Assembly (NCBI GenBank): GCA_964582465.1
Contig: CAZOQX010000001.1
Span: 17,256-81,255, forward strand
From: an uncultured Candidatus Saccharibacteria bacterium
Lineage (GTDB): Bacteria; Patescibacteriota; Saccharimonadia; UBA4664; CAZOQX01
Direction of reading: 5' to 3'
Length of the DNA: 64,000 nucleotides
The notes under the pieces were generated by a model. That model saw only the letters and a program-made list of their open reading frames with translations. It did no database searches and had not been told where the DNA came from. Both the position numbers and the translations under genes were made by a program. This document shows, piece after piece, positions 1 to 64,000 of this stretch (the first letter of the stretch is position 1; each line of letters opens with the position of its first letter).

Positions 1-1
1 G

Positions 2-187
2 GAGATTGCTAGCCGGGTGCAGCAAATTGCCGCCCAGGTCATTGATAGCGGCGAGTCGAAGATGCTTCGTCCCATGAATCCCGCCGAACGGCGGATTGTT
101 CATGTAACCCTGGCCGAAGTTGACGGAGTGACCACTGAGAGCGTTGGCGAAGGCACTCACCGCCGTGTCGTGATCAAGAAGACGTAG
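2..187 (+). CDS. C-terminal fragment of a Jag/KhpB-like R3H-domain RNA-binding protein (5' end lies outside the window)
   Basis: Frame 2 translates to ...MLRPMNPAERRIVHVTLAEVDGVTTESVGEGTHRRVVIKKT*. This is a typical R3H C-terminus of Jag/KhpB. Stop TAG is at 185-187. Confidence 0.55.
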   Translation, partial: EIASRVQQIAAQVIDSGESKMLRPMNPAERRIVHVTLAEVDGVTTESVGEGTHRRVVIKKT

Positions 188-1290
188 AGCGTTTCAAAAG
201 TCTGTTATAAACCTCAAGTGTTTCTGCGGCCATACGTTCCCAGGAATACTTGTTAATTTGAGCGTGGCCCAATTTTACTAACTCTTGGCGTCTCTTCGGG
301 TTAGTCGCCAGGTTTAAAATGGCGTCCGCTAGCTTTTCGGCGTCTGTCGGGTCAAAATATTCGGCCGCCGGCCCGTAGACCTCCGGCATACAACTCGCGC
401 TCGAAGAAAGCACGGGTAGGTCTGCCCACATGGCTTCAAGGCCAGGCAGGCCAAAACCTTCCGACAAGGAGGGGAAAACTAAGAATTTGGCCTGCTGATA
501 GAGCGCCACAAGCTCCTGATCAGACACCCGGCCGGTGAAGACGACTCGATCCGCAAGACCAAGCGAGGCGGCTTGTTCCTTCAGGCGCTCGAAGAAAGGG
601 TCGTCCGGACCGACGAAGACAAGTTTAAGGTCGGGTAATTTGGCGTGGACAATGCTAAAGGCTTTGATAACCAAAAGTAAATTTTTGTAAGGGTAGGCGT
701 TACCGACGCCTCCCAGAATAAAGTCGTTCAGCCCAAAACGCTTGAGTGAACCGGGCCGGGCGCTTAGTTTATCGGCCGCCTCATTCGTTACGACGATTTT
801 TTTCGACTTGACTCGGTAGCGCCGGAGGATGTCTTGTTTGCCGAATTCGGTTGGGACAAGCAGGCGCGTGGAGAAGTGAACAGTCCACCAGACATCCAGG
901 CGAAAGGCGAGCATTCTCAGGTAATAAAACCAGGCGGCCCGGCGCGAGGTGTTGTAATCGAGTAGAGTGAGGTCATGAATGGTGGTGAGGTGTTTTCTAA
1001 GGTAGCCTAATGGCCGATTTTGGGCAGTGAAGTGTACGAGATCGGGCTTCAAGCGGTAAAGCAAGAAGAGCAATTTGATCTGCTCACTAAAGCTGTACAT
1101 TCTTATCGAAGCCTCCACTTTACGGAAGTTCGGGCGCCGAGGTGACCAAAGATCCCAATCTTGTTTCTGTATTAAAATAACGTAATCGTTCGTCTCGTCG
1201 GTTTTTTCTAGCTGCGTTAAGAGGCGTTCGGTATAACGACCGATGCCGGTCCACCCGAGCATGCGGCAATCGATGACAATTTTGGCCATG
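174..1290 (-). CDS. Glycosyltransferase family 1 (GT4-like)
   Basis: C-terminal EGFGLPGLEAMWADLPVLSS... E-x7-E motif region characteristic of retaining GT-B GT1 enzymes. The ORF track runs 174..1331; the likely start is the internal MAKIVIDCRML Met at 1290. Confidence 0.85.
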
Positions 1291-1394
1291 GGCCTATTAT
1301 GACGGCTTAGTCCTCTACATAAAAGCCTCATGCTTGCTTGATTTGCTGGCTTAGCTTAGGGTAGAAATGTCTAGCACCTTTTTCGAGCCAGGGG

Positions 1395-2474
1395 GTGAGT
1401 GTGCTGGCGTCAAAGTATTGGAGGGGAGCTCGCGTTGGGCTCCTTTTGCTATTTCCGGCCGCAGTCGTAGTCGCGGTCCCGCAAGTCGCCTCAGCTCGTA
1501 CCTTTACTGTGGCGGCCTTGGTCACTCCGGTCCGCGGCGGTCCGGGCTTCAATTACCAGCAGACCGGCAAGCTCTACTTGGGTGCACGGGTGCCCATCGA
1601 CTGCCAGGCCTGGGGGTCGCCTTATAGCGGCTCCGAAATCTGGGATCGCTATCCTGGGGAATACAACTTTGACTGGATCGAGGATTCGGCCCTAGCTGGT
1701 ACGGACCATGGCCAGTTCACCTACGGCCTGCCACGGTGTCCATACCGCTCGAGCGGTGCTGCCCCATTGTGGGGCGAGCCACGGCCAGGAGCTGCGATGA
1801 CCGGTTGGATGCCTGAACTTGCGTTCCTCAGTATTACCTGCCAGGAATATGGACTGACCGACTCCGGTTCGACCATTTGGGACCATATATCGGGTTCAGC
1901 TAGTTTCTGGGTAAGTAACAATGCAGTTCAGGGGACGCGAGTGGGAGCACTCACGCCAGGAATTCCGCGTTGTTTCAACGCCACAGTGCCTTCCTACCTG
2001 GAGGGGCGCAATACCTACGCTAATGCTGCTAACGCCGATGTGGCCTTGCGCTACCTTAATCGCTGGGGCGGCCAGGCCTGCGCTGATACCGGCAAGCCCT
2101 CCGAGTTTGGTGGTCAGTGCAAGCAGTTTGTGAATTGTGTGGTTTGGCTGGCGAGCCGCGGGACTGTTTGGCTCGGGGGCGGCTACCAGGCGCCGTTCAT
2201 CGTAGCTGGAGGTGTCTTGATCCCGCTGGACCAAGCCATGCGGGGAGACATCATCCAGCTGGTGGGGCCAGACCCCAATGTGAGCTATGCCGGTATTCAT
2301 ACGGCCATTGTCGTTGGCTACCTAACGGCCGGAAGTTATGAGGTGGTCGACTCCAATTTCCGCTCTGCCAAGGACTCGCCTGGCGAAACCGTTCATGAAC
2401 ACCAGTGGAACCCGGAGGAAGTGGCGAAGGAGTACGGTTTGAGCGTGCAGGTCTGGCGCCTGGCGCGGGTTTAG
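1395..2474 (+). CDS. Secreted CHAP-domain peptidoglycan hydrolase with two N-terminal SH3b-like repeats
   Basis: N-terminal hydrophobic signal region. Two internal repeats: CQAWGSPYSGSEIWDRY... and CQEYGLTDSGSTIWDHI... The C-terminal region matches the CHAP pattern Cys...Gly...GD(I/V)...His: CKQFVNCVVW...GDIIQL...GIHTAIVVG. Start is GTG at 1395, or possibly 1401. Confidence 0.65.
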   Translation: MSVLASKYWRGARVGLLLLFPAAVVVAVPQVASARTFTVAALVTPVRGGPGFNYQQTGKLYLGARVPIDCQAWGSPYSGSEIWDRYPGEYNFDWIEDSALAGTDHGQFTYGLPRCPYRSSGAAPLWGEPRPGAAMTGWMPELAFLSITCQEYGLTDSGSTIWDHISGSASFWVSNNAVQGTRVGALTPGIPRCFNATVPSYLEGRNTYANAANADVALRYLNRWGGQACADTGKPSEFGGQCKQFVNCVVWLASRGTVWLGGGYQAPFIVAGGVLIPLDQAMRGDIIQLVGPDPNVSYAGIHTAIVVGYLTAGSYEVVDSNFRSAKDSPGETVHEHQWNPEEVAKEYGLSVQVWRLARV

Positions 2475-3835
2475 CGAGCGGCGGATTTTGAGGAGTGGTG
2501 GGCTTTGGCCTGCCGCTCCTCGCTCGTTTTTAACATACCCGCAAGCAAACCCAGCGCCACCCAGATGTAAGTTATGAAGAAGCCGGAAAAAGATTGCAGC
2601 TGAATTAATATGGCAATAACGGCGCCAGCCAAGCCCCAGAGCCAGGCTCGGTCGGTGGGGTCAGTCATCTGTCGGCCATTTTTAATCGTTTGGACGAAGA
2701 GATGGGCCAAGAATCCGAGTGTGAGCGCGAAACCCACACTGCCCATTTCGGCTAACCACTCCCAGAGTGCATTATTTGCAACTGGCCAAGTTTCGGGCCT
2801 AATAGCCGGATAGGCGAGAACCCGTGGCCCAAAGCCCCCCGGGCCCAGGCCGAAAACTGGCTGAGCCAAAAAGAATTGGCGAGCCTGGCGCTGTGTAGCT
2901 AGCCTTTCAGTGAGGGTGCCAGTTTGGTTAAGTTTGGTCGAAACTAGCTGAAAGACAGTGCGCGGAAAACTTAAGGGGTCGCCTTTCACCAGCTGTGAGC
3001 TTGCTCCCAGTAGTAGAGTAAAGCCCAGTAGGCCCGTAATAGCCGCAATTCCAAGTTTGCGCAGAGACTCGTGGCCTAGCTTTCTACCCAGTGGTGCGGC
3101 GCCCAAGAGAAGCGTTAACACTGCAGCCAAATAAGCTCCTCGGGAAAGTGTTAGGCCGAAGGTCAATCCTACCAGGACTAACGTTGCCGCCAACCACCCG
3201 CGTCGTACTTTGGGGTTAAAGACGAAATGAGATAGTAAGACGAATAGTGGTAGCAACAGGTAGTTTGCAAAGTATAGTGGTTCGAGTGCAGTTGACTGGA
3301 CTCGGGGAAAACCGAACACTGCCTTGGTGTATTGCCCGCGCAGAAGTGTCCAATGGGTGGAAAGCCCCGCCAGGTCGCCAACATATTGGAAGAGGCCAAA
3401 TAGACAGACTAGGGCGGCTGAGGCTATCAGGGCGATGAAAGCGAGCCTCAAGCTCTGTCGGTTCGTCAGTTGCGCCACCGTATAGCATAGAGCAAACAGA
3501 AATGCGGTTGCGACTAAATTAACCCAAACTTGTGAGTAGTGGGCCAGTGCCGTGGAGATTGTCAGCGACACAAGAAGAAGAGCTAGCCAGTAAAATAATG
3601 GCAGTCGCTTTAATTGCACCTTTTTTGTAATAGCTCTCATCGCCAAAGCCAAAGTTAAAGCGGCCCCGACGACTTGGGAAGGGCGGACTAAGGGGTGGCC
3701 AGATCGCGTAATAGAGAAAGTCCCGACCCGTTCAAAGGGAAGGCTAAAAACTAAAAGAGCCAGTCCAAAATCGGGTCGCCACGTAAATAAGCCGGCTAGC
3801 CCCAAGATGACCAGCCCGGCAAGTAGAACCAGCAC
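2471..3835 (-). CDS. O-antigen ligase / Wzy_C-family polytopic membrane protein
   Basis: More than 10 predicted TM helices and an LTLSRGAYLAAVL motif typical of the O-antigen ligase/polymerase family. Paralogous to the adjacent gene. Confidence 0.75.
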   Translation of the reverse strand: MLVLLAGLVILGLAGLFTWRPDFGLALLVFSLPFERVGTFSITRSGHPLVRPSQVVGAALTLALAMRAITKKVQLKRLPLFYWLALLLVSLTISTALAHYSQVWVNLVATAFLFALCYTVAQLTNRQSLRLAFIALIASAALVCLFGLFQYVGDLAGLSTHWTLLRGQYTKAVFGFPRVQSTALEPLYFANYLLLPLFVLLSHFVFNPKVRRGWLAATLVLVGLTFGLTLSRGAYLAAVLTLLLGAAPLGRKLGHESLRKLGIAAITGLLGFTLLLGASSQLVKGDPLSFPRTVFQLVSTKLNQTGTLTERLATQRQARQFFLAQPVFGLGPGGFGPRVLAYPAIRPETWPVANNALWEWLAEMGSVGFALTLGFLAHLFVQTIKNGRQMTDPTDRAWLWGLAGAVIAILIQLQSFSGFFITYIWVALGLLAGMLKTSEERQAKAHHSSKSAAR

Positions 3836-5176
3836 CTAGGCTGCCCGGCGATTGATCTGAGAAAGTCCCATCAAGAGGCCAATGGCTGCCCAGACGTGAA
3901 CAATGTAAAGAGTTGAAAAGGTTTGGTACTGGATAGTAGCGCCAACCAAGAAAGCGGTCAGAGCGATGACCCAGAGTTTAAGATCGACGGAGGATGCAAC
4001 TTGCCTGGCCTTTGATAAGGCGGATCGAAGCAAGCTGAAAACAAAGACCATGAACAGTACGAAGCCGACCAGGCCGGTTTCTGCGGCTAGCTCCAAAGTT
4101 TCGTTATTAACGATTGGCCAACCAAAGCCCGGTTTATGATTTTGGGTCACAACGACACCAAAATTACCTGGACCAACCCCCGTGAAGGGGTGAGATTTTA
4201 ACAACTTGAAAGCGGCCCGCCTGGCCCCAGCACGCTCATCTCCGCTACCCTCAAGCCCGGTAGTTTGGACCTGTCTGGTGTAGCTTTTTAACCCAGTAGT
4301 GCGCCGCCCCGAGCTAGAGGCCGGTTTGTTCCAATAGTTAATGAGCAGAAGAGCTGTGATAAGGCTAACCGCCGTAAGCAATGCGACCTTTATGATAGAT
4401 TTTGGCGCCCCCCTGGTCTTGGTTATAAGCATTAGTAGTGGGGCGGCTATGACCACGGCCAAAACGGCGATATTACCACCTCTAGAGACCGTCAGGAATA
4501 AATTTAAGGTGGTGAGAGTGAACAATCCCAACGTCCATTTAGTATTGCGACCGGTCAGGATCTTGCTTGCCAAAAAAGCGATGGGCAAAAGTAAGTAGTT
4601 AGCAAAATAAAGTGGCTCTAGTGCAGTGGATTGGATGCGCGGAAAGCCAAAAAGCTGCCAGGTATAACGTTCGCGCAGAGCAGTAAAATGAGTACTGAGC
4701 CCATATATATCACCAAAGTATTGGTAGAGCCCAAAAAGAGTTACTAGGATTACTGAGGCTATCAGAGCTCGCTCTATTAGGAGGAGATGCTCTTTTTTGA
4801 GTAGAAGTGCTACTCCGATGGCCGATAAGGCTACAAATAGGGTAAACACTACGACCTCGATTGCCCGTGCTCGATTGGTGGAGAAGGGGACTAATACGAC
4901 TAACCAGCCTAGGAAAAGAACGAGCCAGCGAGCAGGCTTTGATTTCCAAGAGACCTGTTTCTTAAGTAGTCGGTAAGCTGCTAGCAGAATTACTAACCCC
5001 GAGATAAACAGATTGGGACGTAGCGTTATTCCGTGGAACTCCCAAGAAGGTATCCGTTCAAAGGGCAAGAGAAATACCAGGAGTGCAATTAAGTAGCCGT
5101 CTGGATCTTTTTTTACTTTATTTAAGAAGCGATTGATAGATTTCAGCATGTTTCTGGGCGATACTTGTCCAATCAA
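3836..5176 (-). CDS. O-antigen ligase / Wzy_C-family membrane protein (tandem paralog)
   Basis: Shares long near-identical motifs with 2471..3835: YFGDIYGLSTHFTALRERYTWQLFGFPRIQSTALEPLYFANYLLLP versus YVGDLAGLSTHWTLLRGQYTKAVFGFPRVQSTALEPLYFANYLLLP. The start is uncertain and may be the internal Met at 5149, because the ORF overlaps the upstream GT1 gene. Confidence 0.75.
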   Translation of the reverse strand: MIGQVSPRNMLKSINRFLNKVKKDPDGYLIALLVFLLPFERIPSWEFHGITLRPNLFISGLVILLAAYRLLKKQVSWKSKPARWLVLFLGWLVVLVPFSTNRARAIEVVVFTLFVALSAIGVALLLKKEHLLLIERALIASVILVTLFGLYQYFGDIYGLSTHFTALRERYTWQLFGFPRIQSTALEPLYFANYLLLPIAFLASKILTGRNTKWTLGLFTLTTLNLFLTVSRGGNIAVLAVVIAAPLLMLITKTRGAPKSIIKVALLTAVSLITALLLINYWNKPASSSGRRTTGLKSYTRQVQTTGLEGSGDERAGARRAAFKLLKSHPFTGVGPGNFGVVVTQNHKPGFGWPIVNNETLELAAETGLVGFVLFMVFVFSLLRSALSKARQVASSVDLKLWVIALTAFLVGATIQYQTFSTLYIVHVWAAIGLLMGLSQINRRAA

Positions 5177-6209
5177 AATTAGAAGCTAGCTTGAGCGCGC
5201 TCGACCTTATTAGTTTAGATAATTCTGGATGCTCAAGCAATTCGTTGACTACACTGGCGATGGTTGCGGGTTGATTATTTTCTAAGGTTAAACAGTTCTC
5301 GTGGTTACGGAGGGGTTGAACAGCCGGCCCCGTGGTGATAGAGGGAACTCCGTGGACAAGTGCGGCGATCAAGCTGCCTCGACGCATGGAAACCGGTTGA
5401 TCGTAGGGGAAAACGGCTAGGTCAGCTAGCTGGAAAAGGGTCGAAATTTCTTCTTCAGGCAGGAAGCCCGTCCAAACCACTTGCCCTTGAGATTCTTCAA
5501 CGGCTTTTTGGATTTCTCGGTGAAATTCATTTGCTGGATCAAAGTGAGTAGCAAGGAGTAGCTTTGTCTTATCAGTCCAGCGCTTAGTTGATTCAATTAA
5601 TTCTTTCACTCCTTTACTCGGATCAATAAAGCCGAAATAGATAGCCAACTTTTGGCCTGAAAGGCCGTAGCGGCGACGTAGTTTTTGCTTTAAAGCAGAA
5701 CTAGCTGGGATCACCCCGATATTGCTCCCAATGGGTATGTGGACCAATCTTTTCCAGGGCAGGAGAAGCTTAATTTTTTGAAAGGACTCGGGGTTTGGTA
5801 TGACGATGGCGCTGGCAAAGAAAATTGTAACGAGAACGCGAACCTTGCCCAGCCACGACGCGTCGTGATATTCGTGGGCTCTGATAATGACAGGAAATTG
5901 CGGGAAACGAAGACGCAAAATGAGTGGTAGAAAATTAATAAAGGGCTTCTTTCCGTACGGCACCGCTGGGTATTCGATGTGGATGATGTCGGGTCCCTCT
6001 GATTTCACTGCCCGCAGAACTATTCCAGTGGCAGCCCAGGTCCACTTCGGAACAGCCGGCATGGACCAATCATCTTGCATCGCTTGAGTTGATGTTAGTA
6101 TGCGCACACTGTGCCCTAAGGCGCGTAGGGAAGTTGAAAGCTTAACGGTTCCTTCGGATACGCCGCATTTTATCGGTGGATAAGACCCGGAAATCATCAA
6201 TATTTTCAT
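5118..6209 (-). CDS. Glycosyltransferase family 1
   Basis: N-terminal KILMISGSYPPIKCGVSEGT GT-B N-domain motif. Size and architecture are typical of GT4. Confidence 0.8.
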   Translation of the reverse strand: MKILMISGSYPPIKCGVSEGTVKLSTSLRALGHSVRILTSTQAMQDDWSMPAVPKWTWAATGIVLRAVKSEGPDIIHIEYPAVPYGKKPFINFLPLILRLRFPQFPVIIRAHEYHDASWLGKVRVLVTIFFASAIVIPNPESFQKIKLLLPWKRLVHIPIGSNIGVIPASSALKQKLRRRYGLSGQKLAIYFGFIDPSKGVKELIESTKRWTDKTKLLLATHFDPANEFHREIQKAVEESQGQVVWTGFLPEEEISTLFQLADLAVFPYDQPVSMRRGSLIAALVHGVPSITTGPAVQPLRNHENCLTLENNQPATIASVVNELLEHPELSKLIRSSALKLASNFDWTSIAQKHAEIYQSLLK

Positions 6210-6778
6210 GAGGGCAGAAAGCTTTTTTCAGCTATGGCACAGAGAAGATGGCCCAAGGTTATGTGGCCCTGCTGGATGAGACCGGTAGTCTTTCCTGGGG
6301 CGTGGATAGTAACGTCTGCAATTTCATCCAGAGGGCAGGGAGAGGGGCCAACTAGCGCCACAACTTTAATGTCTAGGGATTTGGCGGCCTGGGCGGCCTT
6401 TATAATATTGGCCGACTTGCCACTAGTCGTAATGCAAACCAAAACGTCGCCCGCTCGCCCCACCCCCCGAACCTGGCGATCAAAAATGTCCTCATAGCTG
6501 TAATCATTTGCAATTGCTGTAATCGCGGAAGTATCGGTGGTTAGAGCCAAGCCGGCCAGTGGAGCACGTTCCTGTATAAGGTGCCCCGTAAATTCCGCCG
6601 CTAAATGCTGGGAATCGGCTGCACTGCCGCCGTTACCACAAAACATAATTTTGCCGTCTTGCTTGAGTGATTCTGCCATTAGCTCTCCAGCTTTTTCGGC
6701 ACCTTCCGCCGCAGAACTCTCGGCGAGCTCTCGCGCGACTTCCGCGGCTTGCCCCAGGAAGTCTCTACTTGCACTCAT
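6206..6778 (-). CDS. gmhA: Sedoheptulose-7-phosphate isomerase (phosphoheptose isomerase, SIS domain)
   Basis: MFCGNGGSAADSQHLAAEF and ITTSGKSANIIKA motifs align with E. coli GmhA. The 4-nt overlap with the downstream kinase suggests an operon. Confidence 0.85.
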   Translation of the reverse strand: MSASRDFLGQAAEVARELAESSAAEGAEKAGELMAESLKQDGKIMFCGNGGSAADSQHLAAEFTGHLIQERAPLAGLALTTDTSAITAIANDYSYEDIFDRQVRGVGRAGDVLVCITTSGKSANIIKAAQAAKSLDIKVVALVGPSPCPLDEIADVTIHAPGKTTGLIQQGHITLGHLLCAIAEKSFLPS

Positions 6779-7815
6779 GGTGCCCTCCAGACTTGGGCGC
6801 CACTATTTTCGAAGTGAAACGGTACAACCTGAGCGCCCGCCTCTTCCATGGCACGCATAATGGCCGGACGCTTCGTAAATGGCACAAAAAGAAGCAAAAA
6901 ACCTCCACCCCCAGCTCCGAGTATTTTGCCGGCCAGGGCTCCCGCAGACAGGGCGGTTTTATATAGAGAATCAATCCGCTCGTTCGTTATTCCCTTAGCC
7001 AAGTTTTGTTTTGCCATCCACCCGGCATTCAGACCATCGGCGAAGCCATCTAGGCGCCCAGTTAGGAGGGCCTCTTTCATGTCAAAGGCCAAGCTCTTAA
7101 TTTTTTCCAGAGCTTCCAGCGATTGAGTTTTTCCGGATTTGTACCCCGCCACCTGCCTCTCTAAAATGCCCCAAGACTCGCGAGTGACACCGGTGTAGCA
7201 AAGTAGCAGCGATCCATGGAGCTCGTTTAAGATGTTGTTGTGAATTCTAAGCGGGTTCACAATAACTCTGTCTTCAGATAGGAATTCAATAAAATTGAAC
7301 CCGCCGAAGGCTGCAGCGTACTGATCTTGCATCCCTCCGGCCTGCTTTAGCTCAACACGCTCAACCCGGTAAGCCCGTTTTGCTAGTTCGTATGTATCCA
7401 TGGTTGATTTAGTTAATTCTGCAATCGCCGCTAGCATTGCTACCACTAGAGCACTGGAGGAGCCAAGTCCAGACCCCGGCGGGGCATCCGAAAACAGGTA
7501 CAGATCTAGCCCACGGCTAGGGGAGAGGTGCTTTACTACGGCCTTCACGAGATCTAAATCCCCGTCGAATACCAGCTCCTCTGGTTTTTTATAATGGGCC
7601 GTTTTGCCATCACCCAAAAATATCCGATACTGTTTATCGGTTCGTAGGTAGACGGTTGCAAAGGCGTACATATCGATGGTAGCCGAAAGCACACATCCAC
7701 CGTGTTCTTCAAGATAGGGCGCGACATCTGTCCCTCCGCCAGCGAAGCTAATTCGAAGTGGCGCCTTTGCCCGTACCGGGTGACCCAGATCGGCCTTCAT
7801 CTTTCGCTCCAACAT
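6775..7815 (-). CDS. GHMP-family sugar kinase, most consistent with D-glycero-D-manno-heptose 7-phosphate kinase (HddA-like)
   Basis: GHMP motifs APLRISFAGGGTD and PPGSGLGSSSALVVAML. Translationally coupled to gmhA. Confidence 0.65.
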   Translation of the reverse strand: MLERKMKADLGHPVRAKAPLRISFAGGGTDVAPYLEEHGGCVLSATIDMYAFATVYLRTDKQYRIFLGDGKTAHYKKPEELVFDGDLDLVKAVVKHLSPSRGLDLYLFSDAPPGSGLGSSSALVVAMLAAIAELTKSTMDTYELAKRAYRVERVELKQAGGMQDQYAAAFGGFNFIEFLSEDRVIVNPLRIHNNILNELHGSLLLCYTGVTRESWGILERQVAGYKSGKTQSLEALEKIKSLAFDMKEALLTGRLDGFADGLNAGWMAKQNLAKGITNERIDSLYKTALSAGALAGKILGAGGGGFLLLFVPFTKRPAIMRAMEEAGAQVVPFHFENSGAQVWRAP

Positions 7816-7870
7816 AAGCGTTCCATCCTAGTAAGTATAAAGTAGGCCCGACGCTTTGAGCAAAGCATGT

Positions 7871-8626
7871 CTACGACAGCCCCTCTAAAAGGTCGGCGTT
7901 GCTGAAACTCCTGTGCTCAATCTGCTCCCATTGATTCGAAGATAGGGTGATGTCCCAGGGATTGATAGAACGCATCCAAGCCATAGTTTCGCCAGGCGCG
8001 CTGTTTAATTTCTGGGGGTCGTGACGCCTGGTGTAATGTAAAATCTGGCAATTATAGATGTGATCGTAGGGGTGCTCACTCCAATCTACCTTGTACCACT
8101 TATCTAAGGGCATACGCTCTAAAAGGACTCGAAAGGCCCATATAACTTCCCCGTGACACACCACAATCGCCCCAGGCATATCTTTCTTAGTCAGGCTCTC
8201 TAAAAAAAGGTTTATGCGCAGGCAAAGCTGGGCCATTGATTCGCCACCCGAAGGGATCCAATAAAACGAATCTGCCTTGCGACCCTCTAGTACTCGGCGT
8301 TCATGTGATGTCAGCTTCTCCAACTCGCCCCATTCCCGTTCACGTAGAGCGAATTCCTTCGACCAACGGGCCTCCTCCAGCCCCAAGTAGGCCGCGGTCT
8401 CACTGGCTCTAACATACTCGGAAGTAAAGTAGTGCGACATGCTCGGCGCATTACCTTTGATCCATTTGCCGGCTGCCTTGGCTTGTTCCTGTCCCTTTTT
8501 CGTCAAGCGGCTGTTTCTACCGCTCTGGTAGGCTGGGAGGTTTGCGCTCTCACGAGCTAGGTTATGTGCATGGTTCTCCTCACTTTCGCCGTGCCTTACT
8601 AAAATTAGTTCTACTGGCAGATTCAT
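7871..8626 (-). CDS. Histidine phosphatase superfamily protein (phosphoglycerate-mutase-like)
   Basis: LILVRHGESEEN (RHG catalytic motif), a later SGGES motif and VVCHGEVIW (second catalytic His). The start was moved to the internal Met (MNLPVELILV) to give an ATGA overlap with the upstream GT2 stop. The ORF track runs 7871..8659. Confidence 0.7.
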   Translation of the reverse strand: MNLPVELILVRHGESEENHAHNLARESANLPAYQSGRNSRLTKKGQEQAKAAGKWIKGNAPSMSHYFTSEYVRASETAAYLGLEEARWSKEFALREREWGELEKLTSHERRVLEGRKADSFYWIPSGGESMAQLCLRINLFLESLTKKDMPGAIVVCHGEVIWAFRVLLERMPLDKWYKVDWSEHPYDHIYNCQILHYTRRHDPQKLNSAPGETMAWMRSINPWDITLSSNQWEQIEHRSFSNADLLEGLS

Positions 8627-9579
8627 ACCGACCCATACCTTTTTACCCAGTGATCCCAAAAAGCCCGAGTTATTAAGCGGAGGTACTTAAAGTGATCCTT
8701 GCGATAACGCCAAAAAATCTTTACTAGCTCCTTGCTTAATTTTTTGAACATTACCCCCCACGCCAGAAGCTTCCAGGGCCAATTAACATATTTTTTTACA
8801 AATAGCAGATTATTACGAAATACATAGTATAAATAGCGGGGGGAATTCATGCCCAGTGTTTGCGATACGTGATGGATTAATAGTGCCTTTGGATCGTAAA
8901 GTAGATCGAAGCCGGCGGCGGCTAGCCTTACCGACAAGTCGGTGTCTTCCCAGTAAACAAAGTAGTTTTCATCGAAGGTGCCGACCTCTTTAATAACCGA
9001 TAAGCGCAGTAGAACACAGGCGCCGGTTAAAAATTCTGTTTTGCTAAGCTCCTTGGTTTTAAGATCCTTGAGCAGCACCGGCTTGGTGCCTCCAAACCCG
9101 CGCGGTTTAGGGACCCCATTGTGCCAGCCCTCCCCGCGTTTCAAATTTATGGTGCCCCCGGCGTACCACAGTGGCTTACCGGGTAGGTCGTTGATGACTG
9201 TCGGGCTTACCCCCGCAGCCCTCGGATTGTTTTCCATGTCGTCGACCAACCTGGTAAGTGTGTTTGGTTGAAGCACAGCATCGTTGTTAAGCGGCATCCA
9301 GTAATCATAGTTGGCCAGTCCGCCGACCTTGAGTGCTTGATTGTGGCCGGCGCCGAAGCCCAAGTTACGAGGATTTCGGATTAGCCGTACAGTTTTGTCT
9401 GAGATTTCGAGGGCGGGGTCAGAGCCATTATCAATCACCACCACATCAAAATTGGTATGGTCTTGTTTTTTGAGACTGGCGAGGCATTCCAGGGTTTCTT
9501 CATTATTGTTCCAATCTAGAATAGTAATTAAGACTCGGGGCTGCTTTACAGGTGTCATTTGGCTTCTACGGGCTCCCAT
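8623..9579 (-). CDS. Glycosyltransferase family 2
   Basis: N-terminal VLITILDWNNNEETLECLASLKKQ...VVVIDNGSD GT-A motif. Confidence 0.8.
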   Translation of the reverse strand: MGARRSQMTPVKQPRVLITILDWNNNEETLECLASLKKQDHTNFDVVVIDNGSDPALEISDKTVRLIRNPRNLGFGAGHNQALKVGGLANYDYWMPLNNDAVLQPNTLTRLVDDMENNPRAAGVSPTVINDLPGKPLWYAGGTINLKRGEGWHNGVPKPRGFGGTKPVLLKDLKTKELSKTEFLTGACVLLRLSVIKEVGTFDENYFVYWEDTDLSVRLAAAGFDLLYDPKALLIHHVSQTLGMNSPRYLYYVFRNNLLFVKKYVNWPWKLLAWGVMFKKLSKELVKIFWRYRKDHFKYLRLITRAFWDHWVKRYGSV

Positions 9580-10205
9580 TTTTTCGATTTAGAATCGAAC
9601 TTTTTGATCGCCTTGGCCGGAATTCCAGCTATCAACAGCCCCGGCCCAAAGGATTTGGTGACGATAGCTCCGGCGGCCACTACGACTCCAGTACCAAGTT
9701 TTACCCCGTCCAGAATCGTACAGTTAGCAGCTATCCAGCAGTTCTCAGCGATCTCTATACCCAGTGAAGTTTCTCCCTGCTCCTTATATGGCCGGTCAGC
9801 CGCATCAAAATTATGGTTGCTTGAGACTAAGATTGAACCAGCTGCGATCATTGTGTTAGCGCCAATCTTTACCCCGCCCTGACCGTAAACCATCACCCGG
9901 TGTCCAACAAAAGAATGGTGTCCGACTTCGATCCACCCCTTATGCGCCTCCAGTAAAGCAAATTCTCTAATTACTACGTGATCACCGATCGTAATTCGGC
10001 TACTCGGGCTGCCCGCTCCATTTAATACGGCATAATCGTCAATCAGGCATTTTGTTCCGATTTTAATCCGGCGTGGATTCATCAGCTTAGCCCGACCGAT
10101 GGTACTCAGCCGGCCCAGCTTAGCCAGCCGCCACTGCCATAAGACCAAAGTGCGCAGCCAAAGTGCCAGCTTTCTCGGCCTAGAGAGGAAAAAGTTGGTA
10201 TACAT
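9555..10205 (-). CDS. Hexapeptide-repeat (LbH) acyl/acetyltransferase
   Basis: Repeating [LIV]G-x-x-x-x hexapeptide units (IGDHVVI, IGANTMIAAGSIL, LGTGVVVAAGAIV). Typical of sugar O-acetyltransferases. Confidence 0.8.
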   Translation of the reverse strand: MYTNFFLSRPRKLALWLRTLVLWQWRLAKLGRLSTIGRAKLMNPRRIKIGTKCLIDDYAVLNGAGSPSSRITIGDHVVIREFALLEAHKGWIEVGHHSFVGHRVMVYGQGGVKIGANTMIAAGSILVSSNHNFDAADRPYKEQGETSLGIEIAENCWIAANCTILDGVKLGTGVVVAAGAIVTKSFGPGLLIAGIPAKAIKKFDSKSKKWEPVEAK

Positions 10206-10253
10206 AGTTAGTTCTCAAAATGAGTTAACATCATGGTAGGATAGCATGTTCCA

Positions 10254-10919
10254 CTAAACCTTGCGAAAGACCACACTGCCCCAAGCGTCGGGGATGGCGA
10301 TTGGTGACTCAGGCTTGTCATTTAAGAATTCATTAACCGCCCGCGAGCAAGCCCAATTGGATTCTGGGCTGTTGTAGTCATGCACGAAGATGTAACCGCC
10401 CTTGCTGACCCGGTCGTAAAAGAATTTCAAACCTTCTAGAGTCGGTTCGTACTTGTCGAAGTCCAGCACCACGAAAGCAAACGGTTCCTTCTCTAAGCCC
10501 TTGGCGGTGCCGGGGAAGAACCCCTGCCTGATCACGATGTTCTTTTTATCACCTATGGTGGCGAGAACGCTCTCCGCGGAAGTATCCTTAAAACGCTCGT
10601 CCGTCCTAGTGTCCGAATCACGCTCATCAAAGCCGGCGAAAGTGTCGAACAAGTAGAATTTTCGTCCTGGCATTTGGCCGTGAACAAACTTGCTCAGCCG
10701 CCCTTGGTAAACGCCACATTCCGCCAGTGAGCCTGTGATCTTTTCTTTCTCGATCGTTTCCAAAGCCAGTAGCATCGCGCCATAACGGACGGGGTCGTTG
10801 CCAGCCCTCACTATCAGTTTGCGCCGGTCATCTGACAGATATGGCACCATGAACCAACGGCTGGCCAGTTTGTCTATTAGGGTGGAGAAGCCCGGCAGAT
10901 TCTTGAGTTTAAAAGGCAT
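10254..10919 (-). CDS. TylF/MycF-family SAM-dependent O-methyltransferase
   Basis: Macrocin-O-methyltransferase-like motifs: GSLAECGVYQGRL and YIFVHDY near the C-terminus. Confidence 0.7.
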   Translation of the reverse strand: MPFKLKNLPGFSTLIDKLASRWFMVPYLSDDRRKLIVRAGNDPVRYGAMLLALETIEKEKITGSLAECGVYQGRLSKFVHGQMPGRKFYLFDTFAGFDERDSDTRTDERFKDTSAESVLATIGDKKNIVIRQGFFPGTAKGLEKEPFAFVVLDFDKYEPTLEGLKFFYDRVSKGGYIFVHDYNSPESNWACSRAVNEFLNDKPESPIAIPDAWGSVVFRKV

Positions 10920-10936
10920 ACTTGATTACCTTACCA

Positions 10937-11746
10937 TTATTTTTCATCAGCGAGCAGTTCTTCGTCAATCTCCTTATAGCGCTGACGGACGTCCACTCCT
11001 CGCTGCCTTTCCCATAGTTTCAAGTAGGCCACTAAGCGGTAAAACGCCATCAATAAAGCCAAGACTAAACCTATAAATCCGTCTTTATAACCCGATTTTT
11101 TAACATAGCTGAATATAAATTCTCTGATGGGTTTGACAAGGATCATCCGGCGGCGGAATTTTACGCTACCAGCCTCCAGCTGAGAAGCTTCTAAATCCGT
11201 ATAATTATTTAGTTTCGTCACGAAATGGCGCAGGTCATAAAAATTAAAATGAACGACCCCGTTGTGCAAATGGCCGACCTGACCCTTGGTCTCCATAGTT
11301 TCATGTACGTCGCCGCTGTGCCGGCCGTCGGAACGGAATAATCGCAGATGCTCTTCCGACTGCCACCAGCCGCCGTGCTTAACCTGGAAACCAAAAATAT
11401 AGGGTTTAGTAGGAATGCTGAACCCCCAGTAGTGGTCCTGCTCGATTGCGTTTAGGATATCAGTGCGAAGGTCGTGGCTGATTCTTTCGTCGGCGTCGAT
11501 TGAAAGGATCCACTCACTCGTTACTTTTTTAAAGCCGTAATTTTTTTGGTTAGAAAAGGTATCGAATTTTCGATTGAAGACTTTGTTAGTGTATCGCTGG
11601 GCAATTTTTTCAGTTTTATCGGTTGTTCGGGCGTCTATAATGACCACAACTTCATCACAAAAAGAAAGACTTTTGAGGCAGCCCTCAATTAGTTGCTCTT
11701 CATCTTTGGCAATCACTACCGCCGAGATACTGGATTTTTTTGGCAC
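10937..11746 (-). CDS. Glycosyltransferase family 2
   Basis: ISAVVIAKDEEQLIEGCLKSL...VVVIIDARTTDKT GT-A N-terminal motif. Confidence 0.8.
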   Translation of the reverse strand: MPKKSSISAVVIAKDEEQLIEGCLKSLSFCDEVVVIIDARTTDKTEKIAQRYTNKVFNRKFDTFSNQKNYGFKKVTSEWILSIDADERISHDLRTDILNAIEQDHYWGFSIPTKPYIFGFQVKHGGWWQSEEHLRLFRSDGRHSGDVHETMETKGQVGHLHNGVVHFNFYDLRHFVTKLNNYTDLEASQLEAGSVKFRRRMILVKPIREFIFSYVKKSGYKDGFIGLVLALLMAFYRLVAYLKLWERQRGVDVRQRYKEIDEELLADEK

Positions 11747-11787
11747 GGGCTCCTCACACTAGATAGTGGAATTATAGCAAACCGCTT

Positions 11788-12642
11788 TTAGCTAGAATAA
11801 GGGCGGTTAAGGAATCGTTTGGCTGCATACTTGAGTTTCATTATAGCAAAGCCTACCTGAATAGCGGTGATTGCTAGCAACGCCGCAACAGGATTGAAGT
11901 GCCGCCTCACGTAATCAACGCGGTTTGCGAGCATAGTACGGTTCATCAATTTGCGCTCTGGGGCGTTGTTTTCGGTGCTTTTACCACCATGATGAGTCAA
12001 CACAGCATCGGGCAAATAAACGATTTTTTTGCCGGCTTCTCTTAAGGCATGGCCGAGCTCCACGTCCTCGACGTACATAAAATATCTCTCGTTGAAGCCG
12101 CCCACCGCCCTAAAGTCTTCGACGCGAATCATGAAAGCGGCCCCGCTGAATGATTCTACAGGCGCCGGTTTTTTTATTTCTGAGGGGCGATACCAGGCGG
12201 TCATATGGCCGAATAAGTATTCTGAGGCGACGTTTCCCAGGTTGGGCAGGCGGGCAATATTATTTTGCACGGATCCATCGGTTTCGAGCAGCCGTGGCAC
12301 TACGGCACTGATGTCGTGGTGTGTGTCCAGGTATTTGGCCATCTTGCTGATGGATTTAGTGAGGTCGAGCGAATCAGGGTTGATGAAGGCGAGGTATTCG
12401 CCTTGAGCTTCCCGAACGCCCATGTTACAGCCCTTGGCAAAGCCGAGGTTTTGATTATTGCGGATCAATTTGATCTCAGGGAATTTGCTCGCGATTAGAT
12501 CAGCCGACCCGTCGCTGGAAGCATTATCAACTACGATGAACTCGCGGCTTGGGTTTGAGCCCATGAGCGAATTAATACAGTCAATGGTAAAGCCAGCCGA
12601 ATTGTAAGTGACCTGGATGACCGAGACCTTGGGCCGGATCAT
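11788..12642 (-). CDS. Glycosyltransferase family 2
   Basis: VSVIQVTYNSAGFTIDCINSL...FIVVDNASSDGS GT-A motifs. 4-nt overlap with wzx. Confidence 0.8.
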   Translation of the reverse strand: MIRPKVSVIQVTYNSAGFTIDCINSLMGSNPSREFIVVDNASSDGSADLIASKFPEIKLIRNNQNLGFAKGCNMGVREAQGEYLAFINPDSLDLTKSISKMAKYLDTHHDISAVVPRLLETDGSVQNNIARLPNLGNVASEYLFGHMTAWYRPSEIKKPAPVESFSGAAFMIRVEDFRAVGGFNERYFMYVEDVELGHALREAGKKIVYLPDAVLTHHGGKSTENNAPERKLMNRTMLANRVDYVRRHFNPVAALLAITAIQVGFAIMKLKYAAKRFLNRPYSS

Positions 12643-14099
12643 TTTACGCCCGCCAATTCCTTCAGCTCACGCATCGAAAACGAGCGCAGCAGGATATTTA
12701 TAACTAGGTAGGCGCTCCCTCCAGCGAGAACGCTAATTACAACCGGCCAACCAGCAGCATTCAAGGTATACACCAGCACCCCCATTAACCCAGCTGCAAG
12801 TAAGGTGCGCCATAGGGTTGCTGGCCAAACCATGACCCCGATTTGTCGCTTGAGCAGATACAAATAGGTCAGCATTATCAGGGCTTCCGAAGCGAGTGTG
12901 TTATAGGCGGCGGCCATATAGCCAAAATGGGGGATCAAAGCAAAGTTCAGACTAACGTTTAAGACTAGACTCGCAATATTTACGTATAAGGCGTCTTTGT
13001 GGCGGTCCATGGCGATAATTGCTAGACCAAGCAGGGTATTAAAGAAACTGATGGCGCCAGAGACCATCAGAACTTTAAGCGGTGCCGAAGAGGCGGTGAA
13101 GGCGTGGCCACCGATCAAAAGGGCGATCGGCAAAGACAGAATTACTCCGCCAACGGCCATGGGTGCACCGACGAAAAGCAGAAAACGTCCTGCCTTTGCA
13201 ACGATATTGGCAAATTTTTCTTTATTCTCATGATTACGGGCGAGCAGAGGGAAAATCGTGGTACCGAAAATGACTGGAAAGATTAGCATAATATCTAAAA
13301 GCTTGTAGGCTGCTGCATAAATTCCCACATCATGGGCTGGCTTAAGTAGGGAAAGGATGATCGTATCAACCTTGAAATAAATACTGCTTACGACGTAGGC
13401 TAGCCCGAGCGGAACTGATATCCAAAAAAGCTTGTAGAAACGGCTCAGATCAACCTGGCGCCGCTCGAAACGGAATCTCTCTCGCTTGGCGAGCGCCCAG
13501 AGTACCGCAGCAAAGGCAATGTTACCGAGAACTGAAGCTACAACCAGGGCAAAGATGCCCAAGTGCAGCCAGATTACAGCGATTATGAGGATTAAATTGC
13601 CAACCCGGCTGGTAACTTCAGCCACCGACACCAGATAGTTCTTCAGTCTCACCTGGAATAGCGAAGATAGCGAAGTAATAACGAGGTTAGAAAAAAGAGT
13701 AGTGGAAAGTATCGCGATACCGAGCTTAATAGTGAAGTCGTGCCGGTATAACAGCGCTCCGAGCAGAATCGAGCCCAGCAGCAACGGTACCGTAAGCAGC
13801 GTTCGTCCCCAGAGCGAGGATGAAATGAGCGCCGGCAGTTTTTCCGGTTCTCGCGACGCTTCTTTCGTGATCATGGTGGTTATGCCCCAGTCGCTCAGGT
13901 TATAAAGAAAAGCTACGAAGGTAAGAATAACAGTTAGACGGCCGTAACCGGAGGCACCAAGGTACCGGGTTTGCAGCGTTATCGAGAGTAACCCGATCAC
14001 AAGCAGAAGCAAGCGACTGGCAAATTGGGCTGCGGTGTTATAAAAGACTCGGCTAGATGTGCTTTTGGAGAAGAGGGTTTTGAGATTGGGGATGGTCAC
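12639..14099 (-). CDS. wzx: Wzx-type polysaccharide flippase (MOP superfamily)
   Basis: 486 aa with about 12 TM helices. Architecture is typical of the polysaccharide biosynthesis protein/flippase family, within a glycan locus. Confidence 0.75.
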   Translation of the reverse strand: MTIPNLKTLFSKSTSSRVFYNTAAQFASRLLLLVIGLLSITLQTRYLGASGYGRLTVILTFVAFLYNLSDWGITTMITKEASREPEKLPALISSSLWGRTLLTVPLLLGSILLGALLYRHDFTIKLGIAILSTTLFSNLVITSLSSLFQVRLKNYLVSVAEVTSRVGNLILIIAVIWLHLGIFALVVASVLGNIAFAAVLWALAKRERFRFERRQVDLSRFYKLFWISVPLGLAYVVSSIYFKVDTIILSLLKPAHDVGIYAAAYKLLDIMLIFPVIFGTTIFPLLARNHENKEKFANIVAKAGRFLLFVGAPMAVGGVILSLPIALLIGGHAFTASSAPLKVLMVSGAISFFNTLLGLAIIAMDRHKDALYVNIASLVLNVSLNFALIPHFGYMAAAYNTLASEALIMLTYLYLLKRQIGVMVWPATLWRTLLAAGLMGVLVYTLNAAGWPVVISVLAGGSAYLVINILLRSFSMRELKELAGVK

Positions 14100-14169
14100 A
14101 AGTTTAGCTTTTTAAGCTAAACTCATTGTACCGTGACATCAAACTCCATGCCAATGTCAGGGTCACGGC

Positions 14170-16374
14170 CTATTGTACAGCTACCACTAAGTAGGTATCA
14201 GGGTTGTTAAATGCGCCACCTACGCTACCTTCAAGCACGGGTCTAAAGTATTCTTGATAGCGACCAGAACCAACATTAGTTGGTGCATTAAATGTAAACG
14301 TAAACTTAGCAATCTGTCCGGGTTGAACAATGTGCTGGCTAGTCGCGAGAGTGCTGCCATCTGCCTCGTAGACGGCAGTAAATGTTACAGCCGGACGATT
14401 ATGGTTAGGCCACTGCGAGCCAAAAACGCTTGCACGATTATCTGGATGTGAGGTGGCTAGATGTACTGGCAATGCACCCTGCACCGATCCGTATGAAGCA
14501 TCATCATACCAAGGCACATTGCCAGCATTTTTATATTCTAGGAAAGCCGCCGAGGAGCCGCCCGCGTTAAGTGTGGGCCAACTGGATTCAGCTGCGTACT
14601 GCGCTACATACTGCGCAGTAGTTAAACTGATACCAATAAAGGTGCCTGGATCGTTAAAGTTAATACCGGAACTACCTTCAAGCACGGGAGCCAGATACTC
14701 GCGGTAGAACCCCCCCGGAGCGTTAATTGGCGCAGTAAAAGAGTAGATAAATTTGGCAATCTGGCCTGGTTGCACCACATGTTGGTTGCCGGCCAGGGTG
14801 GACCCATTTGCCTCGTAGACGGTAGCGAAGTTGAGCGCTGGACGGTTGTGGTTTGCCCATCCGTCGCCAAAAAGACTGATGCGGTTGACTGGTGCAGCCG
14901 TCGCCAAGTGGACCGGCAGAGCACCCGGCGCTGGGACATAAGAGCTATCATCGTACCAGGGCATATTACCGGTATTCTTGTACTCCATGTACGACTGGGC
15001 CGAGCTGCCAGCGGTCAGAGACACCCAGTCAGATTGGCCGGCAAATTGCGCTGTATAATGGGCGGCCTGCACGTTGATTACCAGGTAGGTATTTGGTTCA
15101 TTAAAGGATCCACCTACACTTCCCTCAAGTACCGGCCTAAAGTACTCTTGGTACACCCCAGCGCTTAAATCATCCTGGATGACTAGGTTAAAACTAAACT
15201 TCACAATCTGTCCGGGTTGAACAATGTGCTGGCTAGTCGCGAGAGTGCTGCCATCTGCCTCGTAGACGGCAGTAAATGTTACAGCCGGACGATTATGGTT
15301 AGGCCACTGCGAGCCAAAAACGCTTGCACGATTATCTGGATGTGAGGTGGCTAGATGTACTGGCAATGCACCCTGCACCGATCCGTATGAAGCATCATCA
15401 TACCAAGGGCTATTACCTACATTTTTATATTCCAGAAATGCTGCCGATGTGTTGCCTGGTAGCGAGCTAACCCAATTTGACTGGCCGGCAAATTGAGCTG
15501 CATAGGGTGCTGCCAGAGTGGAGCCAAACCAATCACTGAATAGTCGCCAGAAATTGCGATTGCCATAGCTCGAGCAGCCATCGCCTGTGCCGTATAAGTT
15601 ATTTAGCGCCGCCTGGTTGGGGACGTAGGGGGTGTAGATGTAAAGATTGGCCGTGGCTTGGTTCTGGATGAAGACGGTTTCATAGCCGCAGGCACCATTG
15701 GGGTTATAAAGAATGTTGTTATTTTGCCCGGTGCGATAGGAGTAGTTGCCAGGATTATTGTAGTAAAGCCGGAATTGCCAGGCAGCTTTGGTCACTTGGT
15801 TGGCAAAACCGAAATATTGGCTATCACAGGCAGCTCCATCTGGGCAGCCATAACCGGTGGCCGTCCTGTATTGATTTGTCCAAGGCCAGTCATCCGTGAT
15901 CAAGCTAGACTCTTTTTGGATCAGCACGATCAACACCTCGGGATTAATAGAATATTGTTGGCTTGCGTTATAGATAATTTGAGCAGCGCTAATAGCTCCA
16001 CTGGGAATCGGCTGTCCGCCGTAGTTATTAGCGTGGGTGGAGGTATTTTCGTAATAATCTTTCAGGCAGGTATAGGGGGGCGGAAAGTTGGGATCAAGAT
16101 TTTTGCGTAGGATATTGCCGTTATAGGTGTGGCCACCATAGGTTCCATAAAAGGGCTGATTGCCTCCTGTGTCGCAAGTTGGCACCTTGGCGTTTAGGAA
16201 GTTTTGGATATCACTTACACCCATAGCTGCAGTGTTTGTAAAAATTTGATCATCGATAATTCTGCCCGGGATGAAGTCGGAGCCGGTGACGGCTTTGGCA
16301 TGGCTAGTCGAAACGAGTGAAACCAAAACGCCAAGCGCTATCAGAAAGCCTAGCTTAAAGAGTCGCGATTTCAT
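14170..16374 (-). CDS. Secreted 734-aa surface protein: N-terminal domain of unknown (possibly glycan-hydrolase-like) function followed by three ~130-aa beta-rich repeats
   Basis: Signal peptide MKSRLFKLGFLIALGVLVSLVSTSHA. Three repeats begin YAAQFAGQS(N/D)WVS... and end ...VLEGSVGG(S/A)FN(E/N)P(N/D)TYLV. The outer two repeats are identical at nucleotide level over 205 bp. Confidence 0.7.
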   Translation of the reverse strand: MKSRLFKLGFLIALGVLVSLVSTSHAKAVTGSDFIPGRIIDDQIFTNTAAMGVSDIQNFLNAKVPTCDTGGNQPFYGTYGGHTYNGNILRKNLDPNFPPPYTCLKDYYENTSTHANNYGGQPIPSGAISAAQIIYNASQQYSINPEVLIVLIQKESSLITDDWPWTNQYRTATGYGCPDGAACDSQYFGFANQVTKAAWQFRLYYNNPGNYSYRTGQNNNILYNPNGACGYETVFIQNQATANLYIYTPYVPNQAALNNLYGTGDGCSSYGNRNFWRLFSDWFGSTLAAPYAAQFAGQSNWVSSLPGNTSAAFLEYKNVGNSPWYDDASYGSVQGALPVHLATSHPDNRASVFGSQWPNHNRPAVTFTAVYEADGSTLATSQHIVQPGQIVKFSFNLVIQDDLSAGVYQEYFRPVLEGSVGGSFNEPNTYLVINVQAAHYTAQFAGQSDWVSLTAGSSAQSYMEYKNTGNMPWYDDSSYVPAPGALPVHLATAAPVNRISLFGDGWANHNRPALNFATVYEANGSTLAGNQHVVQPGQIAKFIYSFTAPINAPGGFYREYLAPVLEGSSGINFNDPGTFIGISLTTAQYVAQYAAESSWPTLNAGGSSAAFLEYKNAGNVPWYDDASYGSVQGALPVHLATSHPDNRASVFGSQWPNHNRPAVTFTAVYEADGSTLATSQHIVQPGQIAKFTFTFNAPTNVGSGRYQEYFRPVLEGSVGGAFNNPDTYLVVAVQ
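14310..14514. repeat. 205-bp intragenic direct repeat, copy 1 (100% identical to 15204..15408)
   Basis: Identical string caatctgtccgggttgaacaatgtgctggctagtcgcgagag...catcatcataccaagg seen by eye at both positions. The middle repeat copy is diverged. Confidence 0.85.
15204..15408. repeat. 205-bp intragenic direct repeat, copy 2
   Basis: See copy 1. The perfect identity suggests recent gene conversion or recombination. Confidence 0.85.
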
Positions 16375-16973
16375 TTTGTCACCGTGAAGTCTTGAGTGAA
16401 CGAGGCCGAGCTGCTACCAGCTTGAGCGATGACTTTGACTGTCCAATTACCGGCTGAAAATTGATCAAGGGGAACGCTGAGGACGCAGCTGTACTGGGTG
16501 CCCGTAAAGGTGAGCGTACCAGGTTTTACAATATCGCTCTGCCCGGCCTTAGAAAAAGTCGCCTGGCAGCTGCTGGGAGTGCCGCCGCTGACTTGCGCTC
16601 TCACATCCACGGTGCCATTGCTGGTTTGACCGGCGCCGGTCACAAAAATGGACAAGCTACTCGAAGTTGTTCCACCGTTTGAGGTTTGCTTGGACTCGTC
16701 CTGAATACTGATGGTAGATTTAGCGGCGTCGCCCGGATTGCTACTCTTAGTCTGGGCGGTACCGTTTTTGGTACTATCACTGGCTTGAGTGGGGTTGCTT
16801 GTAAGGGACGGCCCTGGCTTAGCCTTACCATGATTCGAATACCAAAGATAACTCGCCGTCGCAATACCCGCCAGAGCTACGGCGATCAGGGCAGAGATAA
16901 CTAATTTTTTTTGCGCAATTTTGCGGATCATTTCGCCCCTACTTTTTTGTTTCATTAGCATAACCAAAATCAA
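16371..16973 (-). CDS. Membrane-anchored Ser/Thr-rich protein with C-terminal Ig-like beta domain
   Basis: N-terminal TM (LVISALIAVALAGIATASYL), a long S/T/G/N-rich linker and a C-terminal beta-rich domain. Stop/start ATGA overlap with the 734-aa surface protein gene. The start may be an internal Met. Confidence 0.5.
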   Translation of the reverse strand: MILVMLMKQKSRGEMIRKIAQKKLVISALIAVALAGIATASYLWYSNHGKAKPGPSLTSNPTQASDSTKNGTAQTKSSNPGDAAKSTISIQDESKQTSNGGTTSSSLSIFVTGAGQTSNGTVDVRAQVSGGTPSSCQATFSKAGQSDIVKPGTLTFTGTQYSCVLSVPLDQFSAGNWTVKVIAQAGSSSASFTQDFTVTK

Positions 16974-17037
16974 TCTAATTATAATCAGTCAAAGCTCCAA
17001 ATTCAAGATGGCTCAAGCAATGATAGTTTGGCTTAAA

Positions 17038-17907
17038 CTAGTGGCCGTCCTTCACGATGTCTAGCAGGTACTGGCCATAACCACTTTTGACGAACTTTTG
17101 GGCTAATTTCTCGAGCTGAGCAGCATTAATGTAACCTTCCCGCCAGGCAATTTCTTCGATGCAGCCAATCTTCAAACCTTGGCGTTCCTCGATGATTTGG
17201 ACGAATTGCGAAGATTGCATCATCGAGGCGAAAGTGCCGGTGTCGAGCCAGGCGGTGCCGCGGTCGAGCACCATGACCTCGAGCTTGCCCTTCTTCAGGT
17301 AGGTGTTATTAACGTCGGTTATCTCCAGCTCGCCGCGACCGCTCGGCTCAAGATTTTTAGCAATTTCAACCACGTCGTTGTCGTAAAAGTAGAGACCGGT
17401 GACTGCGTAATTAGTTTTGGGCTCATCTGGCTTCTCCTCGATGGAGATCGCCCGGTTGGCCTTATCGAACTCCACGACGCCGTAGCGCTCGGGGTCATCC
17501 ACGCGGTAGGCGAAAATCACCCCGCCGTCGGTGTCGGTATATTTCTTTAATTGGTCGCCAAATCCGACACCGTAGAAGATGTTATCGCCAAGAATCATGG
17601 CGACTTTGTCTTTACCAATAAATTTCTCGCCGACAATAAAGGCTTCGGCTAGACCACCTGGCCTCTCCTGGGCCTTGTAGCTGAATTTGCAGCCCAGCTC
17701 TGAGCCGTCGCCCAGCAATTTCTCAAAGCTAGGCAGGTCATGCGGCGTGGAAATGATTAAAATGTCACGAATGCCCGCGAGCATCAGGGTCGAGAGCGGG
17801 TAATAGACCATTGGCTTGTCGTACACCGGCATAATCTGCTTGGAAATCGCGAGCGAGGCCGGCCTCAGCCTCGTCGCCACCCCGCCGGCTAGCACTATGC
17901 CCTTCAT
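17038..17907 (-). CDS. rmlA: Glucose-1-phosphate thymidylyltransferase
   Basis: [55 protein letters not shown] is near-canonical RmlA. Confidence 0.9.
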
Positions 17908-18845
17908 TTATAGAGACTTTCAAAGACGTTGTTTACGACTGTGCGCTGACGTGAGGCCTCGGCGGTTTGCTCTAGTACTTTTTGCACCTCGGCCTTGTCC
18001 AGGCTTTTTAGATTTTTGCCGAGCTCGATCACAATTTCCTCCAGCCGCTCCTTATAAGGATTGGCCGTCACGCCGAATTCTTGCAGTTTGGTCACATCGA
18101 GCACGGTGTCGACGCGTTTGTTGGGGGTTAATTTATCGAGTTCGGCCTTGGAAATTTTCTCTGGCTCCAGATCGGGCAGGATGTGTTTTTTAATTAACAG
18201 GCCAATATCGTAGGGCGTGGTCCAGCCGGTGTTTGCGACATGGTAGATACCGGTGGCGTCTTTCTCGATCAGTTGGTCGGTCCAGTCCATCAAATCTTCA
18301 ATCACCGTTCCGGAGTTAGGCGTGTCGATGAACTTGGAGAAGGTCAGCATTTTTACCAGCATGTTCTTGTGGTTGACCTGAGCCGACACTGGTTGGCGCG
18401 GCCGCAGTATGAGGCATTTGAAATTGTCGGAGCGTTCAAAGCCAATCATCTCCTCGGCCCACACCTTAGTCCAGCCGTAGTAGGAGTCGGGGTTCGGGAG
18501 GTCAGTTTCCACCTTGGCGTCCTTGCCGCTGACGCTGGAGTAGATGCAGCCACTGGAGTAGTGAATAAAATAAATGTTCTTTTCGTCGGCGACTCGTGCA
18601 ATATTGGCTGCCCCGAGCACATTAACAGCAAAAGATTCTAGGCGGTGCAGACCGCACCACTCCAGGTTGGTTTTAGCAGCGGTATTAATAATGATGTCGG
18701 GCTGGGCTGACTCGACGGCCTGCTGTACTTCCTCGATGTGGCGGATATCAGCCTCGGCTACGCTGGCATCATAGTCCGAATCCCGCCAATGCTCTAGGTA
18801 GAAGTTAGCAATCTGCCCATTACCGAAAATTAGTACCTTTTTCAC
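17904..18845 (-). CDS. SDR-family NAD(P)-dependent sugar-nucleotide reductase/epimerase, RmlD-like, with C-terminal ~80-aa extension
   Basis: Degenerate N-terminal Rossmann motif (IFGNGQIA) and a YGWTK catalytic Y-x3-K. Position between rmlA and rmlB fits dTDP-4-dehydrorhamnose reductase. The C-terminal tail is unusual. Confidence 0.55.
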
Positions 18846-18859
18846 ACTGCCTCCTTGGT

Positions 18860-19888
<1,029 letters not shown>

Positions 19889-19890
19889 CT

Positions 19891-20430
19891 ATGAAATCAC
19901 CTTGGCAGAAACGGTCTTCGCGAGTTGTGTACAAAAATCCTTGGTTTACGATTCGAGAAGACCAAGTCATAAAGCCTGACGGGCAACCGGGCATATATAG
20001 TGTCGCTGAGTACCCCGGGGCCGTATTGGTGGTAGCTCTGACTGATCAACTGGAGGTTTGTCTCATTAATCAGTACCGTTACCCTGTTGGGAAGTGGCTC
20101 TGGGAATTGCCCTGCGGTGGCATTGGGGATGAAGAAGCTCTCATAGCCGCACGGAGAGAACTCCAAGAAGAAACTGGTCAGCTAGCCGATGAGTGGCAGC
20201 ATCTCGGACACTTTTATTCACTCAAGGGATCTACCGATGAAACCGTTCAGGTCTTCCTAGCCACTAACCTCAGCCCGGCCGAGACCAACGATATGGCCGT
20301 GGAGGGAATCCGCCGAATGGAGCGCGTACCCTTGAAACAGGTCTGGGACATGGTTAAACAGGGAAAGCTGACGGATGGACAGAGTATTGCCGCCCTAACC
20401 ATGGCCGCTTTGCGCCTAGGCTTGTTTTAG
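19891..20430 (+). CDS. NUDIX hydrolase (ADP-ribose pyrophosphatase-like)
   Basis: Nudix box GGIGDEEALIAARRELQEETG. Confidence 0.8.
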   Translation: MKSPWQKRSSRVVYKNPWFTIREDQVIKPDGQPGIYSVAEYPGAVLVVALTDQLEVCLINQYRYPVGKWLWELPCGGIGDEEALIAARRELQEETGQLADEWQHLGHFYSLKGSTDETVQVFLATNLSPAETNDMAVEGIRRMERVPLKQVWDMVKQGKLTDGQSIAALTMAALRLGLF

Positions 20431-20466
20431 GATTGCTGCGCCCGCCCGCCCCCGGCTATAATAAGC

Positions 20467-22419
20467 TTGAGCATGAAAAAAACGCCAAAAAAATCAACGC
20501 CTGCGCCTCAGCCAGACGCAGAGGTTGAGCCGGTAGTATCCGAATCGGAGGTAAAAAGTGAGCTAGATTCGGCAACGGAAGAGCCGGCTGCACTGTCTGA
20601 GGAGGCCCCGGCCGAGCCAGCCGCCGAAGCCGCGCCGCTCGCGCCCGCAAAAATTTCAGAATCCGCCCCGAAGCTCGGGCGGCCGCATTTTAATTCGTGG
20701 TGGGTGGCTGGAACTGCTCTCGCTGCAGTTATATTGGTGGCCTTGATTTATAACACGGTTTACGCCGGCAAGATTTTCCCCGGCATTCGGGCTGATGGCG
20801 TGTACTTAGGCGGCTTGAGCCAACCCGAGGCGTCAAAAATGCTTGCCAAGCGTACCAGAGACTTTAGTGGCCGGCCGCTTGTTATCCAAAACGCCTCCTC
20901 AATCTGGAAAATTAATTTGCCCGACCTCGGTTTGCAGTACAATACGGACCGGGCCGCCGAGCTCGCCTACCAATATGGCCGCCGCGGCAACGTGCTGCGT
21001 CGAGCCTGGACCCAGCTCCGGACTCTGGCCACTCGTACCACCAATATCGCGGTCTACTCCTATAATTCGGCTAAACTGTCGCCTTATCTCAGCTCGATCA
21101 CAGATGATATTGACCGGCCGGTGACGAATGCTCGGCTGGATTTCTCGAGCGGGGATGTCACCATTCAGCCTTCTGCCACTGGCGTTAGATTGGACCTTGG
21201 CTCTCTGGTTATAAAACTGCAAAACGCCCTGGCTCAAACCGACGCCGGCCTAATTTCGGCACCGGTTTACACCGTTCTGCCAGCTGTCAATGCGGCGAGC
21301 TTAGAGCCGTTGCGCGCTCAAGCCCGCGCCTACACCAGCGCGCCACTTAGCCTACAGGTGGGGCTCCGTACTATCCAGGTTGATCAATCTACCATTATTA
21401 GTTGGCTGGCGGTTACCGATGAAACACCGCCGACACTTGTGACGGGACCACGGCTAAGGGACTTTTTCCCGCGCCAGACCATTCCCGCAAACCTGGCACT
21501 GGACGAGACTAAGCTCGCCGGCTACGTCAGCGACCTGGCGGCGCAGACCGATCAAGAGGCAAGGGACGCGCAGCTCGCGATCCAGGATGGCCACGCTAGC
21601 GTCTTTGTGCCTAGTCGCACTGGTCAAAAACTCGATCAGGCGAAGGCCGTCACAGCGATTAAATCCGCCATCACTAAGTCGGCCGGCGCCCGCTCGCTGG
21701 TGCTCGCCGTCCAGACCATCCAACCGCAAGTGCGGGAAGACAACTTGAATAATCTCGGCATTAACGAGCTTCTTTCGGAAGGAGTAACCTACTTCCCTGG
21801 CTCACCGATCGATCGCATGACGAACATCAGGGTGGGGGCGAGCAAGTTCAACGGTGTACTTTTAAAGCCTGGTGACACCTTCTCGTTTGGCGCTTTGCTC
21901 GGCGACGTCGGTCCAGCTCAAGGCTATGCGCCGGCGTTGGTCATTTTGAATAATCATGAAGAGAAGCAGTACGGCGGCGGCCTTTGTCAGGTCTCGAGCA
22001 CCGCTTATCGAGCGGCTCTACTCGCCGGATTACCCATTACCGAGCGGCACAATCACTCCTTTGCCGTATCTTTTTACACTGCGCCGTTTGGTGTACCCGG
22101 GGTTGATGCCACGATCTACTATCCCCAGGTTGATCTTAAATTCTTAAATGACACCGGCCACTACATCTTGATTCAAACCGTACTATCCGGCACCACGCTT
22201 AAATTCGACTTTTATGGTACCAAGACTAAATCCGGGCAGTTGCGCGGGCCCAACTTTATTTCGCCGACTAATGGCGATGGCTGGAATCCGACTGTGCCCT
22301 CGCACACAATCTTTTACCGGGACGTCTTGGATCTGAGCGGTAACGTCGTAAAAACCGATACCATTAATACCTATTACCAGTCTAGCTTAGACTTTCCAGT
22401 CACCCCCCAATTCAATTAA
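20467..22419 (+). CDS. VanW-family protein with N-terminal Ala/Glu/Pro-rich low-complexity region and TM anchor
   Basis: C-terminal GGGLCQVSSTAYRAALLAGLPITERHNHS is the VanW-domain signature. A single TM lies after the acidic low-complexity N-terminus. Confidence 0.8.
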   Translation: MSMKKTPKKSTPAPQPDAEVEPVVSESEVKSELDSATEEPAALSEEAPAEPAAEAAPLAPAKISESAPKLGRPHFNSWWVAGTALAAVILVALIYNTVYAGKIFPGIRADGVYLGGLSQPEASKMLAKRTRDFSGRPLVIQNASSIWKINLPDLGLQYNTDRAAELAYQYGRRGNVLRRAWTQLRTLATRTTNIAVYSYNSAKLSPYLSSITDDIDRPVTNARLDFSSGDVTIQPSATGVRLDLGSLVIKLQNALAQTDAGLISAPVYTVLPAVNAASLEPLRAQARAYTSAPLSLQVGLRTIQVDQSTIISWLAVTDETPPTLVTGPRLRDFFPRQTIPANLALDETKLAGYVSDLAAQTDQEARDAQLAIQDGHASVFVPSRTGQKLDQAKAVTAIKSAITKSAGARSLVLAVQTIQPQVREDNLNNLGINELLSEGVTYFPGSPIDRMTNIRVGASKFNGVLLKPGDTFSFGALLGDVGPAQGYAPALVILNNHEEKQYGGGLCQVSSTAYRAALLAGLPITERHNHSFAVSFYTAPFGVPGVDATIYYPQVDLKFLNDTGHYILIQTVLSGTTLKFDFYGTKTKSGQLRGPNFISPTNGDGWNPTVPSHTIFYRDVLDLSGNVVKTDTINTYYQSSLDFPVTPQFN

Positions 22420-22498
22420 AACGGGTCGGAGCCCGCGGATGACGGCGATATGCTCGCGCGTGCCACCCGCAGGCTCCGATTGTGCCGCTTGAAAGCGG

Positions 22499-22768
22499 CT
22501 ACTGCGACAGAATGAGGTCGTAGCGGTGCTCGCCGTCGACGCTCTTGATGCCGAACTCCTGGCCACCGACTGCATCCATGCGGATGCCCTCGAGGTCGCC
22601 GTCGGGTTCGCCTGCAGCGTAGGGGATGTAGGGGCGGAGCTTGCCGAGCGTGATCTCGTCGCCGTTCGCGAGCGTGAACGTGACCGACCCGCCCTGCGAC
22701 TTGGCTCGTGCCACTTCATCCATCGGCGGGCCCTCGACCCGCATCATGCCGCAAAACCGTGAGTTCAC
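22499..22768 (-). CDS. Hypothetical 89-aa protein encoded in a GC-rich (~65%) segment
   Basis: GTG start preceded by a strong SD AAGGAGGGAGG with 6-nt spacing. The globular-looking sequence is MNSRFCGMMRVEGPPMDEVARAKSQGGSVTFTLANGDEITLGK... Composition differs from the flanking DNA. Confidence 0.5.
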   Translation of the reverse strand: MNSRFCGMMRVEGPPMDEVARAKSQGGSVTFTLANGDEITLGKLRPYIPYAAGEPDGDLEGIRMDAVGGQEFGIKSVDGEHRYDLILSQ

Positions 22769-22862
22769 AGTACCTCCCTCCTTGGGACGTCAGTCCCAAA
22801 CCCGATATCGTTCCAATAGACTAACATAATTGTAGTTATTTGTAAATAAATGAGCAAAATGC

Positions 22863-22891
22863 TTGACAGTGCGGCTTTTGTTCGGTAATAT
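22863..22891 (+). promoter_or_regulatory. Sigma70-like promoter of lexA (TTGACA-17 nt-TAATAT)
   Basis: ttgacagtgcggcttttgttcggtaatat lies 55 bp upstream of the lexA ATG. An A/T palindrome TTATTTGTAAATAA sits just upstream. A TCAC-N9-GTGA dyad lies between the -10 and the start. Confidence 0.55.
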
Positions 22892-22946
22892 GGAGAGGAC
22901 TTCACGAAGTCACCACTAAAAAGTGAGCTAATCCTAAGGAGGGATA

Positions 22947-23564
22947 ATGCCCGAACCGTTAACTAAGAAGCAAAAAGAGATACTCGATTTTATTACTCAG
23001 TCCATTGAGGTGAACGGGTATGCTCCGAGCTATCGCGAAATTGCCAAGGCATTCAGTCTTGGGTCGGTCGCGACCGTGGCCGAACACGTGGAAACGCTGG
23101 TGGCCAAGGGCTTTCTTAAAAAGAACGCTAATTCCGCTCGTTCATTGCAGCTAATTGAGGAAGATTTTGAGCCCGAGAACGCCATTGCTCTGCCCATTTT
23201 GGGTATGGTGGCAGCCGGCCATCCTATCGAGACCATCGAAGGCCATACTGATACTCTCGAAGTGCCGCCCTTCATGGTAGGCCGGAAGCACTCCTACGTC
23301 CTCGAGGTCAAAGGCGAAAGTATGATCGAGGAAGGTATCATGAGCGGCGATTACCTCGTGGTTCAAGAAAAAGAGGTACCTTCGCAAGGTGATATGGTCA
23401 TTGCTCTGGTAAATGGCAGCGAGGCCACCGTCAAGCGCTACTACCGGGAGAAGAACCATATTCGCCTGCAACCATCCAACTCGGCCATGGAGCCGATCAT
23501 CATCGATCCCAAGACGCCCATTCAGGTTCAAGGTGTGGTAATTGGGGTGATCAGGAAGTACTAA
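22947..23564 (+). CDS. lexA: LexA repressor (S24 peptidase)
   Basis: N-terminal wHTH (KKQKEILDFITQSIEVNGYAPSYREIAKAF) and a C-terminal S24 autopeptidase with the Ser (GESMIEEGI) / Lys (VKRY) dyad. Confidence 0.9.
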   Translation: MPEPLTKKQKEILDFITQSIEVNGYAPSYREIAKAFSLGSVATVAEHVETLVAKGFLKKNANSARSLQLIEEDFEPENAIALPILGMVAAGHPIETIEGHTDTLEVPPFMVGRKHSYVLEVKGESMIEEGIMSGDYLVVQEKEVPSQGDMVIALVNGSEATVKRYYREKNHIRLQPSNSAMEPIIIDPKTPIQVQGVVIGVIRKY

Positions 23565-23690
23565 GCCCAGATAGAAATAAACACGGAAGGGGGGAAGAGG
23601 TGAGTAAACGCAAATTCCGCAAGGTCTACCGCAGAGTTGTTCCGGTCAGACTATACGATCTGCTCTATGAAGTTAGCCGCTAAAGGTTAA

Positions 23691-23719
23691 TTGACCACTG
23701 AGCTGCCGACGGATATAAT
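23691..23719 (+). promoter_or_regulatory. Sigma70-like promoter upstream of tRNA-Asn (TTGACC-17 nt-TATAAT)
   Basis: ttgaccactgagctgccgacggatataat, about 38 nt upstream of the tRNA 5' end. Confidence 0.55.
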
Positions 23720-23757
23720 CAGCAATTGACGTTCCAGGGGAAAACGGACGCCAATAA

Positions 23758-23832
23758 TCCGGGGTAGCTCAGCGGTAGAGCAGTTGGCTGTTAACCAATT
23801 GGTCGGAGGTTCGAATCCTCTCCCCGGAGCCA
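23758..23832 (+). tRNA. tRNA-Asn (anticodon GTT), CCA encoded
   Basis: Manual cloverleaf. Acceptor tccgggg/ccccgga. D-stem gctc/gagc. Anticodon stem gttgg/ccaat with loop cuGUUaa. T-arm ggagg-ttcgaat-cctct. 3' gCCA. Confidence 0.9.
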
Positions 23833-23842
23833 TATGGAACGG

Positions 23843-23868
23843 GAAGCCTCAACTAGGGCTTCTTTTTC
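23843..23868 (+). terminator. Rho-independent terminator after the tRNA (GAAGCC-8 nt loop-GGCTTC-TTTTT)
   Basis: Hairpin gaagcctcaactagggcttc followed by ttttt. Confidence 0.6.
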
Positions 23869-24002
23869 CTTTGTGGAGCCATTTTCTGCCATCTCGTCAC
23901 GTAAAGTTCTCTAACAGGGGGTGGGTGCATCTAGCGCCCGCCCCCTGTGCCACTACAGGGTCTTGTGGCGGTAAGCATTTCCTTGTATAGTTCTCGATTA
24001 AC

Positions 24003-24791
24003 ATGAAGTTATACAGTCCCAAAAATCATCGATGGTACGATCAGATGATCGAACGAGGGTACTCAGAAAAAAACGAAAAATACAGTGTTATCTACCCTAA
24101 CGGCAATCAATCTCAGATATTTATTCATACTCTTATTGCTACCGGTGGTAAGCGAAAGAGCATACTTGATATAGGCTGCGGTTACGGAAAGTATACCCAA
24201 ATGCTGGCGAGTAAGTATGGGGAGGTAGTAGGACTTGATTTGTCCGGAAACTCAATTGATTATGCACTGAAGCACTATTCTGCCGACAACATTAAATATA
24301 TTGTAGCTGATTCGAGCAAACTGCCATTTGCGGATTCAGCTTTTGATGTTGTTTTTAGTCGGCTTAGCCCTCATAACCTTGAAGAAATGAAACGCGTACT
24401 TAAGCCGGGCGGATTGGCGTTGTGCATGCGTGTAGGCGAAACCGACGCGCTAGAATTAAGGGGTGCTTTTGGCCAAAGACAGATGGTGACAAAAATGCAG
24501 GGCTACGTTAGGCGGGGAGAACGGCACAGTCAACATATTGTCGATGAATGGAAGAAAAATGGGTTTACCAAACTGCAGTGCAAAGAATATGAGTACGAGA
24601 TGATTTTTCGATCAACAGATGACTTAGCTAAGTATTTATCCCGTATCCCGATCGTGCCTGAGTTCAACGAGCATAATCCAGCCCACATGAAGAAGCTATC
24701 GGGTTACGTCGAGCGAACGGCAGCGACAAACCAAGGTCGGGTTATATTGCCACGGCACCGCTATATTATCGAGGGGTACAAACCGGCGTGA
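24003..24791 (+). CDS. Class I SAM-dependent methyltransferase (Methyltransf_11/25-like)
   Basis: Motif I ILDIGCGYGKYT and motif post-I VVGLDLS. Small-molecule MTase architecture. ATGA overlap with the next gene. Confidence 0.8.
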   Translation: MKLYSPKNHRWYDQMIERGYSEKNEKYSVIYPNGNQSQIFIHTLIATGGKRKSILDIGCGYGKYTQMLASKYGEVVGLDLSGNSIDYALKHYSADNIKYIVADSSKLPFADSAFDVVFSRLSPHNLEEMKRVLKPGGLALCMRVGETDALELRGAFGQRQMVTKMQGYVRRGERHSQHIVDEWKKNGFTKLQCKEYEYEMIFRSTDDLAKYLSRIPIVPEFNEHNPAHMKKLSGYVERTAATNQGRVILPRHRYIIEGYKPA

Positions 24792-25951
24792 TGGAGCTAT
24801 CTTTTAAGAACTTCAAACCCAAGCTCACTCCGGCACTAGAGAGAGCATTGCGCGACAGTTATCAACTCTCTATAGAAGACGTTGGCTTTACGGACGTGCT
24901 TTTTCAAGAACCTATCGCTTCAACAAAACATCCGCATTCGCGGTGGAACGAAGCTATCGATATTTCCGGATATGTAACAAAGAGCGTCAAATTACGATTG
25001 CCAGTCGCTAGCTCTAGTATGCCAGGTGTAACAAACTACGAAATAGCCACAAAGATTGGCGAGGCAGGTGGTTTAGCTACCTTGTCACGCGAAGACAGCA
25101 TAGAAGAATTAGAAGAGCTTATAAAAAGGCTCTGGGCATACAAGTTTCAGAATCAACCATCCAGTCCGTGGTTTGCCGGAGCAGTAGGAGTTTACCCCCG
25201 TACAGGACCAGCCGCAATCGAAAGAGTAGACAGGATGGTAAAACTTGGCGTAGAAGTGCTTTTCATTGAAACTCAGCAAGCAAATTCCGCCCTTGTCTTA
25301 GACTTCTGCAGAACTGTTAAGAATAAATACTCTAAATTGGAAGTGGTAGTTGGAGTATTCAACAGCGTGGATGGTGTAAAGAGAGCTATCGAGTCCGGCG
25401 CCGACGGTGTCAAAGTCGGCATAGGGACAGGGGATGCATGCCTAACAACAACCATGTCTGGAGTTACAAAAGGACAAGTAAACACCGTCTTTGAGCTAGC
25501 AGATTACATGAGTGGACCCCAAGCTGTGCCTGTAGTAGTAGATGGAGGCACTTCGAGCCCTGGCGGAGCCGCTATAATGATGGCCGCACTGAAAGGCCAT
25601 GGCTGTATTATGCTCGGCTCAAAGATTGCCGCTACGCTGGAGTCGCCAGCAGCCAAGATCCACAATAGTAATAACGGAATCACTTCGACCGAAGCAGTCA
25701 TAGAGGGCATGGGTTCCGAGCCTATAGCCGCAAGGCGTAATGAGCCGAAGAACCAGCGGATCCTGGAGGGCACGGTTGTTACTAGAGCGGTTGTAGAAAC
25801 GATTGGTGATTTACTACTACGCTACGAGGGGGGCTTTCGAACTGCTATGTATGGCTATCATGGTGCTTTGAGCTGGCAACAGTTGGCAGATAGAGCTGCT
25901 TTGAGTCTTAATAGTCCTGCCAATGTTATAGCTCGCTATCATGATCGCTAG
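24788..25951 (+). CDS. IMP dehydrogenase / GMP reductase-family TIM-barrel enzyme lacking the CBS subdomain
   Basis: N-terminal FTDVLFQEPIASTK...MPGVTNYEIATKIGEAGGLATL parallels IMPDH FDDVLLVP...MDTVTE...GG. The catalytic-loop-like GIGTGDACLTTT keeps the Cys. VPVVVDGGTSSPGGAAIMMAALKGHGCIMLG parallels VPVIADGGI..GDI.KALAAGA..VMLG. Confidence 0.65.
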   Translation: MMELSFKNFKPKLTPALERALRDSYQLSIEDVGFTDVLFQEPIASTKHPHSRWNEAIDISGYVTKSVKLRLPVASSSMPGVTNYEIATKIGEAGGLATLSREDSIEELEELIKRLWAYKFQNQPSSPWFAGAVGVYPRTGPAAIERVDRMVKLGVEVLFIETQQANSALVLDFCRTVKNKYSKLEVVVGVFNSVDGVKRAIESGADGVKVGIGTGDACLTTTMSGVTKGQVNTVFELADYMSGPQAVPVVVDGGTSSPGGAAIMMAALKGHGCIMLGSKIAATLESPAAKIHNSNNGITSTEAVIEGMGSEPIAARRNEPKNQRILEGTVVTRAVVETIGDLLLRYEGGFRTAMYGYHGALSWQQLADRAALSLNSPANVIARYHDR

Positions 25952-25952
25952 C

Positions 25953-26600
25953 CTATTTCTCTAAAAAATAGGCGGTGGCCTGCTTTACATGGTCAGTAAA
26001 CGGCCCCGCCGATAAATCAAAAAAAGGATATCCCTTGGATTCAGCACTTTTTGCCAGTTTTCGATTCGCCAAAACAAGTGCGTTTGCCCAAGACCTTATA
26101 TTCTCCAGAGCATTTGGGTCAAGCCGATGCCACCAATTTATCCAATCAGAGGGGGTTTTCCGGGCATGGCTCAGTATGTTCTCCACATGATTAGAATCAG
26201 TAAAGCCAACAAAAGCTGCTTTGATTTTGAACTCTTTAGACTGAATCTTACTGACCCACTCAGGGGTAATCAATTGACCTTCAATAGCCAGGTTGGACTC
26301 ATATCTTTCGTAATAACTAATAACCCCTAATATTGCTTCACGAAGTAGGTCGTGAATCTCCCCCTTTTTTGAGAAGTGCACTTTTTCAATAGGCATTCCT
26401 CGAAGATTGGTCTCAACTGACCCCTTGAAAGACGCTTTGCCAACAAGCCGGCGGAATTTATTTCCGACCAGAACGTACCTAAAGCTGTCCTCCATAGCAT
26501 CGGACGCCAGGAAGGGCATCGGTGCTTGGCTGACAACCCTTTTCATAATCGTTGATTTGCCGCTTCGAGGCGAGCCCCCCAGTAGGTAAAGCGTACGCAT
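25953..26600 (-). CDS. P-loop NTPase, kinase-like (AAA_33/zeta-toxin/CPT-like fold suspected)
   Basis: Walker A LLGGSPRSGKST at the N-terminus and a downstream acidic FLASDAM. Size 215 aa. The convergent stop is 1 nt from the IMPDH-like gene stop. Confidence 0.6.
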   Translation of the reverse strand: MRTLYLLGGSPRSGKSTIMKRVVSQAPMPFLASDAMEDSFRYVLVGNKFRRLVGKASFKGSVETNLRGMPIEKVHFSKKGEIHDLLREAILGVISYYERYESNLAIEGQLITPEWVSKIQSKEFKIKAAFVGFTDSNHVENILSHARKTPSDWINWWHRLDPNALENIRSWANALVLANRKLAKSAESKGYPFFDLSAGPFTDHVKQATAYFLEK

Positions 26601-26642
26601 AGATAAAGTTTAGCAGTGCACTTGGATATGCCATAATCATCA

Positions 26643-27482
26643 ATGATGCGAAACCTCTACAACTATGTTGTCCACGGAACACCCTCGGCGAAGGATGCGG
26701 AAGACATACTGCAAAACGGATTTAAAACCGAAGCAGGACGAGCTACTGTATCAGCTGATCTTCTATTCGCCGTCGAGGCGGCTTCTTTGCCAGAGATGAG
26801 GGAATGGAGCCGTCGAAACGCAGTGATTGAAGAAGGAGAGGTGGGTCGCGTCCTAGTTATAAAAGTTCCCAAGGAACTGGGGCTCGATTACGCAGCTGGA
26901 CCAGCCCTGGACATTGATCATAAGCTGAAAGTAATTTCGGGAGACTACCCGCGGTATCGCTACGGCGAAAGACAGTTAGCTTTTTATGGCGCTCCGAAAA
27001 ATGAAAACATTTTGGTCCGGGCGGAAAATATCCTAATCAGCCTTGAGCCTTCCTCGAAGCTTCATGATGAGCTCACTAGCCTCTGGCAGCATACTAGAAA
27101 TCTCGACCCTTTAGACTTAGAATCACTTCTCAGCAAAATAGAAACAGAGGTGATGAGCAATAGCAATAATTTTGTAGCTCAGGGTGTTGACCTCAAGTCG
27201 GTTTTTCGAGAGCTGCTCAACACTACCGTTGAGACAACCTTGAAGAATTATTTCCGGGCACTTTCTATGGATACAAAAATTGCTTTAGGTTACACGGCTG
27301 TGAGTAATGACCCCAATGTCCAGGTTAGGCCTAAGACGGTCAGTACTCTAAAGGGGCAACTAGAAGACATAAAACGAAAAAGCGAGGCCAAGGGCTTTAG
27401 GATTGTGAGCGTCGAACTGTCTGCGTACATCAAAGTAAACACCACCGAGTTGCTGGAGGAGATTCAAGACGCTACAACTTAG
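26643..27482 (+). CDS. Hypothetical 279-aa protein
   Basis: Long ORF with no recognisable motif. Its 3' end overlaps the convergent P-loop gene by 11 nt. Confidence 0.5.
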   Translation: MMRNLYNYVVHGTPSAKDAEDILQNGFKTEAGRATVSADLLFAVEAASLPEMREWSRRNAVIEEGEVGRVLVIKVPKELGLDYAAGPALDIDHKLKVISGDYPRYRYGERQLAFYGAPKNENILVRAENILISLEPSSKLHDELTSLWQHTRNLDPLDLESLLSKIETEVMSNSNNFVAQGVDLKSVFRELLNTTVETTLKNYFRALSMDTKIALGYTAVSNDPNVQVRPKTVSTLKGQLEDIKRKSEAKGFRIVSVELSAYIKVNTTELLEEIQDATT

Positions 27483-28014
27483 CTAGAAAATCGGTAGCTT
27501 CCTCCACGGTGCCAAATTTAGGAACGCCCTGTTCTCGCCACCTCATAATCCATTCGCGGTGCTTCTTGATCTCGGTTTCATCTGCTCGAATAGCATTTGG
27601 AGTTGATTCCCTCTCTCTAATCCAATTCCTGTGCGTTTCCCAGTCTGGCACGACAATTGCATCTGGTTTCAGCCACGCATTTGAGGCCCCGATTACCCAA
27701 AACCCCATTCTTTTAGCTTCCTCAGTGATAACATCGCACCTTTGTTGGATCTTCTTGATAACAGTCATGTCTTCGAGCCACCACGCTCCACCGGGATGAG
27801 CATTCGTTATTTGCCATAGTAGATCGCCATCAAGCCAGTGCCGTTCGCGCTGGGCTCTGACAAATCGAGTTTTACCACTCCCAGAAGGGGCTAGAACAAA
27901 GAGGCCTTTATTGTGGCGTACAAATTTCTGACCCAGACTTTTATATATATCCGCACCGTCTGCAAATGTAAGCGGGATGTTTAGATCGAGAAGCTTGTGT
28001 TTATCTGATGGCAT
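27472..28014 (-). CDS. P-loop NTPase, small kinase-like protein
   Basis: Walker A FVLAPSGSGKTRFV. 180 aa. Divergent from and abutting the histidine phosphatase gene. Confidence 0.55.
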   Translation of the reverse strand: MPSDKHKLLDLNIPLTFADGADIYKSLGQKFVRHNKGLFVLAPSGSGKTRFVRAQRERHWLDGDLLWQITNAHPGGAWWLEDMTVIKKIQQRCDVITEEAKRMGFWVIGASNAWLKPDAIVVPDWETHRNWIRERESTPNAIRADETEIKKHREWIMRWREQGVPKFGTVEEATDFLAKL

Positions 28015-28719
28015 ATGGGCATTTTAGCATCAATGATAGTCTCGTTTTGCTATTATGAAATAATGCCAGAAGCTAAGGTAGTTTATTTGGTGCGTCACGG
28101 CCAGAGCGTGGATAATGCGGCTCGTGTGTTTCAGTCGCCAGATTCCCCCCTTAGTGGGATCGGTCAGGAGCAGGCGAAGAAACTAGCCCAAAGGCTTTCT
28201 GGGCTTACCTTTGACGCTCTTATTAGTAGCCCCTTCGAGCGAGCCAAGGGAACAACAGCTTTTATTACTGATCGTATCGGGCTAGTCACTGAGTACTCTG
28301 AACTTTTCGTTGAGCGGCTTAAGCCTAGGGGAATCTCTGGCAGGCCTTATGCTGACAAAGAGATCCATGGATTATGGCGAAGTTGGGAAGAGAGTCTTTA
28401 TACACCAGGCACGAGAGTCGAAGATGGTGAGAATTATGATGATCTGCTCGAAAGGGCCGATAAGGCTTTGGCGTATCTCAAAAACAGGCCTGAAGAATCA
28501 ATGCTGGTTGTCACGCATGGTGATTTTCTGAGAACAGTGTTGGCTAGAGTACTGCTAGGTGAACTTTTTTCAGGAGAAGCGCTTAGAAACATTCAGAAAG
28601 TTGCACTTATTGATAACTCCGGTATTACGGCGTTACGTTTTCAGAAAGCATATGATGAAGTTGCAAGGTGGAGACTTTGGATTTATAACGACCATTCACA
28701 TTTAGCTGACCCAACTTGA
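28015..28719 (+). CDS. Histidine phosphatase superfamily protein
   Basis: VVYLVRHGQSVDNAARVF (RHG motif) and VVTHGDFLRTVLA (second catalytic His). The start may instead be the internal MPEAK Met at 28063. Confidence 0.75.
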   Translation: MGILASMIVSFCYYEIMPEAKVVYLVRHGQSVDNAARVFQSPDSPLSGIGQEQAKKLAQRLSGLTFDALISSPFERAKGTTAFITDRIGLVTEYSELFVERLKPRGISGRPYADKEIHGLWRSWEESLYTPGTRVEDGENYDDLLERADKALAYLKNRPEESMLVVTHGDFLRTVLARVLLGELFSGEALRNIQKVALIDNSGITALRFQKAYDEVARWRLWIYNDHSHLADPT

Positions 28720-28743
28720 AAATCGTACCTCAAGCCGAGCCAT
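28715..28743. repeat. 29-bp perfect direct repeat, copy 1 (cttgaaaatcgtacctcaagccgagccat)
   Basis: Identical to 30520..30548. It overlaps the stop codon of the histidine phosphatase gene. An adjacent small hairpin GGCTTA-tt-TAAGCC sits at about 28753..28766. Confidence 0.8.
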
Positions 28744-28772
28744 GTATAATTCTTGGCTTATTTAAGCCATTC

Positions 28773-30440
28773 TCACAAATTCACTATCGCTGCCTGCCCG
28801 TCCGTAAAGAACTGGTCGCCGCTAGCGTTTTTGCCAAGTTGTGGTTCTACCACTCGGAGATAAGAAATGCCCATGAGGCCGAGTGATCGAACAATATAGT
28901 CCCGTTCGGCATCAACATTGGGGTTTATATGGTGAGTTGGCAGGTAGCCTTGACTGGCCAGCTCCACACCCTCATCTAGGCTGGCCGTGGCTACCCAAAC
29001 CAACTGTCCATTGGGCGTAGCATAGTTGGTCTGCCAGAGCCTAGTATGATGGCGCTGACGTAGAGTCCGCCCACTAGTGGGTTGCTCGAAGGCAAGGTCT
29101 TGGGGTTTACCGTTCAAGTAAGAGGGCGTCACGGGAGCGGTTAAATACTGGCGGTTCTGCAGCGCCACTCCAATCGCTTTTAGGGTGTTAGCCAGGGTCG
29201 ATGGGTCTGCCTTATACCAACCGTGAGACGAGAACAACTGCTCAATTTGCTCTCTTGAGCCCAGGTAAATGAAGCTAATTGGCTCCATCCGCGTCCCGGT
29301 CAGAGTCTCACTGTATATTGGCAGAGCTTGAATGGTCGAAGCAGTTATCGCGGGTAAGGTCTGGTAATTAGGCGTGGCTGTAATTGGTTCCAGCTTAATA
29401 AAGAAAGAACTGAGCCCGATTGACCAAACAATTAACATTACCGGAATCGTAGCGAGAGCTTTTCTACCAGTTGACTGTTTTTCTCGGCTGTAAAAGCGCC
29501 GCCAGATTTCATAGCCAGTTATCAGTACGGTTAACAGGAAGCCGCCGAAGAGGATGCTGGCCAACACGTCGCTCGGATAGTGTACGCCCAGGTAAATCCG
29601 GCTTAGAGCCACCAAGCTAATTGCCACCACATAGCCTAAAACTACGGCTATTTTAGCTAAATGCGATTTGTAGGCCCGAATCAGAAAATAGGCTAACAGG
29701 CCAAATAAGACGGTAGCGCGCAGGACGTGCCCACTAGGAAAGCTGAGCGTATCCTCACGAATCAAGCTAAGGGTTTGCTCTGGCCGCGCCCGACCTACTA
29801 GGTGCTTAATGACAAAAGTGCTGACTTCTTCAAGGACAAAGGCAAGCCCAAACAGCCAGGCAGCCCCGCGCTGGCGCTTGATCCATAGCCAAATGCCTGC
29901 AAGCAGTGTCAGCAGCAAAGCTGTTTCCCAGTTAGCTAAGAAGGTCACCATTTGGAAAAAGCCGTTTTGCTGCCCACTCCGAATACTGGGTACGAGGTTA
30001 ACCACTCTTTGATCAATCCGGGTAATCCCGGTCTTTAGCACTACTTGAATTAACAACTGGAGGAATTCCGCTAAAAGGCCAGCGGCCATTATTACTCCCA
30101 CCGTCATGACTAGCCCTCGTGGTGATTTGGGATTAAGACGATCGCTAAGCCAGTTCATAACAGCTGTTTGGCGCAGCTTGCGCACGTTATCATTGCCAAT
30201 GGCACCTCGCCAGGCCGAGACTAAAACCGAGCCAATGATTTGAAGAGGTTTTCGAAGTGCTAAAACTGCTAAGTAAACCACTGTCACCAGCAGTAGATTT
30301 TCGATCAGGATGCCGAGCACAAAAACGGGCGGCGAGCTGAAGACATCGAGCTTTTTTATGAGCCAAAGGTTAAAGCCGGCCGCAAGCAGCAAACCTAGAC
30401 CGAGTAAGCCGTAGCCGGTTGTTTTAATATGGCGGTGCAT
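28773..30440 (-). CDS. PAP2-superfamily phosphatase (membrane) fused to a large C-terminal extracytoplasmic domain
   Basis: PAP2 motifs KxxxxxxRP-like (VGRARPEQ), PSGH (SFPSGHVLRATV) and SRxxxxxHxxxD (SRIYLGVHYPSDVLAS) in the N-terminal TM half. About 300 aa of non-PAP2 domain follow a further TM. Confidence 0.8.
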   Translation of the reverse strand: MHRHIKTTGYGLLGLGLLLAAGFNLWLIKKLDVFSSPPVFVLGILIENLLLVTVVYLAVLALRKPLQIIGSVLVSAWRGAIGNDNVRKLRQTAVMNWLSDRLNPKSPRGLVMTVGVIMAAGLLAEFLQLLIQVVLKTGITRIDQRVVNLVPSIRSGQQNGFFQMVTFLANWETALLLTLLAGIWLWIKRQRGAAWLFGLAFVLEEVSTFVIKHLVGRARPEQTLSLIREDTLSFPSGHVLRATVLFGLLAYFLIRAYKSHLAKIAVVLGYVVAISLVALSRIYLGVHYPSDVLASILFGGFLLTVLITGYEIWRRFYSREKQSTGRKALATIPVMLIVWSIGLSSFFIKLEPITATPNYQTLPAITASTIQALPIYSETLTGTRMEPISFIYLGSREQIEQLFSSHGWYKADPSTLANTLKAIGVALQNRQYLTAPVTPSYLNGKPQDLAFEQPTSGRTLRQRHHTRLWQTNYATPNGQLVWVATASLDEGVELASQGYLPTHHINPNVDAERDYIVRSLGLMGISYLRVVEPQLGKNASGDQFFTDGQAAIVNL

Positions 30441-30519
30441 ACCATTAAGTTTATTCTTCCTAGGCTTAATTGACGAGCTACGATAACCCGTATTGTGGCT
30501 TAACTCAAGCCGCTGGAGC

Positions 30520-30548
30520 TTGAAAATCGTACCTCAAGCCGAGCCATA
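30520..30548. repeat. 29-bp perfect direct repeat, copy 2
   Basis: Same 29-mer as 28715..28743, located in the 5' leader of the PAP2 gene. A related hairpin GGCTTAACTCAAGCC lies immediately upstream, and a local 9-mer ctcaagccg is reiterated. Confidence 0.8.
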
Positions 30549-30620
30549 AAGAACGGGAAGATACCCCAAGTCCACCTTCGGGGCTCATCAAAGCTATGCT
30601 TGTGATGTAGAATATGTGGC

Positions 30621-31676
30621 ATGAGGGTTAGGCCGAAATATTTTGGAAGTATTGCGGTTTTGGCGGTTCTTTATGTTATCGCAGCCAAATTAGGGTTATC
30701 GCTAGCATTTAGCATTAAGCAAGTCACTACCGTGTGGCCGCCTAGTGGGCTGGCTCTAGCGGCCTTGCTTCTATTTGGACTCGATCTCTGGCCGGGCGTG
30801 GCCATTGGGGCCTTTGCAGCTAACTTCCTAACTAATGAGCCGGCATGGGTGGCGGTACTGATTGCGGTTGGCAACACCCTGGAGGCCCTGGTGGGTGCGA
30901 GTCTTCTAAAACGAATCGTTGATTTTAAATCAACCTTACATCGAGTGAAGGGGGTGGTTGGGTTAGTTTTTTTGGCAGGGGTCTTAAGTACGATGGTGGC
31001 TGCCACCATTGGCACTACAAGTCTACGGCTGGGTCATTTATTAACAAGCGGAGCTCAACCGAGTGCCTGGCTTCTTTGGTGGTTTGGTGACATGACCGGA
31101 GTATTGCTCTTTGCGCCTTTTCTGCTGGTGTGGCTAAGCAATTGGCGCCAGGTTACTCGCCAAAAACTTCTCGAATTTGGCGCCTTACTTATGGGGACAT
31201 TAGTGGTGGCCGAGATTACCTTTTTTGGCCAGCTGAAGGTTTTAGGAAACCGGCCGCAGGTTACCTACTTAATTTTTCCTTTCGTGATTTGGGCCGCTTT
31301 CCGTTTTAGACAGCTGGGCGTGACGGCGGTTAGCTTAATTACAGCTACTGTGGCGATACTTGGAACGATCAACGGCTTCGGCCCTTTTCTGGGGGTAGGG
31401 ACACCGCAGCAACAGCTGGTTACCCTACTGCTTTACATCATTTTCATGACCATCAGTGGTCTGTTGATGGGTGTGGCCGTGTTGCAGCGCGATAACTCCG
31501 AATCCAAGCTTGTGCAGCAAGCAGCCGCCCTACAAAAAGCCCGCGGCAAAATCTTAAAGGAACTTAATGCTAAATCGGCTAACGAGGAGCGCCTTGAGGC
31601 TTCGAATGAGCGAATTACGAGCATACTCAGCCACTTGCTAGAGGAAAACCCCACTCGGCCCACCTTTAAAAAGTAA
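30621..31676 (+). CDS. MASE1-domain integral membrane sensor-like protein with C-terminal coiled coil and no output domain
   Basis: N-terminal ...KQVTTVWPPSGLALAALLLFG matches the MASE1 signature (VTPIWPPSGIALAALL). About 8 TM helices. The C-terminal ~70 aa are helical and charged. Confidence 0.6.
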   Translation: MRVRPKYFGSIAVLAVLYVIAAKLGLSLAFSIKQVTTVWPPSGLALAALLLFGLDLWPGVAIGAFAANFLTNEPAWVAVLIAVGNTLEALVGASLLKRIVDFKSTLHRVKGVVGLVFLAGVLSTMVAATIGTTSLRLGHLLTSGAQPSAWLLWWFGDMTGVLLFAPFLLVWLSNWRQVTRQKLLEFGALLMGTLVVAEITFFGQLKVLGNRPQVTYLIFPFVIWAAFRFRQLGVTAVSLITATVAILGTINGFGPFLGVGTPQQQLVTLLLYIIFMTISGLLMGVAVLQRDNSESKLVQQAAALQKARGKILKELNAKSANEERLEASNERITSILSHLLEENPTRPTFKK

Positions 31677-31691
31677 CAACCACCAGACGAG

Positions 31692-31958
31692 CTAGGCCCG
31701 CTTTAGCTTATCTCGATGAAGGCAGCCAGCCCAACAACATGGGCGGCGTATGCCCTCAAGTAGTTCCATGCGCGTTCGCTCGACATGCTGGCTCCTTGTT
31801 TCCGGCTTCTTGACGGACACAACCCAGCAGATCCATTCATTGCGGGCCAGTGGCGTGAGATCTTCCCATGCCGCTTGCACATCCGGGTCAGACACTAAAG
31901 CTCTTTTTAAATCTGCCGGAACGTCGTGTACAACCCCGTCGGAAATTTTTGTAATCAT
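31692..31958 (-). CDS. YdeI/OmdA-family (bacteriocin-protection-like) small protein
   Basis: WICWVVSVKKPETRSQHVERTRMELLEG resembles the YdeI/OmdA WIxxAKKxETRxRRI...L motif. Confidence 0.55.
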   Translation of the reverse strand: MITKISDGVVHDVPADLKRALVSDPDVQAAWEDLTPLARNEWICWVVSVKKPETRSQHVERTRMELLEGIRRPCCWAGCLHRDKLKRA

Positions 31959-32004
31959 GATTTATACTAACTCAGATTTGTTTCTTGCGTGGTATATTTA
32001 AGCC

Positions 32005-32214
32005 ATGCAAAAGATTGCTACCCGCGTATTTATCTACTCTTCAATTGCTTTTGGTATTATCGGAATTTTACTAGTGATAGCATCCCCCGGGCAGGGCGAA
32101 AAAAGCTCAGGCCTAAACATCGCATTGATGAAGCTGTTGATGGCGACGGGCTTTATTGTTTTGCCCTCGTTTGCACTAAGTGTTGCCAGCAAGTACCTAA
32201 ACGGCAAGTCTTAA
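32005..32214 (+). CDS. Small two-TM membrane protein (69 aa)
   Basis: Two clear hydrophobic helices. Followed by a G/C-rich segment and T-run (ggggcgttttttt) at about 32250..32268. Confidence 0.4.
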   Translation: MQKIATRVFIYSSIAFGIIGILLVIASPGQGEKSSGLNIALMKLLMATGFIVLPSFALSVASKYLNGKS

Positions 32215-32293
32215 CCGCTAGCTTTCAAGATCGTATCTCGGTGAGGGGCCGACGGGGCGTTTTTTTGTTATGCTTGCCCGATGGCTGATTTAG

Positions 32294-32695
32294 TTGAACA
32301 ATTGGCTTATCTGCCTAGAAGCACCTGAGGAGCCCAAAGTGAATGAGATTGTGGACGCGATCAAGCAGTTGCACCAGCCAATCGAAGGGTGGCGCGAGTG
32401 CGAGCACAATACCCTCGGCGAATGGTGCCCAAGCGTGGAGATAGGGAAACACGGCCCTTGTTGCGGCGACGACCCGGCTGGCGATTACAGCCGAAGTGGC
32501 AGCTCACAGGGGGGGCGAATTCCCGTCCCGGTCTGCGGGCACTGTCTGGTGGGATGGGTCGGAGCTGATCTGCCCGACGACATTGATCGCGAGGCTGAAG
32601 TGGCCTGGGTGGGCGATCGGAGCGATGGATGGTGGCACCGGGTCTGGCCGTGCCCGACGGTACAACTTCTGAATCCCGAGGCACCAATTGGGTAA
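32294..32695 (+). CDS. Hypothetical Cys/Trp-rich protein in GC-rich (~65%) segment
   Basis: ORF with CxxC-like pairs (GPCCGDD, CGHC). Composition differs sharply from the neighbours. The start is uncertain. Confidence 0.3.
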   Translation: MNNWLICLEAPEEPKVNEIVDAIKQLHQPIEGWRECEHNTLGEWCPSVEIGKHGPCCGDDPAGDYSRSGSSQGGRIPVPVCGHCLVGWVGADLPDDIDREAEVAWVGDRSDGWWHRVWPCPTVQLLNPEAPIG

Positions 32696-32993
32696 GAAGG
32701 CTGTCGAGAAACTAGCAAGTCGCATTCTGCGCGAGCACCGCCCAATTCCGATTTCTGACGGTGACGTCCTCGTTCATTCTCCTCACTGTCGGGCTGAAGA
32801 AAGAGAGGCCGCCAAGGAAAGCCCCACTTCGACTAATAATCTCGAAGAATGGGCCGTCTATTGGGGCAAGCCATGCCAGGATCCAGGTTACCCCGACCCC
32901 TTCTGCAGTAAGTGCCTGGATGGGAATGAGCTGAATTACGTTGCCTGGCCGTGTGACGCCGCCCGCTTGGGACAGTTTGTACTGGGCCGCTGA
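32688..32993 (+). CDS. Hypothetical Cys-containing protein in the same GC-rich segment
   Basis: Overlaps the previous ORF by 8 nt and has multiple Cys (HCRAEE, CQDPGYPDPFCSKC). Coding status is uncertain. Confidence 0.3.
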   Translation: MGKKAVEKLASRILREHRPIPISDGDVLVHSPHCRAEEREAAKESPTSTNNLEEWAVYWGKPCQDPGYPDPFCSKCLDGNELNYVAWPCDAARLGQFVLGR

Positions 32994-33152
32994 CGCGCTG
33001 AGCTTCCCTAGATCACCTGTACGGTCGGCACACTGTACGGGTGTCGACTTGAGGTTTTAATTGGTTGAAGCTTCAAGTCGCTATGTGGTAACTAATGGCC
33101 AGGTCCTTAGTATGTCGGTCTTTTGTTATACTGGGACCAATAGGAGAGACCT

Positions 33153-34124
33153 GTGGCCGAAGATATCAATGATGACGAGATTTCGGAAAAGGAGCCTGAG
33201 CAGGGTTTCAGTAATGACTATGCCGCTCTAACCCCAGAAGCCGATCCTCCAAGTAGCACGCAGCCTGTTGCTGGCGAAAAGGAAAATGTATATGAGCTCT
33301 ACTCTGGAATTTGTGATGTCATAAGTCCAGAGCAGGCTCGGGCCATGGCTGACGAACTGCGACAGAATCGTAAGGATCCAAACCGAAAGGTCATGATTGG
33401 AGTTATGGCCGGGCATTTCAGTTTGAGGCCCGATGAAAACGACCCAGGCGGCCAGCGAACGGTTTTCCCAACAAGGGAGGAAATAGCCTTAGGCTTCACC
33501 GATGATCCTGACGTGTTAAACACAGTGCACTTTGCCGACTTGTATAGACCCAAGGAAGCACAAAATCTATTGGACGACCTCGAGTTGGTGGTCCAGTACG
33601 GGGGTGAGCATTTACACGCAATTCAGCTCGATGTCACTTGGCCTGATCCCGCCGAGATGGATAAGTTTAGAGAAAGACACCCTGAGTTGAAAATCATTTT
33701 GCAGCTCGGGAAGTTTGCTTTCGACGAAGCCGATAATGATCCAGATGAAATCGTAAAGCAGCTTGAAAAGTATGGTGATTCCATTGATTACGCCCTGTTA
33801 GATCTGAGCATGGGGAAGGGCAAGGCTATGGAATCAGTGGGGCTATTACCGATACTTCGAAAAATTCGCCAAGAACTCCCTGGCCTGGGGCTTGCCGTAG
33901 CGGGGGGCTTAGGGCCTGAGTCGTTGGACGTACTTGAGCCCATAGCACGTGAATTTCCGGATATTTCTATCGATGCACAAGGGCGGTTAAAGCCGGCCGA
34001 TTCACCCGTAGACGCTTTGGGACATATGGTTTCAACTATTCCGGCGGATTTAGAGCGCTCGGCCGAGTACATCCGTAGAACTAGTGCCATGTTGGATAAT
34101 CCGAGGGAAGAAGAACGTGATTAA
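33153..34124 (+). CDS. Phosphoribosylanthranilate-isomerase (TrpF)-like TIM-barrel protein with ~90-aa acidic N-terminal extension
   Basis: Parallels Thermotoga PRAI: AIQLDVTW ~ AVQLHGEE; ALLDLSMGKGKAMESVGLL ~ ILLDTKTPEYGGSGKTFDWSLI; LAVAGGLGPESL ~ LVLSGGLNPENV; SIDAQGRLK ~ AVDVSSGVE. GTG start with an AGGAGAG SD. Confidence 0.5.
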   Translation: MAEDINDDEISEKEPEQGFSNDYAALTPEADPPSSTQPVAGEKENVYELYSGICDVISPEQARAMADELRQNRKDPNRKVMIGVMAGHFSLRPDENDPGGQRTVFPTREEIALGFTDDPDVLNTVHFADLYRPKEAQNLLDDLELVVQYGGEHLHAIQLDVTWPDPAEMDKFRERHPELKIILQLGKFAFDEADNDPDEIVKQLEKYGDSIDYALLDLSMGKGKAMESVGLLPILRKIRQELPGLGLAVAGGLGPESLDVLEPIAREFPDISIDAQGRLKPADSPVDALGHMVSTIPADLERSAEYIRRTSAMLDNPREEERD

Positions 34125-34137
34125 CAAGGATCTAAGT

Positions 34138-34332
34138 ATGAACGATGACCAAAAGCTTAGCGGTTCTGTGCAACCTCCTGCCGACGCTGACAATGTCTGC
34201 CCAACGTGCCACCAGAATCCATGCGTTTGCGAGACAGGCAGAGATAATTCGTCTGAGGATGCTCAAGTTAAGGTGGACAGGGTCAAGGGTAGTCACCGCG
34301 ATGGCAAACCGCCAAAATTAAAGTGGCTCTAG
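34138..34332 (+). CDS. Small hypothetical protein with CPTCHQNPCVC motif
   Basis: AAGGA SD 8 nt upstream of the ATG. 64 aa with a Cys cluster. The ORF track offers the longer 34084 start. Confidence 0.3.
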   Translation: MNDDQKLSGSVQPPADADNVCPTCHQNPCVCETGRDNSSEDAQVKVDRVKGSHRDGKPPKLKWL

Positions 34333-34333
34333 C

Positions 34334-35848
34334 TCATGTTTCCTTTTTGCTCTGCCCCAAAAGAGTAACCATCACCAGTACTACCAGCTCAATCGCGGCC
34401 TTGCGCTGAATATCTTTGTCCCCCATCAAAACGCGCAACTCCCCGGCTTCAAAGCTACCCGCTTTATACTGATAAAGATCGTTACTCCTAGTAGATAGCT
34501 GGACCCGGTTCAAAAAAGGAAAATAGTCGTCGTAAAATCGATCGGCGAACAATTCCTTTGACCATAAGGCGACAACGCCAACCTTTACATCTGTTTCAAT
34601 TTGACCGCCTCTGCCAGAAAGAGAAATATGACGGTCAATAATGTATCTAGTTAGAAGGGCTATCGATCCTTGAAAGCCGATGTCAAAAACCACGAGCTTA
34701 TTCTTGTTTGTTTGAATGTGTTTATTAATGTATTCGGCGAGATTCGCCACTACTTTCGCGAACCCTGGATTCACAGAAACAAACTGGTCTACAAGTCTGA
34801 CGTAATCCTTATAGAACAGTTCAAAATTTGTGGGGTAGTGGAGATGGGCGTTGAAAAGGGCATTTAGTGTTCCAACATAGTAGGCCCACTCTCTCGACTC
34901 ATGACTAAGCAGCTTCCTGCCGACCATTATCTGATCGAAAGAGGTTGTCGTTGCCTCCAGGATATCGAGGGTTTCTTGAATTTCGTAAAACATCATACAG
35001 TCCCGCAGTAGGTACAAGGTATGACTATTATCGCTGCGCCTTTTTTTAACCATATCCAGAATTCCGGCGCAAATCTTGATAATATCCTCAAGGTCTGTAA
35101 TCTTGCCCCCATTCCAACGTTCCAATTCCTCGACCGATATTGGATTTTTAAGTAATGCTTTGATGTGATTCAGTGTGTAGCTTGAATACTCATCTGGGTC
35201 TGTTTCTTTATCTCCAAATTGTAAAAAATCGTCCGGTAACCTGCCCTGATATTTTTTGTTACCCCACTTTTCGATAGCTGTGTCATACCAGGTGGGATGA
35301 TATTCTTTATTCAATTGCTCGATCGTATTCTTATCGTGGACGAGTTCCTTCTGTGGTTTTAGGTCAAATGCGGTTTGTTTGCCGACTTCAAACCATTCAT
35401 TGAAGCGATTGCGGTAATATAGTTTTCCCCCGCGGACATTATAGAAATTCTCTCCCATTTTCTGTTGGCCGGTTTTTCGAGAGAGCCACTTTTCCAGGCA
35501 TTCGTCATACAAGTTTTGAAGTATACGCCTGTCCCCAAATTCTTTCTCAAACAAGTCTTCGTAAGCCACCCTAAACGTTGGAAAGCCAGCGTCTTCAACC
35601 ATAAGAGTCATCCAGTCCAAGATATTGAAGATGTGTTGGCAAACATAGTAGAGGTATGGATCGTCGGCGTTTTTTAATCGATTCCGGATGTCCCTAATAT
35701 CACTAATCAAGTACTCACTCGCAACCTGGAAATCCGGTGTTATGGACCAATCCATATCCGCCTTGCTTGCTATAGGCATGGTTTCAAAATCTTTGAAGAA
35801 CTTGATAAGCCATGGGTCATCCTGCGACTTAGGATCGTAGTCGGTCAT
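34334..35848 (-). CDS. Hypothetical ~505-aa protein encoded in an AT-rich (~40% GC) segment
   Basis: Long uninterrupted ORF with no recognisable motif. Composition is distinctly lower in GC than the surroundings, which suggests horizontal acquisition. The start is ambiguous (35848 or 35881). Confidence 0.5.
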   Translation of the reverse strand: MTDYDPKSQDDPWLIKFFKDFETMPIASKADMDWSITPDFQVASEYLISDIRDIRNRLKNADDPYLYYVCQHIFNILDWMTLMVEDAGFPTFRVAYEDLFEKEFGDRRILQNLYDECLEKWLSRKTGQQKMGENFYNVRGGKLYYRNRFNEWFEVGKQTAFDLKPQKELVHDKNTIEQLNKEYHPTWYDTAIEKWGNKKYQGRLPDDFLQFGDKETDPDEYSSYTLNHIKALLKNPISVEELERWNGGKITDLEDIIKICAGILDMVKKRRSDNSHTLYLLRDCMMFYEIQETLDILEATTTSFDQIMVGRKLLSHESREWAYYVGTLNALFNAHLHYPTNFELFYKDYVRLVDQFVSVNPGFAKVVANLAEYINKHIQTNKNKLVVFDIGFQGSIALLTRYIIDRHISLSGRGGQIETDVKVGVVALWSKELFADRFYDDYFPFLNRVQLSTRSNDLYQYKAGSFEAGELRVLMGDKDIQRKAAIELVVLVMVTLLGQSKKET

Positions 35849-35968
35849 AACTATAAGTATATTACGTAATCTTATTAGCAAACTATGATAGTCGCTAATT
35901 TTATATTGTGCAGTCCCGACCGATTACCACGCTTGGTACGGCCGCGAAATAGCCCGCCTACTATATTT

Positions 35969-37591
35969 CTACGCGCCCAGTGCTTTCAGCTGGTCTTGAA
36001 TAGATTTAATCAGTCGCTCGATCTGTGCGAGAGCTGTAGATTGCGTGGTCAGAATTTGCGTATTCGCTTTGAACTGATCAAGTGTCACTGGCAGAACTTG
36101 CTTTTGGATGCCGATTACTTGTGCCCTAAGTGTGTTTAGCTGGTTTCTTAAAGGCATAGTTTTGAGCGAGCCGTGTTTCTTCTCGAAATCGGCTATCTTT
36201 GTAAGAGAAGAGGCGATAGTGTCCAGGTCCCTAGCGGACTGCAGCATTAAACCTGTTTTAGGAAGGGTAAACTTGTAGACTAAAAAGTTATCGGCAATAT
36301 CGGGATTATCGGCCTGAAGACTGGCGATGGTATCATCGGTTTTAATCCTGTCTTTTAGCTTCTTCAGCCCGTCGATTTGACTATTCAGGAATGTTACCAA
36401 AGTGTCTTTTTGGGTTTGGTCTAAATCCGACTTCTTCACTCTAGTGATTAAATCGGTGAGTTTGGGGAGACGTTGATTGATAGCGCTAGTGCCAGCCTTG
36501 CGTAGAGCCTTAATCTGGTCGGGGTACCAATACTTGTCGCAGCCGGCCACGCCTGCTTGGTAGCCTTGGCGGTAAGCCAAGCTAACTTGTGGGTCACCCT
36601 GTGCAAGTGTATTAAATGGCGAAGGTGACCGCCAAGTGAATGGCATTATGGTCGTGGCACCGTACTTACAAAAGGCTTCGGTTTGGGTGGCTATGGTAGC
36701 CGGTGTAGCAGTGGAGTAACGGACATTATTATGGTTGGTAGGGTCCGAAAAAGCTTGGGGGATACCGATGAAGGCGGTTCCGCGCCAGCCAGCTTTGGCG
36801 AAAGTGGCTTTAAGTGACGGCAAAACTTGGCTCATCGTCCAATCTTCTTGGCTGACGGAGTCCGGATCAGTGCCCTCGTGCCCATAAACGTAAAAGGCCG
36901 GGATGTTACAAATGGTTGGCGAATAATTGGTTAGTTTCTTGGCAAAAGTATCGGGTACGACTGTCCAGTCGATGCTTGCACCAAAGGCACAAATGGTCGG
37001 GCGCTGAAATGGCGCCTTGGCGTTGGTCGCAGCGATCTTGGCCGCTGCCTTATCCAGCACGTCGCGCATATTGGTCCAGTAGTCATCCAGAATGTAGTAG
37101 GCGACAATCCGCTGATCATCTTTGGTTTTGCTAAGCCAGGTGTCGATTCGTTTTAGTAAATCGGTTTCTTGGTCTGGAGTGATGGTGCAGCCGCCAGGAT
37201 CATCATAACAGTGGGCACCGGGGTGGACGGCTTGATAGTCGTTCTGGTATTCGCCGTATATTAACTGTTCGATAGTGGTATCAATGTAACTTAGCTTATT
37301 GCTGGTTAGCTGTCGCCCCAGGTCGGAAGCTGGATCAACGTAAGGGCTAAGCATGAGTGAAAAGCCGGTGGAGGTGAAAAGGGGCACATCGCTGGCTAGC
37401 GGCGTGCTGTAAGCACCGGTTTTATGGTAGAGATTCGGCCAAGCGATGTTCTCCTGAGCGGCGTGCAGGTAAAAAATTACCGCCAGTCCAAATACTATGA
37501 GAAGGCCGGCCGAAAGCCAAGCTCTTCGGCTAACTTTCTGGTAACCAGGGAGTACCCGCTTGTAGAGAGCTTTTTTGCGTTTTTTAGCCAT
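35969..37591 (-). CDS. Membrane-anchored 540-aa extracytoplasmic protein with C-terminal coiled coil
   Basis: Basic N-terminus plus TM (AWLSAGLLIVFGLAVIFYL), a large globular domain and about 150 aa of heptad-like helical C-terminus. Confidence 0.55.
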   Translation of the reverse strand: MAKKRKKALYKRVLPGYQKVSRRAWLSAGLLIVFGLAVIFYLHAAQENIAWPNLYHKTGAYSTPLASDVPLFTSTGFSLMLSPYVDPASDLGRQLTSNKLSYIDTTIEQLIYGEYQNDYQAVHPGAHCYDDPGGCTITPDQETDLLKRIDTWLSKTKDDQRIVAYYILDDYWTNMRDVLDKAAAKIAATNAKAPFQRPTICAFGASIDWTVVPDTFAKKLTNYSPTICNIPAFYVYGHEGTDPDSVSQEDWTMSQVLPSLKATFAKAGWRGTAFIGIPQAFSDPTNHNNVRYSTATPATIATQTEAFCKYGATTIMPFTWRSPSPFNTLAQGDPQVSLAYRQGYQAGVAGCDKYWYPDQIKALRKAGTSAINQRLPKLTDLITRVKKSDLDQTQKDTLVTFLNSQIDGLKKLKDRIKTDDTIASLQADNPDIADNFLVYKFTLPKTGLMLQSARDLDTIASSLTKIADFEKKHGSLKTMPLRNQLNTLRAQVIGIQKQVLPVTLDQFKANTQILTTQSTALAQIERLIKSIQDQLKALGA

Positions 37592-38023
37592 CTGTAGGCA
37601 GTTTAGTCAAAATGCTTATGCTAGTCAAGGAGAGAGCCAGATGCATTGGTTTAAGTCTCTGAGTAGCTTAAAACTAGAGCATAATACTGGGTATGAAGAA
37701 GAACCAACTCGTTATCCTCAGCCTGGTATTGATTGTGGCAATCGTAGCAATGTTGATTTTGCTGCGTGGTAGAACCTCCGATAAAATTCCAAAACTGCAA
37801 GAATGCGCTAAGGCTCTCCAGGATTCGATTGTCTGTAATCCGTCAAAGTGAGTATTTGGAGTCTAGGCCAGCCAGATGCGTGAGCCGAAGCTTTCACCTC
37901 ATCGCGCTACCTCCTCGACTTAGCTTGGTGCAACTAAAAGCTGCCCACGACACACTCGCCCGCTTATGCTTGCCCTATTAGGCTTCTGATTACAAAATAG
38001 GGGTACCCGCGTGAGGAGTCAAA

Positions 38024-38518
38024 ATGAGCGTTTTGCAGCGTTACATCGACGCCAACGGCAAGTTCATGGACTGGCTGGCAGAGCAGGAGCCAGACGGGAG
38101 AATTCCCGCTCCGATCATCGATGAGATGGTGGAGTCGCGTGAAGCCTTGATCGCGTACTGGAACGGCCCAGAGCCTATTTCGGCCGAAGACCGTGGTGGT
38201 CCGCTGCTGCTGCGCGAACGCCTGGCGCTACGGAAGCTTGGTGATTGCCCCAGCTGGCTCGAGGCCATTGGGCAGATCGTGGCACTCTCGTACCCCACCG
38301 AGGGCAGCGACCTGGAGTGCGCTGTGGTCCTCTTTCCTCGCTCACCGTCTGATGTTGGGATGACTCCTTACGAAGCCCGCCAGGCTGCGTTAGCCCTGCT
38401 GACCGCTGCCAACTATGCCGAATACGGTGAAGGGCTAGAGCAGCAGCACAACGAGAACATGCGGCGGCTGGGCGCGCAACTTATTGGCAGACCAGCTGAC
38501 GAGGCGGACCCGGGCTAG
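38024..38518 (+). CDS. Hypothetical acidic protein (GC-rich ORFan, WLAE-motif family)
   Basis: The N-terminal ...FMDWLAEQEPDGR resembles FTTWLAEHPEHNRPD of 40385..40846. Followed by a 12-bp-stem terminator. Confidence 0.5.
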   Translation: MSVLQRYIDANGKFMDWLAEQEPDGRIPAPIIDEMVESREALIAYWNGPEPISAEDRGGPLLLRERLALRKLGDCPSWLEAIGQIVALSYPTEGSDLECAVVLFPRSPSDVGMTPYEARQAALALLTAANYAEYGEGLEQQHNENMRRLGAQLIGRPADEADPG

Positions 38519-38602
38519 CGGGAACGCAGACCGTGAAGGACGTCCTGCGCAGGGCCTGTCGAGCGTGGCACTGGGTCCTAAGGTCGTCCGCTCGGGCCGA
38601 AC

Positions 38603-38640
38603 GGGGGAGGCGAGGTCACACTCGCCTCCCCCTCTTCTTT
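38603..38640 (+). terminator. Rho-independent terminator (GGGGGAGGCGAG-loop-CTCGCCTCCCCC + T-rich)
   Basis: Perfect 12-bp G/C stem followed by tcttcttt. Confidence 0.6.
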
Positions 38641-38651
38641 CGATACAACAT

Positions 38652-38677
38652 AAAAACCCGCTTGGGAGCGGGTTTTT
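38652..38677. terminator. Bidirectional terminator hairpin (AAACCCGC-ttgggag-GCGGGTTTTT)
   Basis: Lies between convergent genes 38024..38518 (+) and 38697..38975 (-). A-run upstream and T-run downstream. Confidence 0.6.
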
Positions 38678-38696
38678 ATGAAGAGTTACTTACGCC

Positions 38697-38975
38697 TTAG
38701 CGGTGAAAGTTAGTCTTGGGGCGGTCTTCCATCGGGCGGGCGTTGCCCACGATGATGGTGCGACCACTGATGTCTTTGTTGTTCAAGCCAGCAATAGCAG
38801 CTTGAGCTTCTTTCTCATCCGACATTTCCACAAAGCCGAATCCTTTGGATTGGCCGGAGAATTTGTCGGCAATGATGGTAGCAGTTTCAACTGTGCCGTA
38901 TTCGGCGAAAAGATCTTTTAGTTCTTGTTCGGTAGTCGAATAGGGTAGTTTGCCTACATATAGCTTGTTAGCCAT
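38697..38975 (-). CDS. RRM-type RNA-binding protein
   Basis: RNP-2 KLYVGKL and RNP-1 KGFGFVEM. Confidence 0.85.
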   Translation of the reverse strand: MANKLYVGKLPYSTTEQELKDLFAEYGTVETATIIADKFSGQSKGFGFVEMSDEKEAQAAIAGLNNKDISGRTIIVGNARPMEDRPKTNFHR

Positions 38976-39168
38976 GGTATTACCTTACGTTAATGCGAGT
39001 GCAGGACGACCAATAAAAACTTGTCTCCAGCACGGCATCACGCACGGGTGTGTCGAGGCTTGTTTTTTAACCCTACAGAATATTAACTATACAGTAATCT
39101 GCTTAAAAAGTCGAGGAGTGTAAGGTAGGCTATAATGGTAGATGTAATATGAAAGAAATGGAGGTGCC

Positions 39169-39576
39169 ATGGCACTAATCTGGGTAGACAACATTGAAAA
39201 GAAAACGATCGAAAACGAAACATTCAGAACTGTATTATTCACCGGCCAGCACTGCCAACTAACCGTTATGTCGATTAAGCCAGGTGAGGAAATTGGGCTC
39301 GAGGTTCACCCCAAAGTTGATCAATTCCTACGTTTCGAAGCCGGCAAGGCTCGAGTCGAGGTGGGTGAAACCAAAGATAATTTGACCGAGAAATATGAAG
39401 TTGAGGACGACTGGGCTATCATTGTGCCGGCTGGGACCTGGCACAACGTTGTAAATACTGGCGACACCGATCTGAAGGTTTACTCGATTTACTCGCCCCC
39501 CAATCATCCTGAGGGTACAGTTCATCAAACTAAGGCCGACGCTGATAAAGCGGAAGCCGCTGAGCACGGCGAATAA
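39169..39576 (+). CDS. Cupin-domain protein
   Basis: Cupin_2-like G(x)5HxH...E pattern region (EIGLEVHPKVDQFLRFEAGK ... GTWHNVVNTGD). Confidence 0.7.
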   Translation: MALIWVDNIEKKTIENETFRTVLFTGQHCQLTVMSIKPGEEIGLEVHPKVDQFLRFEAGKARVEVGETKDNLTEKYEVEDDWAIIVPAGTWHNVVNTGDTDLKVYSIYSPPNHPEGTVHQTKADADKAEAAEHGE

Positions 39577-40124
39577 TGGCAGAAAATACCGAAAATAATT
39601 ATGCCTTTATCGACGGGCAGAATTTAAATGCCGGGATCGAATCGGCCGGGTGGAAAATAGATCACAAGAAATTCCGGGAGTACTTAAAGGAAACACTCGG
39701 TGTAAAACGCGCCTATATCTTCATCGGATTCATGGAAGAACACCAGGTGCTCTATAACACGTTGCAAGAGGCTGGGTTCATTTTGCACTTTAAGCCGTTG
39801 ATCCGGCGCGAGGACTCTGTGATTAAAGGTAATGTCGACGCCGACATGGTCTTGCAGGCGATGATTGACATTGATCGCTACGACAAGGCGGTGATCGTAA
39901 GCGGGGACGGGGATTTTGCTGGTCTGATTCGTCATCTCGCCGGGACTAACAAACTGAAACAGGTGATCATCCCAAATCGCGAGAAATACTCGTCGCTCTT
40001 CAAGCGTTTAGAGGAGTACAATAAATACTTCACCTACATGGATTCACTTCGGTCGACGCTGTCCTACCGCAATGGCCATCGGCATCGACCTAGCGGTCCC
40101 GTGACACCAAAAGCCGACGCCTAA
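39576..40124 (+). CDS. NYN-domain (LabA-like, PIN-fold) putative ribonuclease
   Basis: FIDGQNLNAGIESAGWKIDHKKFREYL and VIVSGDGDFAGLI match the NYN/LabA conserved Asp motifs. The start overlaps the cupin stop (TAATG). Confidence 0.75.
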   Translation: MAENTENNYAFIDGQNLNAGIESAGWKIDHKKFREYLKETLGVKRAYIFIGFMEEHQVLYNTLQEAGFILHFKPLIRREDSVIKGNVDADMVLQAMIDIDRYDKAVIVSGDGDFAGLIRHLAGTNKLKQVIIPNREKYSSLFKRLEEYNKYFTYMDSLRSTLSYRNGHRHRPSGPVTPKADA

Positions 40125-40155
40125 GATATTGAAATAATAAATGGAGGGTTAAAAG

Positions 40156-40314
40156 ATGGCAGATCAGAAAAAGGGTTATGGCAAGCGGCCACTATGGCAG
40201 TGGGTTTTAATTTACCTGGTGATCGGCGGCGTAGTTTACTACGGCATTTACTACTTCTATTCTCACCGCTCGAGTTCTAGCGGCACAGGTAGCAGCCAGC
40301 ACTCTTTATACTAA
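40156..40314 (+). CDS. Small membrane protein (52 aa)
   Basis: GGAGGG SD 6 nt upstream. MADQKKGYGKRPLWQWVLIYLVIGGVVYYGIYYFY... has one TM. Not in the ORF track because it is under 60 aa. Confidence 0.35.
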   Translation: MADQKKGYGKRPLWQWVLIYLVIGGVVYYGIYYFYSHRSSSSGTGSSQHSLY

Positions 40315-40384
40315 TAACCTCTATGCTTGCTTAGGCGCGCTAAAATCGATAAAACTGGGTTACTACCGCGCCTAGGAGGCAGAA

Positions 40385-40846
40385 GTGACCTTCGAAAACC
40401 TGCGCCAGGAAACTCTGAATCGGTTCACGACCTGGCTAGCTGAACACCCCGAGCACAATCGTCCCGACTATGGCATCTCTGATGGAGCCGCTGGCTGGGC
40501 CCGGCTGGAGGCATCAAGCCACATCATCCAGGAGTTGCTTGACGAGCTGAGTGATGGTGATTTGGCGGATCTGCTTGCCGAGGAGCCAACTCTTTGGCGA
40601 GCGCCTTTCGATAGGTTTGAGTCTGACGAAAAGACCCTGTCTGGGCTGGTCCGCGACGCCATGGGGCACTTACTGAGAGAAGCTGTGGGCTATTGGGAAG
40701 ATGGTCACGGGCTGGCTTACCAACCCGATCTGGAGTGGGAGGCCGCGGAGGAGAAGCGTCGGGCGCGAACCTTCCGACGAGTAATTCGAGCAACCGGGGG
40801 CTGGATTGTCAAGCTCGGACGGAGGATCACTCGCCTGGGGTACTAG
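40385..40846 (+). CDS. Hypothetical acidic protein (GC-rich ORFan, WLAE-motif family)
   Basis: GTG start after a GGAGG SD. Followed by the perfect hairpin GGGGTTGAGCA-agtg-CTCAACCCC at 40846..40869. Confidence 0.5.
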   Translation: MTFENLRQETLNRFTTWLAEHPEHNRPDYGISDGAAGWARLEASSHIIQELLDELSDGDLADLLAEEPTLWRAPFDRFESDEKTLSGLVRDAMGHLLREAVGYWEDGHGLAYQPDLEWEAAEEKRRARTFRRVIRATGGWIVKLGRRITRLGY

Positions 40847-40964
40847 GGGTTGAGCAAGTGCTCAACCCCTAGGCGCACACAAAGCATAAAGCTTAAGGCT
40901 ATTGACAAAGTGCTAGCGTTATGGTAGTATTCGGTGCAATAACCTTTTAAAGGAGGTAGAACGC

Positions 40965-41600
40965 ATGATTAACGCTAAGCAATTAGCAGTTAGTGGAGTA
41001 TTGGGCTTGAGCATGATCGCTCCTTTTGCGATGGTGCAAAGTGCCAGTGCTACTACTATCAAGTCGCAGGACCCTAAACTTGGTTGTATTGACATCCTAG
41101 TTGAGACCTACGGCTCCAATGGCCATCCTCTTCCTATCACCAACCAGTTCCATTTTCAGGTTGACGGTAAGAACGTGGCCAACAGTGACTTCCGTGGGAC
41201 CGGTCGCGGCTTCGCGCCTAACCAGGGTAAGGTTTCGGTTTTCAACCTTCCTCAACCCCACACTTACAAGATTTCGTCTACGGCTCCGGCCGGTTGGACG
41301 ATTCGAGTCAGCCCGACTAAGACGGTTCACGAGTTAACTCAAAGCCGTTACGTTCGCGGTAAGGGTCTACACGGTTGCTCTGGAGTGGTTTTCCAATTCC
41401 AGCAACAGCCGGTGCCCCCGATCAAGGGCAAAAAGGTAGTCCATAAGACTGTTGTGACTACCACCACTGCCACTCAGACTCAGCAAAGCAATTTGCCCGA
41501 GACTGGTGCCGGTGCCTTAGGCTTCGCCAGCCTTGGTAGCTTGGGCTATGGTGTCCACTACCTACGCAAGCGTGGCCTGGCGGCTCTCTTGAACCGCTAA
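40965..41600 (+). CDS. LPXTG-anchored cell-surface protein (sortase substrate)
   Basis: N-terminal signal peptide. C-terminal LPETG followed by a hydrophobic stretch and a basic tail (YLRKRGLAALLNR). Confidence 0.7.
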   Translation: MINAKQLAVSGVLGLSMIAPFAMVQSASATTIKSQDPKLGCIDILVETYGSNGHPLPITNQFHFQVDGKNVANSDFRGTGRGFAPNQGKVSVFNLPQPHTYKISSTAPAGWTIRVSPTKTVHELTQSRYVRGKGLHGCSGVVFQFQQQPVPPIKGKKVVHKTVVTTTTATQTQQSNLPETGAGALGFASLGSLGYGVHYLRKRGLAALLNR

Positions 41601-41620
41601 CACTCCGAGTCACTTTAAGC

Positions 41621-41648
41621 AAAAACTCCCGACTTTTCGGGAGTTTTT
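41621..41648 (+). terminator. Rho-independent terminator (AAAAACTCCCG-acttttc-GGGAGTTTTT)
   Basis: Perfect stem with flanking A and T runs. Confidence 0.75.
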
Positions 41649-41666
41649 GCTATTGGGGAAGCTTCT

Positions 41667-42104
41667 GTGCTAATTTTTAACTATAAGCGGAGCAAGGAAA
41701 TGTTACATGTAAGTATTCATTATTGGGCTGTATTGGTGGCCGCGGTTATCAATATGGCAGTTGGCGCGGCCTGGTATTCGCCGGCTATGTTCGGCAAAGA
41801 ATGGGCCAAACTACTCGGCAAAAAAGTCGGCGACATGGGCAATCGCAACGCTGGCTACTCTGTTTCGATGGTTGCAGCACTGGTGCAGTCGTTTCTGCTC
41901 GCCTTCTTTGTCGCCTATGCTGGGGCAACTACGGCGGCTCAGGGCGCATTGGTCGGGCTGATGGCTTGGGCGGGTTTTGCCGCCACCGTAACCGCCGGCG
42001 ACACTGTGTTTTCTGGTCGCCCCTGGAGACTGTGGGCTATTAACACGGGCTACTACCTGTTCGTTTTGATCGTAAACGGGGCACTTCTGGCCGTTTGGCG
42101 CTAA
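41667..42104 (+). CDS. DUF1761-like small membrane protein
   Basis: HYWAVLVAAVINMAVGAAWYSPAMFGKEWAKLLG matches the DUF1761 N-terminal pattern. 3-4 TM. The start may be the internal Met at 41700. Confidence 0.6.
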   Translation: MLIFNYKRSKEMLHVSIHYWAVLVAAVINMAVGAAWYSPAMFGKEWAKLLGKKVGDMGNRNAGYSVSMVAALVQSFLLAFFVAYAGATTAAQGALVGLMAWAGFAATVTAGDTVFSGRPWRLWAINTGYYLFVLIVNGALLAVWR

Positions 42105-42243
42105 AGAAATCCGATGTCATAAGAGCCGGCCTCAGGGCCGGTTCTTTGTGTTTATAAAAGTGATTGACATAGTTATCAGTTAGCTTAAAATCGGTCTTAC
42201 TGCATCATCAATTCGAGGCCACATAGGGGAGGTGAACAGACAA

Positions 42244-42438
42244 ATGGCACCATTCGACGAAGAGGGTGCCCAGGGCGAGGCTCCAGGCTCCGACGAGCCC
42301 GCGGCCGAGCCGGTAGCGGTCGACGAGACCGAGACCAGCGAGCCCGAGGGCGGTGCGGACGACGCGGAGCAGGAGGATGACTCCGAATCCGGCGACGGCG
42401 GAGAAGGCGGCACCGAGGGCACCGAGGGCGGCGAGTAG
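42244..42438 (+). CDS. Hypothetical highly acidic low-complexity protein (64 aa)
   Basis: GGGGAGGTGA SD 9 nt upstream. The Asp/Glu/Gly-rich sequence could be a real acidic protein or a compositional artefact. Preferred over the overlapping minus-strand S/P-rich ORF. Confidence 0.3.
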   Translation: MAPFDEEGAQGEAPGSDEPAAEPVAVDETETSEPEGGADDAEQEDDSESGDGGEGGTEGTEGGE

Positions 42439-42495
42439 CGGCCGGGTGAGGCCACCGCCAGAGGCGAAGAAGTAGTTGCCGGATGGCGGTATAAG

Positions 42496-42545
42496 ATGGG
42501 GGTGGGGCCGGTTGCGATCGGTCCCACCCCCATTCGCTTTTTATG
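42496..42545 (+). terminator. Terminator-like hairpin ATGGGGGTGGG-17 nt-CCCACCCCCAT followed by TCGCTTTTT
   Basis: Perfect 11-bp inverted repeat plus a T-run. Confidence 0.55.
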
Positions 42546-42624
42546 CTTTAGCTTGGAATTATTGGGATCGTGTTGTACAAATAGTTGGATCGTACCGGTA
42601 AGTAGCCAAGGAGGTGGACAGCCG

Positions 42625-43224
42625 GTGCCTTTGCTCATTGCAGTGCAAGATCCGCGGACGGGGAAATGGGAACAGAACGAGCCGCTACTTCCCATTCTTG
42701 ACCAGCCGCTGACGCTATCCCACACTTCGCTCGTTGGGCGCCAGATCTACATGGTGAGCTGTGCCGACGACGATTCTCACTCCCTGATCCAAGTTTCCCA
42801 GGGTGGGATTGACGTGGAGCAGGTGAGTCTGAGGGTTGTTGCGTCGATTGGCTGGCAGGAAGTGGCGAAGCTGGAGCACAAGCAGACTCACGAGCTCACG
42901 GCTTTTACCGACCGCAGCTTGGTTCCGCGGCATCTGCGCTTCGCGCACGACCGAATCGACTACGGAATGCGACGCTGTCGCCTGTGTCAGGAGCTGGTGT
43001 CGGCCTTGGATATCTCCAAACATGTCCTGGCTCACACCCCAGATGAATTGGCTCAATGGCCTGGCGGGATTCGTGGCTTTGTCTCTTTCTTCGCGAGCTC
43101 ACTTAAGAAGTCGCGGCAAAGGGTTCAACGCTACCCGAGGCTGTATAGGTACATGGCGGGTGAGCCCGCCAAAATTTTAGCCGAGCTGCAGCGCCTGCTG
43201 GCGGCTCGAGCTAACTTGAACTAA
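42625..43224 (+). CDS. Hypothetical protein (199 aa)
   Basis: GTG start preceded by the strong SD AAGGAGGTGGA. The ORF track extends upstream to 42496 through the hairpin, which is unlikely. Confidence 0.4.
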   Translation: MPLLIAVQDPRTGKWEQNEPLLPILDQPLTLSHTSLVGRQIYMVSCADDDSHSLIQVSQGGIDVEQVSLRVVASIGWQEVAKLEHKQTHELTAFTDRSLVPRHLRFAHDRIDYGMRRCRLCQELVSALDISKHVLAHTPDELAQWPGGIRGFVSFFASSLKKSRQRVQRYPRLYRYMAGEPAKILAELQRLLAARANLN

Positions 43225-43430
43225 GGGGGATCGGAATGAGAAGAGAGGAAACCCCTATCCGCCGATGAGCGTGACGAGCTTCATCGCCACGATCCTACTC
43301 TGTACTCACCATTCCTGGCAGCCGTTGGGTCTTGACGCCGCTCCCGGCTTCCCGCTCCAAGTGAATGATTCTCACTAGGGGCGAGAGCTTTAAGGCTCTC
43401 GCCCCTAGGGCATTTGTTATCATAGTGGTA

Positions 43431-43592
43431 ATGCAAAAACGGACTATCTCAATACTTGCTATCATCGGTACCACTCTCGGAGGCTGGGTGCCAACTTGGT
43501 TTGGCGCCGGCGCCTTTTCGTTTTGGAGCCTCCTGTTAGCGGCGGTCGGCGGGTTTGCCGGTATCTGGCTCGGCTGGCGACTAACGCAGTAG
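43431..43592 (+). CDS. Small two-TM membrane protein, possibly GlsB/YeaQ/YmgE-like
   Basis: MQKRTISILAIIGTTLGGWVPTWFGAGAFSFWSLLLAAVGGFAGIWLGWRL, with glycine-zipper-like TM helices. Preceded by the perfect hairpin GGGGCGAGAGC-tttaag-GCTCTCGCCCC (43378..43405). Confidence 0.4.
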   Translation: MQKRTISILAIIGTTLGGWVPTWFGAGAFSFWSLLLAAVGGFAGIWLGWRLTQ

Positions 43593-43597
43593 GGCGA

Positions 43598-45355
43598 TTA
43601 TTTGTTAGCCGGAGTCATTACACGCTCGCCGGTACCATCGGGTGCACAACCGGGATTGGCCTCTCTAGTTAGCCGCGCGGTAATATCCGAGTAAACAAAG
43701 GCGGCTTTGCGGCCACTGGGAAAGACATAGTAACACTGGCCGAGGTAGGGCATGGTGGTGCCAAAATAGTTATTAAAGACTAGCCGAAAAACATTGAGGT
43801 TGTTCGCTCCTTTCGCCAAGTCAGCAGCGCCGGCCTTGGGAATATAATAAGCGGCCAAGTTACCATACTTCATGAACAAATCAGTATTCGACCATTGGCG
43901 CATATCCAAGTTATTAAGCTCACTGTTCACATCACTTTGGGAGTAAACATGATCATTAAGCTGGATTGGGTACGGACCCTCGTCGGATTGCAGGATGATC
44001 AATGCCTGGCCGTGGCTATGTGACTTAATGTCTGCCAGAATCTGCTCCATCTGGCTATTAATGAATTTTACCTGCCCCAAATATTTCTGCTTAATGGGTT
44101 GCCCGACATCATCATTGTCGGGATTGGGCGAAATTGAACCGTCTGCCAGGAAGGAGTAAGGATCATGGGGGATTAAAAGGTGGGCGAAAATGAAGCGTCC
44201 ACCGGCTGGCGCTGCAACTAGGCTCTTTAAGGTGTTTAACCCAGAGGTGTTTAAGTCGGATTGGACTTTGGCTTGATAATCAAGTAACTTGAAGCCCCCA
44301 ATTCTTACCCCAGCCTGGATCGGGCGCCAAAACAGACTTTGAGAAATCTGAAACTTGGTGAAATTATCAATCGAATTGTGCCAGCCGAGCAAAGTTAATT
44401 GGCTGTCCGGCAGGTAGAAGTGGTCAGTAAGCATTGAGCGATTGGTAGCCTCATACCAGGTGCCAATTTCGCTGTAGGAGTAACCAATCGATTTGAGGGC
44501 GCTAGCTACGGCCGCATCTTGAATACTGCGGTGATAGGGAACGATGGTTTGAGCCGACGCGCCCGCGAAGCGGTTGATAAGATCGACGTTATAATTCGCG
44601 TTTAAAGTCGAAGCGATCGATTCGGTGGTGTAGGGATAATTCTGGTGCGCGTCTGGATTGATATAGAAGCCCTGTTGGTCCAAAAAGTTAATAAAGCGGT
44701 CGTTATTAAAGTCGAACTGAGTTTTGAGCACGGTTTGGCTAGCATAGCGGTCGAGTACGATGTAATAAATATCAGGTTTATTTGCAGCCGGCTGTAGCGA
44801 TGCGAGCTTGGGCGGTTTGTAGAAATACTGCGGCCAGGCTACTACGATGGTGCGCACGGCTGGAATTAGTTGAAAAACGAAGGTCGCTGCAATTGCGACA
44901 AAAATGCCACCAATGAGGTCGGCCGACCAGGCTTTTTGTTGCACCAGCCGACTGAAAAATTTGCCTACGCGGCGGCTTAAGAAGAAGACCAGGGCCAGAA
45001 AGATAATGCTAAAGACTGTTCCCTGCCACTTACCTAGGTCGGGGAGTGGGACTAGAGCGGTGAGGCCGGCGTAAGCACTGCTTAACCTCGCTTCGTAATT
45101 TGTACTTAAAAGCACAGCCACAAGAAGGGATCCGATGTAGGCCGCTAAGGGGTCGCGGCGGAATAAAGGCCTAAAAAATACGTAGATGAGCCCGGTCGCG
45201 ATGCTAGCAAACAGCAGGGGTAGCACTAAGGCCTGTACGGCCACTTCCGAGCGATTTTTTAAGAAGTTGGTCAGTAGCGGCACCAGATATACCATCAAGA
45301 TCGAGGCGGGGAGGATTAACCAGCCAAAGGGCTTGGTGTGGAGCCGGTTTTTCAT
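43598..45355 (-). CDS. LTA-synthase/sulfatase-like (alkaline-phosphatase superfamily) membrane protein
   Basis: About 5 N-terminal TM helices. The extracytoplasmic domain begins PDIYYIVLDRYAS (sulfatase N-terminal metal/nucleophile motif position) and has a later LLIPHDPY. Confidence 0.65.
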   Translation of the reverse strand: MKNRLHTKPFGWLILPASILMVYLVPLLTNFLKNRSEVAVQALVLPLLFASIATGLIYVFFRPLFRRDPLAAYIGSLLVAVLLSTNYEARLSSAYAGLTALVPLPDLGKWQGTVFSIIFLALVFFLSRRVGKFFSRLVQQKAWSADLIGGIFVAIAATFVFQLIPAVRTIVVAWPQYFYKPPKLASLQPAANKPDIYYIVLDRYASQTVLKTQFDFNNDRFINFLDQQGFYINPDAHQNYPYTTESIASTLNANYNVDLINRFAGASAQTIVPYHRSIQDAAVASALKSIGYSYSEIGTWYEATNRSMLTDHFYLPDSQLTLLGWHNSIDNFTKFQISQSLFWRPIQAGVRIGGFKLLDYQAKVQSDLNTSGLNTLKSLVAAPAGGRFIFAHLLIPHDPYSFLADGSISPNPDNDDVGQPIKQKYLGQVKFINSQMEQILADIKSHSHGQALIILQSDEGPYPIQLNDHVYSQSDVNSELNNLDMRQWSNTDLFMKYGNLAAYYIPKAGAADLAKGANNLNVFRLVFNNYFGTTMPYLGQCYYVFPSGRKAAFVYSDITARLTREANPGCAPDGTGERVMTPANK

Positions 45356-46728
45356 TTCTTTCGTTTCATAAGGTAAATGATGCGGTCGGAATCTTTAACT
45401 ACGTGCCGACTCGTAATCTCGAATGATTGCCCGAAGGCTGCTTCGAATCCGGTCTGAGTGTAATCGTCGAAAATATCCTCCCGGGTTGCAAGCAGCCGCT
45501 TCACTTGAGAATCGGACTTGGGTACAAATTCAATAATGAGGTTCGGTGCTAAATCTTTAAAGAGATCAGCGATAAGCCCAAGCGGAATGTTTGAAGCGAT
45601 GGCCAAATGGTGAACTAGAGCTAGGGCTAAAATAAGATCCGCCTGTGCGCGCTCAGCGAAGCTTTGCCGTTCGCGGTTCGCCCAGCCAATGGCCGGGCTA
45701 GGGTTAGTCAGGTCGATGACCAGCGGCAGTAGGTTGGTTTCGCCGCGAGATTTGCTTTCCAAATAATTTTGCTCGACGGCGAGTGGGTCCATGTCCGTGC
45801 TGATAGTTAGTGGTTCAGCCCCAGCCAGGCGGCTGAAGACTCCATTGTTGGCGCCAAGGTCGAGGACGCGCGCAGGTTTTGTGCGCTTAATGTACTGGCT
45901 AACGATCGCTTTCTTGGCTTCAAAGGCGGCCTGACTGTAATTAGTCTCATTGTAGTAGTTACTCCACTGCGTGCGGCCGATTGGCGGCTTGAGTGCGCGC
46001 ACTGTTCGCTCTAGGCTGTCGATGACTCCAGAGAGCGAGGACATACTAATGCGGCGTTGTGGCGTGTTGGTGCTACCTTCGTGGCTACGCTGGAGACGGG
46101 CGTGTAGCTTGAGGTGAACGGCGATGCCGGTGTGGATGGCGCTACGGGCCGGCAAGAGCTTGGTAGCAAGCGGCAAGGGGATGCCGTCGATGTGGATTTT
46201 TAGTAATTGTTGTAAGCCAGGATCGACGTAACTCACGAGAGCGAGTGGCGCCAAGAAATGCTGGCAGAATTGGCGATAGGCCTGCCAGGGCCGGCCGACT
46301 TCGTAGGGTTCGAAAGATAAGGTATCAATCAGATGCGGAGTACCTTGAATAAACTGAATGTTGTACGCGCTCGCGTCGCGCAGAGTGAGCCCGTGCTCTA
46401 GCGCCGATTTCTGAATTTTGATGGTAGCTAGAGCTGCATCCTTGAGCTGTGAGAACGACCACTCGTAAGGGTAAGAGATAAAGGCTAGTGGTTCAGGCCG
46501 GATGGCTTTGTAGGCCGAAGCCTGGTGAGGGGTGATCTCGCGGTGGGGGATCAGGAGACCCGCCCGTGTCAGGGAGTTGTATAAACCGCTCGACATCAGG
46601 CGATCATAGGAGGCCTGTCCGCTCATGTTAATCTGCCGGAAGACCTGTCCATCTGCCCAATAAACAAAGCCGCGATTATCACGAAACGAGGCGGCATCGG
46701 CCCCCGCCTTAGTTGTCCCGCTTTTCAA
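45352..46728 (-). CDS. Class I SAM-dependent methyltransferase-family protein with large N-terminal domain
   Basis: C-terminal motif I VLDLGANNGVFSRLAG. Apparent TTG start. Stop/start overlap (ATGA) with the LtaS-like gene. Confidence 0.65.
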   Translation of the reverse strand: MKSGTTKAGADAASFRDNRGFVYWADGQVFRQINMSGQASYDRLMSSGLYNSLTRAGLLIPHREITPHQASAYKAIRPEPLAFISYPYEWSFSQLKDAALATIKIQKSALEHGLTLRDASAYNIQFIQGTPHLIDTLSFEPYEVGRPWQAYRQFCQHFLAPLALVSYVDPGLQQLLKIHIDGIPLPLATKLLPARSAIHTGIAVHLKLHARLQRSHEGSTNTPQRRISMSSLSGVIDSLERTVRALKPPIGRTQWSNYYNETNYSQAAFEAKKAIVSQYIKRTKPARVLDLGANNGVFSRLAGAEPLTISTDMDPLAVEQNYLESKSRGETNLLPLVIDLTNPSPAIGWANRERQSFAERAQADLILALALVHHLAIASNIPLGLIADLFKDLAPNLIIEFVPKSDSQVKRLLATREDIFDDYTQTGFEAAFGQSFEITSRHVVKDSDRIIYLMKRKK

Positions 46729-46867
46729 CGTCGGATTTCCTTCTCAACTTTGCAAATAGATGTCGAATATTCTTTCGAACCGCAAAGGCTACTCCCGCGA
46801 TGGCTCCGAAAACGGCTTGCAAGATAAAACTACCAGTACCTGGGTCAATATAAGCGAAGAATCTCAA
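46709..46867 (-). CDS. Possible small membrane protein (52 aa) with FAYIDPGTGSFILQ motif
   Basis: TTG start 6 nt after an AAGGA SD, with an in-frame TAA immediately upstream. The sequence is hydrophobic plus a basic tail. The 3' end overlaps the MTase start by about 20 nt. Confidence 0.3.
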   Translation of the reverse strand: MRFFAYIDPGTGSFILQAVFGAIAGVAFAVRKNIRHLFAKLRRKSDVEKRDN

Positions 46868-47012
46868 AGTATTTCCTTATTTAGCTAAAGCTTAGAAAAG
46901 CTAACTGAGAGCTAGCTTAAAAAGACTTACTCTATTTAATCACCTTCCACTGGATTGTTGTAGTCTGCGGCAGCCTCAGCTTATTATCAGTTTGCGGTGA
47001 TGTACTGGTGAC

Positions 47013-47468
47013 ATGATGAAAAAACCCATCCTTTTTGCAGCCATCGGTGTGGTCGTAGTTGGCGGATTGTTTTTGGCGCTCGGCCGACATAGGGCCAACC
47101 CTATATCTGTTGCCACCGCGCCTGCCGCCACTTCGCCGTCCACCGCGCCGACAAACAAGGTTAAGCTATCTGACAGCGATTACGCCACAAGCGCCTACTT
47201 AATCGCTCCGGGTACAGCCTCTACCGATGCCAAGCAAGCTCTGGATGGATTCGATATGCAAACTGCGACCCAGGCCGACGGTTCAATTAAGGTTACTCTC
47301 ACTGCCAAAAGATCGGGGTATAGCAACCAGGCATATACGGTCACGCCCGGCCAAAAACTCTATTTTATTGAAACCTCAATGGGTGATGATGGCCCGGATT
47401 TTGACGAGAACTTAGGCGACGATACGGCTGTACTCGTGGATCAAGATGGCTACATCGTCAGTAGTTAA
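47013..47468 (+). CDS. Secreted or membrane-anchored hypothetical protein
   Basis: N-terminal TM/signal MMKKPILFAAIGVVVVGGLFLALG, then an Ala/Thr/Ser/Pro linker and a globular domain. Confidence 0.55.
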   Translation: MMKKPILFAAIGVVVVGGLFLALGRHRANPISVATAPAATSPSTAPTNKVKLSDSDYATSAYLIAPGTASTDAKQALDGFDMQTATQADGSIKVTLTAKRSGYSNQAYTVTPGQKLYFIETSMGDDGPDFDENLGDDTAVLVDQDGYIVSS

Positions 47469-47513
47469 ATGTTTCTCAGCTGGTTTTCAGAAAAACGGCC
47501 TTACAATTAACGT

Positions 47514-48197
47514 ATGAGAGTTTTAGTAGTAGAGGATGAGCATAAGATTGCTGGCGCGATCAAGCGCGGCCTGGAACAAGAAAACTATGCCGTCGATGTG
47601 GCGTTTGACGCCGACGAAGGCCTAGGCTCCGCCCTTACGGGCGACCACGACTTAATCATTTTGGATCGCATGTTGCCAGGGTTGATTGAGGGCGTCGATA
47701 TTTGCAAGGAAGTACGGGCCAATGGTTTGCATACGCCGATTTTGATGCTGACCGCGAAAGACCAGGTGCACGACCGGGTGGTCGGACTGAACGCCGGTGC
47801 CGACGACTATTTGATTAAGCCCTTCGCCTTTGAAGAGCTCTTGGCGCGTAGTCGCGCCCTGCTACGACGGCCGCCGGAGGAACTGGGCACGGTCTTGAAA
47901 CTAGACGATCTGACGCTTGATACGACCAATTATGAAGTGACTCGAGCCGGCACCAAAATTGACCTTTCGAGCAAAGAGTATGCCCTGCTCGAGTATTTGA
48001 TGCGCAACCCCAACCGCGTATTATCCAAATCGAACATTATTAATCACGTCTGGGATTATGACGCTGATGTTTTGCCTAACACGGTGGAAGTTTACATGGG
48101 CTACTTGCGTAATAAGATCGACAAGCCGTTCAAGGGGCCAGCGCTGATCCAAACGATTCGCGGATTTGGCTATAAACTCGGAGTGGCGGAGGCGTGA
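47514..48197 (+). CDS. OmpR-family response regulator
   Basis: Receiver (VLVVEDE...LDRMLPG...MLTAKD) plus a winged-helix output (YLRNKID...IRGFGY). Confidence 0.9.
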   Translation: MRVLVVEDEHKIAGAIKRGLEQENYAVDVAFDADEGLGSALTGDHDLIILDRMLPGLIEGVDICKEVRANGLHTPILMLTAKDQVHDRVVGLNAGADDYLIKPFAFEELLARSRALLRRPPEELGTVLKLDDLTLDTTNYEVTRAGTKIDLSSKEYALLEYLMRNPNRVLSKSNIINHVWDYDADVLPNTVEVYMGYLRNKIDKPFKGPALIQTIRGFGYKLGVAEA

Positions 48198-49177
48198 TTC
48201 GCTCGGCCGTATTGCGGCTTACCCTTTGGTACCTGGCAATTATCATGGCGCTTTCGGTGGGGTTCAGCTTCTTTCTTTACCGTGTTTCCGCCGATGAGCT
48301 AAATCGTGGCTTTCATCACCAAGCGGTGGTTTATTTTACCCAATTCGGTATTATCAGTCCGCAGCCGCAGCGCGAAATCGAGCTAAGCGAGGGCCGCACC
48401 CATTTACGCAATGACCTGCTGCTGTTTAACTTGATAATCCTCCTGATTGGCGGTGCCACGAGCTACGTCTTGGCCCGACGGACGCTTCATCCGATCGAAG
48501 AAGCCCTGGACTCGCAATCCCGCTTTACGGCTGATGCCTCGCACGAACTGCGCACGCCGCTGACCGCCATGCAGACTGAAATTGAAGTAGCCCTGCGTGA
48601 CAAACAGCTCACTAAAGGGGAAGCAAAGCAGTTGCTTAAGAGTAATCTGGAGGAGGTAGCAAAGCTCAGGGCCTTGTCGGATGGTCTGCTGCGACTTGCG
48701 CGGCAAGACAATCAACTGCTAGACGGTCAGGCCGACCTAAGAAAAGTTGCCACAGCAGCGATCAGTCGTGCTCGTCCACTGCTCGCCGCCAAATCGATGG
48801 AGCTTCAGGACCAAATCCCGAAGGTTCAGGTTAAGGGCGACGAGCAGAGCCTAATCGAGCTCATGGTGGTACTTTTAGATAACGCCATTAAATACAGTGA
48901 CCCATCGAAAAAGATTATCCTGCAGGCGGTTGCACATTCTCATCACGTTGATCTTAAAGTGATTGACGAAGGGTATGGCATTAAAGCGGCTGACTTACCC
49001 CATATTTTTGACCGGTTCTACAGGTCTGACGCTTCACGGTCAAAAAAGCAAACCGAGGGCTATGGCTTAGGGCTCTCAATCGCCCAAAAAATTGCTGATT
49101 TGCATGGCGGTTCGATTGAAGTTCAAAGTAAACTCGGCCAAGGTACCACCTTCGTCGTGCGCCTACAGTCTGCCTAG
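48194..49177 (+). CDS. Sensor histidine kinase (HisKA + HATPase_c)
   Basis: H-box ADASHELRTPL. N, G1 and G2 boxes (LLDNAIKYS, DEGYGI, GYGLGLSIA). Two TM. ATGA overlap with the response regulator gene. Confidence 0.9.
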   Translation: MIRSAVLRLTLWYLAIIMALSVGFSFFLYRVSADELNRGFHHQAVVYFTQFGIISPQPQREIELSEGRTHLRNDLLLFNLIILLIGGATSYVLARRTLHPIEEALDSQSRFTADASHELRTPLTAMQTEIEVALRDKQLTKGEAKQLLKSNLEEVAKLRALSDGLLRLARQDNQLLDGQADLRKVATAAISRARPLLAAKSMELQDQIPKVQVKGDEQSLIELMVVLLDNAIKYSDPSKKIILQAVAHSHHVDLKVIDEGYGIKAADLPHIFDRFYRSDASRSKKQTEGYGLGLSIAQKIADLHGGSIEVQSKLGQGTTFVVRLQSA

Positions 49178-49228
49178 TTGTAGTTTGGCTGGAGCGCGCT
49201 ATGCTTAGAGTGTAATGAAGGCTCCAAA

Positions 49229-49399
49229 ATGAACGAGAAGATGAAGCAATGCTTCACTCCGCACGCCATGATGCACAGCCTGTTTGGCCTCGGCCTCGGG
49301 TTATTGCTAGCCACACTTATATCTGGCCTACGCCTGGTTTGGCTGGCCGTTGTTGTGATGGTAGTGGCAGTTGTGCTCGATATGATGCGCAAAGCCTGA
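49229..49399 (+). CDS. Small membrane protein (56 aa)
   Basis: MNEKMKQCFTPHAMMHSLFGLGLGLLLATLISGLRLVWLAVVVMVVAVVLDMMRKA has two hydrophobic helices. Preferred over the overlapping minus-strand 72-aa ORF, which reads like antisense noise. Confidence 0.35.
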   Translation: MNEKMKQCFTPHAMMHSLFGLGLGLLLATLISGLRLVWLAVVVMVVAVVLDMMRKA

Positions 49400-49558
49400 A
49401 GCAGCTGACTAAGTTTTAAATTAAGCAGCTCGAGAGCCGCTTAAGATATTGTTGTATCTTTCTAGTAATAAATCATCTATACTATCTTGCGTAGTTTCTT
49501 CGGCCGCAAGGTTCACGAAGAAGGGTCGAACTAACCAGTAACATTGAGCAGGAACAGT

Positions 49559-49828
49559 ATGGCAAAAAATCTATTTGTAGGAGGCTTGGCCTGGGCAACT
49601 TCGGACGAAAGTCTGCAAGCGGCCTTTGCTGAAGCTGGCACGGTTACATCTGCTAAGGTCATCACTGACCGCGCGACCGGGCGTTCCAAGGGTTTTGGCT
49701 TTGTAGAAATGGCCACCGACGAGGAAGGCGACAAAGCGATCGAACTCTTGAACGGCAAGGAAATCGATGGTCGAGCAATCAGTGTGTCCGAGGCCCGTCC
49801 CAAAGAAGACTCCGACAACAACCAATAA
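49559..49828 (+). CDS. RRM-type RNA-binding protein
   Basis: RNP-2 LFVGGL and RNP-1 KGFGFVEM. Start taken at MAKNLFVGGL. The ORF track offers 49544. Confidence 0.85.
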   Translation: MAKNLFVGGLAWATSDESLQAAFAEAGTVTSAKVITDRATGRSKGFGFVEMATDEEGDKAIELLNGKEIDGRAISVSEARPKEDSDNNQ

Positions 49829-49830
49829 TA

Positions 49831-49862
49831 AAGCGAGGGCCCTTCGGGGCCCGCTTTATTTT
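49831..49862 (+). terminator. Rho-independent terminator (GCGAGGGCCC-ttcg-GGGCCCGC + TTTATTTT)
   Basis: Hairpin plus T-run directly after the RRM gene. Confidence 0.65.
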
Positions 49863-49909
49863 CTGTAATTAGAGGCCTGACTGGCCTTTTTGAGTGCTAC
49901 AATTTCTAC

Positions 49910-50440
49910 ATGCATAGTGAGCAGGTAGTTTTAGGTAGCGGCTGCTTCTGGTGCTCAGAGGCTGTCTACCAGCGGGTTATTGGCGTGACGCGGGTGGAGC
50001 CTGGCTACGCCGGCGGCTACATCCCCAATCCCGGCTATGAGCAGGTGACCACGGGTGAAACCGGCCACGCCGAAGTTATTCGTCTAACCTTTAAACCTGA
50101 TCAAGTTAGCCTCTCGGACATTCTCGACATTTTTTGGGTCACCCACGACCCAACCACACCGAATCGACAGGGTAATGATGTTGGCAGCCAATATCGCTCG
50201 ATCATTCTTTACCAAGAAGAATCTCAGCAAGAAGTGATCAAAAACTCGATCAAGGCCGCACAGAAACTCTGGCCGCGGCCGATCACGACAGAAGTTAAAA
50301 AGCTCGAAGCTTTTTACCCCGCGGAGGACTATCATCGGAATTACTACTTGAATCATCCCGAGCAAGCCTATTGCCAGATCGTAATTAATCCGAAGCTCGC
50401 TAAATTGCATGAGAAGTTTAATCAGTTATTAAGGGATTAA
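49910..50440 (+). CDS. msrA: Peptide methionine (S)-S-oxide reductase
   Basis: Active-site GSGCFWCSEAVYQRV (GCFWC motif). Confidence 0.9.
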   Translation: MHSEQVVLGSGCFWCSEAVYQRVIGVTRVEPGYAGGYIPNPGYEQVTTGETGHAEVIRLTFKPDQVSLSDILDIFWVTHDPTTPNRQGNDVGSQYRSIILYQEESQQEVIKNSIKAAQKLWPRPITTEVKKLEAFYPAEDYHRNYYLNHPEQAYCQIVINPKLAKLHEKFNQLLRD

Positions 50441-50459
50441 AGGGGGTAGAATTAAGGCT

Positions 50460-50843
50460 ATGAGAAGCCCTGAAAACTCCGAATATGGCGAGCCGATCTC
50501 GCGGTTCGGGTCAATGATGGATAGAGTGCGTGGAGTGAAGGCTAATTTAGCCGAAAGAGCGGCGGAGTCTTTTAGAGGTTCCGTAGAATCTGGCAGAGCC
50601 GAAGAACTCACTGTTCGTGCCATCGATGTGGCTGCCCGTGCCGCCGAAGGGGCTCTGCCACTCGTCCCAGGGGTCGGAGTCGTTGCTAGGTTTGCAGGTA
50701 GGCGGGTGATTGGAATGGGTGCCGAGGCAGCCAGAGGGCGTGTGCCCGAGGCGCTTAGTCGTTTGAGCGATAGATTTGAATCAAGTCGGTCTGATAGCGA
50801 TAGCTATCCTGGTGAGAGTCAACCGCAAAGGCCGGTCTACTGA
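50460..50843 (+). CDS. Hypothetical Arg/Ala/Ser-rich protein between msrA and msrB
   Basis: ORF with TGATG overlap into msrB. No recognisable motif. Confidence 0.4.
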   Translation: MRSPENSEYGEPISRFGSMMDRVRGVKANLAERAAESFRGSVESGRAEELTVRAIDVAARAAEGALPLVPGVGVVARFAGRRVIGMGAEAARGRVPEALSRLSDRFESSRSDSDSYPGESQPQRPVY

Positions 50844-51580
50844 TGCAAACTAGCGAAAAAATTCTGCAAGAAGTTGGCTTGGACCAATTGCAGGGTGAAG
50901 AGCGAGAAAAATGCCTGCAGCGCATTGCAGACGCCATCGCGGCCGAAATGATTACGCAAGCAGCGGCCGAGCTGACGGAAATCGAAGTTGAGCGGTACGA
51001 GCACATGGTGGCTAATGGTCAAGGAGAGGCTGTTGATCAGGAAATGGCCAGGCGTTTCGACTTGGCTGAGCTAGAGCGAAAAGCCTCCAAGGAGGTGCTT
51101 ACGGATATCAAGCAAGACAAGCTGCTCCTAGAGCCGAAAGTAGTAGGGCATATGGCAGAAGATCTTAAATCCAAAGATGAAGCCTATTGGCGTCAGAAGC
51201 TGACATCGGAGCAGTATAGAGTGCTTCGCGAGCACGAGAATGAGAGCCCGTTTATGGGCAAATATGTTGACATGGAAGACAAAGGGATGTATAAATGTGC
51301 AGCTTGTGGTGCCATATTGTTTGACTCAGCTACTAAGTACCACTCGGGTTCAGGATGGCCGAGTTTCTACGACGTGGTGGAAGCAGGTAAGGTCGAGCTT
51401 AAAGATGATCACTCTTTCGGCATGCATCGTACCGAGGTGGTTTGTAAGCATTGTGGTAGCCACCTAGGCCACCTCTTTGATGACGGCCCTCAACCAACGG
51501 GGCAGCGTTATTGCATCAATTCTTGTGCTCTGGATTTTGAACCTGGTAAAACGCCCGAGTCGCTAGAAAAATCATCATAA
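50843..51580 (+). CDS. msrB: Peptide methionine (R)-S-oxide reductase MsrB (SelR domain) with ~110-aa N-terminal helical extension
   Basis: C-terminal CAACGAILFDSATKYHSGSGWPSF...CKHCGSHLGHLFDDGP (two CxxC pairs plus the catalytic region). The N-terminal part is charged and helical. Confidence 0.85.
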   Translation: MQTSEKILQEVGLDQLQGEEREKCLQRIADAIAAEMITQAAAELTEIEVERYEHMVANGQGEAVDQEMARRFDLAELERKASKEVLTDIKQDKLLLEPKVVGHMAEDLKSKDEAYWRQKLTSEQYRVLREHENESPFMGKYVDMEDKGMYKCAACGAILFDSATKYHSGSGWPSFYDVVEAGKVELKDDHSFGMHRTEVVCKHCGSHLGHLFDDGPQPTGQRYCINSCALDFEPGKTPESLEKSS

Positions 51581-51643
51581 TAATCTTAAATTTTGGTCGA
51601 AATCCCAATCATTAAACATAGCCGGTAAAGTAGATTTAATACC

Positions 51644-52990
51644 ATGCGATTAATAATTGCGTCCAACCGCCTACCCGTTAGCGTCCGCTACGGTAAGTTG
51701 GTCGAAAGCGACGGCGGCTTGGCCACAGCACTGCTCCCGGTGCACAAAAAGCGCCAAGCTTTTTGGATCGGGTACTTAAATGATGGCGTGCGTTATACTC
51801 GGGCTCTTGAAGCGGAAGGCTATGCGCCGATCCACATTGACCCCGAGACTTACCATGGTTATTACGATATTTACGCCAACCGGGTGCTTTGGCCGACTTT
51901 GCATAACATTAAATCCCCGCTGCATCAGCACAAAGCGCAGGCGAGCTATCATCATTATGTGGCCGCCAATAAAGCTTTTGCTGACGCCATTGCTGCTCAG
52001 GTGTTGCCGGATGATTTAATTTGGGTGCATGATTACCATCTGATGTTGGTACCACAGATGTTGCGCGAGCGTGGGCTCACCAACAAAATCGGCTTTTTCC
52101 TGCATACACCATTTGCGCATATTGAGTATTTGGATCGTGTGACCGAGCGAGCAGAATTGCTCGAGGGTCTGCTGGGGGCAGACGTGATTGGCTTGCAAAC
52201 AGCGCATCTTTTGCCGCGCCTAGCCCAAGCCCTAGAAACTGAGCTTGGTCATGAGGTTAAAGAAGAGGGAGGCGAAAATTTCGTCCGGGTAGGTGATCGC
52301 ACGGTGCGGTTGGCTGCCTTCCCCATTGGTATCGATTTCGAAGCCTTCAATTTGAACCCCAAAGCCTTGGCCGGATTTTATGAATCAATTGGAGAAACTG
52401 ATGGTAAAAAAATTATCGCCTCTTTATCGCGACTGGATTATACCAAGGGCATTTTGCAGCAACTGGCTGCCATTCGCTTGCTCGCGGCCGACCTGAACTA
52501 CACTGGTAAGTTCGTTTTTAAGCTCACACTCATACCCTCACGCGAGGATGTGCCCGAGTACCAGCACCTGCGTCAGGCTGTGAAAAGTCAGATTGCGCAG
52601 ATCAATGGTGAGTACGCCGCAAGCGGCTGGCAGCCGATTTCGTTCGAGTATGGCCACTTACGTACGGAGGCTCTCCGGCAGTTTTATCTGGAGGCAGGGG
52701 TATTATTAGTGACGCCAGTGGCCGACGGCATGAACCTAATCGCCAAAGAGTACTTGGCTACAAACCCGAGTGGGCATTTAATATTGAGTCATCATGCCGG
52801 TGCTGCTCACCAATTGCGCGAGGCTTTGCTTGTGGAGCCGAATGACCCAGAGCAAATCTTGACTGCCCTACGCCTAAGTCTTAACAGGCCTGTGTCGCAA
52901 GCGGCGAACCGACGCATGCGACACATACTAAAGCGTTACAATGTCTTTTGGTGGTCTGACAGTTTTATTAGTAGTCTAGGCGAACTCTGA
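51644..52990 (+). CDS. otsA: Alpha,alpha-trehalose-phosphate synthase (GT20)
   Basis: MRLIIASNRLPVS, ...FFLHTPF... and the C-terminal GMNLIAKEY motifs typical of OtsA. Confidence 0.85.
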   Translation: MRLIIASNRLPVSVRYGKLVESDGGLATALLPVHKKRQAFWIGYLNDGVRYTRALEAEGYAPIHIDPETYHGYYDIYANRVLWPTLHNIKSPLHQHKAQASYHHYVAANKAFADAIAAQVLPDDLIWVHDYHLMLVPQMLRERGLTNKIGFFLHTPFAHIEYLDRVTERAELLEGLLGADVIGLQTAHLLPRLAQALETELGHEVKEEGGENFVRVGDRTVRLAAFPIGIDFEAFNLNPKALAGFYESIGETDGKKIIASLSRLDYTKGILQQLAAIRLLAADLNYTGKFVFKLTLIPSREDVPEYQHLRQAVKSQIAQINGEYAASGWQPISFEYGHLRTEALRQFYLEAGVLLVTPVADGMNLIAKEYLATNPSGHLILSHHAGAAHQLREALLVEPNDPEQILTALRLSLNRPVSQAANRRMRHILKRYNVFWWSDSFISSLGEL

Positions 52991-53689
52991 ACTCGCCCCA
53001 TCATTGTAACCAAGGTCTAGCTCCAACCTTAACTTCAGCAGCTTAACCTCGTTTTCGAGTTCTTTGATGCGATATTCGCGACCAGCCATTTGAGCGGTTA
53101 AGCTTTGCAGTTCGCGGTTTGAGGCGGCGCTTGCTTCGACGATTTTTTCCAGCTCGCCATAGGCTCGGCGGATCTTTTCCTCTGTCAGCTTGCGTTCGGT
53201 CAAATCTCGGGCGACTTTCGCAAAGCCTAGCAATTGTCCGTTGTCGTATATGGCGGTGATGAGAACGTTAGCCCAGAAACGCTCGCCATTTTTACGGACG
53301 CGCCAATCTTCATCGCGAACGTGACCGTTGAGTTTAGCGAGCTCCAACTCACGCTGGGGCTTCTTGGCTTCAATGTCTTCTTCGGGGTAGAAAATTGAGA
53401 AGTGCCGGCCAATTACTTCATTGGCCATGTAGCCTTTAATATGCTCAGCGCCTTGATTCCACGACATAATATTTCCCTCTGGGTCGAGCATGAAGATGGC
53501 ATAGTCGGAAACAGCCTGGACAAGCAAACGATAAGCTTCGGCATGCAAAGCTTGTTTGCCCGTCGCGAGCTCGGGCTCTGGGTCGGCGGATTTTCGAGTC
53601 CGACTCTTCCCATCAGTAGCAGTTTCGGAGAAGTTTGTTCTGGGTTCTTCCACTGCCGTTAAACCTATCAAATTTCTAGTCTGACTCAC
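52976..53689 (-). CDS. PAS-domain protein with C-terminal coiled coil and no enzymatic output domain
   Basis: PAS core (ILDPEGNIMSWNQGAEHIKGYMANEVIGRHFSIFYPEED...). The C-terminus is heptad-like. Confidence 0.65.
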   Translation of the reverse strand: MSQTRNLIGLTAVEEPRTNFSETATDGKSRTRKSADPEPELATGKQALHAEAYRLLVQAVSDYAIFMLDPEGNIMSWNQGAEHIKGYMANEVIGRHFSIFYPEEDIEAKKPQRELELAKLNGHVRDEDWRVRKNGERFWANVLITAIYDNGQLLGFAKVARDLTERKLTEEKIRRAYGELEKIVEASAASNRELQSLTAQMAGREYRIKELENEVKLLKLRLELDLGYNDGASSEFA

Positions 53690-53828
53690 ACAGGAGGTGT
53701 CACAACTAAACCCTAAAATAACAGAAAGATTTTAGATTAACTCACGAATCAAAAAGCTTAGCTCTCGTGCTTGACTTGATTGCCTGGGGCCGTAAAGTTG
53801 AAATTAGTGGTAACTAAAGGAATTTATC

Positions 53829-54032
53829 ATGTGTTTAACTTGTGGCTGCATGCTACCTTACGACGATATGGGTGATCCGCGCAACGTGACGTTCAAGGAT
53901 ATTAAAGAGGCGGTAGAAACTCCCGATGGCGAGGGTCTAACCACAGACCAGGCTGTTCAAAATTTGATCAAAACTTGGAGCAAGGTCAAAGACGAAGATA
54001 AAAAGTTCCGGTCGAGTGACAAGGGAGCGTAG
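53829..54032 (+). CDS. Small Cys-motif protein (MCLTCGC...)
   Basis: AAGGA SD 9 nt upstream. 67 aa. Confidence 0.35.
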   Translation: MCLTCGCMLPYDDMGDPRNVTFKDIKEAVETPDGEGLTTDQAVQNLIKTWSKVKDEDKKFRSSDKGA

Positions 54033-54185
54033 ATGGTAGAGTGCTACATTTGTAAGCAATATATTAAACCCGAAGAGGGAGTATCGGTTATCACGAAGGG
54101 CACCGATAAATACGTTATTCACGAAAAATGTGATCGCCGGCGGGAAAAAACCTACCGACCGCTTGATCCGAAAACGGGGCACTAA
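54033..54185 (+). CDS. Small zinc-ribbon-like protein (50 aa; CYIC...HEKC)
   Basis: ATG lies immediately after the previous stop (TAGATG) with an AGGGAG SD. CxxC...HxxC pattern. Below the ORF-track size cut-off. Confidence 0.3.
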   Translation: MVECYICKQYIKPEEGVSVITKGTDKYVIHEKCDRRREKTYRPLDPKTGH

Positions 54186-54299
54186 TGCTGCGGCTACGCC
54201 CGCCATTCGGCGGGCCATTATTTTGGTTAAGGTTGCACCCGTAACCGGCGGTATGACAATCTAGTGAGAAGCGCAACTTGAGAACCCGGGAGGTGAGAA

Positions 54300-55787
54300 G
54301 TGATCGTTATGGTCGGGCTGGTTATGCTGCTGGCCGTGGCGGTCAGCGTGATGGTGGTGTTGTACCTCCGGCGAGGTATGGAGGTTCGCTTGCTACGGGC
54401 AGAGCTAGGGAAGGCTAAAACCGAAATCCGGAACCTACACCAGTTCGTGGTTATGAAGAACCGCCGGCTGGTGTACTGGATCAAGGAAGCCTTCCACGAC
54501 CCCCTGACGGGCGCGCCGAACCGACGCTATGTCAATCGCATTCTTCATGGCTGGCAGTACCGCCAGAGCATAGGGCGGGGGCTTGCAATCTTTTTGCTAG
54601 ACCTCGACCACTTCAAGCCCATTAACGACATTCTGGGTTATGAAGCGGGCGATGAAGCGCTCGAGTCCTTGGTGACCCTGCTCGAAAAACATGTTAAAAC
54701 CCGCGGTGGATTTTTCGCGCGGCTGGGTGGCGACGAGTTCCTTGTTTTGTACTCGGACGTGACCAAGCCGCAAGCCGGAGCGCTGGGGCGATCTTTAAGC
54801 GAAGCTTTTGCCGAGCTGCTGAGGATCGTCAGTACTCATCTGATGTTGCTTGCAAGTATCGGCGGGGATTGGACTGGTGAACGGAACTTTGACCCTAGAC
54901 AAATGATGTCGCATGCCGACTCAGCCCTGAAGAAGTTGGCCAAATCAAGCCCAATGAAGCCGGGTTTTGCCATGTGGTCTCCGGAGATTGAGGTAGAACT
55001 GCAGCGGCGTCGCAATCACAATCACCAGTTTTGGCGGATGATCCAGGAAAAGGAGTACGAGCTGGCGTTTATGCCGATTGTTGAGCTGGCTACCGGCCAA
55101 ATAACGTCCGCGGAAGTCACGGTGAGGTCAGGTAATGGTGAGGGCGATCTGAGTCAGCTCTATGGGGATGATGATGAGGCTGCGGCTCATTTGCAACAGC
55201 TGTTTCGCAGCGTTATCGATGTAGCTTTCCCTGTGCTGGCTAGAGTTAACGAAGGGCGTGACCGGCCGATTGTTCTATCGGTCAATATCATTCCCGCCCA
55301 GTTGCTCGCGGCCGCAATAACACTCAGGCACCTGCGTCGGATGGCTACCAAACACGGGGTTGATCTCCGCTGGCTTGCCGTCGAGCTGATCGAATGGCAG
55401 CCAGTGAAAGATTACGGCAAGGCGAAGGAAGGCGTCAGACGCTTTCAGGAGGAAGGGGTCGCCGTCTACATTGACGACCAGCGTCACGACTTGCCCTCAC
55501 TGCTGAAGGCTCAACTGGGCGCCGACGCCATTAAGATTGACAAGTTCCTGATCCACCTCCTCGGCCATAGCCGGGAGGCCTACCGAAACGCTCTTACGCA
55601 GACCTACACGGCTCTCAACGAGGGGCAGCAAGTCATCGCCGAGGGCGTCGAAACGGTGGAACAGTTGCGACAGGTTCGCCGCATGGGCTGCACCCACGTG
55701 CAGGGCTATCTTGTTTCACGACCGCTTCTGGCGGGAGCCTTCGAGGACCTCCTCCGCGAGACTTCACGCCTCGATCTGCCAGCCTAG
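54300..55787 (+). CDS. GGDEF-EAL domain protein (diguanylate cyclase/phosphodiesterase) with N-terminal TM
   Basis: GGDEF domain: DPLTGAPNRRY...RLGGDEF (intact GGDEF motif). C-terminal EAL-like domain: ELAFMPIV..., YIDDQ..., VIAEGVETVEQL, QGYLVSRP, with the EAL signature degenerate (ELA). Confidence 0.85.
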   Translation: MIVMVGLVMLLAVAVSVMVVLYLRRGMEVRLLRAELGKAKTEIRNLHQFVVMKNRRLVYWIKEAFHDPLTGAPNRRYVNRILHGWQYRQSIGRGLAIFLLDLDHFKPINDILGYEAGDEALESLVTLLEKHVKTRGGFFARLGGDEFLVLYSDVTKPQAGALGRSLSEAFAELLRIVSTHLMLLASIGGDWTGERNFDPRQMMSHADSALKKLAKSSPMKPGFAMWSPEIEVELQRRRNHNHQFWRMIQEKEYELAFMPIVELATGQITSAEVTVRSGNGEGDLSQLYGDDDEAAAHLQQLFRSVIDVAFPVLARVNEGRDRPIVLSVNIIPAQLLAAAITLRHLRRMATKHGVDLRWLAVELIEWQPVKDYGKAKEGVRRFQEEGVAVYIDDQRHDLPSLLKAQLGADAIKIDKFLIHLLGHSREAYRNALTQTYTALNEGQQVIAEGVETVEQLRQVRRMGCTHVQGYLVSRPLLAGAFEDLLRETSRLDLPA

Positions 55788-55936
55788 CTGCCGCCTTTCT
55801 TTAAGGAAGGTAGCGGCTAGGCTCTCCTGAGACTTGGATTAATAATCGAAATTTCAGGAGATGGTGCTTACGCTGTTAATCTGCCTATAGAAATTACTTG
55901 GCTGCCTAGCTAATTTAGCGGGTAGGAGAACTTTTC

Positions 55937-56095
55937 ATGTCTAAATACAGCAAAAAAGCTCAAGAGAAAGTCGGAAAAGCTCTGCACGAGCACAAGCACG
56001 ACGATAAATATGAGAGTCGAGAGCAAGCCGTTGCGGCCGGCCTAAATCAGGCTCGCCGCGCCGGAGCTAAAGTGCCAAAGAAGAAGGGCAAGTAA
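55937..56095 (+). CDS. Small basic protein (52 aa) translationally coupled to ku
   Basis: AGGAGAA SD 6 nt upstream. MSKYSKKAQEKVGKALHEHKHDDKYESREQAVAAGLNQARRAGAKVPKKKGK. The stop TAA overlaps the ku ATG (TAATG). Confidence 0.4.
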   Translation: MSKYSKKAQEKVGKALHEHKHDDKYESREQAVAAGLNQARRAGAKVPKKKGK

Positions 56096-56940
56096 TGCGC
56101 TCCATCTGGACAGGCTCCGTCAGCTTCGGGCTCGTTAATATCCCAGTGCGGCTTTATAGCGCCACGAGTGGCACAGGCCTCGATTTTTCTTTGCTGCACA
56201 AAAAGGATTTGAGTCCTATCAAGTATTCGCGGGTTTGTCAGAATGAAGGCAAGGAAGTGCCTTATGTCGATATTGTAAAGGGCTACGAGTACCAAAAGGG
56301 CGAGTATGTCGTAATTGACGATGCGGACTTTGAGCGCGCTAGCGCCAAGAAAACGCGCACGATCGACATTACTGAATTTGTCCAGGAAGAGGAGATCGAC
56401 CCGCTTTACTACGAAAAGCCGTACTTCCTGGAGCCAGAAAAGGGGGCGGCTAAATCCTACGCGCTTTTGCGCGAGGCGCTTGGTCAGTCGCACAAGGTCG
56501 CAATTGCTAAATTTGTATTGCGCAATCGAGAGCACTTGGCGCTAATCAAGCCCGAAGGCCAGGTGCTGGCGCTAGTGCAGATGCGTTTTCAAAGTGAACT
56601 GCGCACGCCATCTGGCTTGAACTTGCCCGCTCGTGACGAGGCGAAGGGGCGCGAGGTGCAGATGGCGCTGGCCCTAATCGATCAATTAACGGAAAACTTT
56701 AGCCCCGAGGACTACCATGATACTTATACTGAGGAGCTTGAGAAGGTGATCGAGGCTAAACTTGCGGGCAAACAACCGGCCAAGCTGGGGCAGGCACCCC
56801 GCCCGGTCCAGGTGGGTGATTTAATGGCCGCGCTCAAGGCTTCACTCGAACAGGAAGTTACGCGCACACCGAAGCGAGAATTAGTTTTCCGCGAAAAAGT
56901 TGAGCCTAAGAAGCAAAAACCAAACCGCCGTAAATCTTAA
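56095..56940 (+). CDS. ku: Ku protein (NHEJ DNA end-binding)
   Basis: MRSIWTGSVSFGLVNIPVRLYSAT is the canonical bacterial Ku N-terminus. Basic C-terminal tail. Confidence 0.9.
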   Translation: MRSIWTGSVSFGLVNIPVRLYSATSGTGLDFSLLHKKDLSPIKYSRVCQNEGKEVPYVDIVKGYEYQKGEYVVIDDADFERASAKKTRTIDITEFVQEEEIDPLYYEKPYFLEPEKGAAKSYALLREALGQSHKVAIAKFVLRNREHLALIKPEGQVLALVQMRFQSELRTPSGLNLPARDEAKGREVQMALALIDQLTENFSPEDYHDTYTEELEKVIEAKLAGKQPAKLGQAPRPVQVGDLMAALKASLEQEVTRTPKRELVFREKVEPKKQKPNRRKS

Positions 56941-56965
56941 GCAGCTTATTGCTATAATACTTGTT

Positions 56966-57421
56966 ATGGAACAAAGCGAATGCACCTTTTGCGCCCTGCA
57001 ATACCAATCCGATAATCCAGATATAGTATTTGAGGATGACCGAATAATCGTGGTGCTCGATCCCGATTGGGTAGTCAAGGGCCACACGCTAGTGATTTGG
57101 AAAAAACATTACGAAACCGCCTCGGAACTGCCCCAGGACGACTTTCGCTACTTTGCCGATATGCTCTACCGAACTGAGAAGGCGGTTATGCGTATAGCTG
57201 GAGGAAAGAAGGCAGTAATTCTAGAAAGCGGTATTCTCATCCCTCATTTTCACATGCACGTTTACCCCATTCAGGATAGTCTAATGGGTGTGGACATGAG
57301 CCAATATTTGATTGGCCTTATCAATAAGGCGTTTAAATACGAGCCCAAAGTGGGCGAGCGCGACTTGTTAGTTTACCAGCTGCGCTCAGCGCTTTCACCA
57401 AAGCCCTACGGTTCTAATTAA
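56966..57421 (+). CDS. HIT-family (histidine triad) nucleotide hydrolase/transferase
   Basis: Zn-finger-like CTFCAL and a HIT motif HFHMHVYP. Start taken at MEQSECTFC. The ORF track offers 56900, which overlaps ku. Confidence 0.7.
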   Translation: MEQSECTFCALQYQSDNPDIVFEDDRIIVVLDPDWVVKGHTLVIWKKHYETASELPQDDFRYFADMLYRTEKAVMRIAGGKKAVILESGILIPHFHMHVYPIQDSLMGVDMSQYLIGLINKAFKYEPKVGERDLLVYQLRSALSPKPYGSN

Positions 57422-57473
57422 TTTGGCGACTTCGCCATTGCGAGGTGTCTCAAACCCGTGGCATGCTTGAGTC

Positions 57474-59978
57474 ATGCCGCTAGAAAAATACCAGTCGAAG
57501 CGTTATTTCGGTCGTACGCCTGAGCCAGCTGGTGGGCAGGCGCAGGGTCGAGGACAGTTGCGGTTTGTAGTGCAGAAGCACCAGGCTTCTAGATTACACT
57601 ATGATTTTAGGTTGGAGGCGGGGGGAGTCTTAAAAAGCTGGGCTGTGCCCAAGGGGCCTTCATTAAACCCGGCCGACAAGCACCTCGCCATGATGGTTGA
57701 AGACCACCCTCTTGACTATAAAGATTTTGAAGGTGTGATTCCAAAAGGTAACTATGGCGCTGGCACCGTGATGATCTGGGACGAAGGTACATTTGAAGCG
57801 CTAGAGGCGAAAAGCCGACCCGAAAGTGAGCGGGCGATTCTGAACGGGATTAAGAAGGGTCACATAACTTTTATCTTGAATGGCCAGAAGCTGAAGAATG
57901 AGTTCGCTCTGGTGAAAATTAAGAATGCTAAAGAAGAAAATGCTTGGCTGTTAGTAAAAAAAGATGATCAATCTGCTTCAAGGAGCGACATAACCAAAAA
58001 AGATCGGTCGGCCCGGACCGGCCGCACCATGGAGGAGATCAGCCAATCAGCCAACAAATGGCTACGAGAGCCCCAAGTGCCAGATCTAAGCGATGCACCC
58101 AAGAGCAAAATGCCGCACCTGGTTAAGCCCATGCTCGCGAAGCTTGTGGCAGCACCGTTCGACCGAGAGGACTGGTGGTTTGAGATCAAATGGGACGGCT
58201 ACCGCGCCGTAGCTGAGGTTGACCATGGTCAGGTTGAACTTTACTCGCGCAATCACCTGTCGTTTAATGCCAAGTTTCCCACGGTTGCAACTGAGCTAGC
58301 CAGCTTAAAGCTGCAAACCGTTTTGGATGGTGAGGTAGTGGTGGTTGATGAGTCCGGCCGACCTGATTTTCAGTTGCTTCAGAACTTTTTGCGTGGCGCC
58401 GGTGGGCGGCTGGTTTATTATGTTTTCGATATCTTGTATTTGGAGGGCCACGACTTGCGTAGTTTGCCGCTTTGGCGCAGGCGCCAAATTCTTCAGGCCG
58501 TTTTGCCGCCCGAGCTGGAAATGGTTAAGGCGAGCGACAATGTTTATGAGCGCGGAACGGAGTTCTTTCAGGTCGCTATCGCCAAAAATCTGGAGGGTGT
58601 TATAGCCAAGGACGTCAATTCGCCTTATCGAGAAGGCAGGCGGTCGGGTGAATGGCTCAAAATTAAGGCGCACGCGAGACAAGAAGCGATCATCGTCGGG
58701 TTCACCGAACCCAGAGGCGGCCGCAAATATTTCGGAGCATTGGTCTTGGGTGTCTACAGTCATGGTGAGCTGGTTTACATTGGTCATACTGGTTCGGGAT
58801 TTAGTGAGCAGTTCTTGGCCGAGCTCTACCAAAAACTAAAGAGTATTGAACAAGAAAAGTCGCCGTTTAAGATCCGGCCTAAAACCAATGCGCCGGTCCA
58901 CTGGGTGAAACCAAAGCTGGTTTGCGAAATTAGCTTTGCGGAATGGACCGACGAGGGGCAGATGCGTCAACCGATTTTCGTTGGGTTGCGGGAAGATAAG
59001 GCGGCTACTAAGGTTAGGCGCGAATTACCCAAGACCGAGCCGGTGTTTCGAGAAACCCTGGAAAGCCCAAGCGAACTTATTATCTCGGGGCGCAAGGTAA
59101 GACTCACCCACCTGGATAAGGTTTATTGGACCGATGAAGGTTACACGAAGGGGGACTTGATTAACTACTATCGGCAGGTGGCCGATTACATTTTGCCATA
59201 CTTGAAAGATCGGCCGGAGTCGTTGCACCGCCACCCCAACGGCATAAAGGGGGATAGCTTTTTTCAGAAGGACATGGCCGATCAGGCGCCAGAGTGGGTG
59301 AAGACTGAGCTGATGCATTCGCAGAGTGAGGAGCGCGATGTTAATTATTTGGTCTGCCAAGATGAGGCTACGCTTGTCTACATGGCGAATCTTGGTTGCA
59401 TCGAAATTAACCCCTGGCTAAGCCGACTGGACAATTTGGATAAACCCGATTTTTGCGTGATCGACCTCGATCCTGAGGGCATTGATTTTAAAGCGGTGGT
59501 CGAAGTCGCCCAAGCAGTTCATACATTGCTCGAGCAAGCGAAGATTGAAAATTACTGCAAGACTTCCGGCGCCACTGGCCTACATATCTTCGTCCCGCTC
59601 GGTGCTAAATATTCCTACGATCAATCAAAACAGTTCGCGCAGATTATTGCCACGTTGGTTAACCGGCGTCTGCCGAAAATTACTAGTATCGAACGCATGC
59701 CAGCGAAGCGCCAGAAGCGGGTCTATTTAGATTATTTGCAAAATCGGGTCGGGCAAACTTTGGCATCGGTTTACTCAGTCAGGCCTAGACCTGGCGCGCC
59801 GGTTTCGACCCCTCTTAAGTGGGAAGAGGTAAATAATAAATTGGATGTGACGGCTTTCAATATTAAAACTATTGCGCCTCGCCTGAAGAAGGTCGGAGAC
59901 TTGTGGCGGCCGGTAGCCTCAGGCGACGGGGTTAACCTTAAGCAGGCCTTGGCCCAGCTCGCCAAACTGGAGGATTAG
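57474..59978 (+). CDS. ligD: Multidomain ATP-dependent DNA ligase LigD (3'-phosphoesterase - ligase - polymerase/primase)
   Basis: N-terminal PE domain (LRFVVQKHQASRLHYDFRLE). Ligase motif I KWDGYR with upstream PMLAKL. C-terminal LigD-Pol/primase domain. Pseudomonas-type domain order. Confidence 0.9.
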   Translation: MPLEKYQSKRYFGRTPEPAGGQAQGRGQLRFVVQKHQASRLHYDFRLEAGGVLKSWAVPKGPSLNPADKHLAMMVEDHPLDYKDFEGVIPKGNYGAGTVMIWDEGTFEALEAKSRPESERAILNGIKKGHITFILNGQKLKNEFALVKIKNAKEENAWLLVKKDDQSASRSDITKKDRSARTGRTMEEISQSANKWLREPQVPDLSDAPKSKMPHLVKPMLAKLVAAPFDREDWWFEIKWDGYRAVAEVDHGQVELYSRNHLSFNAKFPTVATELASLKLQTVLDGEVVVVDESGRPDFQLLQNFLRGAGGRLVYYVFDILYLEGHDLRSLPLWRRRQILQAVLPPELEMVKASDNVYERGTEFFQVAIAKNLEGVIAKDVNSPYREGRRSGEWLKIKAHARQEAIIVGFTEPRGGRKYFGALVLGVYSHGELVYIGHTGSGFSEQFLAELYQKLKSIEQEKSPFKIRPKTNAPVHWVKPKLVCEISFAEWTDEGQMRQPIFVGLREDKAATKVRRELPKTEPVFRETLESPSELIISGRKVRLTHLDKVYWTDEGYTKGDLINYYRQVADYILPYLKDRPESLHRHPNGIKGDSFFQKDMADQAPEWVKTELMHSQSEERDVNYLVCQDEATLVYMANLGCIEINPWLSRLDNLDKPDFCVIDLDPEGIDFKAVVEVAQAVHTLLEQAKIENYCKTSGATGLHIFVPLGAKYSYDQSKQFAQIIATLVNRRLPKITSIERMPAKRQKRVYLDYLQNRVGQTLASVYSVRPRPGAPVSTPLKWEEVNNKLDVTAFNIKTIAPRLKKVGDLWRPVASGDGVNLKQALAQLAKLED

Positions 59979-61336
59979 AGGAAAGAAGTAATTAGAGCAA
60001 TGGCAAAAACTGCCATGACGCCAAAGGCAATCCACAGCAAAATTTTTGATAGCCGACTGCTTGAGTGCTCACCCATGACATCGGTGCGGCTGGAGACTCG
60101 TGTGATCAGGTAGATAAGAGGAACGGCGGCCACACCATTAAAGACGGCCGTCAAAACCAGGGCCTTAATTGGGTCAAGGCCAACAAAATTGAACAATAAT
60201 CCTGCTAGTGTGCCCAAAATGATGATGAAGTAAAATCCACGGGCTTGCTTAAACTTACGAAACAGTCCCTCGCGCCAGCTAAAGGTCTCGGCGATGGCAT
60301 AAGAGGATGAGCCGGCGAGTACAGGTACGGCCTGTAGTCCGATGCCCACAACGCCTACGGCAAAGATGAGCTTAGCCAAGTAGCCGGCGTTGGGGAAGCT
60401 ATGTACCAGCGGTTCGAGAGCTCGAGCAGCATCGGCGGCGGAATTAATGTTAGTGATTCCGTGCGCGCCCAAGACGACCGCACCAACTACGATGATGAAC
60501 CAGGCTGTGACGTTGGAAAAAATCATGCCGACAGCATTATCAATTCGCAATTTTCTTAAATATGGCTTGGTCAGTTTCGGCACGCCGCCGCGCTCGGGGA
60601 GACGGTGCTCGGCGATTTCATCCTCGACGACGTTGCTGGTTTCCCAGAAGAATAGGTAAGGTGAAATGGTGGTACCGAAGATGGCGACTATTATGTACAG
60701 AAAACTCTTGTTCAGTTCGATGTGTGGCACGAACGTCGACTTAAGGGCCTGGCCCCACGGCACCTGGACCAATAGGGCGGTGATCAGATAGGAGAAGAGC
60801 GCCATAGCCAGCCATTTCAGGACACGCACATAGGCTCGGTAGGATACCAGGACCTCCAGCACTAGGATTAACACGGCGAAGCTCACCGCGAGCACTGGGA
60901 AGCTGAGTTGAGGCAGTACGAGGTGGGCGCTTGCGGCCATGGCGCCGATGTCTGAGCCGATATTAAATGTGTTTGCTGCTATTACTAGCAACACTACCAA
61001 GTACAGAACTTTTTTGGAATAATTCTCGCGAACAATGGCGGCTAGACCCTTACCCGTGACGGCGCCGATGCGCATGCAGGCTTCTTGTACGGCCGTCATG
61101 AGGGGCAGGGTAAACAGCATGGTCCAGGGCATGTGGAAACCGAATTGAGCCCCGGCCTGAGAATAGGTGGCGATACCCGAGGGGTCGTCGTCGGCTGCCC
61201 CCGTGATCACACCTGGTCCAAGAATGCGCAAAAAGCGTCCGAAGCCGCGATGCTTTGGTAGGCGGGGAAAGGCGGACCGAAACCTCGTAACCTCTCGCTC
61301 AGCTTCAGTAATAAGCTCGTCAGGGAGTTTTACCAT
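59975..61336 (-). CDS. mntH: Nramp-family divalent metal (Mn2+/Fe2+) transporter
   Basis: GPGVITGAADDDPSGIATYSQAGAQFGF is the Nramp signature. About 11 TM. Start taken at the ATG (MVKLPDE). The ORF track extends to a TTG at 61429. Confidence 0.85.
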   Translation of the reverse strand: MVKLPDELITEAEREVTRFRSAFPRLPKHRGFGRFLRILGPGVITGAADDDPSGIATYSQAGAQFGFHMPWTMLFTLPLMTAVQEACMRIGAVTGKGLAAIVRENYSKKVLYLVVLLVIAANTFNIGSDIGAMAASAHLVLPQLSFPVLAVSFAVLILVLEVLVSYRAYVRVLKWLAMALFSYLITALLVQVPWGQALKSTFVPHIELNKSFLYIIVAIFGTTISPYLFFWETSNVVEDEIAEHRLPERGGVPKLTKPYLRKLRIDNAVGMIFSNVTAWFIIVVGAVVLGAHGITNINSAADAARALEPLVHSFPNAGYLAKLIFAVGVVGIGLQAVPVLAGSSSYAIAETFSWREGLFRKFKQARGFYFIIILGTLAGLLFNFVGLDPIKALVLTAVFNGVAAVPLIYLITRVSSRTDVMGEHSSSRLSKILLWIAFGVMAVFAIALITSFL

Positions 61337-61592
61337 TACGCTTATGCTAAAGGCTTTATGAGTGCAAAGCAAGTGAACCAGCTCAGTACAAAAATTATGG
61401 AAGAGTGCGCTGCAATGTATAAATGCCAAATCGGCGTTCTCATTGGCGTGATTTCATTTGTCGTGATGTTGTTTGTACCCGAGATTCCTCTGCGCGATTC
61501 TCACGAAACTCCTCCGGCAGCTCAGTAAAGTTCGGAGACTATTGGCCAAAGGCCGATTGACCGCTGGGCTTTGGCGTGACTAAAATGGCGGA

Positions 61593-62924
61593 ATGAGCAA
61601 TGCCAACTTCGGACTGAACCTTGCTGAGCTCGCCAGCCAACTGCCCAAAATCCTACAGGCTGATCTTGGTGCGTTATTTGGCCGTAAGGAGCTGCAGGAG
61701 GTGCCCCTAGGCACTTTTGAATTCGAAGCCTACCGTGAAATTCTGCCAGCCAAGCTTTATAACGAGGTCGTGAAACTATCTAAACCTCTGGCTGGTGCCG
61801 AGGTCGTAATGCTAAACGCCACTCCTTACGGTGGGGGAGTCGCCGAAATTTTTAAAAGTATGATCCCTCTAATGCGTTCGCTCGGTATTAAGGTACATTG
61901 GCACGTTATGCCAGCCAGTGACGACTTCTTTGAAGTTACTAAGAATTTTCACAATGCGCTACAGGGTGCCGACTACGAACTAGGGGAGACTGCTAAGGCG
62001 TTGTATCTCGGTCATAACCAGCGCACAGCCACTTTGCTTAGGAAGATCTCCGCTGATGTTTACGAAATTCACGATCCGCAACCTGCAGCCGTGGGAGAAT
62101 TTGCCGAGTTTAAGAACACCATTTGGCGTTGTCATATTGATACTTCCACTCCCAACCGAGCCGTGTGGGATTTTGTGCGGCCCTTTATTGAGCATTACGA
62201 TCAGTTGATTTTTACTATGCCCGAATTTGCACATAACGACTTGCCCAAGCAGAAGCTGAACTTTATCGCTCCGACCATTGATGCCTTTAGCGTGAAAAAT
62301 CGACCGCTCGGGCGCGAATTTGCTGTTGCCATGATGCAAGCTTTGGGAATCGATAGCGAGCGACCGCTCGTCACACAAGTATCGCGTTTTGACCCGTGGA
62401 AGGATCCCAAAGGAGTCATTGATGCTTACCGCTTGGCTAAGAAGAAGGTACCGAAACTACAGCTCGCGCTGGTAGGATCAATGGCAAGCGATGACCCTGA
62501 GGGGCAGGTGATTTATCAGGAAGTTGAAGATTATGCAGCCGGCGATCCTGACATTTTTCTGTATACTAATTTGACTGGCGTGGGCGAAGTGGAGGTGAAT
62601 GCTTTCCAGACTTTTTCCGAGGTGTTGCTACAAAAATCAACTCGCGAAGGTTTTGGCTTGACAGTGACAGAGGGCCTATGGAAGGGGCATCCTGTTATCG
62701 GCGGTAACGTTGGCGGCATCAAGTTGCAGATTCGGGATGGCAAAACTGGCTACTTGGTCAATTCGGTGGAGGAGTGTGCTGACCGCATCGTCGAGCTGGT
62801 TAAATCGCCAGCTAAGAGCGTAAAGATGGGAGAGGCAGCTCACGAGTATGTGCGGACGCATTTTCTGCACCCACGATTAATTCGAGATCATCTAAGGCTT
62901 TATCACAAGTTACTCAAAGTTTAA
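61593..62924 (+). CDS. GT4-family glycosyltransferase, trehalose glycosyltransferring synthase (TreT)-like
   Basis: The C-terminal EGFGLTVTEGLWKGHPVIGGNVGGI resembles the TreT/GT4 region EGFGL.V.EAMWKGKPVIGG. A long N-terminal acceptor domain. Confidence 0.6.
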   Translation: MSNANFGLNLAELASQLPKILQADLGALFGRKELQEVPLGTFEFEAYREILPAKLYNEVVKLSKPLAGAEVVMLNATPYGGGVAEIFKSMIPLMRSLGIKVHWHVMPASDDFFEVTKNFHNALQGADYELGETAKALYLGHNQRTATLLRKISADVYEIHDPQPAAVGEFAEFKNTIWRCHIDTSTPNRAVWDFVRPFIEHYDQLIFTMPEFAHNDLPKQKLNFIAPTIDAFSVKNRPLGREFAVAMMQALGIDSERPLVTQVSRFDPWKDPKGVIDAYRLAKKKVPKLQLALVGSMASDDPEGQVIYQEVEDYAAGDPDIFLYTNLTGVGEVEVNAFQTFSEVLLQKSTREGFGLTVTEGLWKGHPVIGGNVGGIKLQIRDGKTGYLVNSVEECADRIVELVKSPAKSVKMGEAAHEYVRTHFLHPRLIRDHLRLYHKLLKV

Positions 62925-62988
62925 AAGGGTGCGGGCCCGGTAACCGAGGTGGTCACCGGGCCCGCGCGGCACGGAGAGGGGGAGGGTC

Positions 62989-63546
62989 CTATGCCGCCGC
63001 TTGGTGCTGCCGCGTCCGAGTGCGGCTGGGAGGAGAGAAGAGGTGGGGATACCGTTGCTTGGCCTTCTTGGGCTCTCGCTGCAGCCGTCTCAGGCCCTTC
63101 GGCGTGAGGAAGGTCACCCGGAAATTGATTCCGAAGAGGGCCGCTCTCAGCCTGGGCCACACCTCGACCGGTGCGATGACTGTCAGGTTGACACGATGGC
63201 CGAGTCGAGCCGCGGCGCGACATTTCGCAACCTTCTCCACGATGCCAGCGCCACCCCCGCCACCAGACGGACTCGGGTGGACCATGTAGATCTCTTCGAA
63301 GATCGGTCCGCGGTGGTCGTGGAACCTGAGGTCCGGGCGGAAGGGCACGCCGCTCAGCTGGGTCGGCTCGTAGTCGGGCGCGAGACCGGCGGCGCAGAAG
63401 ACATCGAAGAGGGCTCGTTCACCGTTGTGCCGTTTGGGCTGGCGAGTCTGAGTGGCGGTTGTCACTCTCTCCTCCGTGGTCGTAGAATCAAATAACCCCG
63501 CTTGTGCGGGGCTACATGGTGCAATTTGGTGCGGAGACAGCCGCAA
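62989..63546 (-). CDS. Hypothetical protein in GC-rich segment, possible restriction-endonuclease-like (Vsr/DUF559-like) fold
   Basis: GVPFRPDLRFHDHRGPIFEEIYMVH resembles the PD-(D/E)xK arrangement of Vsr-like nucleases (RPD...VIF.DG/E). About 65% GC, unlike the flanks. Strand choice is uncertain. Confidence 0.3.
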   Translation of the reverse strand: MRLSPHQIAPCSPAQAGLFDSTTTEERVTTATQTRQPKRHNGERALFDVFCAAGLAPDYEPTQLSGVPFRPDLRFHDHRGPIFEEIYMVHPSPSGGGGGAGIVEKVAKCRAAARLGHRVNLTVIAPVEVWPRLRAALFGINFRVTFLTPKGLRRLQREPKKAKQRYPHLFSPPSRTRTRQHQAAA

Positions 63547-63634
63547 CCACAGGGTATGTGGTTGGAAATGTCAGCGCGCACCTCATGACCTAATCATGAC
63601 AAAGCATAAGCACAATGTCAATAGCATAAGCTTT

Positions 63635-63913
63635 TTACTTAGGGGTGGATAAGTCGCCGGGCTGATCTTGCAGGATTTGATTCAAAGTATCGTAGTCCGA
63701 TCCGAAGGTATTAAGCTGGTGGTCCGAAGCCGCATTGTCATTATTAATCTGCTGGTCGAGCGACTGGCTCTTCAGGCTGGATTGATGTTTGTTGAAGGCC
63801 TGACTCGAGGCGTAATAGTAGAAACTGAGCGCGGCAGCGATCGCAAACAGAACGGCGAGCACCACTAGCGCAAGCAGTGTCCAGTCCGTTCCGATTTTAG
63901 CATTACGGCGCAT
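63635..63913 (-). CDS. Small membrane-anchored protein (92 aa)
   Basis: N-terminal TM WTLLALVVLAVLFAIAAALSFYYY followed by a polar Q/S/N-rich tail. Confidence 0.45.
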   Translation of the reverse strand: MRRNAKIGTDWTLLALVVLAVLFAIAAALSFYYYASSQAFNKHQSSLKSQSLDQQINNDNAASDHQLNTFGSDYDTLNQILQDQPGDLSTPK

Positions 63914-64000
63914 ACTTAAATTGTAATTGAAACACTCCCGACCGCGAAGGGTAAACTAAATATTTTGAAGCAAAAGCCGTATGATGTCAGTGGGGTATCG

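What the first reader, a model, noticed from the sequence alone, without database searches (positions are those of the whole stretch)
24003..25951. Translationally coupled SAM-methyltransferase and CBS-less IMPDH/GuaC-family enzyme
The MTase stop and the IMPDH-like start overlap (ATGA), implying a functional pair. The IMPDH-family protein aligns at its N-terminus, catalytic Cys loop (GIGTGDAC versus GIGPGSIC) and phosphate-binding region (VVDGGTSSPGG versus IADGGIRYSGD). It lacks the CBS pair, like GMP reductases. Yet it carries substitutions in the IMP-binding loop, which suggests an altered substrate. A dedicated methyltransferase partner is not a feature of canonical guaB or guaC.
Basis: partly seen in the sequence, partly recalled or inferred. 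Interest (0 to 1): 0.55.

Follow-up and report, generated by a model that had tools for sequence, protein, structure and literature searches.

The report
Orphan IMPDH-like enzyme with methyltransferase partner
A very rare two-gene operon in a Saccharimonadia (candidate phyla radiation) genome pairs a SAM methyltransferase with a deeply divergent relative of IMP dehydrogenase/GMP reductase; it probably makes a methylated purine nucleotide, but the chemistry is untested.

Summary
Two real, tightly coupled genes lie at 24003-24791 (class I SAM methyltransferase) and 24791-25951 (CBS-less IMPDH/GMPR-fold protein). The junction reads GTGATG, not ATGA.

The second protein is neither GuaB nor GuaC. 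It scores far below every curated cut-off. It is further from IMPDH than a true GMP reductase is. It keeps the ancestral Cys-Thr-Glu catalytic triad, the ribose-binding Asp and most of the dinucleotide motif. It lacks the IMPDH-specific Arg-Tyr flap dyad. In every member the two side chains that I recall as binding the 5'-phosphate are replaced (Ser to Asp, Tyr to Ile).

Both families are tiny: 16 and 19 sequence clusters among billions of proteins. They have no member in GTDB species representatives or viral contigs. The methyltransferase lies directly upstream in 9 of 11 informative loci, and the two proteins co-vary (r = 0.92).

The host is a Saccharimonadia bacterium. The pair sits at the edge of a variable, low-GC region next to tRNA-Asn.

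Best reading: an autonomous accessory operon for C2 redox chemistry plus methylation of one purine nucleotide-like metabolite. Substrate and product are unknown. This is a new variant of a known kind, of moderate interest.

The parts
23758..23832 (+). tRNA-Asn(GTT). It marks the conserved edge of a variable, lower-GC region whose first two genes are the pair.
   Evidence: ARAGORN and Rfam at 72 bits. The same tRNA follows LexA in relatives L017 and L019, but with different cargo after it. GC falls from 0.52-0.58 to 0.44-0.48 between about 23.8 and 28.9 kb. No repeat of the tRNA 3' end was found.
23841..23874 (+). Terminator-like hairpin plus T-run after the tRNA. It separates the tRNA from the operon.
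   Evidence: Consensus scan only.
24003..24791 (+). Class I SAM-dependent methyltransferase, 262 aa. SAM motif I, LDIGCGYGKYT, lies at 24165-24197. A family-specific C-terminal lid spans roughly residues 150-262.
   Evidence: Pfam. NCBIfam best hit is the RlmA model at 74.5 bits against a 303-bit cut-off. The family has 19 clusters at 48% identity or more, then a cliff to 29%. Y12 and D13 are invariant upstream of the start of the shorter 248-aa NCBI-sourced form, which supports the 24003 start. AF2 model has pLDDT 88; the top PDB match is RlmA(I) 1p91 at TM 0.63. Motif coordinates checked.
24788..24793 (+). Gene junction GTGATG: stop TGA of the methyltransferase overlaps the start of the IMPDH-like gene.
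   Evidence: Sequence. Gaps in relatives are -1, +1, +3, +4, +4 and +22 nt.
24791..25951 (+). CBS-less IMPDH/GMPR-superfamily oxidoreductase, 386 aa from ATG (alternative GTG start at 24788).
25418..25450 (+). Catalytic Cys loop GIGTGDACLTT. Cys217 (codon 25439-25441) and Thr219 are kept. The Ser two residues before the Cys is Asp215 in all members.
   Evidence: Invariant columns. In 149 comparison sequences (148 IMPDH/GMPR representatives plus E. coli GuaC) the commonest loop variants have Ser, or less often Ala, Tyr or Phe, at that position, and none of those listed has Asp.
25541..25567 (+). DGGTSSPGG: ribose-binding Asp251 and the Gly-rich phosphate loop. The family consensus is DGGTSTPGGAA, with a 2-residue insertion relative to DGGIRYSGD.
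25706..25774 (+). GMGS...ILEGT: purine-contacting Met-Gly, a flap roughly 5-10 residues shorter than in the IMPDHs compared, no Arg-Tyr dyad (it has A-[RK]-R instead), and invariant Glu326.
   Evidence: Residue roles are taken from PMC2525682.
25953..26600 (-). Convergent neighbour: a 215-aa P-loop protein with a weak small-molecule-kinase resemblance. Its stop lies 1 nt from the IMPDH-like stop. It occupies the position held by a Pol-beta-type nucleotidyltransferase in 5 relatives. It is not conserved with the pair, so its membership of the system is uncertain.
   Evidence: ORF. AAA_33 and CPT both at E = 0.014, below cut-off. No homologue in the other loci. The nucleotidyltransferase is found in L001, L004, L005, L008 and L010.

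Best explanation
This is an autonomous, horizontally mobile two-gene operon of a Saccharimonadia bacterium. Its two enzymes most likely act in sequence on one purine nucleotide-like metabolite.

The IMPDH-like protein most likely works as IMPDH and GMPR do. Cys217 attacks C2 of a purine ring to form a covalent E-XMP*-type adduct, and a hydride passes to or from a nicotinamide dinucleotide. The adduct is then resolved by the ancestral Thr219-Glu326 proton relay rather than by the IMPDH-specific Arg-Tyr flap. The remodelled 5'-phosphate pocket and Cys loop imply that the substrate is not plain IMP or GMP.

The methyltransferase uses SAM to methylate either the substrate or the product. The most likely target is the 2-oxo / N1 / N3 face that the redox step creates. 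The net product would then be a methylated xanthine- or guanine-type nucleotide or nucleoside.

Shown here: the gene pair, its coupling and conservation, the fold, the retained catalytic residues and the substitutions. Inferred: purine substrate, covalent mechanism, order of the two steps, identity of the product.

For: Catalytic residues: C217, T219, D251, G276-S277, M307-G308 and E326-G327 are invariant or nearly so in 16 members and in the 31-sequence alignment with canonical IMPDHs. Cys/Thr/Glu is the triad shared by IMPDH and GMPR and is required in both (PMC2525682).

Dinucleotide motif: IETQQANS aligns with IDSSHGHS, whose Asp and Ser residues hold the NAD ribose and pyrophosphate in V. 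cholerae IMPDH (PMC4342496).

Divergence from both known activities: all equivalog models are far below cut-off. There is no RY dyad. Family-invariant changes are Ser to Asp and Tyr-Arg to Ile-Glu, MDTVT to MPGVT, and CTTR to CLT[ST].

Functional coupling to the methyltransferase: it lies directly upstream in 9 of 11 informative loci, with gaps of -1 to +22 nt. The surrounding genes otherwise differ. The two families are of matching size, 16 and 19 clusters, and matching contigs. Their pairwise identities correlate at r = 0.92. Sigma-70-like promoters lie just upstream of the methyltransferase gene in L001, L005, L011 and L013.

Nucleotide theme in relatives: LOG/SLOG nucleotide-nucleosidase-type genes overlap the most divergent member. 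NUDIX, a MoaA-like radical SAM enzyme, HhH-GPD and nucleotidyltransferases occur nearby.

Methyltransferase relatives: the nearest characterised protein by NCBIfam model and by structure is RlmA, a guanine-N1 methyltransferase (third by PDB sequence). This is a weak signal.

Accessory status: LexA from the same contig has more than 4000 relatives at E <= 1e-20. The pair has none in 185,579 GTDB species genomes.
Against: No biochemical data exist for any member. No 3D coordinates could be inspected, so the consequences of the pocket substitutions are inferred from alignment and from recalled IMPDH structural knowledge.

The methyltransferase resembles RlmA only weakly (74.5 bits against a 303-bit cut-off; TM 0.63). 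It matches generic small-molecule N-, O- and C-methyltransferases about as well.

Two relatives carry the IMPDH-like gene without an adjacent methyltransferase: L007, and L010 within its 102 nt of upstream sequence. One carries the methyltransferase alone (L015). The enzymes can therefore exist apart.

All members come from related metagenomic lineages, so inherited synteny contributes to the conservation.

An Asp in the phosphate pocket could even mean a substrate that is not a nucleotide.
Confidence: 0.5

Rival explanations
1. It is simply the host's fast-evolving housekeeping IMP dehydrogenase (GuaB without CBS), supplying XMP for GMP synthesis. The methyltransferase is an unrelated neighbour kept by inherited synteny.
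For: The closest sequence and fold relatives are IMPDHs. CBS-less IMPDHs are common among the nearest outgroups. The Thr-Glu pathway alone can hydrolyse E-XMP* slowly (PMC2525682). CPR proteins are often divergent.
Against: The score is 136.8 bits against the 481.5-bit cut-off, whereas ordinary CBS-less IMPDHs reach 313-440 bits. The protein is further from IMPDH than E. coli GMPR is. The Arg-Tyr dyad and near-invariant substrate-site residues are lost. Only 16 clusters exist worldwide and none in GTDB representatives, while LexA of the same lineage has thousands of relatives. The gene lies in a variable low-GC region. The methyltransferase family has the same tiny distribution and co-varies with it.
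Confidence: 0.1
2. It is a GMP-reductase-type enzyme. It removes a C2 substituent reductively, for example GMP or an N2-modified GMP to IMP, for purine salvage in a symbiont that cannot make purines. The methyltransferase acts on something else.
Against: The GMPR models score lowest: 80.2 bits against 492, and 49.1 against 466. BLAST against a validated E. coli GuaC gives only 65 bits. No GMPR appears in the Foldseek top 50. This reading does not explain the near-obligate, co-varying methyltransferase partner.
Confidence: 0.12
3. The pair is one module of a larger nucleotide-derived secondary-metabolite or conflict system, such as a toxic nucleoside analogue or a signal. The product is further phosphorylated, nucleotidylated or released as a base by variable partner enzymes, some of which serve as self-protection.
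For: A Pol-beta nucleotidyltransferase lies in the convergent position in 5 of 8 loci. In this window a P-loop kinase-like protein takes that position, followed by a second P-loop protein and a histidine phosphatase. LOG/SLOG and radical SAM/SPASM genes surround the most divergent member. The locus is island-like.
Against: PADLOC gives no meaningful defence-system hit. No partner beyond the methyltransferase is shared by all loci. None is found in viral contigs. The kinase resemblance is below threshold.
Confidence: 0.2
4. The IMPDH-like protein acts on a non-purine substrate or is non-catalytic, for example a regulatory or scaffold paralogue like the poorly understood GuaB3 proteins.
Against: The catalytic Cys, Thr, Glu and ribose Asp are invariant under strong conservation, with 74% mean column identity. 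Mycobacterial GuaB3 lacks the conserved catalytic Cys loop (PMC9790621). The GuaB3 model scores only 32.6 bits against a 342-bit cut-off.
Confidence: 0.06

Closest known systems
IMP dehydrogenase (GuaB; TIGR01302, PF00478), especially natural CBS-less bacterial forms
   Same: (beta/alpha)8 catalytic barrel. Cys loop with the catalytic Cys and the Thr two residues later. Ribose-binding Asp in DGG. The GS and MG substrate motifs. The bacterial-type Glu in xEG. A recognisable dinucleotide motif. It is the best sequence and structure match.
   Different: 26-32% identity and only 28% of the equivalog cut-off score. No Arg-Tyr dyad, and a flap roughly 5-10 residues shorter than in the IMPDHs compared. 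Family-invariant changes: Ser to Asp, Tyr-Arg to Ile-Glu, MDTVT to MPGVT, DxAHGHS to ETQQANS. The C-terminus is truncated. About 20 extra N-terminal residues and a PHSRWN insertion. A dedicated methyltransferase partner. Extremely narrow distribution.
GMP reductase (GuaC; TIGR01305 / TIGR01306)
   Same: No CBS. No flap dyad. The Cys/Thr/Glu triad. A PG-containing DGG loop. A short C-terminus (PMC2525682).
   Different: Lower similarity than to IMPDH: 80 and 49 bits, and BLAST 65 bits at 24-27% identity. Absent from the top 50 Foldseek hits. guaC has no methyltransferase partner.
GuaB1 (actinobacterial GMP reductase with CBS) and GuaB3 (IMPDH-related protein 2)
   Same: Paralogous branches of the same superfamily. 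GuaB3 also lacks CBS (PMC9790621).
   Different: The GuaB1 models score 75-93 bits against cut-offs of 549-675. The GuaB3 model scores 32.6 against 342. GuaB1 has CBS. Mycobacterial GuaB3 lacks the conserved catalytic Cys loop, whereas this family keeps the Cys.
RlmA(I)/RlmA(II) 23S rRNA guanine-N1 methyltransferases (NF008300; PDB 1p91)
   Same: Best NCBIfam model and best structural match for the methyltransferase, and the third-best PDB sequence hit. The Rossmann core and part of the C-terminal region align.
   Different: 74.5 bits against a 303-bit cut-off. 21% identity and TM 0.63. No N-terminal Cys-rich zinc finger: residues 1-58 contain no Cys. Generic small-molecule methyltransferases score almost as well.
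GMPR-like enzymes of 7-deazapurine nucleoside antibiotic pathways (ToyE, TubD). Recalled from memory, not tested here.
   Same: A precedent for IMPDH/GMPR-family enzymes recruited to act on modified purine nucleotides inside dedicated gene clusters.
   Different: Those are close GuaC relatives in Streptomyces clusters with many other genes. No sequence comparison was made here.

Membership tests
IMPDH/GMPR superfamily (Pfam PF00478) | Significant match to the catalytic-barrel profile, and a fold closest to solved IMPDH/GMPR structures | tested here: met
IMPDH/GMPR superfamily (Pfam PF00478) | Catalytic Cys, with Thr two residues later and the Glu of the xEG motif (the ancestral triad) | tested here: met
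   C217, T219 and E326 are invariant in all 16 family members and in the 31-sequence alignment with canonical IMPDHs. Roles are taken from PMC2525682.
IMP dehydrogenase GuaB (TIGR01302 equivalog) | Score at or above the curated equivalog cut-off | tested here: not met
   136.8 bits against 481.5. The other IMPDH models give 105.6 against 779 and 78.5 against 585. A bona fide IMPDH (P0098) scores 507.
IMP dehydrogenase GuaB (TIGR01302 equivalog) | Mobile flap carrying the Arg-Tyr dyad that activates water to hydrolyse E-XMP* | tested here: not met
   The flap is roughly 5-10 residues shorter than in the IMPDHs compared. No RY is present; the family has A-[RK]-R-[GN] instead, and this is absent in P0016.
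IMP dehydrogenase GuaB (TIGR01302 equivalog) | Conserved IMP 5'-phosphate contacts: the Ser two residues before the Cys, and the Tyr of YRGMGS (roles recalled from IMPDH structures) | tested here: not met
   The family has GDAC and IEGMGS. The commonest outgroup forms are GSIC and YRGMGS (60 of 149), and none of the listed outgroup variants has Asp.
IMP dehydrogenase GuaB (TIGR01302 equivalog) | CBS/Bateman subdomain (typical but dispensable) | tested here: not met
   No PF00571 hit. About 25 residues stand in place of roughly 120.
IMP dehydrogenase GuaB (TIGR01302 equivalog) | NAD+-dependent conversion of IMP to XMP | not testable with these tools
   This needs an enzyme assay or complementation of a guaB mutant.
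GMP reductase GuaC (TIGR01305 / TIGR01306 / NF003470) | Score at or above the curated equivalog cut-off | tested here: not met
   80.2 against 492; 49.1 against 466; 77.9 against 397. The E. coli GuaC control scores 709.
GMP reductase GuaC (TIGR01305 / TIGR01306 / NF003470) | Architecture without CBS and without the Arg-Tyr flap, but with the Cys/Thr/Glu triad | tested here: met
   This is an architectural resemblance only.
GuaB3 (TIGR01304) | Score at or above cut-off, and loss of the catalytic Cys loop | tested here: not met
   32.6 against 342.1. The catalytic Cys loop is retained here, whereas it is not conserved in mycobacterial GuaB3 (PMC9790621).
Class I SAM-dependent methyltransferases (Methyltransf_11 / Methyltransf_25) | Rossmann-type SAM-binding fold with the glycine-rich motif I | tested here: met
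   75.3 and 72.8 bits, above the cut-offs. LDIGCGxGKY is invariant. AF2 pLDDT is 88, and all top PDB matches are class I methyltransferases.
RlmA 23S rRNA (guanine745-N1) methyltransferase (NF008300) | Equivalog score and the N-terminal Cys4 zinc finger | tested here: not met
   74.5 against 303, covering only model positions 83-237. There is no Cys in residues 1-58.
Known anti-phage defence systems (PADLOC-DB 2.0) | Match of the component proteins to a defence-system model | tested here: not met
   There is only a generic methyltransferase-domain hit (mad2) and a 15-bit hit (mad8). The IMPDH-like protein has no hit.

The most novel reading that the evidence does not exclude
The IMPDH-like protein defines a separate, so far uncharacterised catalytic branch of the IMPDH/GMPR superfamily, beside IMPDH and GMPR. 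It would be a living 'ancestral-type' enzyme that runs covalent C2 chemistry with only the Cys-Thr-Glu machinery, on a substrate that is not a plain 5'-phosphorylated purine nucleotide. Together with its dedicated methyltransferase it would synthesise a methylated 2-oxopurine nucleoside or nucleotide, such as a methylxanthosine- or 2-methoxypurine-type compound. Saccharimonadia episymbionts would use this as an antimetabolite, a signal or a modified building block. The interchangeable kinase or nucleotidyltransferase neighbour would activate or detoxify it.
Probability: 0.2. Interest if true: 0.75.

Novelty: new variant of a known kind. Interest (0 to 1): 0.5.

Why it matters
IMPDH and GMPR are textbook enzymes and drug targets. 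They are usually treated as the only two catalytic solutions on this scaffold.

A separate, strongly conserved branch would give a natural test of the proposal that the Thr-Glu pathway was the ancestral mechanism (PMC2525682). This branch keeps the ancestral triad, lacks the IMPDH hydrolase flap, and rebuilds the phosphate pocket.

Its near-obligate methyltransferase partner points to an undescribed purine modification. The hosts are candidate-phyla-radiation bacteria, whose nucleotide economy depends on their own hosts and whose accessory genes are almost wholly uncharacterised.

The module is only two genes long. It is therefore directly testable by heterologous expression.

Tried and rejected
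- **GTDB species genomes.** A scan with the family alignment gave 43 pattern matches, none confirmed. The family is therefore absent from the representative genomes, and the window's own genome is not among them.
- **Viral contigs.** None found, so there is no sign that the pair is phage-borne.
- **JGI metagenome contigs.** Only 5 loci, mostly already seen.
- **Integration site.** I looked for a direct repeat of the tRNA-Asn 3' end and found none. No integrase was seen among the ORFs or Pfam hits near the tRNA. 'Integrated island' is therefore downgraded to 'variable hotspot next to a tRNA'.
- **Riboswitch or leader RNA upstream of the operon.** Rfam found only tRNAs.
- **Defence-system models.** Nothing meaningful.
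- **Fusions of a methyltransferase to IMPDH-family proteins.** The long proteins among the 150 best representatives carry RNase H, PRTase, intein or a duplicated IMPDH domain, but no methyltransferase.
- **Neighbours specific to this window.** The proteins of 215, 279 and 180 aa have no Pfam, NCBIfam or PDB sequence match above threshold. They have no homologue in the related loci. They could not be tied to the pair.
- **Literature.** Searches for an IMPDH-methyltransferase pairing, for SLOG-IMPDH links and for Saccharibacteria purine genes found nothing relevant.
- **Unavailable resources.** The afdb50 fold library was not on the machine. The paper I requested as PMC2737513, which I believed to be the Hedstrom IMPDH review, was not held. 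Model coordinates cannot be inspected, so no active-site geometry was derived.
- **Considered and rejected.** Housekeeping GuaB, plain GuaC, GuaB3-like pseudoenzyme; see the rival explanations.
Full report

The junction reads ...CCG GCG TGA TGG AGC.... The methyltransferase stop TGA overlaps a GTG start by four bases, or the ATG at 24791 by one. The NCBI-sourced protein P0001 is the 386-aa ATG form. The overlap is therefore genuine, but the motif is GTGATG, not ATGA.

Pfam identifies the first protein as a class I SAM methyltransferase (Methyltransf_11 at 6.3e-21, Methyltransf_25 at 3.9e-20). It identifies the second as an IMPDH/GMP-reductase barrel (PF00478, 6e-48, residues 54-378) with no CBS hit.

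About 25 residues stand where canonical IMPDHs insert the roughly 120-residue Bateman module.

The NCBI-sourced form of the methyltransferase is 248 aa and is probably too short. Residues W11, Y12 and D13, which lie upstream of that start, are conserved across homologues.

**2. What the IMPDH-like protein is not**

Every curated NCBIfam equivalog is missed by a wide margin:

| Model | Score (bits) | Cut-off (bits) |
|---|---|---|
| IMPDH TIGR01302 | 136.8 | 481.5 |
| GuaB1-type GMPR | 92.9 | 675 |
| GMP_reduct_1 | 80.2 | 492 |
| GMP_reduct_2 | 49.1 | 466 |
| GuaB3 | 32.6 | 342 |

Ordinary CBS-less IMPDHs, the nearest outgroups, still score 313-440 bits on the IMPDH model.

I validated a recalled E. 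coli GuaC sequence as a control; it scores 709 bits on GMP_reduct_1. BLAST then gives the following:

| Comparison | Score (bits) | Identity |
|---|---|---|
| GMPR vs IMPDH | 139-178 | 32-36% |
| This family vs IMPDH | 102-118 | 26-32% |
| This family vs GMPR | 65 | 24-27% |

The family is thus further from IMPDH than GMP reductase is. It is a separate deep branch whose nearest neighbour is IMPDH.

**3. How rare it is**

A word-indexed search of 5.8 billion clusters found 16 proteins at 51-100% identity, then a cliff to canonical IMPDHs at 33% or less.

An exhaustive HMMER profile search of 1.84 billion 50%-identity representatives found only two representatives of the family (742 bits, and a 209-aa fragment at 333 bits). 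The score then falls to 156 bits.

Nothing was found in one genome for each of 185,579 GTDB species or in IMG/VR viral contigs. Five loci were found in JGI metagenome contigs.

The methyltransferase behaves identically: 19 clusters at 48-100% identity, then a cliff to 29%.

**4. The pairing**

Eight intact loci carry the methyltransferase directly upstream of the IMPDH-like gene. These are the window (= L006), L001/2/3/12, L004, L005, L008, L009, L011 and L013. The gaps are -1, +4, +1, +4, -1, +22 and +3 nt where they could be measured.

In L016 an IS (DDE transposase genes) sits between the methyltransferase gene and the first codons of the IMPDH-like gene.

There are three exceptions:
- L007 holds the most divergent member (51% identity). 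There the gene overlaps LOG/SLOG-type genes on both sides.
- L010 has no methyltransferase in the 102 nt available upstream.
- L015 has the methyltransferase alone, among transposase genes.

Outside the pair, the window shares no gene with the related loci near the pair. The loci also differ among themselves.

Pairwise identities of the two proteins across eight loci correlate at r = 0.92 over 28 non-independent pairs.

Several relatives have a clear TTGAC(T/A)-17-TATATT-type promoter immediately upstream of the methyltransferase start. No Rfam element precedes the operon.

The pair is therefore an autonomous, co-inherited bicistronic unit.

**5. Other recurrent neighbours**

A roughly 257-aa Pol-beta-type nucleotidyltransferase (NTP_transf_2) lies convergent and almost abutting the IMPDH-like gene in L001, L004, L005, L008 and L010. 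That is 5 of the 8 loci where the downstream side is visible.

A protein passing the NCBIfam CofE cut-off (197.9 bits against 180.65) follows in three of them.

In this window the convergent position, with the two stop codons one base apart, is held by a non-homologous 215-aa P-loop protein. It has only sub-threshold resemblance to small-molecule kinases (AAA_33 and CPT, both E = 0.014). An orphan 279-aa protein, a second P-loop protein and a histidine phosphatase follow it.

L009 adds a NUDIX hydrolase and a MoaA-like radical SAM enzyme. L007 adds two LOG/SLOG proteins and radical SAM/SPASM enzymes.

The common theme is nucleotide chemistry. No partner other than the methyltransferase approaches universality.

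**6. Host and genomic setting**

The LexA encoded 440 nt upstream has its best named relatives in Candidatus Saccharimonadia and other Patescibacteria (70-76% identity). It has more than 4000 relatives at E <= 1e-20. This contrasts sharply with the 16 and 19 clusters of the pair, so the pair is accessory rather than housekeeping.

The order RfbB-VanW-LexA ... tRNA-Asn ... OmdA is conserved in two relatives, L017 and L019. The genes between tRNA-Asn and OmdA differ in all three genomes.

GC falls from 0.52-0.58 to 0.44-0.48 from the tRNA to about 28.9 kb.

No att-like repeat was found. No integrase was seen among the ORFs or Pfam hits near the tRNA. I therefore call this a variable hotspot, not a defined island.

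**7. Active-site reading**

Invariant in all 16 members and shared with canonical IMPDHs:
- C217 and T219 in the Cys loop
- D251-G-G
- G276 (S277 is invariant within the family)
- G306 and S309 (M307 and G308 are nearly invariant)
- E326-G327

According to Min et al. 2008 (PMC2525682), Cys319, Thr321 and Glu431 form the ancestral machinery shared by IMPDH and GMPR and needed in both. Arg418-Tyr419, on a mobile flap, is the IMPDH-specific device for hydrolysing E-XMP*.

This family keeps the triad. Its flap is roughly 5-10 residues shorter than in the IMPDHs compared, and it has no Arg-Tyr. It has a conserved A-[RK]-R instead, whose equivalence to Arg418 cannot be decided from the alignment.

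The dinucleotide motif IETQQANS aligns with IDSSHGHS. In V. cholerae IMPDH the Asp and Ser residues of that motif hold the NAD ribose and pyrophosphate (PMC4342496). The changes Asp to Glu and Ser to Thr are conservative.

Several positions are nearly fixed across 149 comparison sequences (148 IMPDH/GMPR representatives plus E. coli GuaC) but differ in every family member:

| Canonical | This family |
|---|---|
| GPGSIC-TTR | GTGDAC-LT[ST] |
| YRGMGS | IEGMGS |
| SxxMDTVT | SSSMPGVT |
| MLGSLLAG | MLGSKIAA |
| DGGIRYSGD | DGGTSTPGGAA |

From my own recollection of IMPDH structures, the Ser two residues before the Cys and the Tyr of YRGMGS hydrogen-bond the IMP 5'-phosphate. I did not verify this here. 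Their joint replacement by Asp and Ile, with a new Glu and Lys nearby, suggests that the 5' end of the substrate is bound differently. I could not inspect coordinates, so this remains an inference.

**8. The methyltransferase**

The model is confident (pLDDT 88). The best NCBIfam model (74.5 bits against a 303-bit cut-off) and the best structural neighbour (1p91, TM 0.63) are RlmA(I), the 23S rRNA guanine-N1 methyltransferase. It is the third-best PDB sequence hit. The N-terminal zinc finger of RlmA is absent, and generic small-molecule N-, O- and C-methyltransferases follow closely.

This is a weak hint of a purine-N acceptor, no more.

**9. Most likely mechanism and alternatives**

I commit to this reading. 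The two enzymes act on one purine nucleotide-like metabolite. The IMPDH-like enzyme performs Cys217-mediated covalent C2 redox chemistry with NAD(P)(H), resolved through the Thr-Glu relay. The methyltransferase methylates the substrate or, more probably, the newly formed 2-oxo / N1 / N3 face. The product is a methylated xanthine- or guanine-type nucleotide or nucleoside.

Confidence is about 0.5 for this general statement and lower for any specific product.

The rivals, each with evidence and refutation tests in its own section, are:
- a fast-evolving housekeeping GuaB (0.10)
- a GuaC-type reductive salvage enzyme (0.12)
- one module of a larger nucleoside-metabolite or conflict system (0.20)
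- a non-purine or non-catalytic paralogue (0.06)

**10. Novelty and verdict**

Literature searches found no description of such a pairing or subfamily. The scaffold and chemistry are known. The branch, its active-site remodelling and its dedicated methyltransferase are not described. I class it as a new variant of a known kind.

Interest is moderate (0.5). It is a clean, testable two-gene system that bears on the evolution of IMPDH/GMPR catalysis and on CPR nucleotide metabolism. Its function is unproven, and its distribution is very narrow.

Noticed in passing
window 28715-28743 and 30519-30547: A perfect 29-nt direct repeat (CTTGAAAATCGTACCTCAAGCCGAGCCAT) brackets the 555-aa membrane protein gene at 28773..30440 (-). 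The first copy overlaps the end of the histidine-phosphatase gene. It may be a footprint of insertion or duplication, or a shared regulatory element.
   Followed up: no
window 23758-31958; L017 6583-9934; L019 12884-15433: The stretch between tRNA-Asn and an OmdA-family gene is a variable hotspot in Saccharimonadia. The flanks RfbB-VanW-LexA and OmdA are syntenic in three genomes, but the cargo differs completely. In two relatives extra genes also sit between LexA and the tRNA.
   Followed up: partly
window 25949-25955; L001 11182-11195; L005 11185-11186; L008 2121-2155; L010 1287-1299: The gene convergent on the IMPDH-like gene ends within 0-12 nt of it, or overlaps it by 35 nt. In five relatives it is a Pol-beta nucleotidyltransferase. 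Here it is a non-homologous P-loop protein. This looks like non-orthologous replacement at a fixed position.
   Followed up: partly
L001 12080-12868; L005 12065-12847; L008 2996-3769: A protein passing the NCBIfam cut-off for coenzyme F420-0:L-glutamate ligase CofE (197.9 bits against 180.65; PDB CofE at 3e-36) sits next to the nucleotidyltransferase in three contigs that are related to the Saccharimonadia window only through the gene pair. Their own taxonomy was not checked. If they are CPR, an F420-type ligase would be unexpected.
   Followed up: partly
L016 1005-3517; L015 1070-4608: Insertion sequences disrupt the module in two metagenomic contigs. In L016, DDE transposase genes lie between the methyltransferase gene and the start of the IMPDH-like gene. 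In L015, two inverted DDE_Tnp_1_6 copies lie beside a methyltransferase gene that has no IMPDH-like partner.
   Followed up: partly
L007 851-7386: The most divergent family member (P0016, 51% identity) is translationally coupled on both sides to LOG/SLOG-type proteins. It is flanked by radical SAM/SPASM enzymes and an orphan 499-aa protein, with no methyltransferase. This is a different and possibly larger nucleotide-modifying cluster.
   Followed up: partly
window 24003-24044: The NCBI-sourced form of the methyltransferase is 248 aa and starts 14 codons downstream of 24003. It omits residues W11, Y12 and D13, which are conserved in homologues, so the annotated start is probably wrong.
   Followed up: yes
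window 56095-59978: Adjacent ORFs look like Ku (281 aa) and a multidomain LigD (834 aa), judged by their N-terminal sequences. That would be a non-homologous end-joining pair in a small CPR genome. I recognised them by eye only and did not scan them.
   Followed up: no
window 38697-38975 and 49544-49828: Two small RRM-type RNA-binding protein genes are 41-49% identical to one in L009.
   Followed up: no

Follow-up and report, generated by a model that had tools for sequence, protein, structure and literature searches.

The stretch of DNA analysed here (64 kb, hereafter the window) belongs to an uncultured soil bacterium, and carries a gene for a membrane protein that, based on its domains, is a predicted lipid phosphatase. 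The translation of this PAP2-LssY gene shows the PAP2 motifs KxxxxxxRP, PSGH and SRxxxxxHxxxD, and the similarity of the protein to undecaprenyl-diphosphatases and PgpB in NCBIfam is weak, far under the cut-off. The gene is bracketed by two copies of a direct repeat, and its closest homologue, found on the soil contig L003 (read run SRR5487326), is bracketed in the same manner. The genes and features of the locus, in window coordinates, are as follows:

28015..28719, plus strand: His_Phos_1 gene (Pfam, 2e-31), the left flank, convergent with PAP2-LssY and outside the conserved unit
28715..28743, minus strand: downstream repeat copy, matching the other copy at 29/29 positions and beginning 30 nt past the PAP2-LssY stop (gene sense)
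28716..28740, minus strand: conserved 25-nt core of the downstream copy, in gene sense GCTCGGCTTGAGGTACGATTTTCAA, aligning without gaps to both L003 copies
28755..28768, no strand assigned: palindrome GGCTTATTTAAGCC, between the gene stop and the downstream copy
28773..30440, minus strand: PAP2+LssY_C gene, 555-aa membrane protein (Pfam PAP2, 7e-23; LssY_C, 9e-50)
30496..30510, no strand assigned: palindrome GGCTTAACTCAAGCC, between the upstream copy and the gene
30519..30547, minus strand: upstream repeat copy, matching the other copy at 29/29 positions and beginning 107 nt before the PAP2-LssY ATG
30520..30544, minus strand: conserved 25-nt core of the upstream copy, aligning without gaps to both L003 copies (20/25)
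30621..31676, plus strand: gene for a MASE1-domain membrane protein (Pfam, 3e-44), the right flank, divergent from PAP2-LssY and outside the conserved unit

The exact 29-mer CTTGAAAATCGTACCTCAAGCCGAGCCAT occurs twice on the plus strand of the window, at 28715-28743 and 30519-30547. Perfect 29-bp repeats around the PAP2 gene, as described in the original prediction, are thus present (29/29 match), while the second copy had been placed one nucleotide off, at 30520-30548. The 1.8-kb segment said to hold the PAP2 gene only is indeed a unit of 1804 bp with no other gene inside. The positions assigned to the copies relative to the genes are also correct: the first overlaps the histidine phosphatase stop, including the final base of a Thr codon and the TGA (28717-28719) of the convergent His_Phos_1 gene, and the second lies in the PAP2 5' leader, 78 nt upstream of the ATG (30440). 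The latter copy also precedes the divergent MASE1 gene (30621) by 73 nt, in an intergenic region common to both genes. The repeat has an internal palindrome, CTTGA-N10-TCAAG. Separate palindromes of the GGCTTA..TAAGCC type accompany each copy on opposite sides, as had been noted, 11 nt after the first (28715-28743) and 8 nt before the second (30519-30547). The former palindrome makes a 6-bp hairpin in the RNA fold, and the region of the latter holds a third, partial copy of the inner 12-mer of the repeat (30501-30512, 11/12).

A chance origin of the repeat is ruled out by shuffle comparisons (0 matches of this kind expected from 100 shuffles). Identity between the two copies drops to background directly beyond the 29 nt on both sides, no further copy with up to 3 mismatches was found in the 64-kb window, and, apart from the 29-mer, long exact direct repeats are represented there only by an intragenic 447-nt tandem repeat. 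It is most improbable that the repeat is an artefact of assembly. Some assemblers do use 29 as a k-mer size; however, two copies cannot be produced by a misjoin, and the Logan assembly of SRR9179560 contains an identical 5.6-kb contig spanning both copies, which makes a tandem-duplication or assembly artefact unlikely. Moreover, L003, which comes from an unrelated sample and assembly, is arranged alike, and its two copies differ from each other at two positions. The larger duplication artefact that the original prediction had considered as its possible undoing is rejected on account of this separate identical assembly and the second genome.

The PAP2-LssY homologue on L003 shares 60% amino acid identity with the protein of the window, and no nearer relative was found. 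What is new here is that this closest homologue locus also carries a bracketing repeat with a common core. The two L003 copies match each other at 38 of 40 positions, and the L003 repeat aligns without gaps to the 29-mer at 20 of 25 positions, with ACGATTTTCAA invariant. Against shuffles, the core match between the two genomes reaches z = 5.9 and 8.0, on the sense strand only. The repeats begin at −107/+30 relative to the gene in the window vs −91/+53 in L003, and their orientation to the gene is identical; both L003 copies lie clear of gene ends. For comparison, the coding sequences of the two PAP2-LssY genes are 60% identical at the nucleotide level, and only 6% of their 25-nt windows reach 20/25. 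Three comparisons of the other non-coding flanks gave no significant alignment (p 0.3 to 0.8), and the fourth, with p about 0.03, owes its value to a single 9-mer. The neighbouring genes of the two loci are unrelated, so that repeat-gene-repeat alone is common to both. Identity blocks measure 29 nt in the window and 40 nt in L003, and the positions that differ between the genomes are identical within each genome. As judged from these comparisons, the repeat is a real gene-linked element, presumably a site of either recombination or control, and the alignments indicate that its core is under purifying selection, with position and orientation to the gene kept.

Neither neighbour is a constant companion of the gene: among the other loci, no conserved synteny of His_Phos or MASE1 genes adjoining PAP2-LssY was detected, and the closest MASE1 homologue (63%) is found in another gene context, without PAP2 and without the motif. 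A convergent His_Phos_1 gene is present at locus L095, which lay outside the set of loci compared for His_Phos homology.

The search covered 80 genome loci, 9 metagenome motif matches and 7 additional homologue contigs, among which the bracketing repeat was found in L003 only. At approximately 45 other PAP2-LssY loci (≤57% identity), no flanking repeats above shuffle level were observed. It is rather unlikely that the 29-mer belongs to a low-copy REP-, REPIN- or MITE-like intergenic family undergoing genome-wide concerted evolution, which is typical of such families. Its internal palindrome would suit a family of this kind, at the candidate-phyla loci L046, L064 and L080 short exact repeats with palindromes occur in intergenic DNA at distances of a few kb, and the inspected stretch makes up about 6% of a genome of roughly 1 Mb, a size assumed for the group. 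Yet the remaining 62 kb of the window harbor no third core copy, even at up to 5/20 mismatches, about 0.75 Mb of related loci contain none beyond chance-level matches, and in neither genome were copies seen beyond the pair around the orthologous gene, whose orientation is the same in both. The REP-like spread over many unrelated loci, against which the original prediction had to be held, is thus not seen in the 64 kb or in these related loci. The metagenome motif scan gave 9 matches, which by rough estimate is about the number expected by chance; L087, the one checked against an ORF listing, is intergenic, and most of the others resemble high-GC coding sequence. L087 has one intergenic motif copy in another AT-rich genome, indistinguishable from a chance match. 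One weak gapped match each in L041 and L072 was likewise regarded as chance.

That a leader peptide or a gene for a small protein begins at the repeat appears highly improbable. On the strand opposite the gene it can be read as TTG AAA ATC GTN CCN (MKIVP), a frame that makes two of the between-genome differences synonymous; the downstream copy would then read MKIVPQAEPCIILGLFK in the window and MKIVPNGEPAIILWLGK in L003, and the window TTG overlaps the His_Phos stop as TTGA; in gene sense, the window offers ATG GCT CGG (MARLEVRFSS). The lengths of such ORFs are inconsistent, however, with 56 and 9 aa in the window, and 39 aa (downstream copy) and 15 aa from the motif TTG (upstream copy) in L003. 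By sequence reading, no Shine-Dalgarno sequence lies at a usable distance, the tails overlap the PAP2 gene in frames that differ between the genomes, the gene-sense ATG is not kept in L003 (CTA/CTG), and 2/5 differences at third codon positions is what chance would give. Small ORFs in all frames were rejected because of their inconsistent lengths, one frame also having an in-frame stop in the window. A 42-aa ORF listed at the L003 upstream copy begins upstream of the motif TTG.

The G–C content of the gene is close to that of its host in both genomes (50.8 vs 51.0% in the window genome and 46.5 vs 47.9% in the L003 genome), which suggests that the PAP2-LssY gene is an old resident, and a perfect repeat around an old resident cannot be the relic of a single ancient insertion. 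A transposase-type target-site duplication, as put forward in the original prediction, is rejected because no transposase was found and the identity blocks differ in length (29 nt here, 40 nt in L003). Functionless by-products of neutral processes, such as independent duplications by slippage or template switching, or the remains of a tandem duplication with a later deletion, are a quite improbable source of the repeats. Short duplications do arise spontaneously and no function has been demonstrated for the repeats, but the same architecture with a common core would need two origins around one gene, and the traces of one ancient event would no longer be intact in genes whose coding identity is down to 60%.

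A regulatory role, one of the three readings offered in the original prediction, is the main rival to recombination: purifying selection acts on the core, and its position and orientation to the gene are kept. According to this explanation, which we consider possible though rather doubtful, the core would be a cis-regulatory element, with one copy marking either end of the PAP2-LssY transcription unit, and would serve either as an operator pair for one regulator, possibly looping the intervening 1.8 kb, or as an RNA element contained in the 5' leader and the 3' end alike, and selection with occasional gene conversion would keep the copies similar. Conservation of the core between the genomes equals that of the best-conserved coding segments, and its orientation and distance to the gene are preserved. 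The best promoter candidate by eye (TTGAGT-17 nt-TATCGT, 30508-30480, 8/12) lies just downstream of the upstream copy, so that this copy would sit where activator sites sit. A small hairpin (UCGSC..GK-A-CGA) is preserved with one pair altered on both sides, the downstream copy of the window can fold, as gene-sense RNA, into a hairpin of 15 bp (z = −5), and in L003 a gene for a MerR-type regulator follows the downstream copy on the same strand.

Several observations fit a regulatory element less well. Binding sites vary, yet the copies match within each genome at the positions that are variable between genomes, and they have sharp edges. Rfam covariance models gave no match at E ≤ 10 over 28500-30750, and the Rfam gathering score was reached in the window by one tRNA only. 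The consensus fold amounts to just −2.65 kcal/mol, and the long hairpin is not kept in L003. No regulator gene is common to the window and L003 loci, and only His_Phos, in antisense, lies beyond the downstream copy of the window. The promoter/terminator scan gave one promoter-like match on a copy (28695-28723, plus strand, 9/12, overlapping the start of copy 1) and was otherwise empty on both copies; across the region it found fewer promoter-like sites than in shuffles. Specific candidates were rejected as well. A sigma-70 or ECF-type promoter in the motif has no consistent −10/−35 in either orientation by eye, and the scan match is not above shuffles. An intrinsic terminator or attenuator was called by the scan at neither copy, and the conserved hairpin, with 5 bp at −2.65 kcal/mol, is too weak for one. 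The 15-bp hairpin of the window, considered as a terminator, has no U tail and is absent from L003.

The best reading, with a probability of roughly 0.4, is that the 29-mer copies are att-like sites (attL/attR) of an excisable single-gene cassette without a recombinase of its own. The (near-)identical copies in each genome, their sharp edges, and a gene G–C content that matches the host point to repeated recombination at the putative site. The repeat matches at 29/29 positions where none is expected by chance, and its identity is lost at both edges. Since the block limits differ between the genomes while the copies agree within each, recombination or homogenisation would explain them, and not binding-site selection. 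The L003 orthologue is bracketed alike while its coding sequence is 60% identical and the other flanks are largely unalignable, and the repeat is confined to two copies in the 64 kb, with no counterpart at the other PAP2-LssY loci. In both genomes, the agreement of gene and host G–C content also speaks against the relic of one insertion.

The att-like or recombination-prone nature suggested in the original prediction finds indirect support in the recurrence in L003, the core, the sharp edges and the unrelated surroundings, while it is weakened by the lack of any recombinase, transposase or phage gene across the 64-kb window and on L003. The sole contig with the exact MASE1 protein runs through both copies and contains neither an empty site nor a circle junction, and the differing context of the closest MASE1 homologue likewise counts against excision. 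There are two independent examples (n = 2). Furthermore, a site-specific model requires a pre-existing target in an unconserved intergenic spot of each genome, which is unusual; by sequence reading, the core is not palindromic as most recombinase core sites are; and the similar offsets from the gene also suit a regulatory element. Searches for carriage of the gene or the motif by phages or plasmids gave nothing informative, and the viral collection yielded neither a recombinase for the site nor a related element that carries an integrase and shares the site.

If the copies are recombination sites, a recognition site of about 25 nt would lie inside the 29-mer, once on each side of PAP2-LssY and in gene orientation. 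Recombination between the copies would loop out a 1.8-kb circle with the gene and one site copy, in which a GGCTTA..TAAGCC palindrome would stand on each side of the site, and one site copy would be left in the chromosome; the circle could be re-inserted by the reverse reaction. The reaction would be catalysed by a recombinase whose gene lies elsewhere in the genome, or would be the work of host recombination on the short repeats. Repeated cycles or gene conversion would keep the copies identical within a genome, and the site would drift slowly between lineages. The predicted junction of the empty site is TTAGCTGACCCAA-CTTGAAAATCGTACCTCAAGCCGAGCCAT-AAAGAACGGGAAGATACC, and that of the circle is CAAGCCGCTGGAG-CTTGAAAATCGTACCTCAAGCCGAGCCAT-GTATAATTCTTGGCTTA. 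We infer the occurrence of recombination, its enzyme and any biological use, for example the reversible loss and gain of a lipid phosphatase.

There are precedents for the excision, as circles, of units that lie between direct repeats and carry no recombinase (PMC12074656, PMC5426353). At the wzy locus of Salmonella Typhimurium, a cell-envelope gene of about 2.5 kb lies between perfect intergenic 113-bp direct repeats with no internal recombinase; its deletion leaves one repeat copy, the circular form is detectable, and both excision and its dependence on attL are experimental (PMC12074656). As in the window, a single envelope gene stands between perfect direct repeats with no recombinase inside. 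The repeats at wzy are longer, however (113 bp vs 29-40 nt), excision and circle formation at wzy were shown by experiment whereas excision here is putative, and in the present case the repeat core is conserved across genomes with 60% gene identity. The microcin H47 island excises even in recA cells and in mutants of all known site-specific recombinases (PMC5426353). It is likewise a small island flanked by direct repeats and encoding no recombinase, but it measures 13 kb, has long imperfect repeats and was studied by PCR in E. coli.

Cis-mobilizable elements (CIMEs), known from Streptococcus thermophilus, and other integrative elements without an integrase of their own have attL/attR repeats of a few tens of bp and no integrase or excisionase, the recombinase acting in trans. 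CIMEs descend from related elements that do bear an integrase, and they occur alongside such elements, which share their site. Terminal direct repeats some tens of bp long (29/29 in the window, 38/40 in L003) and a recombinase-free unit with PAP2-LssY as the only gene inside are features shared with CIMEs and wzy. In these elements one repeat may extend over the 3' end of a host gene, an arrangement seen for copy 1 and His_Phos; in contrast to CIMEs, no integrase-bearing relative or integrase was found here.

Integron cassettes also consist of a single gene between two similar short sites with the recombinase elsewhere. Nevertheless, an attC identity was rejected: the copies lack an in-register RYYYAAC/GTTRRRY core pair and an imperfect palindrome of 57-141 bp, and the locus has neither intI nor a co-oriented array. 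The GTTRRRY-like heptamers of the window are out of register with the copies, L003 has none, and, unlike in integrons, the neighbours are convergent and divergent housekeeping-type genes. Sites of the dif/Xer type (IMEX, pdif) are comparable in length (about 28 bp), in conservation that splits 11-6-11 with one arm invariant, and in having no fixed neighbours, but the inner arms here are not inverted repeats and share only TCG/CGA, so that a dif/Xer site was rejected; pdif modules, moreover, have bounding sites in inverted orientation. A replication terminus was also rejected, the GC skew being positive on both sides and across the window. On the regulatory side, paired looping operators (lac O1/O2, gal OE/OI, deo) resemble the present arrangement in having two site copies flanking or within the regulated unit. 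Known pairs are similar but do not show sharp-edged identity over 29-40 nt, and no regulator was identified here.

Returning to the att-like sites, it is conceivable, if on balance doubtful, that the locus represents an undescribed minimal excisable unit in Saccharimonadia-like bacteria, made up of an envelope-lipid phosphatase gene and a site of about 25 nt, and mobilised by an unlinked recombinase or by host recombination. To our knowledge, almost nothing is known of mobile-element biology in the epibionts of the candidate phyla radiation. If the repeats are recombination sites, they would define a recombinase-less single-gene cassette in an uncultured lineage of these epibionts and would suggest reversible switching of an envelope lipid phosphatase which, if true, could alter host attachment, phage sensitivity or antibiotic tolerance. 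If they are regulatory, they would represent a control element specific to the lineage, its conservation equal to that of the catalytic motifs of the enzyme, and a rare way into gene regulation in these bacteria. In either case, two exact junction sequences follow from the element, and existing read sets can be searched for them.

The 29-mer CTTGAAAATCGTACCTCAAGCCGAGCCAT occurs in two exact copies in the window, one on either side of a PAP2-LssY gene. The original prediction of two perfect repeats is borne out, except that its second interval was one base off. The locus is composed of the following features:

28715–28743, copy 1 of the 29-mer, into which a convergent His_Phos_1 gene extends with its stop codon
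28755–28768, GGCTTA..TAAGCC palindrome
28773–30440, minus strand, PAP2-LssY gene encoding a 555-aa membrane protein with PAP2 phosphatase and LssY_C domains
30496–30510, GGCTTA..TAAGCC palindrome
30519–30547, copy 2 of the 29-mer, within the 180-nt divergent region common to the PAP2-LssY and MASE1 genes

As predicted, both palindromes were found and PAP2-LssY is the one real gene between the repeats; the PAP2 part of its product bears only distant resemblance to undecaprenyl-diphosphatases and PgpB. The window harbors no further copies of the 29-mer with up to three mismatches and no third copy of the motif, the number expected in shuffled sequence being 0. No other long exact direct repeat is present in the 64 kb except a 447-nt tandem repeat within a gene, and the 29-nt identity stops sharply at either edge. 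The locus is base-for-base identical in the Logan assembly of run SRR9179560, so the repeat is not a product of assembly; an assembly artefact is unlikely, and the duplication artefact considered at the outset was not upheld.

Among 5.8 billion proteins, the closest relative of the PAP2-LssY protein (P0002) is only 60% identical, and its gene is located on L003, a 6.2-kb soil-metagenome contig. Here, too, the gene lies between direct-repeat copies, with the sequence GCTCGCCAT[A/T]TGGGACGATTTTCAAACTATTTATGC[T/A]TAG, that are identical at 38 of 40 positions. Read in gene sense (ATGGCTCGGCTTGAGGTACGATTTTCAAG), the window 29-mer aligns to the L003 repeat without gaps, with 20 of 25 positions in common and ACGATTTTCAA invariant; compared with shuffles, the match has z-scores of 5.9 and 8.0, in the sense orientation only. 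Relative to the gene, the copies are similarly placed in the window and L003: the upstream one begins 107 nt and 91 nt before the ATG, and the downstream one 30 nt and 53 nt after the stop, respectively. The coding sequences share 60% DNA identity, and only 6% of their 25-nt windows attain 20/25. The other non-coding flanks show no significant alignment except for one 9-mer (p ~0.03), and the gene neighbors in L003 (P-type ATPase and a MerR-HTH/DUF4325 pair) are unrelated to the His_Phos and MASE1 genes of the window. Thus, the two loci share exactly the repeat-gene-repeat arrangement. Purifying selection acts on the 25-nt core, which is linked to the PAP2-LssY gene by position and orientation.

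Two local peculiarities accompany the repeats. In the window, the His_Phos transcript would end in a 3′ segment exactly complementary to the 29 nt upstream of PAP2-LssY (28700–28745; 30441–30620), and if both are transcribed, 29-nt pairing between the two RNAs would be possible; this arrangement is absent from L003. Directly after the downstream copy in L003 (3765–3838), TTATGCATAG/TTGCATAG occurs three times, together with a near-consensus promoter (TTGACA-16 nt-TACAAT), upstream of the gene for the MerR-HTH protein, which is itself paired with the DUF4325 gene. This is probably the operator region of that regulator.

A cis-regulatory element placed at either end of the transcription unit would account for the conservation and positions of the core, but it leaves the identity of the copies within each genome unexplained unless conversion is added, and we consider it possible but doubtful. 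The repeat region has no match to any Rfam family, and all four copies have just one structure in common, a 5-bp hairpin (−2.65 kcal/mol, one pair changed on both sides). The downstream copy of the window forms a 15-bp gene-sense hairpin (z = −5), which is built from His_Phos codons and has no counterpart in L003. The promoter/terminator scan revealed no terminator on either copy; the one promoter-like match near them (28695–28723, plus strand, 9/12), overlapping the start of copy 1, is not above shuffle level. A small ORF starting in the repeat is unlikely, its lengths and frames being inconsistent.

The survey covered 80 PAP2-LssY loci from species-representative genomes of Saccharibacteria, Peribacteria, Peregrinibacteria, other candidate phyla and Micrococcaceae (e.g., Pseudarthrobacter, Sinomonas), plus seven contigs with the next-closest homologues (53–57% identity). 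The ungapped upstream-versus-downstream flank score was 29 for the window and 34 for L003, while every other tested locus remained within or near its shuffle range (shuffle maxima, 10 to 15); even when 5 or 6 mismatches in 20 were allowed, the motif was found near no other PAP2-LssY gene. Scanning the metagenome collection with GCTCGNCNNNNGGNACGATTTTCAA gave nine single matches, which by a rough estimate is about the number expected by chance. One, on the unrelated AT-rich metagenome contig L087 (1454–1478; GCTCGCCCGAGGGAACGATTTTCAA), is intergenic, 21 nt after an ABC-permease gene, and is indistinguishable from a chance match. Judged from flanking sequence, most of the others resembled high-GC coding sequence. 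Nothing useful came from viral contigs or from phage and plasmid records.

Structured REP- or MITE-like intergenic repeats were seen in other candidate-phyla loci: L046, with an element of ~90 nt immediately after a PAP2-like gene (repeats at 5470–5600 and 8770–8880), and L064 (3648, 7574) and L080, with CCCGGGATGACA-type elements. In L046/L047 and in L055, one contig region seems to have been duplicated in inverted orientation. The presence of such repeats there, and the fact that the visible sequence is only ~6% of the genome (assumed to be roughly 1 Mb), keep a low-copy REP-like family conceivable, though improbable; such a family does not account for the sole copies seen in two genomes flanking the same orthologue.

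Homologues of the PAP2-LssY_C proteins of Saccharibacteria-like genomes (41–51% identity; L007, L012–L013, L016–L040) occur in Micrococcaceae (Pseudarthrobacter, Arthrobacter, Sinomonas) and other metagenome-assembled Actinomycetes genomes, a patchy distribution compatible with gene exchange between epibiont and actinobacterial host. At L097 (258–3727), the gene for a 57% identical homologue adjoins, divergently, a large serine recombinase (Resolvase, Recombinase and Zn_ribbon_recom domains), followed by prophage-like genes (S24 repressor, HNH). Therefore, the PAP2-LssY family is found at a mobile-element border elsewhere too; no flanking repeat or motif was found at that PAP2-LssY locus.

Elsewhere in the window, the 447-nt unit (14295–15456; three tandem copies, 63–93% identity) lies inside a 734-aa ORF (14170–16374) with an Ig-like domain match, seemingly a surface protein containing repeats, at the border of a polysaccharide-synthesis cluster. 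A long cell-envelope polysaccharide cluster (174–19852, minus strand) contains several glycosyltransferases, two adjoining Wzy_C-type genes, a flippase, dTDP-sugar enzymes and a second His_Phos_1 gene (7871–8659). A local GC peak at 32200–33000 (58–62% versus ~50%) covers two overlapping cysteine-rich ORFs (32294–32695 and 32688–32993) without Pfam, PHROGs or NCBIfam match, which may be foreign DNA. At 56095–59978, Ku adjoins a full-length LigD (phosphoesterase, ligase and primase-polymerase), a complete end-joining repair pair in a seemingly small-genome Saccharimonadales bacterium.

Several recombination-related classes were set aside. The GC skew is positive all across the window, which is therefore not at the replication terminus; together with site arms that are not inverted repeats, this makes a dif/Xer site unlikely. 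The features of an integron attC are absent. The transposon-style target-site duplication of the original prediction is rejected, as the identity blocks differ (29 nt versus 40 nt) and a transposase is absent, whereas its att-like reading is partly supported.

Within each genome the copies are identical or nearly so, even at positions that differ between the genomes; the repeat edges are sharp, and the limits of the identity blocks differ between window and L003. In both genomes, PAP2-LssY has the GC content of its host, and the gene is thus an old resident. Copies from an ancient single duplication would have decayed by now, and neutral duplication is unlikely; selection on a protein-binding site would not preserve identity at non-critical positions. 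Both core conservation and copy identity are accounted for by recurrent recombination at the site, and for this reason we prefer, with a probability of roughly 0.4, to read the repeats as att-like sites of a cassette that consists of one gene and has no recombinase of its own. The recombination could consist in the excision of a 1.8-kb circle and its re-integration, or in conversion between copies; the predicted circle would carry a site with a similar GGCTTA..TAAGCC palindrome on each side, which may resemble an attachment region. Against the cassette stand the two examples only, the awkward requirement that a target already exist in unconserved intergenic DNA, and the fact that neither an empty site nor a circle was seen and that no recombinase, transposase or phage gene was found in the whole window (Pfam, PHROGs, NCBIfam). 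Experimentally studied precedents for a recombinase-less cassette come from the Salmonella wzy locus, where the perfect repeats measure 113 bp, deletion depends on attL and a circular form can be detected (PMC12074656), and from the microcin H47 island, which lacks a recombinase and excises independently of RecA (PMC5426353). The repeat observation is confirmed and strengthened by the second genome, and the feature is a single-gene unit with direct-repeat flanks, a variation on an already known kind.
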